DNA of 64,000 nt from Cycas panzhihuaensis (lineage: Eukaryota > Plantae > Cycadophyta): positions 222,649,741-222,713,740 of the forward strand of contig CM041465.1 in the NCBI GenBank assembly GCA_023213395.1. Direction: 5' to 3'. The position numbers were made by a program, and so were the translations under genes. Below the pieces are notes generated by a model. It saw nothing but the letters and a program-made list of their open reading frames with translations, ran no database searches and was not told the origin of the DNA. Positions 1 through 64,000 of this stretch are shown piece after piece. Numbering within the stretch: position 1 is the first letter of the stretch; every line of letters starts with the position of its first letter.

Positions 1-331
1 GTAGATAACATTGCTGGGAGGCTACCCAAGTAGTTAGGTAAAGACCCTATGCTGGGGGTCTTTAAATATCATAGGGATCTGTCATTCTGGCTAAGTATAT
101 TGTGGCTTTTTTGCCCCTTGCGTGAAGGACTGGAGATAACACTCTTGAACTAAGCCCTAGACAGAACCTGGCTATGGAAGTGTGCCTCCACATACCTTTG
201 GGTATATAGGAGGACCCATTTAGGATCCTAAAACCCTCCCTAGTATAGGTAAACTATCGGCCATTGAAGTCTTATAGTGTAGTGGTTAGCGGTTAGTGCC
301 ACGAAGTTACCTGCCCCAAACTTTTGCATCA
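1..331 (+). repeat. 3' part of the 5' LTR of chromovirus A1 (truncated by window start)
   Basis: 1-330 aligns by eye with ~6330-6630 (e.g. gtagttaggtaaagaccctatgctgggggtctttaaatatcat vs gtggttaggtagagatattgtgctaggggtctttaaacatcac); ends ...GCATCA. No clear PBS. Confidence 0.65.
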
Positions 332-496
332 AAAATTTATTGGCAGGCCTATAAGACCAAGCACACCTCAACTTTTAGTGGGTAGGACACACCTGATCAT
401 TTCCACCCTTCTTCACCTGCCCTGGTCTTAATTAAGATCACAAACCACTTACTGCTTGAATTTAAAACTTGTTACAATAGTTAAGCTTCCAAGACT

Positions 497-580
497 AAAA
501 AAATAAAAAAAAGAAAAAAAGAAAAAAGAAAAAAAAAGAAAAAGAAAAAAAGAAAAAAGAAAAGAAAAGAAAAAAAAAAA
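497..580 (+). repeat. A-rich simple repeat (AAAAAAG)n in the A1 5' UTR
   Basis: Seen directly in the sequence. Confidence 0.9.
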
Positions 581-991
581 TCCACCTAGCTATTACTCAT
601 GGTGTAAAAAGGAAAAATTGTACTTATAACTCATATACCTCAATTTGATCAGCATATCATAAGGGTCATTTTGTACTAGGTTAGATTGTGCCCCTAATTT
701 TCACTCTTTTTTGTACCTAGGCCACTGGTAGGCCCCACCACTTCAAATTCATCTTAAAACTCATACGCCCCATTTTGATGCATTTTTTGTGCTCTTTCTA
801 GTAGGCCAAATATCTTGCTTATGTAATTTGGGATCAACAGATTATAGACATCCCACATCCCCTTATTTGCCCCTTCTTTCCCTATAACAACTCCCTATTC
901 TTATATCATATTCTTTCTTACTCTATCCCACTTCGTTTATTTCCATTCTCTCTACTTGTTCCCACTTCTTAAATCCCTTTCTTTAGCTCCA

Positions 992-3900
992 ATGGCAAAA
1001 ACTCAAATAGAGAAAATTTTTGAGTTGATCAATGACTTGTTTAACTTCAAAACAGAGGTCAACAATAGACTCAATGGTATGCCTACCAAATCTGACCTGG
1101 ATGACACTAGGCAAGAGATTCTTAGTCATCTTTAGTAGTTGTTGCCAACTCAACTCCAAAGCACGGGAACTTCTAACTCAATAGGCAACCAACCTCCCCC
1201 TTTCAAGGAAGCAATATAGGAGGTTCTCCACCAAAACAGCCCTTTTTCCACTATAAAATCAAAATTCCTACCTTTGATCTAGATGTGAATAGAGAGTGCA
1301 CTCGAAGCTGGATTAATAAGTTAGAATCCTACTTCACTCTTCACCCAATGTTAGAAGATGACCAACTCTTATACACTTCCATTCACTTAGATGGTCGAGC
1401 TCACCATTGGTTTAACTAGTAGAAGTAAGAATATCCCTCTCACCAAATATGGTCCCACTTCACTAGTTATTTCTTTGAATAATATGAAGATACATGGAAT
1501 TAATCTTTCTTCACACAACTCACTCAGCTTAAGCAGACCTCAATTATAGAGGCTTACATGGATGAATTGCAAGCCTTATATAATCGCGCGCCACAAAGCC
1601 AAAACTTAGACAAACAAAACGTGATTGATATTTATGTGGTGGGACTCCAAGACCGTATTCAAATGAGATTAAAGAGAATGGTAATCTACTCCCTTAAGGA
1701 AGCTTTCAAGTGGGCCTATGCAGTAGAAGCTGAGTTTGTAACAGACAGACCCTCAACTATTTGTTAGGATAACTGTTGGTCCTCATGCACTCAACAATCA
1801 GACTTCTAGTGACCTTGACCTTGATTTGATGATGCCTCTCATCCTCAAGTTGACTTCACACGTCCTTGACCATGACAGGATGATTTCACCTACCCATCTA
1901 CTGATCGCCAGAATGATGACATATCCATTAAAGAGTCCAAATTTCTCAAGCTAAAGCACAACACTAACTAGAGGATGGCCTTTGTATGTAGTGTGCATAA
2001 AAGTGGACTTCTGGACATGGTCACTTTTGCAAAGTGCAATGTATGGTTTTCTCCATCGACCCATCCCTCTCCCCTAATGATCCCTCTGACTCTGACTCTG
2101 ACCATAAGGCTGATGATGAAACCCATGATGAACCTACACCAGACCCCCACCCCAAAGTATCTATATCTGTCGTCACCACCTCCTCCTACCCTAAACCCCT
2201 AAGAGTTAGAGGCATCCTCCGTAAGACTCCAATATCTATCTTGATCGACGATGGCGTGTTACTTAACTTCATTGATATTTCGATAGCCAAACAACTCAAC
2301 CTATATATTGTCCTAAAAATTGGCTTCGCATGTTCTCTACTAGGGTACTAAAAACTCCATTGTGCAGATGTTATTAAAAACCTCCAAGTCCAAATTAGCT
2401 CATACCTTTTGGTGTTAGATTTATATGCCTTATCAATAGGAGGATCTGATGCTATCTTGGGGATTCAATGGTTGTAGACACTAGGGACCTATAGCATGAA
2501 CAACTTGCCTATAAATCCATTCATTGCCTTCAAAGACCACATGGGTCGAAATCATAAAATTTACGGAATGCAATCCCCCCTAACCAAGCGGTCTCTCCTG
2601 GACGTATGAAATGCCATATTCAATCTTACCTAGGTTATATAGTCTGTCTCAATAATATTCAAATCGCACCACAAATTCATCCACACATCTAGGATGTCAT
2701 TACCCAATATGAATAAGTATTTGCCCCTCTGCCTACCACTACCCCTCCTCACTATGGTTTCTATCATACAATTGACCTCCAATCTAACCATGACCCTATC
2801 AGCCTTCAACCTTACCATAACTCATACTTCCAAAGAATGAAATTGAGAAACCCACAAACAAGCTCCTCGACATTGGCATAATCTAACTAAGTAAAAGCCC
2901 TTATGCAGCCCCAATTATCTTAGTTAGGAAGAAGGATGGCTCCTTTCGCCTTTGTGTTAACTATAAGGAATTAAATAAGATTACCATTAAAAATAAGTTT
3001 CCCACCCCTCGCATAGATGACATGCTAGATGAAATCCAGGGTGCAACCATTTTTTCTAAGTTAGACCTCCAATTTGGGTACTACCAAATCCCAATTGCCC
3101 CACAAGATTGTCATAAGATAATATTGCACACATATTATGGCTATTTTGAGTTTCGTGCAATGCCCTTTGGCCTTTATAATGCCCTAGCAACCTTCCAAGC
3201 TCTCATGAATAAAATCTTTGGTCCCTACCTTCAAAAATTTATCATAGTTTTCTTCGATGATATTCTTATTTATAGTGCCTGCTTGGACCACCATATCCAA
3301 CACCTATAAATTATTCTCCAAATATTACAAAACCACCAACTCTATGCAAAACTATCTAAGTGTGAGTTTGTACAATCAGAACTCAATTATTTAGGTCACA
3401 TCATATCATTAGAAGGGGTATGCGTAGATCTTGATAAAATATCGATCATTGCAACGTGGCCAACACCTACCACTCTTACCCAACTATGAGCATTCCTTGG
3501 GCTCACTAGTTTTTATCGATGATGCTTCATGCATAATTATGCTACTCTTGCTGCCCCATTAACCAACCTCCTTTGCAAAGAGGCTTTCCAATGGTCTCCA
3601 GAAGCGGATGCTACCTTTTCTTACCTCAAGGTCATAATGACCTCCACTCTAGTCCTCATCACTCCTGATTTCAACCAACCCTTCCAACTTGAATGCAATG
3701 CTTCAGGGTTTGGTTTAGGCATAATCCTAATGTAAGACTCTCATCCCATTGCATTCGAAAACCAAAAATTAAAAGATCACAAGCTTCATCTCTCTACATA
3801 TCAGAAAGAGATGAAGGTTATTCTTCACGCTATTGATAAATGGCGGTAATATCTCTTAGGCTCTAAGTTCACTATTCTTACAGATCATTGTAGCCTCCAT

Positions 3901-5510
3901 AATTTATTGACTCAGCCAGTCTTATCTGAAGAACAAGCTAAGTAGGTTCACTGATTACAAGTCTTTGACTTCTCAATAGCATATAAAAAATGCAAAGACA
4001 ATACAATGCCAAATGCCCTTTCACATCTTCAACCTGATGATAATGTTCCTAACCCAAGCCTCCATGCCATCAGCAATCCCCAAACACTTTGGCTTGATGA
4101 ACTATGCATTGAAAACTAAACCCAGCCAGACTATCCTAATTGGAGAGAAAAAATTCTTACCCATAAAGGTTGGCCAACCTTTAACAATCACCTTCTCCAC
4201 CACAATTGTATCTTTGTCCATCCCACCTCCTCATTCATCCCTAAAATCCTAATAGAATACCACTTGTCCTCCCTCAATGACCACTCTAGCTTTGATAAGA
4301 CTTATCATCGTATTCACGTAGATTTCTTTTGGCCCCATATGAAGACCACCATATATGCCTTTATATTAGAATGCGACACCTGTTAGCGAAATAAGGTAGA
4401 GACCAAACCACTCCTTGGCCTTCTCCAACCATTAAATATTCCTCAAGGAAAGTGGCAAGATATTGCCATGCACTTCATCACGAACCTACCTCCATCCATC
4501 GGGTTTGAATCCATTTGGGTAGTCATTGATCGATTAACTAAGTATTAACACTTTATCCTAGTGCACACCTCATATTCATCCTCCTGTCTCACTGACTTGT
4601 GTGTCCAATTCATATTTTACCTCTATGGATTCCCATCATCTATCGTTTACGACCAAGACCCTAAGTTTACTAGCTCCTTTTAGCAAGAACTCTTTAAAGT
4701 TGTTGGAACCTCATTTAACATGAGTTCTACCTACCACCCACAAATAGATGGCTAATCTGAGGTTCTAAATAAAACTTTAGAAACTTATCTGTGTTGCTTT
4801 ACCTCAGAACACCAAGCTAAGTGGACCTCATGGCTTGCCTTGGCCAAGTATTGGTATAACTCTTCCCATGATTATGTCATTGGTATGTCCCTCTTTTTGT
4901 CTCTTTATGGCTACCACCCATCTTCCCACCATACCTTAGCCACAAACTTTTGAATAACTTCTGTGCAACAAAAGCTTCAAGAAATGGATCAAATCTTACA
5001 TGCCCTTCGACAGAATTTAGCCACTGCCCAAAATTGAATAAAGCAACTCACATACTGCCACCGATCTGATCGATCCTTTGATATTAGAGATCTAGTATAC
5101 CTTTGCCTCCAATATTATAAGCAATAATCCCTTAAGTCACATCAAGGGCATAAACTAAGCCCCCGCTACTATGGCCCTTATAAGATCCTACACAAAATCA
5201 GTGAAGTTGCTTATGCCCTTGAACTCCTCCCAAATACTAATATCCATAATGTTTTCCATGTGTCCTGCCTAAAAAAATACATTGGCCCTACATTACACCC
5301 CATACAATTTTAACCATTCTCTTTGAAAAGAAAACTCTTACAATTCCTCTTGATAAAATCCTTGCCAGTCGCCAGTGCCATCTCTGGAATCACACTATTT
5401 CTAAACACTTGGTATAGTATGTCGGTTGTGATGTAGATGAAGCTACTTGGGAATCTGATGAGTTCATCCAGTAACATCCTCATCTCCAACGCTGCGAGGA
5501 CTCAATGTCT
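992..5510 (+). pseudogene. gag-pol pseudogene of chromovirus A1
   Basis: Protease-like ILIDDG (2034-2351 ORF); RT FSKLDL..GYYQI, MPFGL, FFDDILIYS (3022-3309); RH FQLECNASGFGLG (3529-3735); integrase [20 protein letters not shown] (~4450-4560) and YYGPY; chromodomain KIL..R...LV*Y.G...EATWE (~5340-5480). Many stops and frameshifts. Confidence 0.92.
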
Positions 5511-5523
5511 TAGGGGGGGGACC

Positions 5524-6630
5524 TATAACATAACCCCACATTTCCTTAGCATTAGCAAGTGGAAGCCACCAGCAAGTAAGGATTAAGGTGTTCATTAAGA
5601 TGTGTGTATAGATGGCTAAGCCGTCCAATAAGATGTAAGGCTACTAGGTCCACCAATAGAATTATAAGGATGAAGACCCTTACTTGTGTATTTTAAGGGT
5701 TAAATCACTTGTAATGTTGTCGAGTATAGTATCTTGAAAGAGAAAGTACTTCGATACTCATTTTGGTGATTCACTATTTGTGATATGCTTGCACATTTAT
5801 ATTATTTTAGCTTCATTTTCTGCTAATTTTCATACCTATAAGTCTAGACTTCTGAGAAGGAACAATCTAGTCGTTCATAAAAAATACCCTAGATTTAATG
5901 GTTGAGATTTGTGCCTTGTATAACTGTCTCATATAACTTGATTTAGGGGTTTTTTTTAATTATGTTAATGGTATTCAATGTATTAGATATATTATATTAA
6001 GTAGAAATGGCTAGTTGTTGTTGTTATGAGCATTTTGCTACAGATTATATATATTTCTCTATTCTTGGATAATAAAGATCGATATATTTCCTGTATAGAT
6101 ATTCCCTTAGTGTACTACTAGGGTTTTACCACATTATATCTAGTGTATATGTGATGCTTTGGCTTTTTTATTTATTTATTGTATTATCTCTAATTTAAGA
6201 ACTTGCATATTAAATTTCATTTTCAATTCTTGTAACTAATTACAAAATAGTTTAGATCTTGGTGGCAATTTCTAGTTATTATGACCTAGTTTTCTTAATA
6301 ATCCCCATCCAGTCCCTCCCTTTTCCCCTAGTGGTTAGGTAGAGATATTGTGCTAGGGGTCTTTAAACATCACAGGAGCCTATCGTTCTAAGCTAAGTAT
6401 GTGTTTCCATAAACTTGTACATAAAGTGAAGTGATATAATAGGGCTTACATAATCTTTAGATATGACCTGACCATGGAAATGAGCCTCCATGTATCCTCC
6501 ACTATATTTGAGAACCCCTTTAAGTTCTCCCTTCCAACCTAGAGTAAGAAACCTATCAGTCATTTATCCCTCTATGGTACACGAGTTAGTAATTAGCACT
6601 CAAAATCTACCCTTTATGAACACCCTTACA
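5524..6630 (+). repeat. LTR shared as 3' LTR of A1 and 5' LTR of A2
   Basis: Follows PPT tagggggggga. Its 5' part matches 32832-33190 and its 3' part matches 1-330; ends ...TTACA. Followed by a second UTR and gag. Confidence 0.7.
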
Positions 6631-7330
6631 TAGTTGTTGACCTTATGAAGATATATATTCTTTTGTAAGTAGTGCCCTAAGATATTAGGTTAAGCAAAAG
6701 TATAGATAAGAAAGTTTATTAAAGGGCCTATAAATCCAAATAATCCTTTGTTAGTGTCTGGTAGTCTCCCTTTATTCATCTTTATAGCTTCCTTAATAAA
6801 GGTATTCATTACAAAATCACTCACATTGCTTCATTTTTTTTTTAGGGGGGGGGGGGGTGGGGATCAATAGTCATTGAGATTATTGTACTTCCTAACATAA
6901 ACCCTAAACCTTCTTGACATCTAAAGATACAGGGTGAACCTATAACAATAGTACCACCTAAAGTTAATAACATGTAAGTATTTGGTAAAAATTGCTTATA
7001 TTTTAACTGCCATTCTTGGTGAAAATCACCTATATAGTCTTGTGGACCCCACAATCAAAAATTTTTACTTAAATCTCACTTATACTATTTAAATAAGCTT
7101 TTTATGCTCATTCAAATTCAATATGTGATTTTTTTACCTATTTTCGAGATTAGCAAGCTACAAACACCTTGACCCCCCTCTCTTCCTTTAAGTACAAATC
7201 CTCACTTCTATAAATTATTCTATCTATCTAGCCTCAATTGGATAAATCCCCTTCTGTTTTACTTATCTCATTTTCTTATATACCTATCTTCATACTCATT
7301 CCCTACTTCCTATAGCTCATTTCTTTCTAT

Positions 7331-7939
7331 ATGATGGCTCTTACATCTTAAGTAGAACATATTTTTACATTGGAAACTTAATTCTTGGATTTTTAGAAAG
7401 AAGTAAAAGTTGATATATCTTCTCTTACATCTAAGTCAGATATTAATGTAATATTAAACTAAATGGCTCAAATGTTAGTATAATCATCATAGTCAAACTC
7501 TTGGTCTTCAAGCAATGCACCTCTAGTATAGTAGTCAAGCAACCCTCCCCCATATAACCTATAACTTCACTAGAAGATCAACATTCCTACCTTCAATCAG
7601 AATCTGAATAAAGATAATGCTCACACTTAGATAAGTAAATTTAAATCCTACTTCGCTATTAACCCAATGACTAAAAAGGAGTAACTAATATTTACATCTA
7701 TTGAAATAGAAGGTCAAGTATGTCATTAGTTACGTTGGTGGCAAAGGGAATACTCATTAAATAGAACATAAACAAACTTCTTTATATGTTCTTTTATTAA
7801 TATGAAAAAACTTGAAACCAAAGTTTCTTTAATTAGCTTATAAGACTAAAACAAGTGTTCTTAGTTGAAGCTTATATAAATAAATTCTATATCATATAGA
7901 ATTGCATCTTCTAAATATTAAATAACCTAATTTTAGTAG
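7331..7939 (+). pseudogene. N-terminal gag fragment of A2
   Basis: Colinear with A1 gag 992-1625 (e.g. aacattcctaccttcaatc vs aaaattcctacctttgatc). Confidence 0.8.
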
Positions 7940-8010
7940 TGGAATTGTACCTTTGGGGGGGTTACTAAACTCAAACAGGATCAAGCTAAATAACTAATGG
8001 TTTTAGGTGG

Positions 8011-10726
8011 TGTTTCCTGGCTTCCGGGAATGGATATGAAATTACCGACTCAGGTAAGTGCAGGTATGCTTCTCACCCTATCATCACTTTCTTTTGGTGA
8101 GTGTTTACTTGCATGTTTACATGTTGTGACCTTGTAGATGATTTTGTTTTTATCTACCCTTACTTAGCTTATGATGACTATAGTAGGGGCATACTCCCAG
8201 CGAGTGTGGCACCCCAGTGGCCATTCCACTTCCCGCATTCTGCCCTACTCGCTCCAGGATCCACTTGGCTTGTGCCACCTCTGCCCATATAATGACCTGT
8301 CATTGTTGGTTGAATTGCCACATCGTTTGAATCCTATTTTTACTCTTCTGGACTCATTTGTTGGCTTGTTTGCCCTTGAGTAGATGTCTTGGCCCCTCAT
8401 TTACCTATTTTTTGTTATTAGCCCATAGCCCATGATGGCTATCCGAGCCAGATTTTGCCTCCAGGTGAATACCACCACGAATTTCGTGGTATCGCCACAA
8501 ATTCCACGGTACCACGGATTTTGCGGTGGGATAAATATCCATACTTATTTTTAAAAAAACTACCGTGGAAATTTTGCATTTATTACGAAACTGCCACATG
8601 TCTCGCGACTTGACTCACCTCCAGCTGTGCCCTAATCACTCACTTTAGGGTTTGGTATGGGTATTTAAGTCATCATTAACTCATTTTTAGGATCTTTTGT
8701 TCATTTTTTGGATTACTCCTCAAGGAAACCACCCTATGCTCTGTTGTTCTCTACTGCTGCTATAGGACTTGCACCTCTCCTCCAGTGCCTAGCTCTCCTT
8801 TGGTATGGCTAGGACATCTTCCCAGCCCTTCACACGCCTTGGAGAGGGCCCCTCTAGAGATATCTCAGCAGATTCTTGCTCAGGTAGCCATCAAGCATTC
8901 TAAGTGTAGGTGTTCTTCCTCTAACTCCATTAGTAAGGTTCCAAGCCTGTCATTCCACAGTTTAAGGTGATTTCTCGACCTCTCTTGACGACCCTTGACT
9001 GAGGCAAGAGCCTCCCCTTCCCTTCTCAGGTATTCATTGATTTGAGCTACTTTCTTATTCAATTGATGCCCTATTTTGCTTGTCCTTTTGCTTGGGTTTT
9101 TGGAGGTTGGTCTTTCCTTTATATTGGATTGTTTTACTCATGTCATTAGTGCCTTCCTGCCTATGTTTATTACTCAAGGCAGCAGGAAAGAGGGGTTGCA
9201 TAGGGTTTGGGAGAGAGCTGGGTGGATTCTGTACCACCTTCCACGCTCCTCAAGTGGCTCTTAGCCCCCCAAACCTTCCCTCTTACCCCATACTGTCCTT
9301 GGCACTCAAACAAAGGTTTGTTAGGCCTTCCTTAGCTGCTAAAATCAGCGTTATCACACGTTGCAGCACTGGTTTGAGGGCTTGTGCTTCGATCCGGGCA
9401 ACTCATGTAAGTCCCGAATACTTGCCCTTTGCCCAACTCCTTTCCCAGTAACCTGGTTTGCTCTTCATAGCACCCCGGCTTGCTGTAGGTCCTCTTTGGC
9501 TCTTTTCAACCCTCTTTGCCACTGTTTCCAGCCATCTTTCTCAGCCTTACCCTCGTTGCCTCGTGGCTTTTGGGGGAGATTGGGGTTGTTCTTTGTAGGA
9601 GGTGGGCCACTCTGAGGCTTACCGGTTACTTTCCATTTACTTTGGTTGTCCTCCTTTACATATTACCATCATTGTATTGATACTAACATACATGTAGTTA
9701 AGTTTATATTTGCTTTGCATATACATGTATTGTTAGGATCTTTCCATTGTATGCTAGCACCCTTTCTCCGAAAAAATGGGGGAGATTGTCATTCACTTGC
9801 AGGTATTTGGGAAGCGTAATGGATCCGTCCCTCTTTCTTCCTTGGCAGGTGAGTGCTCATGTCTATGCTTTACTTTTGCACTTCATTTATTGTTAGCATT
9901 TTGTTCTTTTCCTTCCTTTGTTTGGTACTTTAGTACTTTTTCCGGGGAAGGTAAGGGAGCCCCTCATTCTGATCTGTTGCGACTCTTCATGACCGTCGTG
10001 CCTTGTGGAGTGGCTTTAAGTGCCTCTTAGGAGCATCACCATTACAACACGCTTCATTCCCTGGTACATGCTCTTGCTCCACTTCGTCACCTTTTCCTTA
10101 TGAGTTCTTTACATAGTAGAAATTAGCTCATTGGAAATAGAAAGGAAATCAACTTTGCTTTGGTTCATACTTTATTTACTTTTATCACTTGCATCTTCTT
10201 TTGCCATAGGAAAAGGTTTTAGGAAACCTTCCTTCTCACCTTTTCCCTTCTTTTGCCGTGCAAACTTTCCTCTCTCCTTATTTTTTGTTTATTCGGTCAG
10301 TTTGCTTATGCATACCTTAACCCATTTTCTTGGGTTATCCCTCTTATGTCCTCTCAGTTCCCCGCTTAGCCAGATAACTGAGGTGACCTTGTCTGTAGGC
10401 CACTTACTTGCCTACCCTTCCTCGTCTCCCATTGCTCTAGGGAAACCCTCGAAGGGTTCTCTCCTTCCCCTTCTGGCCATCTAAGGGTGGGAGGATCCTT
10501 CCCTTAGGTCAACCCAGGCTAACCCTACACCTCCTCACCTCTTGTTCGAAGTGAGGGGATCACTCTTTAGTAGCTATATTCTATTTGCAGGTCCCGAACT
10601 TGCGCTCTGGTGTACGGGGCACCCTGCGTGGTACTTGCCCTACTTGTAGGTCTTTTCCCCATCATATTATCGACCGCTCTTACCATTCTCACTTAGTTAG
10701 GTGGCTATCCCGTAGACGCACGTCCA
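8011..10726 (+). repeat. 5' LTR of element B
   Basis: TGTTTCCTGGCTTCC...CGTCCA; direct repeat of 23295-25993 (about 12 differences in the first ~120 bp, all transitions). Confidence 0.97.
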
Positions 10727-10727
10727 C

Positions 10728-10746
10728 TGGTGACCATACTAGGGAC
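10728..10746 (+). promoter_or_regulatory. Primer binding site of B, probably tRNA-Arg
   Basis: TGGTGACCATACTAGGGA 1 nt after the LTR. It resembles the TGGCGAC(T/C)...GGGA Arg-type PBS of Tat/Ogre elements after deamination. Confidence 0.75.
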
Positions 10747-10916
10747 TACCAGTAAGGGAGCTAGTTTCCGCTCTCTTCTGTTAGTTTTGCTGCCTTTTGT
10801 GGTCCTTTTCCTACTTCGATCTCTTCGTTGGGCAGCCCCCAACGTGTGTACCTTTACCACCCTTTCCTTTTCCTAACATTGTTGGCTGACCTTGCATGCG
10901 ACGCTTTTCTTGTTGC

Positions 10917-13900
10917 TTGCGCGGTCTACCTCCATTGTTAGAAGACCCTGAGTATCGCCCTCTTCCCTTGTCAGATACTGATTTGACTATGGAGGGATAC
11001 TCTTCTGATTAGGCCTACCACACCTCAACTTTGGAAACCCATGATTTCCCTTCCTCTATTTTGGGGTCCACCCAAGAGGGTGATGACCCCCTTTACTACC
11101 CGAGTGACCAACATCACTTGCTCAACATCCATCCCTCTACTCATGCGGTAGAAGGATTTGTTCCTCTTGAGACTTACCACTCAATCAGTGACTCTTATGA
11201 GGAGCATCCCAAGGGATCTACTTCGTTTGAGGTCCCAACTACCTCTTACGAGTATGTAGGAACCCCTCCTATCGATGTAGTTGAAGCTCTCAATGAGTGT
11301 CGCCACACGGCACGCTTCCAACCGCATCCTGGATGGTTTGAGGATGCTCTCCATATAGGAGCCTCTTCTTCTTCCGCTCCTCCCTCGTGTGCTTCATCCT
11401 CATCTACTCTTCCGGTGACGACCAATCCCTTTATGCCTATGCATGTGTCCTACTCCTTTCCTATTCCTGTAGTGGGGGCACATATTGCACCTTCTGTTTC
11501 TCACCAAGGTCCTAGTGTTTCGGGATCTTCCCGCGATATGTCTTTCCCCAAGTTGAAGGTTAGTATACCCATCCCTAGACAAACTAATGTGCCATCCCCT
11601 AATATGGCACATACCTTTCCTAGTAGGCATGTCGGTCCTACTAACCTTTCGGCTATCAGTCATGTGGGACCTGCTCCCATACACCCTCAAAACCAACACC
11701 TTGGTGCTTCCTTCTACGTTTCCCCAGGGTATACTTCTCAACCTTGGGGGCAGGGTAGAGGAAGCCATCTCCTAGCTTATGGAGTGGATCCGTTACACCC
11801 ATATGGGGTCGCCTGTTTCCCAGCTAGTGGGAATGGACTCGGGACGCATCGACACAGGTTTGTGCAGGTATATGTTCTTACTTTTCTTACTTATGGTTGC
11901 TAAGGGAATTCAGAATAGTTTGATTGACATGTGCCTGCCTACATGCATTTGTTTGATTGCCTGTTCATAATGCATGTGCCTAACGGCACCTCTTAGCCTA
12001 TGACGACTCACAGCGGGGGCATCCATAAGCGGATCCGACACCGTATGGCGTCTGACCACTCACGATGTCTCCATGGTCTTTCGGGATGCTTTTGCCAGCT
12101 TGTTTATTCGTGTTACCACGTGCCACTTATGTTGCAAACCCTTCCTAAGCCTGGTTTAACCCTTAGTTAGGGCTCTTTGCACCATTTTGAGTACTTGCCC
12201 ACTGCCTGAGCCTTCCCCCAGTTGATGTATTTCAGGCTTAGCCCCTGTTCTTACCCTAAAAACTGATTTTTTATGACTTTCATGTTGCATTTTCTTCTTT
12301 TTTGAGTTTGGTGATGCGGTAAACTAAGCGATCATGATTTTCTGTGATCTGCCAAGTTTCATGCAGACGACTGTTCAAAATTTGAAAAAAGAAACCACTG
12401 ACGATGGCGCGTTTTCGGGCTATGCGTGGCTCACGAGCAGTTGGGCGCGAGGCCCCAACGTTCACTTGCTATGCCCAAGGCATAAAAGCCTTTTTTTCAC
12501 TCATTTTGATGAATTCTTCAACTCACTTTTCAAGACTCCCAAGAAAAAACTCTCTATTAGAAACCAAAAGAAAGAGTGACAAGAAAGCTTCTCCTCATGA
12601 GCTTGGACAGAGATACAGAGGCTGCTATTAGGCTGGAGTTGCGGGGCCATTCTTTGCCCCTCGGAGACTCCATTACAAGCACCATCTCTCCTCACAAAGA
12701 TCCAAGGCTTCAAGAGGTTTTCTTCATCAAAATCCATTCCAAAGACACATTCTCAAGCTCCCAACTTGCATAAGGCTCTACTCTTCCACTCTCATGCAAA
12801 GGACATTCAACTCCACTTCTTGGACACCGCTTGATGCCCCCCTAAGTTGCTAAGTGCCTACATGCACTCATTCTTCTCCATTCAAGGTATTTATTGGCTC
12901 TATTAGTGCTTTTTTTGCTTGTTTTTTCCATTGAGTTGCTTGCAAATTCTTTCCTCTTGTTTGCATGCACTTCCTTTGAGTTTCTTTTGGCCGTTTGATA
13001 TATATAACCTTAGTAGTTGTGGCTTACTAAATGACGCCTTAGGTTAGGCGCATTTTTCTTGTGATTTCCTAAAACTCATCCTCTCCCACCGAGTTCCCTC
13101 TTTTGCCATTTTCTAAGCTAGCCGGCATAAAGGGATTTTACGAGGATTTGAGGGAGATAGGCGGGGTTCCGTCCCCCATTGCCGTCCTTCTCCCCAAGGG
13201 TTCCGTCCCTTATCCTCTCTCCCTTTATCACCCGCGCTTTCTTAGGAGACGGGGCTAGAGAAACCTTGGAGGGTTGGCTTGAGTTTCCTCATTGGCGTAG
13301 GCCATTTGTTATCACACGACCCATCTTGTTGCATGCTAGCATTGTTTCCCTATACCCTGTGGAGACCTCTCGTGGGTGAGTTAGCCATCCCGAGGCTACA
13401 CTCAATCCTATTCAGTGCATTTTATGGTGTATGACTAGCATATGTGTCGCGGCTTCGTTTCCTTTCCATTATATGTGGGTGCTTAACTACGTCTGGCTAG
13501 CCTAGTTGATTTCATTTTCAGCATATACATATACATATATCTCGTCGGTTTTGGTAGCCTCTCTCCAGGAGGAGGTGTTCTCCTGGTTGTGTGCGGGATC
13601 GCTTGAGAGGGAGGGGTGTGCGAGGTCAACCCGTTCTTGGGTCCGACCGTCACGAGTCGCCTTTCCCTTTTTTTTGGTTGTTTTGAGCTTTACTTTCCGT
13701 TCTTTCAGTTTGTTAGTTCTTGCATGCTCTCGGGGAGGTAAGTGAACCCCCCTTCGACGCCTTTGATCGACGTTGCATGCGCGGAAGACGGAGGGAAGGA
13801 GCGCGACCGAGGCTCGGACTCCGTGTCCAGGTATTTCCCGCGTGTCTTTCGTGTTTACTTTGTGTTTTTACGCTTCGTTGCATTTACTTTGATCTGTAAA

Positions 13901-15517
13901 GGAACATAAGAAAAAAAAGAAAACAAATCGTTTACTTTACATTTGCTTTCTTGTACTTCTTTATTACATTGCATGACATAGTAGTGTAGGTCCCATTTAC
14001 CTATACCCCTTAGCCACACTTACCCCTTACTACGTGACACGTTTGGTTGATCGCCCCCGCGTCGCCTCCCCATTGCCTTGAGAAGCCGCGGACGTCGAGG
14101 TTCTTTTCCCCTTCCCGCCATCCGAAGGGTAGGAAGGCCTCGTCTTGCACGGCCACAGAAGCAACCCGGGCACCTTGCGATCCGTGCACTCCGCTCCGGC
14201 GCACGGACGTCCTGCGAGGTATGATCCTTGCTAGTTAGCCTGCTTAGCATATTGTTTCTATGCCCTTCTCGCTAGGCGTTGGATCATTGCCCCGCGGAGA
14301 GCGTTTCATCGCCCCACCTACAGGCGGCCCATATTGGCAAAACTCGGTTCCGCATCCATCTTTTCCATCATCTAGTGTAATTCCTTTTGCTGTGCCTTCA
14401 CAAGGGAACCTGATTCCCTTCCAAGGCACTTATCCTCAAGTCCCTCTCGTGAGGCATTTCCTCAAGGAGGGATAGGTGTGCCACCCCCATTCGCTCCTTG
14501 TTCACTTCCTACTACGTCATTTGTTGACCCTATGGTCCAGGCAAGGGCACGCCCCTTCATGGACTTTAGGTCAACACCTCTATCCATTGAGGCGTTAAGA
14601 ACCAATATGTCGCCTCATCCCCCTGAAGTTCCAGATTCGACGGAGCTTCGTCGCAAGACCCGACGGAGTATGTGCGTAGCTTTTTTATGGCATACATCAA
14701 TTACTGGGCTTATAACTACATTCTAATGAAATTCTTCCTGCGATCCTTATAGGATGATGCCCTTAAGTGTTTTTACCGTCTCCCTGCCCACTCCATCCAT
14801 TCATTCCAGCAATTGGTGGACGAGTTCATCAACTATTTTGATGTAGCCCGTCCATTCGAGAGTAGAATGAAGTCACTCCTTTCGCTCAAACAAGGTCACG
14901 ATGAAATGAATCGTGACTTTGTATGGCGATTTCATGACTTGCTTCACTCTACTAAGGTAATATTACCCAAGGAGTTAAAGTGAGATCTCTTTGTCAATGC
15001 ACTTCGTCCCAAAGTACATGTGGAAGTCCTTAAAATGGGGGCGACCACATGTGACTCCGCGATCACCAAGTGTTTGGCATTGGAGGCTATTGAGATCCAA
15101 GCTGGTCTCAAGAAACCTCTTAAGCCCTTACAGCGACGTGAGGCACCACCTTCAACCAAAGATACCAAACCTTCACAACCTACCTAGTCTTCCTCCCATC
15201 CGACTGAGAGGACCTTAGACCCGCTCACATCAGCCATATGCTCATTTGAGCATACAATGAAGGAGCTCAAGCTTCAAGCTCCTTCATCCCCTACATCTAA
15301 TAAACAAGTCCAGCAAACAACTCAAGCTCCTCTCCCCAGGAATGGAAATGCCCAGTCCTCTCAAGTGAGGAGGTCAGTCCCCCCACTTGAGAAGAAGTGG
15401 TGCTCCATTCATGGGGAGTGCTTTCACGATGACTCACGTTGTAGGGCCCAGCATCCTAAGGATGCCCCTCGATGCGACTCTTCCTCTAAACAGGCCTCAA
15501 GGCCTAATTTAGACTAA
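10917..15517 (+). pseudogene. gag of element B, split by solo LTR D
   Basis: Long P/S-rich ORF 11031-11813 resumes in frame after D (HPYGVA|PPTGGPYWQ); retrotransposon gag core ~14600-15100; Tat-type CX2HX4HX4C knuckle WCSIHGECFHDDSRC (~15395-15445). Start position uncertain. Confidence 0.85.
11814..14308 (+). mobile_element. Solo LTR D (2495 bp), Tat-type family related to B
   Basis: TGTTTCCCAGCTAGTGGGAATGG...GTTTCA with perfect TSD TCGCC (11809-11813, 14309-14313); retains many CpGs. Confidence 0.93.
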
Positions 15518-15939
15518 CCAGTTCATAAGGATTTGTTCCCTAAACATGGGGAACGCGATCGTAACACCTAAACCAAGAATAACTAGAGCTGAGGAAGATC
15601 GCCTAATTCTCGTCCTTCCCACAACAAAGGGAAGGGTGCCGAGGACTCGTCCTCTTCCTCTCGTTCCCCTAGCCATCGTATCCCATCACCTTTGCAACCC
15701 CGGAACAAGGGGAAGAAGGTGATCCAGTTGCTTGAGGCAACTCCTTCTTATGCCCTTACACGGTCTCAGGCCGCCAAGGAAGCGGCAGGAGCTTCTTCTT
15801 CTTCTGCTCCTTCCGACCCTCTTCCGGAGAACCTTCCCCTGGAAATACTTCTCTTCCCCAAGGCTATTCATGTATGCCCAGGTCGTTACGATTTCTGAAG
15901 GGCACTTACTCAGCCTACCGCAAAGGGTAAGCCCTTCTC

Positions 15940-18900
15940 CATCGTGGACAAGCTTCATACGGTTGCCGCAGGAATGTCCTTGATGGATGTTTTGAGGAGT
16001 TATCCTAAGCAGCGGACCCTCCTCTTGGAAGCTTTAGGATCGAATGACGCACCTGTCCATGCTTTAGGCGTTACCCAAAGTTGTGGACCTGTTATTTCGT
16101 TTGATCCTAAGGACCTTCCTCCCACTGGTGAAAGGGAACGTCAGTGGAACTTCCCATTCACTATCACTATCGATACACCTAATTGTACCCTTCGAAGGAC
16201 TGTTGTTGACAACGGTTCTTCCGTGAATGCCATGCCCTTGCATGTCATGCAAGAGCTTGGTATTTTCGCCTTTGAACCTATTCCATGGTGATGCCAAGGT
16301 TATGACAGTAGTGAAGAGACCCCTTTGGGATCTATCACGATTCCGCTCACCCTTAAGGGCAAGACTATTCTTGCCGATGTCGTAGTCCTCGACGTTGACG
16401 TCGACTACAACCTCCTTCTAGGTCATCCATGGCTTGACCAAATGGGAGCCGTGTGCTCGATTCTTTGGGGACAACTTAAGTTTGTCCATGACGGGCAGAT
16501 GAGAGTGATTCCCCGCGAACGCCCATTCACCAAACAAACTCCTTCTACAAATTCGGCAAACTGAGGTCCTTCTACACACGCCTTGGCTTGCTCTATTGGC
16601 ATACATAACCCATCTGAAGAAGATCCTACATCTTCTTCCCCTAGTCTCATGTGGTTCGCCTCTATTGGCGTTGGGAGTTACGGGTACCTCGCTTCGTTTA
16701 GTGATGACGAGTCACACGACGAGGATGAGGATTGTCTTTACCCCGTCTCTTTCCTCTGCACCAATAGGTCACACCTATCTCGTTCTAGATCCCCGTCTAG
16801 AACCTCTTTCCTTGGTGAGGCTAGCCACTCCTACATATCACATGTCATTGCTTGTGTTGACCCGCCCATCGTTAGTTCTTCTCCTTCATTATCCCCCGTA
16901 GGTGATGGCTTCGAAGAACTGCTTTTTGCTCCTTCTGAGGAGCCTCTTTTTGACTCTCCTTCAGAGTCTCACGAGGAAGTTGAGCAACCCAACGACCATC
17001 ACAGTCCTGTTGCTTCCACTCCCTCTAGTACTTCCTTTACTGGAAGTAAGGTCATCCATGGGGTGGATTACTTCGAGGATGATGAAGCCCTACTCGAGCA
17101 CCTAGCAGGCTTTACACTTGGCTTTCCTTCTAGTCACCACAAGCTTGGTCACTAGAAGGTCCTTGCGATTGGATCCACACTTGCTGATCTGATCCAGTCT
17201 CCTATTCCACCCCCTCCTGTTGACCTTGCCCCTCTCCACTTCGAGGAGGGCAATGCCATGTGCATGGGGGCAACCCAAGACATAGTCTTGGCCCCCGGCA
17301 AGGTCATTAAGGTTAGGTTGGAGTGTTTTCCTGATAAGATAAGGGAGTACTCTCTTCTGTTCCAGGAGTTTCGAGACATGTTTGCATGGGATTATGCTGA
17401 CATAAAGGGAATTGACCCCTCCATTATCACTTATAACCTCACCACCATTCCTGGCGCCCGCCCTGTGCGCTAGAAGCAGCGTCCCCTTCACCTGAAGCTC
17501 TCAGCCACCGTCAAGATGGAGGTTGAGAAGCTTCTGGATGCTGGGCTTATTACTTCCATTGATTACCCTAAATGGGTCTCCAATATTATCCCCGTTGCTA
17601 AAAAGAATGGGGCAATTCGTATATGTGTCGATTTCTGTGACATCAATAATGCTTGTCCTAAGGACAACTTCCCACTCCCCTTTATCGACTAAATTATTGA
17701 TCGCACTGCTGGATTTAAAGTTATGTCTCTAATGGATGGCTTCTTCGGCTATAACCAAATTCAGATTTCTCCTAAAGATCGCCATAAGACGACCTTCACT
17801 ACACCTTGGGGTACCTTTGCCTACAAGGCGATGCCTTTTGGTCTTAAGAATGCAGGTGCTACTTACCAAAGAGCCATGCATTTTATTTTCCATGACCTCA
17901 TTGATAACACATTGGAGGTCTTTATGGATGATATGATGGGTCTCTCCCGTGTCAAGGCCCACCATCCATCTGACTTGCATGCCATCTTCTCACGATGCTA
18001 CAAGTATCACGTCAGTCTAAATCCGCTCAAGTGTGTGTTTGCCGTTACCTCGGGTAAACTCCTTGGGTTCCTTGTATCCAAACAAGGAATTCAAATTGAT
18101 CCTGACAAGGTCAGGGCAATCCTTAATATGTCACCACCTAGAACCCAATGACAGATTAAGTCATTTCTAGGAAGGCTCAATTTTCTCAGGCACTTCTTAG
18201 CAGACTTCGTTGTGACCGCTAAACCCCTCACGAACCTATTGAAGAAGGGAGCTCCTTTTGCTTGGTCTGACAAGACCCAAAAGGCCTTTGAAGGACTCAA
18301 GGAAGCCCTTGCTTTCGCTCCTACACTGGCACCTCCTTGATTCGATAGGCCCTTCGTCCTGTACACCTTAGTGACTGACGAGTTCTTGGGTGCTATGTTA
18401 GCTCAGAAGGATGACTCAGGAACCGAGAGAGCTATATATTTCATCAGCCGCACCCTCGTGGCTGCTGAACTTAACTATTCTCCTGCTAAGAAGGAGTGCC
18501 TCTCCTTGGTCCATGCGACCAAGAAGTTTTGACACTACTTGCTTGGTAACACCACCAAGGTGATCATTCAATCTGATCCCTTGCGATACTTGCTCACTCA
18601 TTCGGATTTGACGGGTAGGGCCGGTCGATGGGCCGTCCTGCTTCAAGCATTTGACCCCCATATCGTTAACTGAAAATCAGAGAAGGGAATGGTAGTGGCC
18701 AAGCTACTCGCAGACGCCCCTATCCCTAACTTCTTTGGCGCCCCCGTTGATGACTGTCTTCCCGATGAGTCTATCCGAACAATTCAGGGGGTCTCTTCCC
18801 ATCTACTCATCGATAATGAGTGGTATGGTAATATAGTGTGGTATCTTACACAGTAGCAATACCGCCTCGATGCCAGTAGTAAAGTTAGATCTCGCATCCA

Positions 18901-19180
18901 GACTTCTACCAGGCAATACCTCCTCATGGACGAGGTATTGTACAAGAGGTCCTTCGATGGGATCCTCCTCCGCTGCGTCACTGACTTGTGACCAAATGCC
19001 AGCGAATGCCATCATGGTATTTATGGAGGTCACTTTGGGGGCTAGTCTATAGCTCAGAGGATCCTTTGCATGGGTTATTTCTGACCGTCCCTTTTCAAGG
19101 ACGCTCATGCCTTTGCTCTGAGATGTCGGCGGTGTCAAGAACACACCAACATCTCCCATGTGCCTTCTGAGGCCATCCAC
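15940..19180 (+). pseudogene. pol of element B: protease, linker, RT, RNase H, integrase N-terminus (truncated)
   Basis: PR VVDNGSSVNAM and YNLLLGHPWL; RT SLMDGFFGYNQI, MPFGLKNAGATYQRAM, FMDD, LNPLKCVF; RH ~18330-18720; integrase zinc finger H.GIYGGHF...CRRCQ ~19010-19140. The sequence then changes abruptly and no DDE core follows. Confidence 0.93.
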
Positions 19181-19383
19181 ACATGATATATACATAACGT
19201 CTCATACCAAAATGGAGTTCTAATTACCCCATATATATATACAATAAAGAATATTATGTTGCATCATACATATGGGAAGTCGGTGTCCTTGCAGGGGGTA
19301 CAATTATATAACCCTATATATGACCCCCTAGAGGCCCGTGCTTTCTCTTGTTAAAGTCAATATGCATATCTCCTACTCTACTG

Positions 19384-21771
19384 CTACCCCGCTCCTAGGG
19401 TACCATCTCCCAGTCTGTGTGATCCCTCTCCTGAGGACCACATCCCTCTGAGGCTCCTCCTGGGCCTCTGCGAGCCACCTGCCTGGCTCCCCTCATCCCG
19501 TGGTCATCTCGAGGTCATCACTGCTGTGTAGGTATATGTCCTGCTCTGGCTTGACCTCGACGCCATCTGGGCCACCAGTTGATCGTATCGGGGTTGGATA
19601 CGATCTCTCTCTCCTCGGAGTCCCTCCTCCTTCACTCTGAGGTGCTCCTCTAGTACTGCTATCCGGACCCTGCTCTTGGCATCTTCGCCTTCTCCTCCCT
19701 GTGCCTCTAGGGCCTGAACCCGTCCACGTAGCTCGTCCCTCTCGCGCCTCACCTCATCTAGCTCCTACTGCAGCTGTCCCTGAAATATCATGTGCTCCTG
19801 GGATTCTGCGGCCCAAATGTCTCTTGCCCTCACCAACGGGGCAAATGCCTCCATGTGGGCACCTACCGCTCTAGGCGCATCCCCTGCCTGGATGGGCGGT
19901 TACCCCTCTGCATACACCTGAGGGAATATCTCCCTCACCACAGCCTCTACCAGTCTCTGAACCTCTACTACACCTGCCAATACAAAATGCCATGTGTCAA
20001 TATATATCCCACCACATACCATGATCAAATCAAAACAAATATCCATCTGGATGTCAAACGACTCAGGAAAAGGTTAGGTCTCACTTGCTGCGGCTGCCGG
20101 CTCCTCTGGTCGTGCAATATCCTCCCCTCCTGGCTCTCCTCCAGCTGCGAGTGCCTTATCCTCGGGCACCTCCTCTGCCTGGGCCTCCCTCCTTGCAGGG
20201 ATTGGCTTAGCTCTCGTCCCTCCGGATCCCCACATGATCTATAGCCTGCGGGCCCTGGTCATTAGCCCCTTGCTCTCATCCGGCGCTCCTTATGGGCCGG
20301 CCTCTCCTCCGGCAGCCCCGGATGGTCCCGTTACTCCTCCTGCCGTCCTTGAAGGACCTGCCTCCCCTGCAAGTCGTGACGAGCCGGCCCCATCATCATC
20401 GTCGTCATCATTTGTAGGCGGTCCTGCTCTGCCCACCTCGTCATCATTATCCCACCTCACCGTCCTGTATGGCTCTACTATGTAGTCTGGTAGGGTGAGG
20501 AGGTTCAGCGATGTCGCCTCCACTGATCATCAGAAATGGGCCTCATCCTCTATCCCTCTCAGCCGAGTCTACCACCTGTGGACCATCGGGGCTCGCTCTG
20601 CTATGGGGTGTGGTCCCCCTGCTGGTGCCACTGCCGTGAAATGATCAAAGAACTAGCACTGTAGTAGCGTGTTATATGATAGCCCTCCTCTGTCGGTCAT
20701 CCTGATAGCGTTTAGCTGTGCGACAAGGTTTGCTGCTATCAGGGTGGCCCAGTCCATCCTCTCACTGGCTTCGCAGCAGCATACTACATCCAACCAGCCA
20801 CCCAGTATCTCCCTATAATTCTGCTTTCGGGAAATCCAGAACAGAATGCATAATACAATCAGTTTCCTCACCCGAGGAACTCTGAACATCAGCATGGTCT
20901 GGAGGGGAGCTCCCCTCCACTACCACTTGTCAGCCCCTGTGAAGAATAGGGCTGCCTCTCTGTGTGCTACCTTGGTGCTAGGCAGCATTCCTAGTGTTAC
21001 CGGCCTCCCATTCGCCGGTACCCCCAGTATCCATCGTATGTCTCTTGGTGTAACCACCACATCACCTACTTGAGGTAGGTGGAATACATGTCTCCTCCTA
21101 TCATAATGGGATACGATGTCGACCAATAACCTCTGATCTGATGCATATTGAGGTGTTTTCAAGGCCTTGTATAGGCGGCACCTCCGCAGGGTCTCCCTGT
21201 CCTCCTCGAACGCCATCTCCATATAGCTTAACATAGCCATACCTACATTCTCGTGGTTATCCACTGCGATGACAGCCTATCCACATCAAAAATGATCAAA
21301 GTCAATTGTTAGCACTCATGACTCTCTCTCAACTCTCTCTGTCTGAGATTTGGGGCCTTGTGGCCCCTCCTATCCTTTTTTCTCTTTTTCTGCCTTCGTA
21401 CCGCGCTAAACTTAGCGGTACCGCTAAGTTTAGCTCGGGTCCCATGGAGATTCGAGCCCCGCGGTAATGAATATGGCACTGTGATCTTTGCCACGATACG
21501 AACGGCGACCCCCCGAAAGGGGGCATTCCCGCCGCGAAAAATTAAAAAAAAATCTTCTGGTGGACCCCGTGGGGCCCACCGGGACCAGGGCTCCCTAATG
21601 CCCGGGTCCCCGCCTCTTTCTGGGTCTGATTCAGACTCCAAGAGGCCTCCAATTGCCCGTAAGGGGAACTAAAATCATACAAAAAACTATAAAAAACCAC
21701 TGAAATTAAAGCTCTGAAACGGGTTGGCTTTAGTGATATCCACTCACTGGATCCGGTCTCGCTGTCGCCAT
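19384..21771 (-). pseudogene. Antisense 3-exon gene: plant mobile domain (PMD) + acidic linker + coiled coil, ~600 aa; exons 21771-21748, 21276-20085, 19973-19384
   Basis: PMD motifs LVDIVSHYDRRRHVFHLPQVGDVVVTPRDIRWILGVPANGRPV, MDWATLIAANL, LLQC*FFDHF, PMVHRW. Four track ORFs lie in one frame. Canonical GTGAG donors and AG acceptors have matching phases. The internal stops read are explicable as C>T/G>A changes. The exact C-terminal stop is uncertain. Confidence 0.85.
21405..21434. repeat. Perfect 30-bp palindrome GCTAAACTTAGCGGTACCGCTAAGTTTAGC in intron 1 of the PMD gene
   Basis: Self reverse-complement, checked base by base. Confidence 0.95.
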
Positions 21772-21930
21772 CTCGTCCTGACGATCCCGCTAGCTCTCTC
21801 CGCTCTCCGATCCAACGGTCCGATCTCTCCCCGCGTGCCTCCAAAGTTGGGTGGCGCTCCACTGCATACGGGAATGGCTCTGGTTTCTCACGAGAGCCGG
21901 TGAAAATGAATCCATTTTCCGTTCGATTTC

Positions 21931-21940
21931 CTTATATAGG
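21931..21940 (-). promoter_or_regulatory. TATA box (CCTATATAAG) of the antisense PMD gene
   Basis: Canonical plant TATA about 160 nt upstream of the ATG at 21771, in a GC/CpG-rich context. Confidence 0.65.
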
Positions 21941-22458
21941 CGGGGGCCCCAACGGGCACTTCTTCCGTTTTTGGCTCTGCGACAGCCGTTGAGACCGTCC
22001 TATTTCCCTGATTGCCTTTGCCTTCTAGCCCTGTTACCCATTGTACTCTCTTAACACCCTTTTTGTGCTTTCTCGTAGGTGCATTTATGGTGCCTCATTT
22101 TTGCACTTTTTCCTTGGGCCCTTTTGTCTCGTTTTGTGTGCCACTCCCGTGCATGCTTGAGTTTATATTCGTTTGGCTCGTTTTGTCGCCCTGGACTCAT
22201 TTTCACAGTCCTTTTTCGCTCCTGGGGTCCCCAAAGGGGATGCTCCCCCGTCCGGGGGCATGTTTCGCTTTCTAAAGCAACCCTTTTGGGGCTCTAGGAT
22301 GTTTTTTTCCTCTGACTGCTCTCTGATGGTGATCGGACTGCTTGCTCTTGCCCTAGGTAACCTCATTGCTAGGTCCTCCTACCCTTCACGGCTACTTGTT
22401 ACTTGCCTTTTGAGTATCACTTTCGTTGTTTATTGACTACCAAGACTTTGTGTCACCC

Positions 22459-22881
22459 ATGTCCATCTACATTTTTACCGACGACGGAAGCCGCGGTAAC
22501 CCTGGACCTTCTACCACTGCATGGATTCTCCGTAGCCCTTCTAGACACAATCTCTTGTGCTCTGGGATCTTCCTCCCAGAGGCTACTAACAACAAAGCTG
22601 AGTATACAGCTGTAATTGAAGCCCTTACCGATGCTCCCTGTTCTCATCATGGATCCATCGTTTTGCTTTGTGACTCTCAAGTTGTGGTGTCTCATCTCAC
22701 CTAAGTTTACCAGGTGTGATGCCCTCACTTGAGGACTCTTGCTTCCACCGCCAGATCTCTCCTGGCCTGCTTCTCTTCTGTCGATATCCAGCATATCCCT
22801 CGGGCCCTCAACGTTAAGGCAGATAGCCTCGTTCACCTCATCTTTGAGCATCGCCTTCCCCTCCTTGTTGACCGTCCCTAA
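22459..22881 (+). pseudogene. Free-standing additional (archaeal-type) RNase H, aRH, 140 aa
   Basis: MSIYIFTDDGSRGNPGP...ATNNKAEYTAVIEAL...LCDSQVVV...IQHIPRALNVKADSL: D/E/D/D catalytic set with R in the HIPR motif. Two in-frame stops (22702 TAA, 22717 TGA), no frameshift. Confidence 0.9.
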
Positions 22882-23284
22882 GGCTTGCCTGGCCGCCCTG
22901 TCGCCTAAGCCCCAAGTCATCTTACACTTTGCTTTGGGACCCATTCGCACCTCTGAGAACCGACCGCTAATGAGGTTAAACTATGGTGCCTACCCCTTGC
23001 TTACTCTTTTACTTGATTATGCACGTCTTTCTACATCTTTTGTGGTGGGGGTAGCCCCCTCGCCTTTTTTATTTTTCCAGTCGGTTCCCAGGTGGCTCAT
23101 AGGTAGCCCTTATGTTGTTTCCACCACTGCTTTCGTATCCACGCGTTCCACCACAACACTTACTAGCACCCTTGCCTGCTGTTATGATCTTGATTTATAT
23201 ATTTATATACATATGTGCTACTGACAGTTGTGTTGCCAACACTCGCCATCGCACCACGCTTTCAAGCAGCGAGGCTCTGCTACC

Positions 23285-23294
23285 AAGGGGGCAG
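23285..23294 (+). promoter_or_regulatory. Polypurine tract of B
   Basis: AAGGGGGCAG immediately before the 3' LTR TG. Confidence 0.85.
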
Positions 23295-25993
23295 TGTTTC
23301 CCAGCTTCCGGGAATGGATACAGAATTACCGACTCAAGTAAGTGCAAGTATGCTTCTCACCCTATCATCGCTTTCTTTTGGTGAGTGTTTGCTTGTATGT
23401 TTGTATGTTGTGACCTTGTAGATGATTTTGTCTTCGTCTACCCTTACTTAGCCTATGACGACTATAGCGAGGGCACACTCCCAGTGAGTGTGGCACCCCG
23501 GTGGCCATTCCACTTCCCGCATTCTGCCCTACTCACTCCAGGATCCACTTGGCTTGTGCCACCTCTGCCCATGTAATGACTCGTCATTGTTGGTTGACTT
23601 GCCACATCGTTTGAATCCTATTTTTGCTCTTCTAGACTTGTTTATTGGCTTGTTTGCCCTCGGGTAGATGTCTCGGCCCCTTATTTGCCTTTTTTTTGTC
23701 ATTAGCCCACCAGTGGTTGTCGAGCGATTTTGCCTCGGTGAATCTGCAGTAAATTTCACGATGCCAGTAAATTCTGATGCAGATTTTGCGGTGGGATGAC
23801 TATCTATACTTATTTTTTTAAAAACTGCCATGGCAATTTCGCATTTATTGCGAAATTGCCACATGTCTCGCGACTTGACTCGCCTCCAACTGTGCCCTAA
23901 TCGCTCGCTTTAGGGCTTGGGCTAGGTATTTAAGTCGTCACTAACTCATTTTTAGGATCTTTTGTTCATTTTTGGATTGCTCCTTAAGGAAAACACCCTG
24001 TGCTCTGTTGTTCTCTACTGATCTACTCTTCTCAGACACACACCTCTCCTCCAAAGGCTCTCCTTTGATACAGCTAGGACATCTTCCCAACCCTTCACAC
24101 GCCTTGGAGAGGGCCCCTTTAGAGAGATCTCAGCAGATTCTTGCTCAGGCAGCCATCAAGCATTCTAAGTGCAAGTGTTCTTCCTCCAACTCCATTAGCA
24201 GGGTTCCAAGCCTGCCATTCCATAGTTTCTGTGTTGATTTCTCAGCCTCTCTTTAGCAGCCCTTGACTGAGGCAAGATCCTCCCCTCCCCTTCTCAGGTA
24301 TTCATTAATTTGAGCTACTTTCTTATTCAATTGATGCCCTATTTTGCTTGTCCTCTTGCTTAGGTTTTTGGAGGTTGGTTTTTCCTTTGTATTGGACTGT
24401 TTTACTCCTGTCATTAGTGAATCCCTGCCTGCATTTATTGTTCAAGGCAATGGAAAAGAGGGGTTGCATAGGGTTTGGGAGAGAGTTGGGTGGATTTCGT
24501 ACCACCTTCCACACTCCTCAAGTGGCTCTTAGCCCCCCAAACCTTCCCTCTTGCCCAATGTTGTCCTTGGCACTCAAACAAGGGTTTGTTAGGCCTTCCT
24601 TAGCCGCTGAAATCAGCGTTGTCACACGTTGCAGCACTGGTTTGAGGGCTTGTGCTTCGATCCGGGTAACTCATGTAAGTCCCGAATACTTGCCCTTTGC
24701 CCAACTCCTTTCCCCAGCAACCCAGTTTGCTCTTCATAGCACCCCAGCTTGCTGTAGGTCCTCTTTGGCTCTTTTCAACCCTCTTTGCTACTGTTTCCAG
24801 CCATCTTTCTCAGCCTTACCCTCGCTGCCTCGTGGCTTTTGGGGGAGATTGGGGTTGTTCTTTACAAGAGGTGGGCCACTCCGAGGTTTTCTGGTTACTT
24901 TCCATTTACTTTGGTTGTCCTCCTTTACATACTACCATCATTATATTGATACTAACATACACTTAGTTAAGTTTATATTCACTTTGCATATACATGTATT
25001 GTTAGGATCTTTCCATTGTATGCTAGCACCCTTTCTCCGAAAAAAGGGGGGGATTGTCATTCACTTGTAGGTATTTGGGAAGTGCAATGGATTCGTCCCT
25101 CTTTCTTCCTTGGTAGGTGAGTGCTCTTGTCTATGCTTTACTTTCGCACTTCATTTATTGTTAACATTTTGTTCTTTTCCTTCCTTTGTTTGGTACTTTA
25201 GTACTTTTTCCGGGGAAGGTAAGGGAGCCCCTTGTTCTGATCCGTCGTGACTCTTCATGACCACTGCGCCTTATGGAGTGGCTTTGAGCGCCTCTTGGGA
25301 GAGTCACCATTACGACACGCTTCAGTCCTAGGTACACGCTTTCGCTTCACTTCATCACCTTTTCCTTATGAGTTCTTTACATATTAGTAATTAGCTCATT
25401 GAAAATAGAAAGGAAATCAACCTTGCTTTGGTTCATACTTTATTTACTTTATTGCTTGCATCTTCTTTTGCCATAGGAAAAGGTTTTAGGAAACTTTCCT
25501 CCTCACCTTTTCCCTTCTTCTGCCATGCAAACTTCCCTCTCTCCTTATTATTTGTTTATTCAGTTAGTTTGCTTACACATACCTTAACCCATTTTCTTGG
25601 ATTATCCCTCTTCTGTCCTCTTGGTTCCCCGCTTAGCCGGATAACTGAGGTGACCCCATCCATAGGCCACCTACTTGCCTACCCTTCCTCGTCTCCCGTT
25701 GCTCTAGGGAAACCCTCGAAGGGTTCGCTCCTTCCCCTTCCGGCCATCCAAGGGTGGGAGGATCCTTCCCTTAGGTCAACTCAGGCTAACCCTATGCCTC
25801 ATCACCTCTTGTTCGAAGTGAGGGGATCACTCTTTGGTAGATATATTCCATTTGCAGGTCCCAAACTCGCGCTCCGGTGCACAGGGTACCCTGCGTGGTA
25901 CTTGCCCTACTTGTAGGTCTTTTCCCCATCATATTATCAATCGCTCTTACCATTCCTACTTAGTTAGGTAGCTATCCCGTAGATGCGTATCCA
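23295..25993 (+). repeat. 3' LTR of element B
   Basis: TGTTTCCCAGCTTCC...GTATCCA followed by TSD GGTGG. Confidence 0.97.
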
Positions 25994-28900
25994 GGTGGCT
26001 ATGGACCTATGATGGCAAGCGAAAGAAACCACCCAAAAAAGGTGTTTGTACATCATAATGCAAGTTTGGGACCTGCAAATGGTGCACAAACTACTTTAAG
26101 GCAACTCTTCCTCGATTTGGAATGGTGGATAGATGAGGGATCTCCTCAGTTTCTCGAGTAACCTCAAAAGGGGCCCTCACGTCCTTAGTTGGCTAAAGGA
26201 GGGAGGAAAGAGGTGAGGGAATGGCTCATTGCGCAAAGGAGAGAACACACATATGTAAGCTTAAGGTGGCTTACAACGTGAGTGGTCAAGAGGATGGCTA
26301 GTTTCACAAGCTAGACGTGGACATTAAGACAAAACTAGGGAAGTCTAGCCTAGAGAAATAAGAAACATAAAGTAAACGACCTTGGGAGGGGGGCTCTCAA
26401 GGTGCCAAACCTAAGGAGGATCCTAGGAGCAACAAATCAACAAGAAGGGTTGTCTTTGTATTTGCCTTTGTTTAGTATATGATAAAGAAATGTAAAGTGA
26501 GGGTGTGGTGTATATGCTAATGTTGTGTCTTTATGTTTAAAACAAATTATTTTTAGAGGCAAGAAAGTAATGCAAATCTCTCTCTCATTTACTTATGCAT
26601 GCAACCTCACTCTCCTTTGTCTTTTTAGAGGCAAGAATGGGAGATCAAAGAGATCGTTATGTGACACAAAGCTCATGCAAAAGGGTGCAAAGCTACTAGG
26701 TGACAATGCAATGAAATTGGAGGGGCACACACATGCAGGTGCCTAGTTTTCCACTATATGAGCTTTGCAAAGAAACAAGTAAGTGAAGTGCAAGAAATCC
26801 AAACTAATCTTTTTCTTTCCTTTTTTCTAGAATGACATTCAAAAGAGGGGGGAAAGAGTAAGGAGAAGAAGCCTAGAAAAAGGGAGATATACCCAAAATG
26901 TGGCAGGCAAAGTAGCATTACCCTTACCACGCTTTCGATCCTTGCCCTTCTCCTAACTATGGATGGCGCAACGAGAGGAGTGACGGTGAAGGAGGGGGCT
27001 TCCTTACCTTCCCCCAAAATCAAAAGGAAAAAAGGAAATGTAGCACAAGAGAATGTAAAGATGCTTGCACCTCTACTTTACAACTTTGAAAGCAAAAGAA
27101 AGTAACTATTGAAGGGAGCGTAATTTACCTGAGACGAAGTCCCTTTTTTCTCTAAGTGCAATAGAAAACCTGCAACCAAACGAGGTGTTCCCTTTCCTAA
27201 GGGGCACCAAACATATGCGAGATAGATATGCAATATGGAAAGTGACAGGATGTAACTATCTTAATTAAAAGAAATATATTCAACACCAATATCACTCCTT
27301 ATGCTTCGCATGTTATTTAGTATGTAATATGGGAAAAAATGGAGGAAAGAGAAAGGAGGGTGGTGGTTAGCCTTGGAATGGATAACCCTCCAAATCAAAG
27401 GTGCTCCACATTGCCCCCAAGTACCAAGATGAAGGGAGGAACAAATGCAAACTAACTTCTCAGAATACAAGCAATGACGGTAAGAAATGTTAGAAACGTT
27501 GCCAATGTTGTAGAAGTTGCAACACGCAACTTTTGCAAGTTTCGCAAAAGTTTAGAACCAAGGGACAAGAGAATATAGAGTGGGGGCCAAAACCCCACCC
27601 ATGTAGGATCTGCTAGGCTAGTTGCAAGCGCAGCAATGGGTTGCCTACGCTGCTACAAGTAATGATCTATCTTCCAATGGTCATTTAGGAACTCAAGGGA
27701 GGTATGGAGAAGGGAGAGGTGAGGAGAGAAGGGGGTTGCCCTTGAGGAGAAGGCTTGTGGGGTGCAGGACCCCACCTTTAGCTCCTTTCACTCTCCATAG
27801 GTGCCTCTCCCTTGCTGCCTCCTCGAAGAAACTAGGAAGGAGCCAAAAGAAGGAGAAGACAAGTAAAAAGGGGAGGGTTTGCCTCCTGTTTGCAATAGAA
27901 AGAAAGAGAAATTTGTTGTAAAAAAGTATTGGCAAGTAGTATTTATGTTACTCAAAGGAAAGAAAGTAAAGGCTTGACCATGAGGTACCTATTATAGGTA
28001 GATCTACCTATGAAATTGAATGGAGAAGCAAACCCTATAGGATTTGCAGGAGAAAACCCCAATAGTGCAGTAAATAGGAAGAAAATTGGAGCAAGAAAGG
28101 TAGTTGGAACTTGATGGAGCATTTGGAGCACGTTCTTCTCTTGGCTGGCCATGTTGTAGGCCTACAACTGCGTGTCTGGATCTGCAAGAGGCTGGTAGCT
28201 GGATGAGAAGTAGATGTAGCAGACTTGGTCCTATTTACAAGGTGCTTTTAGAGGAAGTAGTGGAAAAATGAGTGAAAGAGAGATAAAATCGAGCTATTAG
28301 GGTTTGGCTTGGGCCAAAGACAAGTCATTGCCACATGGTAATTTTGCAATAAATGTGAAATTAGCTATGGTAAATTTAAAAACTAACTGTGGACAGTCGC
28401 CCCCCGGTAAACTTAGTGGTACCGCAAAGTTTGTAGCAGTACTGTGAAGTTTAACACGGTGCAGCAGAAGCAAAGAGAAAAGCAAAGGAAGAGAAGCTTG
28501 GAAGCTCCAAAAGAGGGGAAACTCATGCCCAAAGAACCATGATACTCTGTCCAGGTGGTGGGAAGGAGTTGTGGGGCTTAGAGAGGCCATAGCGAATAAG
28601 TAATGAAGGTGAAAGGTTCCCCAAAAAGATAACAAATGGACACAGGACGACAACCAAGCCTAGGCGGGGTGCTAGGGGTCATGATACGCCGATGGGTGAT
28701 GTGATTAGGCTACAGAAGCCAAATGGTACTTGGGAGTGTTTTGGAGGCAAGGAGGAGGGTTGTGGAGTGCCATAGGATATGTATCCCTAGACCATCATAG
28801 GCTAAAAAAGTGTAGAGATGCAGTATGGTCAGGCAAACAAATGAGAAGTGATCATGCAGTCAATCAATCAGAATGCAATGCAGGTAAAGTACCTCGATCC

Positions 28901-28998
28901 ACCTTTTCTAGAACTAGCAAGGGTAGGGATAGAAGCATACTTAAATTTACCTGAGTCGACTCACCCATGTCCATTCCTGATAGCTAGTAAATAGGTAG

Positions 28999-31900
28999 AT
29001 ACTTATATCATAGTCATAAAAGAGTACATTCAAATGCACCAAAGAACTATGAAAATTTTAAACCTCAAAGATGCAATATGAATAGCCAAAGTAGTTGAGG
29101 CAAAATTTATAATAAAAAGAACATCTTTCTTCTAGTGAGATACTACATGGCACTAACAATCGTGATAAGCTAAATTCCCATGAAGACAACCCTAGGTGAA
29201 TGACTTACATGGACTTGCTATGAAATGGCCTTTAGAGTAACCCATAAATAAGCCAATTCAAGTCCCATCAGTAAAGGTGTATCGATACATTACAATCGGT
29301 CTTTATGTCTAATGCTTAGAAAAGTAAACCCCTAGACATAGTAAAGTTTACAAAGCCAAGAAAATGATCTTCACAAGAGATCCTAATCTATCCCTAAAAG
29401 ATGATTTTGATTCTGAACTAAAATTTGATGAAAACCCTATATAGAACCCCCTTCTACTTTAGAACCAAAAGTCTCCTTATCTGCAATAGCATCCTCTTTG
29501 TGTCTTGAACCACTACACATCAAAGGAATACTTTAGAAAATACCAATTACTATTTTGATTAATGGTGACTTATCGATAAACTTCATAGATATTTCCTTGG
29601 CTAAATAATTAAATCTTTATATTGCCCAACAAATTGGATTCATATGTTCTGTGCCCAACCATTATAAACTTTATTGTGCTGAAACAATCAAGAAACTCAC
29701 CATCCAAAATGATATTTGTAGGCAAAGCTCTAATTTTTATGCCCTGTCTATTAGTGGATTAGATGTTACTCTTGACATCCAATGGATTAAAAAATTAGGT
29801 ATCTATAATATAAATAAGTCCTCTGCCAATCCATTCATCTTATTTAAGGACCAAAAGGAATAAATATATAAACTTAATGAAATATAACCCCACCCCTAAA
29901 TAAACTAATTTCTCTAAACTAAATGTGAAAATAATTAAGCAGCCAAGTAGGCTATATTGTATGCATCAACAACACCCAAGCCCATATATACATTTACCCA
30001 GATATCCAACACATCCTTCATAAATATCAAGTTAATATTTCCCCCTCTATCAGCTAGTCCCCCAATAGATCACAGGTGTTACTATACCATTGAGCTCAAA
30101 AATCCCTACAACCCTATTAGTCTTTGACCCTATAGAAATTTCTACTTTCAAAAGAATAAAATTTTTTAAATTACTAATGAGTTAATAAAAATGGAGGTAA
30201 TTCAACCTAGCAAAAGCCCATGTGTTGCCTATATTATATTTGCTCAAGATAAGGATGGCTCATTTAGGCTCTATGTTGATTATCAAAAATTGAATAAAAT
30301 AACAATAAAAAATAAGTTCCTTGGCCCAAGAATGGATGACATGTTAAAAGAAATCCATGGTGCCATAGTCTTTACCAAGTTGGATCTCTAATTCAGATAC
30401 TATCAAATCATAATTATACATAAAGATTGGCACAAAATGGCCTTCCATACACACCATGATTACTACAAATTCCATGTCATGCCTTTCCATTTATGCAATG
30501 CCTCTATCACATTTTAAATCCTAATGAACAAGGTGTTTGCCCCTTACCTTAGGAATTTTTTTTTTTTTTTTAATGATATTCTCATATATAGCACAAGCAT
30601 GGACATTCACACTCGCCATTTAGTGACAATCCTAAAAAATTTAGCTAAACACCAATTATATGGCAAGCTTTCCAAGTATGAGTTTCATAAGTCTAAACTA
30701 TAATACCTTAGCCACATTATCTCTATAAAAAGTGTTTAGGTTTACCCTAATAAGATAGTGGTTATTACCAACTAGCCAACCCCAAAAAGTCTTTACCTAG
30801 TTGCATGCCTTCTTAGGACTCATATAATTCTATAGGTAGTTCGTTTAGAATTATACAACCTTAATGACACCATTAACCAAATTACTCTAGAAATATTATT
30901 TATAATGGACACCCACTATTAATGATGTCTCCATTCATCTTAAAGAAATCATGTCCTCTACTCTAATCTTGGCCACATCGAACTTCTCTCAACCATTCCA
31001 ACTAGAATGTGATCAGGTTTTGGCTTCGGTGCAATCCTTATGCAAAACCTATACCTTATTACTTTTGAAAGTTGAAAACTTAAAGACCATAAGCGTAGGG
31101 TGTCAACCTACCAAAAAGAAATAGTGGTTATTTTCCATGCTATCAACAAATAGTGACAATATCTCATTGGATCAAAGTTCACCATCCTAATCAATCACCA
31201 TAGCCTCTACCACCTATTAGACCAATTGATTATGTCCAAAGAACAAGTCAAGTGGATGGAGCACCTCTAAGTTTTTTATTTAACAGTTGCTTATAAAAAA
31301 GGCCAAGATAATGTAATGGCAGATGCTCTTTCTTGCCTTCCAACTGACTCGTCCCTCATTCTTTTATATGAATACTCCATCCATGCCATCTCCACACCAC
31401 ATCCCATATAAGCATAAGACTTGGCTCAGGAAAACCAATCCCAATTAGATTATAACAAATAGGACAACAAAGTTCACACTAAAAAAATTGGTCCATATAA
31501 AACAATCTCCTTCTATATAAAAATCACATATTCATCCACCCAGCCTCTAACTTTATTCCTCAAATCTTAATAGAATACTAATATACTTCGTTAGGAGGCC
31601 ATTCCAAGTTTGACAAAATCTACTGATGAATTTATTCTAACTTCTATTAGTCACATATGAAATTATCCATTTTAACATTTATTTTATAATGCAATATGAG
31701 TCAGTGTAATAAAGCCAATACAAATGCCCAACCAAGTTTATTATAACTACTCCATATTCCACAAGGGAAATGGTAAGATATTGCCATGAACCTTGTTATG
31801 GATTCCCTCTATTTATCAAGTATGACTTCATATTAGTGGTCATTGACTGGTTGACAAAATACATATACTTTTTACCAATCCACATTTCATATAAAGTATC

Positions 31901-32815
31901 ATGCATTGTACATATGAATCTTCAAACAATATTTTATTTGCATGGTTTTCCATCAACTATAGTGTACAATTGAGATCTTAGGTTCACCAGCTTATTTTGG
32001 CAAGAGCTCTTTTGAGCTTTAGGTACATCATTCAATATGAATTCTACCTATCACCGCCAAACAAATGGATAATCTAAAGTTCTTAACAAAACACTAAAAA
32101 CTTACTTGTATTGTTATGCTTTTGAATACTAGACAAGATGGCCATCATTACTAACCCTAGTACAATATTAGTATAATTCTTTGAATCACCTAGCTATAAG
32201 AATGTCCCCATCCATGGCAATTTATGGGTACTTACCACCATCCCACCATACACAAGTAACCAACCTTCACATTGCGATAGTACAAGAAAAACTATAACAT
32301 ATGGATCAAATTTTAAATATCCTTAAGGAAAACCTAGTTACAACCCAAAATTGAATTAAGCAATTAATAGAGCACCACCATTCAGATCACTCCTTTGACA
32401 TTGGTGATCTTGTGTTCCTACGCCTTCAACCATATAAATAATAATATCTCAAACATCATAGGAATCCCAAACTCAATCCTCACTACTATGACCCTTATAA
32501 AGTCCTCCAATGTGTTAACGAAGTAGCTTATGCTTTGGAACTCCTACCCAATACCAAAATTCATATTATCTTCCATGTTTCTTATCTCAAAATATATATT
32601 GGCAAAGGCACAACCCCACAAACAGTCCTACCCATCTTGGATGAAGAGCAAACTCTTACTATTCCCTTAGAACGTATCTTGGATAATAGACAATGCCACC
32701 TCTAGAATAGGATAATTAGTAAGTATTTGGTACAATGAGTTGGTTACAAACCAGATGAGATGACTTGGGAATTAGTAGAAACATCCACATCTCCTTTGTT
32801 TTAGGGATTCAACAT
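28999..32815 (+). pseudogene. Remainder of A2 gag-pol (PR, RT, RH, INT, chromodomain)
   Basis: KDGSFRLYVDYQKLNKITIKNKF (30191-30391); ILVVIDWLTKYIYF (31770-31973); chromodomain ERILDNRQCHL...YLVQ*VGYKPDEMTWE (~32660-32790). Colinear with A1. Confidence 0.9.
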
Positions 32816-32831
32816 CTCAGGGGAAAGGACC

Positions 32832-33195
32832 TATTATATGACCACATGTGGCTAGTAGAACTAGGATAGTAGCACTCATGGTTAAGGAACTAGGAGGTTA
32901 AGTGCTAGTCATTAACTTTTATATGTAGATTATTAAAGCCACTAATGAGATGTAAGGTTATTTGGCTTGCCAATAAGATTATTGGGGAAAGGCTCTCTTA
33001 TGTCTATTTAAGGGCCACAAATTGTAAAAGAAGGTTATTTTTTTAATCATTTACTCTAGAGAGATTAGTACTTTTTAGTTCTCTTTTACATCTATTTATA
33101 CTCTTTAGTATACTTTAGTTTTATAATTAGTTTCTATTAATAATATAAGTGTTGCAATTTCTTGCTTATCTTTCTGTTGTTAGTTCTGAGTGTAA
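32832..33195 (+). repeat. Truncated 3' LTR of A2
   Basis: After PPT AGGGGAAAGGA; homologous to 5524-5860. Confidence 0.7.
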
Positions 33196-33224
33196 GTAAA
33201 AGTGGGATAGTCATATCCCATGTA

Positions 33225-34350
33225 TGAGGTTGAACAAGTATATAGTTCAACAAATGACAATGTGAAACTTACGAACTGACATATTAATACATATGTGTAA
33301 TAACATAGAGGTATGTAGTTCAATAAATGACAATGTAAGACTTGTAAACTAGTCACCATTTAACCAGTTGACATGTTAACGAATGTGTGTAAGAGTTTTT
33401 TTCTTTTCTTCCATATCAAATCTTATAATCTCTTATGTAAGCTATATCAATTTTTTTGTAATGTTTTTAATGTAAGACAACTCAAGTTTACAATTCAATA
33501 AATGATAAGTGAAATTTAAGAACTAATCATTATGGAACTTTTGATGAGTATTTTATAAGAGTGCTGAATGAATGTTACCTATGAGTGCAAATGAAGGGAA
33601 ATCAATCCATTCAAGGATAGTTACCCTTGAAATTATATTATATATATGTACATTTAATAGAACATGAGCCCAACAAAACCCCAAATAACTATCCTATTAA
33701 ACTAAATTGTAGCAATTTAAGAGTGTGTTAATCAGATGACAATTCCTAACTTTAATTAAGGGTATTAATATAAGAGAATGTGTGTTAAGGGAAGACCAAG
33801 GTGTGATTGAGTAGTCCAAGATATCCTATGCTACAAGGATCATGAGAGATTACTTTAGTAAATGTAGTGAGAGATAGGAGTGTCAAACCAATACATGAAT
33901 GTGAGAAAGTAAGATGTATAAAAATAAGAGCGTATACTTAGTTTATACTTATGGTAAAGTATGTATGTGCCCAGTTTATGCTCATGATAGAGCATATACA
34001 TATGCAACTCACCAAAGCTTAGGTTTATTGGTAGTTTGACTTGTTGGAGCCATAGTTTATCCTCATTGGAAAGTGGGCCATAGTTTATACTTATTATGGA
34101 GTTAGATGTAGTTTATACTCATTACAGAGTAAGTTATAGTTTATACTCATTATAGAATATATAGCAATTTATACTTATTTTAGAGTGCATCATAGTATAT
34201 ACTCATTACAAAGTTAGTTGTAGTTTATACATGTAGTAGAGTGGCTCATAGTTTATACTCATTATGAAATGGGTTGTAACGCATACTCATTGCAAGGTGG
34301 ATTGTAATTTATACTATACTCATTGCAAAGTTGGTGCTCTAATGTTAGGA
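33225..34350 (-). repeat. Non-coding internal (3' UTR-like) segment of family E, homologous to 40480-41590
   Basis: Shared blocks caacaaatgacaatgtaagacttgt..ctagtcaccatt and gggaagaccaaggtgtgattgagta / gggagactagggcatgattgagta. Confidence 0.65.
34051..34331. repeat. Degenerate 28-bp tandem repeat (~10 units, RTAGTTTATACTCATTAYRGAGT...)
   Basis: Units start at 34052, 34080, 34108, 34136 and so on; about two related units occur at ~41520-41590. Confidence 0.9.
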
Positions 34351-35049
34351 TATGAAGGATTTCATCCATATAGGGAGATATTAAATTATGAGATACTTTA
34401 CGTATGAAGTTCTAAATATTGATCATGACCAGTCTAATATTGTGATGATGGGAGTTGATAAGCATGAGTAGACTATGGAACACTCATATTGAGTTGACCA
34501 GGTTAAACACCTTGCATGAGAGAGTTTGAACATTAATTAATTATAAGTATAAAAAAAGGACTAAATATCATAGTTGATGGATTCAATAAAGTTGTAAGTC
34601 GTTCTCATGGGGAAAGATTTAATTATTACCATTCCCATAAGAGAGGGATTGAGTGGTAAATGCCCTAATGTGAATCGATACCTCGTTGGGATCTTGTGAT
34701 GTAATATTATATGATGGGGTAATTTGAGAGATAAAGCAAAATCCTATTTAAATTAAAGTTTATTTTTCTTAAGTTTCTAGAATACCAAATATTGAAAACA
34801 CTATGAGTGTAAGCACATCAATATCAATTAATATTGATGTCAAGAATTGTGCGAGTGCAACAAGATTGATTACCAAATTTTGATTTTGTAAGATTTGTGG
34901 TTGAGTGTTGGCATCCATATTCCTTAGAATTAGGAGTGTCATTTCTAAAGCTTACACTATTGAAGTAGCAAAAGCCTAATCAAAGGAGGATATAGATGAT
35001 TATAGGAGACCTTTGGGTGGGTTTTGGGTATTTTATAAGAGAGGTGGAG

Positions 35050-36705
35050 AACTAGACAAAGCGATTCTCAATTATTGTGGTTGAGAGGTAGAAGGTGACT
35101 TAGAAGTAGTACTCTAGGGACCTTTGTGACATATCCTATAAATAGACTACAAGAGTGAAATAGACTATAAGAGTGACTCAACTTCAACTTTTAGAAGAGA
35201 TGAAGTGGTAGGCGAAAGCATGTTTTTTCCCTCTAGAACATCTTCTACAATAGCTTTGTCAATGGGAGGACTAAAGGTATGAATTATAGTAGAGGTTTTA
35301 AGAGGCACTTTATTTATTTGCGAGCATTGAGCCTCAAAAAAGTAGCATGGTTACATAAAATAAGCATGAATGAAAATTTTGTTAGAAACCAAAATCCAAA
35401 GACACAGAAAACAGAAGAGTATAGAATTAAGAAGGTTATGAAATGGAGATGGGAGGCCAAGACCATGAGGCGGTTCGAGTAGCTTAATACTAGTAGAGGG
35501 AACAAGTTCATGTTGTTGCACATAAGGCACTAGGCTAAATGCAGGGTAGTTCATCTAATACAGTAGTGATGGCATGCCCTCCTCGTTGTTGTTGATGATT
35601 GGAGAATCTCTCATACTATTAAAACCCTTTAAGAGGGTTTGGTCTGGCCTAGCGTTAAGGTGGAACTACCTACCGTTGAGACTCTGCATTAATGTGATTA
35701 TTCGTGAACAGTTGGTAATGGAGATTATTAGTTGGTCTAGGTTCCTTAGAGCTCATGACAGGATTGTTAAGCTCAAAGATTGTGCTGTGGCTTGGCAGTT
35801 TCTTCCCCAAAGCTTATTCGAGTCTTACGTTTTGTTAAAATTGGAGGCTTGTGGTCTACTTGGGGTGTTGATGTGAGGATGGCATTGTGTGATCTCTTGC
35901 TTTTAATGACTAAAAATAGGTTATGGTCTATTCTTGTATGGTTGTGGGGATCGCCTCTTGCTTTTGTTTGGTTCGGCTCCTACCTGTGGGATCCTAGGGG
36001 ATAAAGTGCTTTCTTATCCTTTGTTGCTTTCCCTTACGATGGATTGATTTTTACTGGAGTGGTGTTCAAGGAGGTTTAAGAGGTGTGTAGTGGCTTTAAA
36101 ATACTCTGAGATTGCATTGTTTATAGTCTATGGTGGCGTGCACTCTATTTTTAGGACCGTTTATAGCTCTTGGTATCTTGGTGTGGTAGAGGATCATATG
36201 GTGACAGATGTTCTTCTCAAGTGATAAGCATTAGGGAAAACGAGTCCCTCACATATTTGGATGGAACTATTTGGGACCTGAGCTCCTCTCTCACCACCAA
36301 GAAAAGCAAGTGTATTGTCTTTTTTTTGACAAGGGCATAGGTGCTTTCACTTGGGTCCCAAACTAGATCCGTTTGACTCTATTGGTACAATTCGATGGTC
36401 CAAGTGCCTGGTAGAATAAGTATATGTTTGTTTAAGCCTCATGGGGCTGGGTGGATTGGTAAGTGGTGGCGATTACCAAGGCGAGACCCAGGTTCAAAAC
36501 CCATGAGTGCAAGTCACATAGGAAGTAGTCGGCCAGGCGTCATTCTGCAAAGATAGTAATCCGACCAAAGTCCGTTGAGTGTGTGCCGGTATGCGATGGC
36601 GGTATGAACTCAAGCGTAGCCTTACAAAGCGGTACAAAACACGGACCGGGGTCCCCTTACTTCGGAACTTTCACTAAGGGTGGCTAGAGGTTCTCCTCTA
36701 GATAT

Positions 36706-36742
<37 letters not shown>

Positions 36743-38200
36743 TATGTTTGCTTAGTTTATCTGAGATGTTGGGTGGTAGATTAGCGTCAGTGGTCCTTGA
36801 CACATCTGTGTGATTGTTTTCTTGTGGTGATATTGGATGAATAGCTCTCCAACAGAGTTGTCTTCAGATATTGTTCAGTTTGAAGTGGCACCCACTTCTT
36901 TTGTCTTGCAACTCTGCACTTAAGAAGGGTACATGATTAGTAGATGTTCTGCTAAAGATTTTAGCTCATTCATGATTTATTAAGTTCTTTGTTTGTGATT
37001 GTTAAGTCAGATCGAGACGGGCTGGCGAGGTGGCCAATCCAAGATGTTTGAGAGACGAGAGATGAATAGTGAAGAGGATTGTTGTTCCCCTCAGAAATTA
37101 CATTATTAGATTTGTGACGTTTAGTGATGATTTGGTAGAAGAAATATCCAAAGCCTTGGAAGTTTCAAGAGACAAGTTTTGGAGGTCGCCATTGGAGGAA
37201 GGCTACTGGAAATCATGAAATGTCGATATGGTGAACACCTAATCCCAGTGAGGTGGCTCCATTACTATTGCACTTTTAACAGCTCATTGATAAAAATGTA
37301 AAGTGGTTACACAGACATGCCGGGTCTTGTCTGGAGTGAAGAAACGTCGTGTATCAAGGTTTGGTGTTCTAACTTTGGTGGAATGGGTTTGAAAGAAACT
37401 CATTGTGAGTTTGGGAAGGGCCAATAGTCATGTATATTGTATGGATGCCTTTTGTGTCTTGGGTGCCCTAAAGGGATTACTATTAAATGACTAAGAATTT
37501 TAGTCTATTCTTGTTAACACATACAATCGGGTAAGGAGCATAGTTGTTTAGTCATCCACGATGATTTAGAGAATGTGGCCATTATGGCTTGGTGTTAGTC
37601 TTAAGGAATGAAGGAACAACATGTTGGATTGGTTGTTTGAGAGAGTCATATCTGTGAGCATGTGGTGGTGGTCCACAATAGTTCCATTGGCATTTTCCTC
37701 TCAATGAAGCAATAACTCAGTGGTGGCATTGATGCAGTTTGGAAGTACAGAAGGCATTGGGATTATGTTAGGTGGCAATTCCAAGATCTGTTGTGGGAAG
37801 TGGTTTTGTTCATGAAAGATATGTGGGCCTTTTTGTTTGGCATTTAATTGGGGACTTTAGGATGCCCTCTCAAAAGTGAAGCTGGCACCAAACACAAGAT
37901 TCCATGGGGTAATGGTGGTTGTGTTGTTTGAATTACTAATGAAACTATGTGCTAGAAGTGTAACGTGCAAAATAGAAAATGAAGATCAAGGTATGTTTGG
38001 CGATGTTGGATTGGCATGCAGAAATTTAACTTGAGAGTTTATAGAGTTCAAAGTGGCTATGATGTCATGTAAGAGCATGTTAGTATTAATACACTTTATG
38101 TCCATCAATATTATGTTATTAAATATATTGTAACACTTCACACTTTTAGGGGGCTTGAAGATGTGTGTTGTCAATTTTTCCAAAATGGGTTGGGCTAGGT
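35050..38200 (+). mobile_element. Highly decayed L1-type LINE (ORF1 remnant plus endonuclease of ORF2)
   Basis: ORF1-like WLWGSPLAFVW (~35940); endonuclease remnants S*NV (~37215, cf. SWNV), EET (~37340, cf. QET) and IMLGGN (~37765, cf. ILGGDFN). Ends undefined, no TSD found. Confidence 0.55.
36431..36737 (+). mobile_element. Young tRNA-derived SINE with poly(A) tail
   Basis: Perfect 13-bp TSD AAGTATATGTTTG (36418-36430, 36738-36750); A-box-like TGGGTGGATTGG, B-box GGTTCAAAACC; acceptor-stem-like GCCTCATGG...CCATGAGTGC; pure A run 36707-36739. Confidence 0.92.
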
Positions 38201-38370
38201 ACAAGTCCTAGGCGATTTTTGTAGAACAATTCCCCCTATCCCATGGCACCTTACAATGAAAGGTCAACTCCACATTACAAGGATCTTACCTATTTAAAAA
38301 AAATGATAATAAAATAGTGTTAATTCTAATAGAAGATTGAAAAAGTAAACTCTCAATATGATTACCAAAA

Positions 38371-39987
38371 TGTTTACTTGGAAAAGGCACCTTATTCTTA
38401 CTAGCTAAGATAATATCTAAATCTAAGATTTTATCCTAGAAAGTAAGAATAAAACTCTCTTATAAGGAACATATTCCTATAGGTGATAAAAGGTATTTAT
38501 ATGTATACAATAAATTCTCTCTCAATAAGGGTTTCTAGGTTCTTTTATCACATTAACTTAATTTATATATTTTTCTAAAATAAATTGATATATTTTTTTG
38601 CACAAAAATAGATCAAACAAGGCATGTAAAATAAATCAAACAAGATATGTAAATGGCTCTTACCTGATTTTATGTTTAGCGACACATCTTTATGGATGCA
38701 CATATGCATGTGAGATATCTTCCTAGATCTTCATCCTGTAAGATAATATCACAAAGGAGAACACTCCCAAACATTCATTAAGCATTAACATGAGAAATCT
38801 CAAAAGAAACCTATATAAAGATGAAGCAAGGTTACCTCAAGACAAGGACAAGGCATGTGTGAGCTATTAACGATCATTTAATAAGTCTTCCAAAGCAATA
38901 AAATAAGCAAAAAGAAAATAAAAAAGAAATAAAATGAAATAAAAACCATATGAGAGTGAAAAATAAAATAATATAATACAATGAAAAGATCAAATCAAAC
39001 AAATAATGTCAATTCTATAAATGTTGATGAAAATGATGAAAAGCACCTTACTTGAGCGTCAACAAATAAGAGATGTAAAACTTATAAGGATAGCATAAAA
39101 ATTAGAAATCTTTATATGAACTAAAACAAAAGATTGTGAAGGGTATTTATAATAAAATAAAGAGGACAAAAGGAGAATAAATCTTGAAACTTATTTTGAA
39201 GTTAGTTTTAAATACCAATAGGCACTAATTGCATTATTTTCAAGCCCTTTTTAATGAGACCCAAAGAACTACAAAACTAAATAATGGGAGAAGATAGAAA
39301 TTTAAGATGGGTATAGCTCCCTTATATGGTGTCTATTTTCAACCAACAACCACTCATTTTGTATGTACTTAAGTAGATCTATACAGTCAGCTATATAGAA
39401 GAATCAATTGCAGTCAAAATCAAAATTTAAAAGATGTAAAAGAAGGTATAATATAGATGAAAAATGATAACAAATACTTGTGTTAGCCTAAACGAATTGT
39501 TTAAAGAGGCACTTGACTCACGTTTAACCCACATGATAGGTAACTTAAGGAGGTCTTTGACCTATGTTTAAACCATATAATTTAACTCATAGGAGTATAA
39601 GTTCGTGTCAACTTTTAGGCAGGCACTCAGAGGAGCCCAAAAAAATACAAAATAAGATAAAAGAAATGTCTTACGATAGAAAAGATGTATTATAGTGACT
39701 ATCATGAGTGTTGACTCAAGCTCCAAAGTTGTTCATCTATAATATGAATTATTATATAGGATGGATCATGTTCCCATTGTCGACGAGTGGAAGGATACAA
39801 TATGCGTAAGCAAACACAAGTAAATGCTCAATCAAAATATAATATAAGGTAAAATGACAAACAAATGTAAGCAATCAAATGCAACATAAGGTAAATGATA
39901 AGAAATTTCTATATATCTAATGAGAAAGGGAAAAAACATATTTGATATTCTTAAATTAAAAATAGAGAGCCTAAAATTGGGGAAACG
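38371..39987 (-). repeat. LTR E2 (Tat-type, (T/C)GTTTCC...AAACA) with downstream PBS remnant 38367-38349
   Basis: Homologous to 42635-44087 and to the reverse complement of 59440-61420; PBS TGGTAATCATATTGAGAGT; PPT-like AAAGGAGTAAA upstream. Confidence 0.75.
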
Positions 39988-41769
39988 TTTACTCCTTTAA
40001 CAATAGAGTTTGATGGAGCGCACACAATAAAGTGCGAACATTACCAATACCATATATTATGTCTATACATATAATATTACTAATATTCTATATCTTACTA
40101 AGGATTTATATGTCATATTAGAGATCAAATATAAAATAACTAGTTTTGTAAGTAGGATGAAATGAATAAGTATGCATTAAACACAATACCACTAGTGTGA
40201 TTCTAAATAACCCAAGCAATTGTAAATAGATTAGGACTTCCTTAGCTTTTCTCATATGTGTGAATGAATAATACAATGGAAATGCAACAATAATTCAAGA
40301 CTTATATATAGGAGTGTATGAGAATTAGTTGGCAAGAGGAATAACCTAGAGGTGTGAAATCTCAAATTTATGACTAAGACCTCTTAAGGGCAAGGCATCC
40401 AAGAGTAATGATTTCTTTAATTCATACCATCTAGCAATAATAATCATTAACAAAAGTACATATCAATTAAGCCAATGGTTCAACAAATGATAATGTGGTT
40501 ATAAACTGGCCAACACTAAACCCATTGGTCAAAATTATGCATATATATGAAATTAATCAAGTATGTGATTTAAGGAACAACAATGTAAAACTTGTGAACT
40601 AGTTGTCATTAAACTTGTAGATATGTTGACACATATGTATGGTTACTTAGAGGTCGATAGTCTAACAAATGACAATGTAAGACTTGTAAGTCAGTCACCA
40701 TTGAACCTATTGATATGTTGATGAATGTGTGAGAACTCACTTTTTTTTCTTTCCTCTTTTTCTTTTATTTGTGATTTTACTCTTTTGCATATATATTAAA
40801 ACAAGTCTACAACTCAACGAATGACAATAAAACCTACACATAAATCACCATTTAACCCGTTGACGAGTTTTGTATATTCTTAATATTTTGCATATAGGCA
40901 TCATCTTTTAGTGCAAGTGAGGATAAATCAATTCATTTCAAGGATGTTGATCTGGTTGTATTATGCATTTGATAAAGAATAGACCCCAACATAACCATGA
41001 TGTTAACTTATTAGGCCAAATTATAAGAAATTTAAAATCGTGCCAATCAAATTATGATTCCAAACTTTAGTTCAAAATACTAATATGAGAGAGATGCATG
41101 TAAAGGGAGACTAGGGCATGATTGAGTAATCAAGGCAATCTTATGTTGCAGGGATCACATGGAATCACACAAGTAAATATAGTGCAAAGTACAAAATACT
41201 CATTTGATGCTTAGAAATAAGGTATCCCAACAAATGAGAAAAGCATGATACATGTAGGAAAAAATCTAAGAATAATATCAGGAGCAAAAACTATGAGTGT
41301 ATTTGAATTTAAAATTTAGCATAAAAAATATTTAATTATAAATACTATTATTTTTAAAGAAAATTTGAATGTGTGTTATGATATACATGTGAGAGGTGCA
41401 TTAATGACGATAATGAATACTCAATTATTAAAGAAAACATTTTTCTTACATATCAAAGACAATCGTTAGTGTAAAACATACTATAAACAAATGATATGCA
41501 TGTTAGAGTATGTGAATTATTATAGTTTATACTCTTTAGTAGTTAAATTTTTGAAGCCATAGTTTATTCTTATTATGAAGAAAGTTGTATGATAAATCAT
41601 GTATAATATGTGCAAGGGCACTTGTGAGGTACCACCCTTAAGTGATCTACAGTAATCATCACTAAGGTTTAAGCTAAACAAATGATCCTTGGAGAACATG
41701 CCCCCTAGCCAAACTTTGGTGGCAAACATGTGAAAGATGAAAAATCATTCTTAATTACAAGAGAGATCT

Positions 41770-42560
41770 TTAGATAAATAATCCCTTGTTTTTAGCAATA
41801 GGACTTTGCATCAAGATATGTGGTGATATTATGGACAATGATATTGGAGTCAATACCAAGCATATCAATGTAATCCTAAGCAAAGATATTAGTGAATTCC
41901 TCAAAAAGTTTAATGTATTCTTATATTTTAAGAGGCAAATATTATACTCCAATCTTAACAATTTGAAGGGCTTCATCTATCAAAAGATTTATAACGATAG
42001 TCTCTCCCATAAGCATGGCATTCCTTTCCTCAAAATGAGGAAGTGCATCAATAAGTAAGGGAGAAGACCCTTCCATGGGAATATTCCCAACAAATAGAGG
42101 TAATAAACAATAAATGTAGTTTTAAAAATGTAATTCATGATGGCTATATAGAAGATTTATATGAGAATCAATTATATACTCCCTAGTGGCTTCATCATTC
42201 TCGAAATTATTAATATTAAAATAATGTCTTAACAATTGTGGTATGGTTGTGAGAAAGATGTCATCATAGTTTGTACTCTTCAATGACATGGAATTTTTTG
42301 TAGAAATATCATTCAAACTAGACAGAGCATTCGAAACAAGTGCTTATGAGAAAGAAGTCGATGCTTGAACATCAAGGGGTAAATCAATGATGATTTCTTC
42401 TTCAATAGAAGAATCAACATCAAGATTCTAAATTGGGGGAAAATAACATGATAAGAGAGTATGTGAACCCCATTATGGTTTCCAAAATGTTTCATATGGA
42501 AGGAGGGCTTGTTCTTCTAATATAAAGAAGTACTTAGAGCCAAGATAGATCCTAGAAGAA
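41770..42560 (-). pseudogene. Fragment of Tat pol (PR-RT linker and RT N-terminus) related to B
   Basis: EFTNIFA*DYIDMLGIDSNIIVHNITT vs B EFRDMFAWDYADIKGIDPSIITYNLTT; NNFENDEATREY vs B DYFEDDEALLEH. Confidence 0.75.
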
Positions 42561-42634
42561 GAGAATAAAAGCCACTCATGCAAAGACAATTATCTCTATG
42601 TGTAATAAAAGATATTTGTGTGTATGGTCACCAA

Positions 42635-44087
42635 TGGGTGAATTAGTGGTATGTAACAAATTGTCTTTCAATTAGGGTTCTTAGGTTCTTTTATTGCATC
42701 AATTTATTTTTATATATTCTCCCAAAATAAAGTAATATGTTCATATTCTTATTATTTCCATTGTTAAAACAATCAAACAAATCATGTAAAATAAGTCAAA
42801 CAAGGCATGTTAAAGGCTCTTACTTGGTTTTATACTTAATGTATACCTCTACTTCATGATGAATCATCATTGATGCATGTATCTATGTGACTACTTTCCT
42901 AATCTTCTACCTACAAGACAATGTCACAAGGAAGAATACTACTAAATACTTGTTAATTGTTGGCATGAAATATCAAATAAATCCTATAAGATGATGAAGC
43001 ACAGTTGCCTCGAGATAGGGATAAGGCTTGTGTGAGTCATTAACAGCCACTCAATGGGTCATCCAAGGCAACAAAATAAGCAAGAAAAAAATAAAAATAA
43101 AAAGAATTAATATGAGAAAGAAATAATCAACCAAATAAATGAAACAACATAAGAGAGTAAAAAGATCAACCACCATTAAAAAACAATGTCGACTTCACAA
43201 CAATGATGAAGAGTGCCTTAATTGAGTGTAAGCAAGTAGGAGATGAAGATGGCATGAGCCTTGTGATGGTTATTTTTGTAATAAAAGGGAAGGTTGCAAG
43301 AGGTATTTGTAGTAGATATTTGAAGAACAATTCTTCAAATTTATCTTAAAGTCAATTTTAAAAACCAATAAATAAAAATTGTAATTTTTTAAGGGTTGAA
43401 TTATGAAGTTAGCCCTAAAAACTATGAAACAGACTAATTGGAGAATACATAAACTTAATATAGGCATAACTTCCTTATATGGGCTATGTAAAGAGATGAA
43501 GACAATAACCATTTGTTTCATATATACTCGAAGAAATCTATACAATGGATTATATGGAATAATCAATTACATTCAAAATCAAGACTAAAATACAAAAGAA
43601 TCATTATATGGGTAAAATTTGAGAAAAAGTACTTATGTTGACCAAAACAAATTATTCAGAGAGATATTGATTCATGTTTAATCCATGTGATAGCTAACTC
43701 ATAAGAATACAAACTAGTGTCAACTCAAATTAGTCACTCAAATAAGCTGAAAAAGAGTATAAAACAAAACAAAAAATAGGTCCCTATAGAAGAAATATAT
43801 CATAGTGACTATCATGATTGTTATAGAGGTTGTGTCTCTATAACATGGATTGTTATATAGCATAGATCCCATTTCTATATTTGACAAGTGGATGATGAAA
43901 TATACACAGCAAAACACAAGCTAATACTCAATCAAAATGCAACATAAGATAAAATAACAAGGAAATGAAAGTAATCAAATGCAATGTAAAAGAAATCACA
44001 AGTAGTTGGTGCATATCTAATGAGAGAGAGATCAATCATACTTAATATTCCCATAGTGAAGATAGTAAGCCTAAAATCAAGGAAACA
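42635..44087 (-). repeat. LTR E1 (lacking ~110 bp at its 3' end) followed by PBS TGGTGACCATA (42633-42623)
   Basis: Starts TGTTTCCTTGATTTTAGG at 44087; colinear with E2. Confidence 0.75.
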
Positions 44088-44689
44088 TATCTCCTCCCAT
44101 ATTTCTTCTTTGAGTAATATGTCCACTTTATTAGTGGACTTTAATATTTACATCATTTACATATACATGGACATTTAGCCTTTCAAATATCTGCTTGTAC
44201 ATAGGCCCATAACAATGAAAATAACATGGCATCATGCTCACATAACATAGAAATGTTTCTAGGTGCATTTACACACACTTAATGGGTCATTTCACTAGGT
44301 TCTCATTTATATCATAGGGGATGATTATATAATGTCATGAAATAAGACATAAAAAAATAAAATATACATTATGTATAATGTAGGAGCATTACATAATAGT
44401 TCTTCCTAATTTTTCAATATTCCTTCTTAGGTCTTTAATTTTAGAGTTTTATTATTCCTTGATACATGACTCATACCATTTTAGTCCTCTATTTTTTTTC
44501 TTCCCCTATTTCTCTTGATATTGTTATAACTATTACATCATTTTCCACCTCATATACCTATCTTAATCTCTCATAGTAGTAATAGGTTATGACTTTGTCA
44601 TTCTTTTTCTTTTTTTTTTTTGTATTTTAAATTTTCTTAATGTATATTTATATATCTTAGCCAATTTGTCCTTTTTTAATATTAGAGGT

Positions 44690-44950
44690 ATAGTTTTTAC
44701 CTACCAACATTCATATGTTTTAATAGCAACCTTCCATCCAATTACCTCGACCATACAAATCCATTTGTTTTTATATTCTCCATAATGTGGGGTCCTAACC
44801 ACCTAATTTTTTACTTCCTATGGTATAACTAGATATCATGTTTATTATGCAATTGTACCAATTTTCCTTTGTAAAATCATGGATTCTCTAAATGCTTACC
44901 AAGACATTCCTTTTATTATGGCTTCATATGGCAATGATTTATGTTTTCTT
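44690..44950 (-). pseudogene. Integrase C-terminal (GPY/F) remnant of a non-chromovirus gypsy
   Basis: WLGPHIMENIKTNGFV...LDGRLLLKHMNVGR*KLY resembles the Athila/Tat WLGPY...NG...L..LDG......NG.RLK.Y motif. Confidence 0.55.
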
Positions 44951-47900
44951 TTATTTTTGTCAAAACATATAGAATTCCCTGCTTTTATTATTTTTCTTTA
45001 TTTATTCCTTTTAATTTTTGCTTCTAGTGGAGATGGTCTTTCTTAGCTCTTATTTTACTAGCACATATAGAATTATCTATGTAAATTTTTTTCTCAACTT
45101 GTCCTTGCCTTCATTCCAACCTCTAAGTAGAATTAGATTTTAATCTAAGTTAGTTGAACATTACTCCTAGAATATCTTCTAACTTATTAACTTTTGTAAT
45201 ATTTTAACTCTTTCTCACTCTTTGGTAGAAGAATGTATGTACATATTTAGTTTTAAGTTCTTCTCAAAAGATGACTTATTATCATTCTTGATTTTAGACC
45301 TCTATTTTAGATATTTAGGATTATAGTAATTATAACTAGTTTCTTAATAACACTCACAATTGTTATAATTTTTTTTTATTACTTCTATATTTATTTCCTT
45401 ATCTCAAACCTATTCTTTTTCATTTGGTTTCTCATCATCACTTGATCCTAATTCATGAATCAAAATATTTCATGAATCACACCTATTTTGTTTTTTTTTT
45501 CCTTCCTTTTTTATTGTTTCCTAATTGAATGAAGACCTGTTAATGGATAAGGGAAAGAGTACTTTCTATTTTATATATTCCCATCTATGTAAATTACTCT
45601 AAAGTTTGATTCCTTTTTTAATGTCATAAGCTTAATTGATCTTAGTTCCATCTCCAAATTTTAACTTACATGCAATTTTAGCTTCTCAACTAGTTTTTAG
45701 TTTTACTAGTCTCCTATTTAATTGGTTTGTTTTTATCACCAATCACATTAATTTTTTTATTGCACCAAGTTAATTTCTCCATATAGTACCTCAAAGTTGT
45801 ATTCTCTTTGTACTAAACATATTTCCACAATCCTTTTACCCTTTATTCCTTCACTTATGCCCAATTAAAATGGATAATCAGTAAAGTTTTCCAATTTGGG
45901 TTTTGCATCTTTATCAAAATCACTCTAATCTAAATCTTCTTCAATTTCTATATTATTACATTGTAGATTGTTGGCCTTGAGTGATTTTATTAGCCTCCTC
46001 ACATCTATACTATCATTTTCTCTAACCAAATCTAACTCCTCAAATTGCTTATCACATGGACTATTGCTTTGACCTTATTATCTTTTATGAAATATATTAT
46101 AGGTGTACACTTCTTAAAAAAGACAACACACCATGAAATACACTAATACTAGCTAGTTATTATAGCTGACTTAAGGTAATAAATAGCCACAATTCTTTAA
46201 AATAATAATACACCATAATGTACTAAAAGAATTATAATAGTAAATGAAGTTAATACATATGATAACATTATTATTAAAAACTGTCTACAATCAAAAGAAT
46301 CTTATAATCAATGTTCTATAAGTAAGAGATTCATTGTTGATTTATGCCATGTTAGAGAGGAGCTCTCTATTGGTAGTACTATTACTATTGATAATTGATT
46401 TTGTCAAAATTTATTCCTACTTTAATCCTAATCAAAATTTCATGTTTTATGTCTCTTCATCTTTTACATTTTATCCTTTCCCCTTCTGTGTATCTTCACA
46501 TTTTGGCTCTTAGCCTTTTATCTTCTACATCTACTTACATTATAAATCTTGGCCTTTTGTCTTCCAAGACTTTTTTCACCTTTCACTGTATATTTAACTT
46601 CCAAAAATCTCCTCTTATCCTTGTTTCCATATCATCTCTTCGCATGCTTTCACTCTACCACCCTTGGGGTCTATTATAAGTCTCCCCCCTTAAAGTACTC
46701 TTCCCTCAAACCATTGAGATATAAAAATTGGGCATGGATTACTTAAAGTTTCCATGAAGCATCCTTGATTAATAATTGTTTTCATTGAATAAGATATTCA
46801 TGAATAGTCTTCATTTATAATTACTCATTCCTTATATCTAAGAAGGATTCTCTCTCTAACACTAAATTGCCTTCATCCAATGTGGGCAACTCTATTTGAG
46901 TTGTGGTCTATTCCCCTATTTTTTCTTTAAGTATGACACATAAAAGATGTCATATATCCTTGCAGCCAATGCTCAATTTAGGGCATAGGTAACTTCCCCT
47001 ACTTCCTTCATACATAATATAGCCCGTAGAAATTAGGGGTCACATTTCTTATCTTGAATTATTTACCAAAGACTACTTGAAAATTTGTAAGCACACATAA
47101 ACCTAATCTCCTTGCTAAAAACTTCTTTCTATTCTCCTCTTGATAGATCATCGACTCATTGAATTTTTTGCTTCCATTAGATGATCCTTAAAAGATTTTA
47201 ACCATGTCATGTGTTAGTTGTAGCTTGTTGTTACAACTATTATTCCTTCTTTTAAGGTCCAATCCTTTATGGAGGGTGAAAATATCCATAGACAACTTTA
47301 AAGGTAAATTTCTTGGTTGAGTGGTGATTAGGGACATTGTATCATAATGATGTTGATGGTAACCATTTGGCCAAATGATTCTATTTATTAGTAACATAAC
47401 TTTATAGGTATTGTTGATAAGTTCTACTTACCACTTTGTGTTGACCATTAATTTTGGGGTCATAAATACCACTCTTGGTAAGAGTTGCTCCATTTGTTTG
47501 AATAGCTACTGCTCAAAGTTGTTCATAAATTTTATACCTCAATTGCTTACTATTCTTTTAAAGAGCCCATGTAGGTGATGTATTTTCTTCATGCAGATTG
47601 CCATTAGTTAATCATTAGTTGCAGATAAAGTGACAAAGTGTGTATATTTTGCCAATCTATCAACTATCATAAATATGCCATATTTCTTTTCATATTTGAA
47701 AGTCTTGATCTAAAAACAAATAAAACCAATACAAAACTGAGATAGTTTATTAGGTAGAACTAGTTTGTTCTTTTGTGCACCCTCCAAGAATGAGTTGTTT
47801 AAAGGTCACTTCTCTATGTACACTCTAATGGAAAACCACACAAAGGGCAAAGATAGCATACATACTACAAAATGTTCAATTTAGACATATCATGGCTTAT

Positions 47901-48865
47901 ATAACACATTATGGTACAATATATACAAGACAAAAATGGATCCATGACGAGTTTAATACAAACATTCTTAGAGATTAAAAGGGGGGTGAAAAGATATAAG
48001 AAAACAAAGTTAAGGAAAGGTAGAAAAGAAATAGGAAAAGATGTGACAAAGAGCTATTGTTTATAACCCTCAACACATGATTGAAATATAATCCAGTGAA
48101 CATCAGATAGGCTAGATTAATTCGCATGAATTGCACATGCAACTACCATGAACTAAAGACACTAGTATATCTTAGTCTCATAGTTCATAACATAAACATC
48201 TTGATAATAAGAAGATTTTAACCAAGTAGATAAAGCATAAAATAATTCAAATTATTAAGAAAATAAGGGTTTTATAGCAAATGTCTCATTCAAGCCTATT
48301 ATGTACATCAAATAAGTTTGAGAAAGGCACTTTAGCACATCAAACATATAACCATTAGCTACTATCATAAAAGGAAAGTCGTAGAAAAGAAAAAAATAGG
48401 ACACATGATTGTGCCAGTGAATCCAAGCACAACCATGTGATCTGACAAGGAAAAATGAATGATCCCCTCCCTTCTGACTACTTCTATTGGCCTTTTTATA
48501 ATTCATCTCTATAGTTGGTTGGAGTATGTTAGCACTCTAACTTAAAGTTAATTAAAGATAATTTTTGCAATGTCATTGGCAAGTTATTACTGCTCAAATT
48601 ACAAGTTGAATCTCTAGAAGGTACCTTTACAAAATATTTTGAATTTGGTAAGATGGTTCATGTCAAAATATCTATGCTCGATGAAGTTTTATGTGCTCCA
48701 TTTGCCCTTCTCTATGTTCTACTATAAAGAATGGTTGCAAATGAGCTCGTAACTACCTTTTGAGTTGCCTTACCAATACACGCATGCAAACCCACTGAGC
48801 TATCACCATTGATTAGCTATATCAGTCATATGTCAATCATGTGTGTTCTTTTTGTAAGTTCATAG

Positions 48866-49357
48866 TGTTAGATATGTTGAACACTTTGCAAGTGTTACAT
48901 GGGTATAGGCGTTACACCCGAGCCCCTTTGTAGGGTCCGAAGGCCCATTGTAGGGCCCCCAAATGGGTCTGGGGCCCTGACCCCGAGGCGACCTTCTGGA
49001 GCCCCGAGAAAATTTTTTGGGTGTCTCATAGGGATCTTTGTCGGCCCAATGGTTTATGCCCATTGTATTGTAAAACCGCAAGACAGTATCTTGTAATGTT
49101 CTGTTTATATATTCTTATGTAATGGCACATGTAACATACGAATATAATGAAGTGATCGTGGATGAGTCAAGGAGAAAAGTTGGGGTTCATTCATCTCTAT
49201 AATTCTTTAGATGTTGCTCATATTAATAAAAGGTCTATGCTTAGACCTGAATCTCCTGGTATTCTTTGTTGAGTGTTTGATTTGTTTATGTTATTTGTTC
49301 TTTGTATGGTTTAGAGTTCTGTTGTCACATTGCTTCTGCAGTTATATTTTCTCTTCA
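48866..49357 (+). mobile_element. Solo LTR (492 bp) inserted in the 3' LTR of H
   Basis: TGTTAGA...CTTCA with perfect TSD CATAG (48861-48865, 49358-49362); absent from the partner LTR at ~51660. Strand inferred from a TATA-like motif at ~49105. Confidence 0.88.
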
Positions 49358-49899
49358 CATAGTTCCATACATGACAAGTTTCAGTTATCTGCAAGATCAC
49401 AACAAGGGGTCCTTTGTATTTGCCTGAGATTTTGCAATTACGAAAATAAGTGAGTGTGCCCAAAGTCACATTTGCAAAATGCAAAATTACATTATTTCCT
49501 ACTCATAATCTCACATATGAATACCCCTTATACATTTACAACATGAAATTAGTGCAACAGTAGCATAAATCTTTGGCATTGATCACTACTGCCAATAATT
49601 GTTTTCCTCGATATGTCCCTTAAGTTATATTATTGTCTTCTCCTTTATTTATCTTTCTTGTTACAGGGTATTATTTTATTTATGTATACCTTTTAGCAAG
49701 GGTCAAAAAGTGGTGATAATATCTAGGCTCCTTCCTATTATTGACCCCCTGCGAGTCGATAAAATGTAAAATATTAAAAGAAAAAGTCCTTGCACTACTA
49801 TGTACAAAGTGGAGGTGCTAAAATATATATAAGACTTGGTTTAAGATGTTGCCCTGCACCAGAGCAAGTAGTATATTCCCTGTTATACTATACATGTTG

Positions 49900-49902
<3 letters not shown>

Positions 49903-49931
<29 letters not shown>
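49903..49931. repeat. (AT)n microsatellite inside the H gag remnant
   Basis: Seen directly. Confidence 0.95.
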
Positions 49932-52166
49932 CTTTGTTATACTTTCTTTTGTTCCTCTCTTTATGATTAATAGTTCTCTAACAAGTGTTGTAATAGTTCT
50001 CTTATTGCCATATTTAGACTTGAAAACTTGCATCAAATCATTCCAACTTTTGATGGAAGCATGGGGTAGAGATTAGAACCAAATAGTTGCACTATCTAAT
50101 AATGAATAGACAAATAGTCTCATCACTATGTCAGATTTATTGACTCTAAATGTTTTGCATATAATGGAAAAATATTCAATGTATTATTCAACTAAAATGG
50201 ATCTATCTCACGTGAATCTAGGATAAGCCTTCCAAATGTCATTTGGAATATCAAGGTAGACTCCCTATAAATCCAAAGGATTATATTGCACCCAAGGAAG
50301 AATATCTCCTACATCATCATCATATATTATTGATGTGATCTTTTTTCCTCAACAACCTTGAGATTACTTATGAGCCTCCTTAACCATTTGACCAATTATT
50401 ATAGCAACAAATCATGAAAATATCTACAATAGAAATTCTGAACAAGAAAAGAAAACATGATTGTGGAGGTGCTTTCTTCCTCCCTAGTATGGTCACTAAG
50501 TTTTATTAACCTATTATTTGGTGCACCCTCTAAGAATGAGTTATTTAATAGTCATCGGTCTACATATATTCTAATCAAAAACTACACACAAGGACAAAGA
50601 CAACATTCATGTTGCAAAATGTTCAACTTAGACATATATTGGCTCGTATAGTACATTATGGTATAATGTATACAAGATAGAAATGGATCCATGATGAATT
50701 TACTATGAACATTCTCATAGATTAAAAAGGGGGTGAAAAGAGATAAGAAAATAAAGTTAAGGTAGAAAAGAAATAAAAAAAGACGTGAGAAAAAGATGTG
50801 ACAAATAGCTATTGTTTATAACCCTCAACACCTTATGTAAATACAATCTAGTGAACTTTAGGTAGACTAGATTAATTCACATGAATTGCACCTGCAACTG
50901 CCACAAACTAAAGACACTAGTATAACTTAGTCTCATAGTTCATAGTGTAAACATCTTGACAATAAGAAGATTTAGTCTCGTAGTTCACAATGTAAACATC
51001 TTGACGATAAGAAGATTTTAACTAAGTAGATCAAGTATAAAATTATTCAGATTATCAAAATAAGAAGAGTTTTATAGCAGATATCTCATTCAAGCCTATT
51101 TTGTACATCAAATCAGTCTAAGCAAAACACTTTGGCACATTAGACATATAACCATTAACTACTATCATAGAAGTAAAGTCGTAGAGAAGAAAAAAATAGG
51201 ACACATGATCGCACTAGTAAACCCAAGCACAACCATGTGATCCAACAAGGAAAAATGAATGGGCCCCTCTCTTCTAATTACTTTTGTTTCCCTTTTTATA
51301 ATTCATCTTTGTAGCCAACTGGAGTATGTCAACACTCCAAGTTGAAGTCGATGAAAGATCATTGTTGTGTTGTTGTTGGTGAGTTACAGCTGCTTGAATT
51401 GCAAGTTACATCTCTAGAAAGTACCTTCACAAAATATCTCGAATTTGGCAGTGTGACTTATGTCAAAATATCTATGCTCGATGAAGTTTTGTGTGCTCCA
51501 TTTGCCCTTCTCTATGTTCTACTATAAAGAATGGTTGCAAATGAGCTTGTAACTACCTTTTTAGTTGCCTTACCAGTACACACGTATGGCCCCATTGAGA
51601 TATTGCCATTTGATTGGCTATGCCAATCATATGTTAGTCCTTTCTGCTCTTTTCACATGTTTGTAGTTGCATACATAACAAGTTTTAATCATTTAAGAGA
51701 TCAAAAGGAGGGGTCCTTTGTATTTCCCCAAGATTTTGCAGTTATGAGAATAAGCGAGCATGCCCAAAGTTGCATTTGCAAAATGCAATGTCACACTATT
51801 TCCTACTTGCAATCTTGCAAGCTCACATATGAATACTCCTTATACATTTGCAACATGAAATCAATGTAATAGTAGCATATATCTCTAGCCTTAATCACTA
51901 TTGTTGATAAATGTCTTCCTAAATATGCCCCTTAAGTTATACTACCATCTTCTCATTGATTCATCGTTCTTATTGTAAGGCATTATTTTATTTATGTACA
52001 CTTTTTAGCAAGGGCTAAAAAGTGGTGGCAATAGAGCCCATGTAGGTGATGTATTTCCTTCATGTAGATTTTCATTAGTTAATCATTGGTTGTAGGTAAG
52101 GCAACAAATTATGGATATTTTACCAGTCTATCAACTATCATAAATATATCATCTTTCTTTCATATT

Positions 52167-55100
52167 TAAAAGTTTTGATCTAAAAACAAATAGAACCAAT
52201 GCAAAATTAATGTAGTTTATTAGGTAAAATTAGTCTACCTTCAAAATAAAATTTTATTCATTATGAATAATATACTATGCATGTGTACAATTCACTACAC
52301 ATATATAAATAAAATCGATAACAATCCAAACTCAACTCATAACCATCCTAACATGTGTCACATATCCATTAAGGACACCATCCTGACATGTGTCACATAT
52401 CCATTAAGGACTTTACATAACTACTAAACAAGTGTCATCAAGATAGTGATGACTCTACAACTCACCAAAAACTAATTGACCATTAATTCATGTAAACATT
52501 AAATCTAACACTCCTCCTTAATGTTTACATCATTGATTTTAATATTGATACAAGATCTAAATGTGTCAAACATGTCTCTAATTAATGATTTGGTAAGGAT
52601 ATCCATCTATTATTCTTCTATAGGTTTATATATAAGTTAAACTTCTTAATTCTGGATTTGCTCCTAAATGAAATAATAATGCACCTCAATATATTTAGTG
52701 CAAGCATGGAACACTAGACTTTTGATAATCTTCAAAATACTTTAACTGTCACAGTATAAAATAGTTACCTCATCCTAATGAAATCCCAACTCACCAAGGA
52801 TTTGTTACAACTAGATAATCTCATAAGTTATTACAACAACAACTTTGTATTGTGCTTTAGTAGATGACAATACAACATTCAATTGCTTCTTGCTACTCCA
52901 GGTGATAATAATATAATCCAAACTAAAGTAATATCTTGAAGTGGACCTTCTAATATTAGCACATCCAACGCAATCAGAATTCAAATATCCATCTAACTAG
53001 AAATTATTATTTTGGCTAAATTTCAATCCATAATATAACGTCCCCTACAAATATCTCAAGATTCTCTTTATAGTTTTCTAATGGTTTTATTTCAATTATG
53101 TTATAAACCTTGATATCATACCAATTGCAAAGGATATATCAAGCCTAGTTATAGTCAAGTAGATAAAACTATCAACTAATTATCTGTACATCATACCATC
53201 TAAATGGTCTTCATCATCCAAAGTTGTCAACTTTTAACTTGTCTCCATACGGGGTGGGCCAGATTCCTCTATTCTAAATTCCCTTAGAATTTTCTGTACA
53301 TACTTAGCTTATGAAATGAAGATCTTTCCAGGCTTCCATTACACTTCCACTCCCAAAAAGTAATGGAGAGATCCAAGATTTATCATTTCAAATATTTTCT
53401 TAAGATCATCCTTCAAGTCTTCAACCTTGAGGTATTGCTACATGTTATCACAAGATCATCTACATACAAAACCACAAAGATAATTAAATCGCCTTCAACT
53501 TTGATATATAGATTTGGATCAATTAGTGACCCATTAAACCTATTATTCAAAAAATATGGATCGATCTTGGAATATTAAGCTCTTAAAGCACACTTTAGGC
53601 CATACAAATCCTTATTCAAGTGACATATTGATCACTCTTTTCCCTTTGCAATATATCTAGGCAGATGCTCCATATAGACCTCCTCCTCAGGATCTCCATT
53701 TAAGAAGGCACTTTTGACATTAAGATGGTGCAACTACCATTTGAACTAAGCAATGAATGTCAACATCAATCTAATTATCGCCATCTTAACTACTAGAGAT
53801 AATGCCTCCTAGTAATCAATCCCTTATATCTGCATGAACTCTTTAACTACTAATTTGGCTTTGTATTTGTCAACTGAGTTATTAGATTTAAGTTTGGTCT
53901 TATAAACCCATTTGCAATTCATCACCTATTTGCCTACTAGCAAATCAATAAGTCCCAAGTCTTATTCTACTCCACAGCATGGATTTCAATATCTATTATT
54001 GTTCTCCATTTTTCCTCTTGGTTGGCCTCCTCAAAACTCAAAGGCTTTTTAACATTCAACATGACTACCATCAAGAAAAATTTGATTGTATCAGGTCTCA
54101 TCCTAAATTTTTGTTTTCCTTCAATCTCAAACAATTGAAATTTTATAATAGTTTTCAATTACCATTAAGAGAGTTTCTTTACAGGTGGAACAATCTCAAA
54201 CTAAACTTCAAGTTATGACTCTTAAGCATCTTCATACTCTCCCACCTCACCTACCTTTTCATCATATAACTTTGGCTTTACTTTTAGGCTCAACAAACGG
54301 CTACCTCGAAGAACTATATTCTAGTTGTTCTTGATCTACTTCCCTTTATCTTACCAAATCCTCAAAGTGTTTAGGTCCTAGTCCTTATCTATGTCTTTCT
54401 TGCCACTTTCATTAAAGATGACATCCCAAGTTGTGTGTACCTTTTTAGTTGCCAACTCATCTACTCGATACGTTTTGTTGTCTTCATTGTACCTTATAAG
54501 GATGCACTTGGAACTTTTATCATCAAACTCCTAGTAGTTCTTCTTTAGAACATATATATATGCAATACTTCCAAAGATTCTAAGATGGTTCGCTATAGGT
54601 TTTCTACCTAACTATGTTTTTTCTTATGTCATATTTTATACCGTTTTTGTAGCACTTCTATTAGTCAAGTATATTATTGTGCAAACAACTTTAGTTTTAA
54701 AAATCTCCAAGAGATTCTTCACTTTCATTATTGACTTGGTATTTTTTACCAAAGTCCTATCCATCCTCTCAGCTACACCATTTTGTTGTGGCATGTATAT
54801 TGTTATTAATTACTTTTTAAGTCTGTGGACCTTACAAAACTCTATAGAGGTATTAGAGGTATGTTCTCTTCTATTATTTCATCTAAAAACCTTCTATCTC
54901 TAACTACTTTCACCTTGAATTCCTTAAAAATGTTGAATATGCTTCTTTATAGGATACACCTAAACCTTCTTCAAAAAATCATCAATGAAAGTAAAAAATA
55001 TATCTTGCCCCTCTAAACAAAGTGGTTAGCATTGGACCACAAATATTTGAATGGACTAAACTTAGCTCTTCAATCACTCTCCAAGCTTTGCCTTTTGAAA

Positions 55101-58100
55101 ACTTTTCTTTATGTTAGTTTCTAAAGATGCAAGATTTGCAAATGCATTTTACTATTTTAAATTTTAGAAGACTATGAACCATATTCAATTTATGCATTAA
55201 ATAAAGACAAGGATAATTCACATGACCCATTCTTTTATGCCATAACCAAATTTTACATGATACATCAATAGATAATGTTATTTGGTTTGTAGATTTACCT
55301 TAAAACGTATAAACACCACCAACTCTTAAACCCTCTACAACAATTTTGCCTTTGTGATCGTTGATAATAGTCTTTCCATCCTTTAAGAGAACATTCATGT
55401 TATTATCTTCAATCTGACTAATAGAGATTAAGTTCTTCAATCCTAGCATGCACATCACATCATCAATGTGGCAATTTTTTCCATTAGGTCGATGAATGGG
55501 ACCTCCCCTATACATTTTGCATTTAACACCTTATTGTCTTCCAAAGTCACTGTATACCCAATTACTTCTAACATACACCTAAACCATTCAAATCTCCTTG
55601 CCATGTGTCTATAAGCTCTTGAGTCAATATACCAGACATCACTTGGCTTTGAATTCATTAGTGAAATTGACAAGAAGAGTTTTTAATCCTTATTAGTTGA
55701 ATTAGTAGATTCTTTAAAAATGTGTCATGTTGCAATTTCTTCTTATGTTTTTGTTAACCTTCCTTCATCCATTGATTATCTTGCCACTTCCTATAATCCT
55801 TCTTGAAATGGCCCAATTTATTACAGTAAAAGCACAATTTGGTTGTACTTTATAAATAGATTGTTGGTATTATTTAGATGACTCCTTCCTTGGGATAAAT
55901 GTTTTTTTTTTCCTTTAACTTGGATGAGAATGCACCTAAGGATCCGCGAACAATATTGTCCTTCAATATCTGCTCATGTTGCAAAAACAACACTTCTAAA
56001 TCAATGAATGAGATTTTACCTACTTTCTCTAACAAGAAAAAACTTGTTATAAAGTTTTCAAATCTCTTCGAAAGGCTTCTCAACACAACCACAATGAGAT
56101 CCTTATCATCAATTGTTTCTCCAACATTCCCTAATTGATTCCTTATGCTCTTCATAATTTAGAGATGTTTTGTAAGTGAACCTATCATTCTAATATTGTA
56201 TAACTAATTCTTTATAATCATAATTCTTGCATCATTTTTTGTCTCAAAAACAAAAATAATAATATCCCAGACTTCCTTAAGAGTTTAAGCTCTCTTAACA
56301 TTTTCCACTATAATTCCACTAATGGATAGATTTATTGGTCTTAAGGCAAAATCATACCTGTCTTCATATTTTTCTCTCTTTCAGTGGCAAATTTTTCATC
56401 TGATTTCTTCACCTTGCCTTGTATTATTTGCCACAGTGCATTCATTTGAAGCTAATTCATCATTTGATACTTCCATGTGCTATAATTTTTAATACCAATT
56501 AATTTGTCTACTTGGGAATTAAATAAACTTCCATCCAACATTATTATATGAAAAATTTTCATAAAAAGTACACAATGACACAAAAAAAGGGCCATTAAAT
56601 AACCCTAACACAACACATACTATTTTTTATTAATTTAGAGTCTTCAATCACTTCACAGAATATTAATAAAATATAAAATACCTTGGTCACCATGTAAGGA
56701 TTCAAAATTATGTCATACAACCTCGATAAATTGAAAGAACATAAAAAACTACTATATAAATGCGCTTTTAAATTTTACGTTAGGCATCTCAATGAGCCAT
56801 AAATTGCCTTAATAGCATGCCTCCCATGTGACCAAGAGCTCTCAACAAAAAGGGAGGCTAATTGATGGATTTCAAAAGATCATTTAATACAACTAACATT
56901 ACAAAAAACAAAAATACTTTATATCATATGTTTTCAATGGCTAAATATGCCACAGAATTTGCCAATTCCCTACACGTGTTTGTGAATTTTCAATGGTTTT
57001 TCTTGATGGCAATCGATTTGACTCAAGTCTTCTTCATCTTGCATAAGTTAGGTTTTTGGGTCTAATTCGATTTCATATTCTTTGTCTCATATCTCTAATC
57101 GCCAAGCTCACTGCCTAATCTTTGTGTTTGATGTGTTTATCATTATCGATGCCTAAAATTCATTATGCCAACAATATGATAGAAGTGTCATCTAAATAGT
57201 TGTTGGCCCTATCAACATCTGAATTATTCTTTATGTCTACAAAGGTAATCATAGACCTATACAAAGTTATATTTATTGTTTTCACGACTTTAGATACCAC
57301 TTTTCACGTGGTCATTAAGCACCCCATATGTCATAGAACCCTAACTCAGATTTTTTCATAGCAATCAAAATACATCTTGTTATTAGCCTTAGCCTTCATA
57401 TTTCTAAACACAGCATCACAATTCGAGTACTTTTTTGCAATGACCTTTGTGATTAATCAATGAATCTTAGACCTTTAGCAAGGGCTTGGATCATAGGATG
57501 GAAACCTCTAAAGCACACAAAATGGCACTAAAAAATCCCCCCAATATGTTATTCAAAGGTTCTTCTTTGCAACCCTCACAATAATCCTAGAACTCAAAAT
57601 TAAAATCGTCTAAAGATGCAATTGACACTAATACATATTTCTACCAAAGTTAGAGAGATTCTCATTTTTTTTTATTTGAATATATTTGATTGACCACAAG
57701 TAGTACAATGAGGTGAAATCTTGCTCTTCAACTATGAAATTATACTTTTATTATTTCTATAGTTTGCTTTGCATCGAACTATGACATTGCACCATGACGA
57801 GCTAGACCAAAAAACAAGCATTGCTTAATCTCTTACTCCAAAACTACTTACACTGTAACATCTACAATGAAGTTGAGAAACTAAGGTCTGAAGTGTCACA
57901 ATTTAAAGCCCACTTATGCCAATAATTACTCTAAGAGATGTTTCAAGTATCAATTTTTTTTTAAACACTCAAATTGGCATGGGATTTATGTAAAAAAACT
58001 AGCATAGAGGAGACTCAGTCCTGGTTCTCCTCCTCCACTAGTTTCAACTCCAAGAGAAAAATCTAATAGTCCATTTACTAATGACATACACAGATATTTA

Positions 58101-58584
58101 TGCACTTTGCAAAAGACTCATTAAATTCTCTCACATGTTCATTTAAATCTACACAACATACTTGGTTTTAAACACCATTGAATTCACCTAAAGATGCCTT
58201 GAATTAGTTCATCACAATCTATAGGCTAAATTTTTTATTGACCACCTATAAATAATCTGCTTTGATACCAAATAAAATTTTTGTTCCAGAAATGAATAAA
58301 ACTAATTGAAAATTGAGACACAATCTACCTTTGAAACAAATTTTCATTCATTTAGAATGACACACTATGCATATCTATAATCCAACACAAATATATGTAT
58401 AAATAGGATCAGTATAAATAGGATCAATAACAGTCCAAATTCAACTTGTAACTGCCCTAACACATGTTACATATCCATTAAGGACTTTATGTAACTCTTG
58501 GACAAGTGTTATCAAACTAGTGATGACCTTACAACTCACCAAAAACTAATTGAGCATTAACTCATGCAAACATTAATTCTAACA
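52167..58584 (-). mobile_element. Full-length decayed Ty1/copia element G
   Basis: LTRs 58584-58273 and 52510-52167 (TGTTAG...); TSD ATATT (52162-52166, 58585-58589); Met-i PBS TGGTATCAAAGC (58270-58259); PPT TAAGGAGGAG (52520-52511). Confidence 0.93.
52530..56541 (-). pseudogene. copia gag-PR-INT-RT-RH polyprotein pseudogene
   Basis: gag NYSTWK, DLIVVVLRSLSKRFENF; knuckle CFYCNKLGHFKKD; PR WYIDSRAYRHM; INT PQQNGVAERM; RT P.SFEEA...KW, NVKSAFLNG, VVLYVDDL; RH TKYIEVHYYFI. Copia domain order. Confidence 0.92.
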
Positions 58585-59439
58585 ATATTTTCATCCACTA
58601 GTGATAAAAGTCCATTAAAATATCCTCTTATTTTACTTCTATTATTAGTTGAGGATGTAATAACCTTACAGATTATACGTTGTTATGCTTACACCTTTGA
58701 TATGTCTTACATTCTACCATGAATTATTTTCTCTCTTTTTTCATATTCTTTTAGTAAAAGGCCTAATAGATCTTCTAGTAGATCTTGAAGAACCTAGCAT
58801 GCCTAACATTATTTATGAAAGTTGGAAATAAATAATTTTTTCTTGTACTAAAGGACATCACTTTTCCATTAAAAAAACTTTTGTTGGTTGTGTTTTCTCT
58901 TTCTCTGACTTCTCTATGAGGGTATTGTTGTCCATATCCTTCCATACTTTCCTTACTGGTTTAACCATAATAATTGAATGTAATATGACTTCATCTTTAT
59001 CTTGTTTAGAGGTGGTGTCCACTATAATATTGAGTTTTCCCTTCTTATAAAATATATAGAAGTGAAAAGGGCAAAATTTTACTAACTTATTTTTAGTATT
59101 TAGGGGATAGATTGTTCTACTTAAGAAGGTGTTATAAATTATTGTGGTATAGGTTTTACCTAAACTTGCTTCCTAGTGAGTATTATCTTCATTTACTAAG
59201 TGCATATAGTATGGATAACTTCTCTTTATCATTTGTGAACTAAAACCTACATTTATCATTCAGCTCCCTACTTCCACCCTCAATGGGATATTGAATTCAT
59301 CTTCAAAAGGTTAATGAAGTGAAAAGCAAAGTGAAAGGTTACATGTGTACAATTCTTTATGAACTTCTAATATCCTAACAGGCCTAGAAAACCCTCTTAA
59401 TTTGAAAATATTCTTTAATGTTATCCATTTGATTATGGC

Positions 59440-60733
59440 TCAAATACATATAAAACAAGTTATCATGCACTAAAAACAAATATCGTATAAGCTATGCCCA
59501 TTTTAATTTTTAGTTTTATCTTGTGCCAGTTTCTGCCCACACATGAATTTTAATGATGGCTTCACTATTAAAAGCCTTTAAATAGTACAATTCTTGTCTA
59601 TAGGTTTTTTAAATTGACTTCAAAATAAATTTGGAGATTTATTCTCCCTTCACCCCTCTTATTTCACTATAAATACTCTCTCACTTGAAAGCCTTTTGGT
59701 TCACAATTTTTTGTTTACTCGCATAAGCACTTTCTCATTCACATTCAAGCAAGTCTCTTCACATATTATTTATCATTATCTCTCATTCATTTTCACATTT
59801 ACTCAGGCAATTTCACATGCTCTAATTGTTGCCTTCGTGTTTGTAGAGATTTTCGATTGTCTCTCTCAAATTATTGGTTATGTTCCATAGTGCGAGTGAC
59901 ACACTATTATTCAACGATATCATTGTTCCATGCCAATGGTTATTCATTGTTATCCAGCAATATCCCTCTCCCCATGTCGCAAGTTATACATTGTGGTCCA
60001 ACAATATCCATCTCGTAATACCACAAATCTAACACTATTTCAATAATATCGTTGTGGACCTCATGTTGTCTTCTAGCAGTACCATCACAAATCTCTCATA
60101 TTGTTTTAGTAGTATCACTCTCACAATACCGTGGGTTCTGCATTGTATTTCAACAATATTGATTGAATTGGTTGGATCACTTATTTGATTTTATCTCACT
60201 CTCATATTATTTCATTTGTATAATTTTCTTATTGCTCTTACACATATTTGGATTGTTTTGTCAACTTGGATGATCTATTAAATGCTTGTTAACCCAACTC
60301 AGGCATAGCCTTGTCCCTATATTAAAGCAACACTCCTTCATTCTCATACAAGTTTCTTTTTAGAATGTCTCACATCAACAGTTAATGAGTACTCGATAGC
60401 ATTTTCCTTTTTGATGTTGATTTGTAAGAAGAAAATTAGAAAGAATCTCGTGCATACACTCATCAACAAGGATACATATTCAAGCAACAAACCAGGAAAG
60501 AACCACTCATATGTTTGGTTTGATTATTTAGAAACGGAAATAATAAGTTGTGTTAAAAAATCCCAAAAACCCTTACTAAGAGACAAGTTGTTGTATATAT
60601 ACTAATATTCTTATCGCCCATAGATTTACATGTTCTTTATGAAATAAATCTTATTTCTTTCTTCTAGGGTATATCTCTACCCTAGGTATTATCTTATAGA
60701 TTAAAAGAATGAAGTCCCCTTCCCAAGCAAACA
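59440..60733 (+). repeat. 3' half of a family E LTR (ends CCCAAGCAAACA) followed by a PBS remnant (~60737-60755)
   Basis: Reverse-complement match to 38371-39350. Confidence 0.7.
59890..60160. repeat. Degenerate tandem repeat (…CACTATT(A)TTCAAYRATATCRTTG…) inside the E LTR copy
   Basis: Recurring motifs caacgatatcattg, cagcaatatc, caataatatcgttg, caacaatattg. Confidence 0.6.
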
Positions 60734-60782
60734 CTTTAGCAACTATACTTAGGATTGAACCTAGAATGTCTAATTTTGCAAA

Positions 60783-61420
60783 CCCGATTTTAGCCCTCCT
60801 ATCCTAAATCAAATATGATTTCATTATCTCTCATTAAATATGTATAAGTTGTTTGTCATATATCTTATTGTATTTTTTATTGCTTGTGTTTACTTGTCAT
60901 TTTACCTTATACTGCATTTTAATTGACCATTCCCTTATATTTGCCTACACATATTGAATCCCCCACTTGTTGATAATGAAAATAGGATATGTTTCCCTAT
61001 AACAACTCATGTTATGAAGGCATAACTTTGGAGGCTCAATAAATACCCATGATAAACACCATAATACATTTCTTCTATGGCAACCTCTTGTTTATCTTGT
61101 TTTACACTCTCTTTTAACTCATTTGAGTGACTTTATTGAATTGACATGAGCTTGTACTCCCTTGAGTCAACTCTCACTTGGGTTAAACATGAGTTAGTGC
61201 CCTTCTAAGTAATTCGTGTAAGCGAACATGAACATGTTTTATCACCTTGATTACTTCATTTATATTTTTACCTTAATTTTTATAATAATTTATTGTTCCA
61301 CATAGTTTATTGTGTAGATCTTCTTAAATGCATATAAGACATGAAGTGGTGGGATAAAAATGGACATCGTATGAGAAAATTATGCCCATTTTAAGTTTTT
61401 GTCTTCTCCCATATGCCTAT
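60783..61420 (+). repeat. 5' half of another family E LTR
   Basis: Reverse-complement match to 39290-39985. Confidence 0.7.
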
Positions 61421-61438
61421 TTCTATCCACGCTATGCA

Positions 61439-64000
61439 TGTTGAAGTAGTTGCAACCTGACTAATGTAATCATTCACATGTAAAACCAGTCTTTGAAAGA
61501 GGAACAGTTGCAACCAACTTAGCTTGCAGTTACAAAGAATGAAGAATAAATATAGAGGCAATTTTGAGGCGTGTGTGTGTGTATAGTTGTTTTTGTTGCA
61601 GAGAGCAATGTGCCTATATATATTGTACTTGTTGTGTATTATCCTAGATGCTGCGTACTACTTTGGATTGCCTCTAGTTGTGAGAGAAGTAGAAGCAACC
61701 CATCATAATGCAATGATTATGATTTTTGCTTCATGAACTTATTGTATTCCTAATGGTTCTGGTTGAATTGTATTAAGATATTATTGCCTCTTGTGCCTAC
61801 TTATGCAGGTTGATAGGTAGAAGCACACATTAGTTCCATTGTCATTTTGAACCATGGTTGATTAGAATAGGCAAGACTGAGTAAAAACATTGGATCCTCT
61901 TCTATGCTACCCATAATAGAAGGTGAATCACGTTGCGATCGAGGGGAACGTTGGGAAAGAGAGAGACTTCAAACTGGAATAGGTAGGCCCAAATTTACAA
62001 CCACACCAAGAAAGCAGGTGAAGAGGTGGTCATCTACACAGTTGACGGAGAGGAGAAGGTCGAGAAATAAGGACGAGGTGAAGGAACAAAAGCTAGGAGT
62101 AATCGAGACACTGGCAAAAGATAGAAATAATCATAGGTGTTAATTAGAAGAGGATCTCATAAAAGAAGAATCAGTGCAAGTAATGTGTGTCGAAAGAAAT
62201 AGCCAGCAAGATCCTACGAAAAAAGAAAATCTGCAGAAGGACGAAACACTAACGCCGAAAGAAAATTCTATTGAATTGGGAATATATAGTATAACCGAAC
62301 AAGTTTTTTATCACCACCTGTTGGAGATTTGAACAGTCACATAATAAATCCTCTTTATAATCTATCAATGGCAAGCCCAAATAGCAATATGGGAGGTGCA
62401 ATGGGTAGTAATACACGTCCGGTAGGAGGATAAAGAAGTGTATTAGGTAGAGGAAATCAAGTAGGCACCACCCCCTATATCATTATGCAAAGTGACTCAA
62501 TGTTCTCAAGCCTCCAATTTGATGGATCCATGGATCCAAGTGATCATTTGATGTTATTCAAAAATATGATCCAGATTAAAAGAATTATGGATGAAGGAGA
62601 AATAAAAGCCCCTTTTTTTCGACGTTGAAAGAACCAGTCATTGTACGGTTTTAATATGTAGTAGCACAATAATTGAATTGGGAGCAATTACAAGAGCAAT
62701 TTTTAAACAGATTCCAAAATTTGAGAGATCCAATAGCCATTCTACAGGCTTTGGAGGAGATCCAACAATATGTTGGAGAATCTATTAATGATTTTGATGA
62801 ACAAATAAGAGTCGTTATGAATAAAATGTAATCTGTGATGATAATCAATTCCATATTGGTGATGAAATATTCTGTGCAAGCATTGATACCACAACTTAGA
62901 GATAAGGTTGTGCTACCATCTAATGAGTAACTATGAACAAGTAAGTGAGTTAGCTCTTAAATTTGAAAATTAGATAAAGTTAGCTTACTCCTAAATGACA
63001 ACATAATCATCAATGTATTTTTCGATAATGAGCATCATAACACAGTCTATGCAAACACCACAAATGGGCACCAATCCAAAAATCGAAGCCTTGAGGAAGG
63101 AGGTGGAAGCATTAAAGCAGCAACCACTTATTTTTATCCTATTCAACATATAAAAAAATCAGGAGTTACAGAAGCTACGTGTAGAATTATCCCGTTTATG
63201 ATTTAAAAAATCAAAGAAAAATATTTGGTATCTCCCACCTTGCAATTAGCAAGGGCACCTGAAGAATTAGCATGGAGGATTAACGAAATTGTGCAATAAT
63301 TGTCAAAGAAATAATCACAATACATGGGAATATTATTTTAAACCCAAAAGCAACAAAGAAAAAGTTCATAACGTTTATTCTGAAATAACAGAACATGGAA
63401 CACCAAAGCAATACAAAGAAAAAATAAGACCAATTCGTTGTTTCTTATGTCAGAGATGGGGATATTATAAATCTGAGTGTATACTAGAGAAAAAAGGAGG
63501 AGAATTTATTTGTGAAAAATGTAGACTAGCAGATCACGAATGGGCAAACTGCCCAAAGAATAATAAAATTCAAAATGAAATTTAGTAGACGTGGTTTTGG
63601 ACCCAAAAAAGTCAGTGTATTTACAAACGTGTAGTGACAGGACAATGGGACCTCCTCCCTAAGGTAATTTTCCAGATCCAATAGTAAAAATCCTTCAAAG
63701 AGTGGTAAAAATCCTTCAAGAAGCCATCAGGGAATCACAACAAGAAGAATTCCAATAAAAAAGATTCAAAGGCTTATATTATAAGCGGAGAGTGGCACAA
63801 CCACAACGAATATAAGAAAGTATGAATCCTTAGCAAGGATTACAAACTGTAAAAGATGTACTTACTGAATTAGGAGTATCAATTCTTATATCAATTATGT
63901 TTAAATTGTGGGAAGCAGATTACTTCCAACAATTAGTACTAGAACAAATTGAAAAACAAGTACTTAGGGCTATAAAGGATGCAAGAGTAGGCCCCAAAGT
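61439..64000 (+). mobile_element. 5' part of an LTR retrotransposon (putative LTR 61439-61889) with multi-zinc-knuckle gag
   Basis: TGTTG...AAAACA followed by TTGG; gag-like FDGSMDPSDHL, WEQLQEQFL, Q..GESINDFD; knuckles CNNCQRNNH, CFLCQRWGYYKSEC, CEKCRLADHEWANC. Runs off the window end. Confidence 0.7.

Follow-up and report, generated by a model that had tools for sequence, protein, structure and literature searches.

Antisense PMD coiled-coil gene and separate archaeal-type RNase H in the 3' region of a decayed Tat-type retrotransposon of Cycas panzhihuaensis

With a probability of roughly 0.85, positions 19384-22881 of the window, which is the 64,000-nt stretch of Cycas panzhihuaensis DNA analysed here, form the 3' accessory part of a 'post-integrase' Tat retrotransposon (TatIII / structure #3 / Tat H/I), in a copy that is old, dead and integrase-deleted. 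The region contains an antisense gene for a protein made up of PMD domain, acidic linker and coiled coil and, on the plus strand, a solo archaeal-type RNase H (aRH), and this antisense PMD coiled-coil and aRH pair is a trait of the element family and no accident of a single copy. The copy itself is old and dead: its integrase core is absent, its LTRs have diverged by about 10% and both accessory genes are broken by stops.

The region is part of a single 18-kb Ty3/gypsy LTR retrotransposon (8011-25993). The two LTRs are 89.7% identical over 2719 columns (blastn of both ends), a 5-bp target-site duplication, GGTGG, is found on both sides of the element at 8006-8010 and 25994-25998, and a PBS-like sequence of the TGG type, TGGTGACC, starts from about 10728. 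The features of the element outside the accessory region are the following:

8011-10726, plus strand: 5' LTR (TG...CA), from blastn, with ends set by sequence reading
14753-18670, plus strand: decayed gag-PR-RT-gRH coding region (Pfam, tblastn)
about 14753-15514, plus strand: gag (Pfam Retrotrans_gag)
about 16200-16561, plus strand: PR (Pfam RVP_2, weak)
17474-18337, plus strand: RT (Pfam RVT_1, 3.3e-19)
18341-18670, plus strand: gRH (Pfam RT_RNaseH, 9e-17)
18674-19180, plus strand: integrase remnant, zinc-binding (H2C2) part only (tblastn with the L001 and L007 polyproteins)
23285-23294, plus strand: polypurine tract (PPT) AAGGGGGCAG, adjoining the 3' LTR, by sequence reading
23295-25993, plus strand: 3' LTR (blastn of the ends, sequence reading)

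The domain order is gag-PR-RT-gRH-INT remnant, and INT is present as its zinc-binding part alone. The truncation of the integrase, which the earlier note had proposed, is borne out by comparison with the intact metagenome locus L001, whose pol residues 1128-1760 are collinear with the pol of the element at 45.6% identity (tblastn). This alignment ends at residue 1760, the close of H2C2, at position 19147, and the matches of the L001 and L007 polyproteins stop at 19147-19180, which corresponds to where Integrase_H2C2 (residues 1704-1759) ends in L001. The rve catalytic core (L001 residues 1778-1874) is without a tblastn match in the element, the integrase C-terminus is also missing, and the coding pieces of the remnant, taken separately, gave no Pfam match for INT. 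No further LTRs or target duplications were found inside the element.

From the integrase remnant to the PPT, the accessory region is composed of the following parts:

19504-19973, minus strand: putative last exon with the coiled-coil region; terminal stop 19506-19504, premature stops 19902 and 19767
19974-20084, minus strand: candidate intron 2, 111 nt, phase 1 (GTGAGA...TTGGCAG; sequence reading)
20085-21276, minus strand: main coding block with the PMD (about 21276-20434) and an acidic/Gly-rich linker; frameshift-free, seven premature stops
21277-21747, minus strand: candidate intron 1, 471 nt, or else 5' UTR; donor CCA/GTGAGT, acceptor TAG/GCT at 21277
21748-21771, minus strand: candidate first coding exon, ATG 21771 plus 7 codons (sequence reading)
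21772-22458: head-to-head spacer of 687 bp between the candidate ATG at 21771 (minus) and the aRH ATG at 22459 (plus)
22459-22881, plus strand: solo aRH, 140 codons (Pfam RNase_H, RVT_3)

The hallmark of Tat elements, an additional archaeal-type aRH (22459-22881) besides gRH (18341-18670), is present. As in the post-integrase group (structure #3), this aRH is located downstream of INT and separate from pol; 3.3 kb, including the antisense gene, separate its start from the INT remnant, and an in-frame stop at 22411-22413 precedes its ATG. A Pfam search revealed no second aRH anywhere else in the element, which confirms the earlier statement that the PR-RT and RH-INT intervals are without one. 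The N-terminal piece of aRH scored 37.7 bits for RNase_H (cut-off 25.8) and 32.2 bits for RVT_3 (cut-off 21.6), the C-terminal piece 24 bits for RVT_3 (Pfam). In alignments the four catalytic acids D, E, D and D are kept at conserved columns within TDDGS, NNKAEY, CDSQ and KADS, and the sequence aligns collinearly to RNase H proteins of 140 aa as well as to the solo aRH of the three intact metagenome loci L001, L007 and L015. A word-index protein search with the aRH piece returned 140-aa RNase H proteins only, at about 40% identity and none of them from the family of the element. The reading as an RNase H with its own ATG at 22459 is correct in that the domain is complete over its 140 codons, but the ORF is not open: because stops occur in frame at 22702-22704 and 22717-22719, no activity is expected from this copy.

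On the minus strand, the PMD, the acidic linker and the coiled coil share one frame from 21276 to 19504, which is interrupted by nine premature stops (20922, 20655, 20571, 20532, 20529, 20292, 20241, 19902 and 19767). Since these stops break the frame, the PMD pieces were searched separately in Pfam and no joined model was used in the searches; the N-terminal piece (20923-21276) matched PMD with E=1.5e-4 and 21.5 bits (cut-off 34.9), and the remaining PMD pieces were without a match to Pfam PMD (PF10536). Firmer evidence that an antisense PMD coiled-coil gene is located between the truncated integrase and the PPT, as had been claimed, came from P0024, a bona fide PMD protein with 85.7 bits for PMD over residues 66-316 (Pfam): its residues 58-309 align to 21201-20434 in a single frame across five stops (tblastn, E=6e-15). 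The main PMD block is also matched by the family fragments P0015 (82% identical) and P0018. The putative last exon shares its frame with the PMD block, and its coiled-coil-type Pfam matches are weak; the same layout of PMD, acidic linker and coiled coil occurs in relatives, namely in an intact 640-aa ORF of L010 and in P0024.

The antisense gene had been described as spliced from three exons. This model consists of sequence signals only: GT-AG signals are present at two sites, but the PMD domain itself is one uninterrupted block that runs through a single frame, with no intron splitting it. Two plausible candidates for GT-AG introns, 21747-21277 and 20084-19974, would both keep the frame (junction phase scripted, with X at stops), and candidate intron 2 has 37% G+C compared to 56-58% in its flanks. 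Among the joints listed for the Logan contigs none matches either candidate intron, and none of those listed for the run X24, possibly an RNA run, is a GT-AG joint; one X24 contig passes through candidate intron 1 unspliced. The intact relatives L010 and P0024 encode the PMD coiled-coil protein without introns. Coding use of the AT-rich candidate intron 2, as a homologue of the C-terminal part of P0024, was considered and rejected, the local alignments having scored below the shuffle mean, and the C-terminal halves of P0024, P0026 and L010 gave no significant alignment to the window. A perfect 30-bp palindrome (21405-21434), found once in the window, is located inside candidate intron 1. On the same strand, an ATG at 21867, upstream of ATG 21771, opens a short uORF.

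That the arrangement is a family trait follows from other copies. In the Logan contigs of three species the element family reaches a very high copy number, and in all three every 157-nt bin of 18600-23290, including the junction of the INT remnant and PMD, is covered at family-level depth; about 1,090 positions differ from the window copy, and transitions dominate these differences. The X24 contigs (records 11-13) bridge candidate intron 1, exon 1, the TATA motif and the spacer, and also lead from the spacer into the aRH start. These data substantiate the earlier view of a Tat-type element with a two-gene accessory pair, and it is highly improbable that the layout is an accident of one copy, in which a nested insertion or a deletion or recombination placed PMD between pol and aRH. 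Such an accident would agree with the loss of the integrase core, which marks the copy as rearranged, and with the metagenome relatives that have no PMD between pol and aRH; it is opposed by the family-level coverage in three species, by the contigs that bridge the PMD-side and aRH-side junctions, and by the fact that no extra LTRs or target duplications were found within the element.

For classification, a quick ML tree of RT-RH was calculated with 75 metagenome loci, a set without the published Tat references, and in this tree the element is sister to the post-integrase set L001, L007 and L015 with an SH-aLRT of 99, on a long branch. Taken together, the structure and this RT-RH tree of metagenome loci suggest a placement in the named subclade TatIII / Tat H or I. 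The closest named RT fragments are Ginkgo gene models (60%) and Taxus (58%). L014 and L057 also fall in the post-integrase group but, as rearranged fragments, are uninformative.

Most of the architecture is known, and its supposed novelty therefore largely fails, since the available text of Ustyantsev et al. (2015, PMC4408406) assigns to the gymnosperm Tat lineage III a post-INT aRNH together with a 3' antisense PMD eORF, and for structure #3, termed 'post-integrase', an aRH with an ORF of its own has been described (Biryukov & Ustyantsev 2023, PMC10508981; Prokopeva et al. 2026, PMC13468544). In REXdb, lineage III goes by the name of TatIII (Neumann et al. 2019, PMC6317226); of the structure #3 groups, Tat H is reported from Pinaceae and Tat I from Cycas and Ginkgo (PMC10508981, PMC13468544). 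The element resembles lineage III as a Ty3/gypsy Tat with PR in pol, a post-integrase aRNH and an antisense PMD ORF in its 3' part. Unlike in the 2015 text, which puts the aRNH 'at the very C-terminus of Pol' and, 'at the 3'-end', the PMD eORF (PMC4408406), the PMD gene is here flanked by the integrase remnant and by aRH, and the latter has an ORF of its own. That text ascribes a coiled coil to later lineages, gives lineage III the PMD only and contains no introns of the kind proposed here (PMC4408406), whereas the PMD protein of the element carries a coiled coil and its gene the candidate introns. With structure #3, Tat H and Tat I the element shares the small separate aRH ORF behind pol, a layout confirmed in L001, L007 and L015; PMD and antisense genes, in contrast, go unmentioned in the available texts of these papers (PMC10508981, PMC13468544). 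An explicit order of INT, antisense PMD and aRH is not stated in the available text, figures aside, of PMC4408406, PMC10508981 or PMC13468544.

Two further systems share the PMD component. Tat elements of the Retand or lineage V type have an antisense eORF for PMD and coiled coil in their 3' part (Kejnovsky 2006 and Steinbauerova 2011, cited after PMC4408406), and those recovered here (L010, L044) have the same antisense protein of PMD, acidic linker and coiled coil, intact with 640 aa in L010; they differ in that pol itself contains aRH, placed after gRH and before INT (the 'retroviral' layout), and in that the PMD ORF is intron-less. The host proteins MAIN, MAIL1 and MAIN-LIKE 2 contain the same Pfam domain, PF10536, and Protein MAIN-LIKE 2 of Linum perenne (P0020) is 30% identical to the PMD N-terminus of the element (E=2.4e-8), but the host proteins occur outside LTR elements and are without the acidic linker and coiled-coil tail. 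A first-pass scan of metagenomes with the PMD alignment gave no matches.

The intact metagenome loci L001, L007 and L015 bear directly on the relation of the two accessory genes to pol. Each has one gag-pol ORF followed, 86-104 nt past the pol stop, by a solo aRH ORF of 142-150 aa, with no PMD gene between. The proposal that an antisense gene uncouples aRH from pol does not hold, since aRH is already separate in these relatives without an intervening PMD. Stops separate pol from aRH in all three loci, and in two of them the frames also differ, so that readthrough or frameshifting is an unlikely source of aRH. A short intron fusing pol to aRH was rejected for the three loci, for there is no conserved GT before the pol stop. 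Directly before the aRH ATG, all three have a pyrimidine-rich tract and a CAG (CAG/ATG), and CAG is not a plant start-codon context.

These features point, tentatively, to an LTR-driven, spliced subgenomic sense RNA as the source of the solo aRH, with an acceptor at or just before the aRH start and, in the lineage of the element, the antisense PMD gene inside the spliced-out region. We regard this route as possible, at well below even odds. It is suggested by the pyrimidine tract and CAG and by the differing frames and intervening stops in the intact loci, and splicing has a precedent in the Tat clade in the intron of Ogre (PMC6317226). It is weakened by the small number of related loci (n=3, two of them close to each other), by the lack of an identified splice donor candidate and by the window copy itself, in which no AG abuts the aRH ATG and the nearest AG candidates, 15 and 45 nt upstream, are weak.

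The alternative put forward in the earlier note is that the PMD coiled-coil gene and aRH form a module in which a single internal promoter, bidirectional and situated in the spacer of about 690 bp, drives divergent transcription. The genes are indeed back to back, 687 bp apart (21772-22458), and the spacer contains a sole TATA-like motif at 21930-21940, on the minus strand CCTATATAAGG as read from 21940 to 21930, in agreement with the TATA placed there before (21931-21940); being near-palindromic, this single motif could serve both strands. The spacer is GC-rich, as had been stated, only relative to a background of roughly 30%: its G+C content is 51%, the same as in the rest of the element. 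It contains small inverted and direct repeats, and its ORFs gave no Pfam matches. The junction is kept in other family copies (X24 records 11-13), which would fit a shared promoter. We nevertheless consider it unlikely, and less likely than the subgenomic RNA, given that six plus-strand ATGs lie between the TATA motif and the aRH ATG in a leader of about 490 nt, that an X24 contig from the possible RNA run crosses straight over the supposed promoter, and that both genes are dead in the window copy. Moreover, the solo aRH of the relatives has neither an adjoining PMD gene nor the spacer, so that such a promoter is not needed.

For the post-integrase Tat element that we favour, the following ancestry can be proposed. 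Active ancestors would have had a free-standing archaeal-type RNase H gene behind pol, whose product presumably added RNase H activity to reverse transcription beside the native RH domain. The opposite strand would have carried the extra gene for PMD, acidic linker and coiled coil with a promoter of its own (TATA 21930-21940), probably with one or two introns; introns in antisense orientation can persist because replication uses the sense RNA, in which they stay unspliced. The PMD protein would most likely act on chromatin or silencing, as judged by analogy to MAIN and MAIL1 of the host. Expression of the solo aRH from an env-like spliced subgenomic sense RNA appears likelier than from a shared bidirectional promoter.

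The finding is largely an ordinary one: gymnosperm-type Tat retrotransposons of this class have been published, and this is a single decayed copy. Its order of INT, antisense PMD and aRH differs from the layout in the available 2015 text and from that of the intact relatives, and the positions of PMD and aRH have therefore been reshuffled within the class. More far-reaching, and doubtful, is the notion that post-integrase Tat elements make their aRH from an env-like spliced subgenomic RNA whose acceptor abuts the start codon, and that in the lineage of this genome an intron-bearing antisense PMD gene has come to lie within the excised region. If true, the same DNA would be an intron on one strand and a spliced, expressed gene on the other, and the question that the 2023 paper leaves open, by what route an aRH located outside pol comes to expression (PMC10508981), would be answered. 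The expression of an RNase H encoded outside pol, and its delivery to the reverse-transcription complex, is a published puzzle that is now testable. The candidate routes are an internal promoter and the putative splice acceptor that three intact relatives have at the aRH start. Both remain candidates, and either would be of interest to retrotransposon specialists.

The cassette is carried by an old Ty3/gypsy element, whose structural features are as follows.

Structural features of the element
8011-25993: LTR retrotransposon of about 18 kb, holding the whole reported cassette
8011-10726: 5' LTR with TG...CA ends
23295-25993: 3' LTR with TG...CA ends
8006-8010 and 25994-25998: the five flanking bases GGTGG, identical on both sides
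just 3' of the 5' LTR: primer binding site of the TGG type
23285-23294: purine tract adjoining the 3' LTR

The LTR pair shows 89.7% identity over 2,719 columns, and from this value together with the matching GGTGG flanks, the primer binding site and the purine tract it follows that the insertion is complete but old. The G+C content of the element is 47-56%, compared with about 30% in the surrounding DNA. The plus-strand coding pieces follow the Ty3/gypsy order, with Pfam matches to gag (Retrotrans_gag), protease (RVP_2, weak), reverse transcriptase (RT; RVT_1, 3e-19), and native RNase H (RT_RNaseH, 9e-17), and the closest named RT fragments are those of Ginkgo gene models (60%) and Taxus (58%). 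Residues 1128-1760 of the intact polyprotein of the metagenome locus L001 align to the element with 45.6% identity; this alignment stops at position 19147, residue 1760 marking where the zinc-binding domain of integrase ends, and neither the integrase core (rve, L001 residues 1778-1874) nor anything beyond has a counterpart in the element, so that the integrase (INT) is indeed truncated, as previously described. The region between the 5' LTR and gag (10727-14750) is unusually long (about 4 kb) and contains a stop-free stretch of 296 codons (11013-11900) which has no Pfam match. Further retroelement remains lie elsewhere in the window: another RT-RH-INT region, distantly related (2833-5220, plus strand; identity to L001 pol about 27%), a fragment resembling integrase (31821-32537, plus strand), and a short pol fragment aligning upstream of the RT domain (41804-42085, minus strand).

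Two accessory genes are present, one for an archaeal-type RNase H (aRH) and one, in antisense orientation, for a protein with a PMD domain, an acidic linker, and a coiled coil (PMD-CC).

Features of the accessory genes
22459 (ATG) to 22879-22881 (TAA), plus strand: aRH gene, 140 codons
21940-21930, minus strand: TATA motif CCTATATAAGG, about 160 nt upstream of the ATG at 21771
21867, minus strand: upstream ATG, opening a short ORF before the ATG at 21771
21771, minus strand: ATG which with seven codons forms candidate exon 1, as read from the sequence
21277, minus strand: acceptor TAG/GCT of candidate intron 1 (donor CCA/GTGAGT), located exactly where the PMD frame opens
20084-19974, minus strand: candidate intron 2, 111 nt, with GTGAGA...TTGGCAG ends, phase kept

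The aRH gene is interrupted by two in-frame stops (22702-22704 and 22717-22719). The piece before them matches Pfam RNase_H (37.7 bits) and positions 7-76 of RVT_3, the piece after them positions 85-121 of RVT_3. Free-standing RNase H proteins of about 140 aa can be aligned collinearly with the region without any indel, as can the separate ("solo") aRH of the metagenome loci L001, L007, and L015. The four acidic catalytic positions of RNase H are retained in the alignment. The aRH is a recently decayed stand-alone gene rather than an open ORF: the earlier note was right about its own ATG and its 140 codons, which are preceded by an in-frame stop 15 codons upstream, and wrong in treating it as intact. 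Further aRH-type sequence is absent from the element, which confirms that none lies between protease and RT or between RNase H and integrase.

In the antisense gene, nearly all long stop-free segments are borne by a single minus-strand frame extending from 21276 down to 19504. An intact PMD-coiled-coil protein of 456 aa, P0024, was retrieved with the N-terminal piece of this gene (Pfam PMD, 85.7 bits; cut-off 34.9). Its residues 58-309 align to 21201-20434 in one frame (E=6e-15) across five in-frame stops; the PMD domain thus forms a single continuous block with nonsense substitutions and not a set of exons. It is followed by a linker that is acidic and rich in glycine and then by a coiled-coil segment, an architecture shared by P0024 and by another Tat element, L010, where it forms an intact antisense ORF of 640 aa. 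Over the three-exon model proposed previously, nine premature stops (20922, 20655, 20571, 20532, 20529, 20292, 20241, 19902, and 19767) and no frameshift were found. Of this model, the coding region stands, broken and with an undivided PMD domain, while its two introns are plausible candidates. Candidate intron 2 has a G+C content of 37%, compared with 56-58% in its flanks; none of the contig joints listed matches either candidate intron. The intact relatives P0024 and L010 encode the protein without introns; since the C-terminal halves of P0024, L010, and P0026, a further predicted protein, show no significant alignment with the window, these relatives cannot decide on intron 2. Since retrotransposition copies the sense RNA, the introns of an antisense gene are not lost in the process. 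Transcription of the PMD-CC gene would have been driven by a promoter of its own, at the TATA motif. A perfect palindrome of 30 bp with GGTACC at its centre lies in candidate intron 1 (21405-21434); it occurs once in the window, even with three mismatches allowed, and is absent from the LTRs of the element. P0026 (550 aa, on a Logan contig of 1,921 nt) couples an N-terminal part of some 95 residues, RRM-like by eye and without a Pfam match, to a full PMD-coiled-coil protein which falls into one 90% cluster with P0024; a chimeric transcript or a fusion between host and TE could explain it.

Scanning metagenomes with an RT alignment yielded 80 loci, most of which have the "retroviral" layout RT-gRH-aRH-INT (gRH, native RNase H of pol); in L010 and L044, this layout is combined with an antisense PMD gene far downstream. 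L001, L007, and L015 are intact post-integrase elements, each with one gag-pol ORF of 1,717-2,063 aa (in L001 with Pfam gag, protease, RT, RH, H2C2, and rve), whose stop is followed after 86-104 nt by a separate aRH ORF of 142-150 aa. Stops separate pol from aRH in each of the three, in two of which the reading frame differs as well, and no PMD gene lies between them in any. Upstream of gag, L001 (986-2021) contains two short arrays of units of about 43 nt, which begin ATGCGCGGG and contain the complementary CGCGCAT and are thus hairpin-like. In a quick maximum-likelihood RT-RH tree, midpoint-rooted for drawing only, the window occupies a long branch as sister to the post-integrase group (SH-aLRT 99), and both stand apart from 70 loci, of which 40 show the retroviral layout and the other 30 had no aRH in view. 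The solo aRH state therefore predates the PMD gene found between pol and aRH in Cycas panzhihuaensis and does not depend on it, and the proposal that the antisense gene uncouples aRH from pol has to be abandoned.

The gene content, order, strands, and decay of the cassette are established. How aRH can function from outside pol is a question raised in the literature (PMC10508981). One possible route, to which we assign a probability of roughly 0.3, is a spliced subgenomic sense RNA. In each of the three intact relatives, the aRH ATG immediately follows a pyrimidine-rich stretch whose last bases are CAG (TTGCAG/ATG in L001:9696-9790, CCACAG/ATG in L007:5408-5514, GAACAG/ATG in L015:5574-5710), a context which resembles an acceptor rather than a plant start and suggests a putative 3' splice acceptor of a subgenomic mRNA for aRH; splicing is already known in the Tat clade from the Ogre intron (PMC6317226). 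However, this context comes from three related loci only, a donor for such an RNA was not found, and the window copy has no AG at the aRH ATG. Expression from a bidirectional promoter, as first proposed, appears still less likely, as six upstream ATGs lie in the leader of about 490 nt before aRH and the solo aRH of the relatives manages without any such spacer. The probability beyond these two routes is left unallotted.

Evidence that the PMD/aRH pair is a family feature comes from Logan contigs aligned to 18600-23290. In DNA runs carrying three different species labels (about 100,000 contigs per run), no 157-nt bin of this stretch is left uncovered. Between the window copy and the family contigs, transitions predominate (C>T at about 200 places, T>C at 193, G>A at 170, and A>G at 130, all approximate; transversions at 10-24 places per type), and PMD-CC and aRH were damaged by stops only, never by frameshifts, which fits decay by cytosine deamination. 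In X24, a small, putatively RNA run that shares the species label of the best match, one contig of 937 nt extends from candidate intron 1 through exon 1 and the TATA motif into the spacer, and two further contigs link the spacer with the initial codons of aRH. These bridging contigs represent other copies, about 87% alike, and the head-to-head junction is therefore conserved. X24 contigs are found all over the PMD-spacer-aRH cassette and are almost absent from the end of pol (18757-19227), whereas the three DNA runs cover both alike; this imbalance could reflect expression or subfamilies without pol, contig depth being unable to rank parts of an element.

Tat elements are known to have acquired an archaeal-type RNase H beside the native one (PMC4408406, PMC6317226). 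For gymnosperm lineage III, Pol was described as carrying it "at the very C-terminus", with a PMD eORF in antisense "at the 3'-end", the coiled coil being assigned to later lineages only (PMC4408406); TatIII elements carry aRH after INT (PMC6317226). A separate aRH ORF (structure #3) was described for Pinaceae, Cycas panzhihuaensis, and Ginkgo, accounting for 68% of the Cycas panzhihuaensis Tat elements (PMC10508981), and this layout was later named "post-integrase" with "solo aRH", an earlier contradiction being noted (PMC13468544). Both the class and the two accessory genes are therefore already known, and little remains of the supposed novelty of the architecture. PMD is not mentioned in the texts of PMC6317226, PMC10508981, and PMC13468544; a PMD gene between INT and aRH, a coiled coil in the post-integrase class, and the candidate introns are not stated in the article texts, figures aside. 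Unlike lineage III as described in the text of PMC4408406, the window has its PMD gene between the INT remnant and aRH, together with a coiled coil. As observations, the two genes proposed earlier are real, both being broken; as an interpretation, the Tat class and the accessory module hold and the causal claim fails. The element is decayed, belongs to a known class and departs from it at most in its gene order; its significance is low to moderate.
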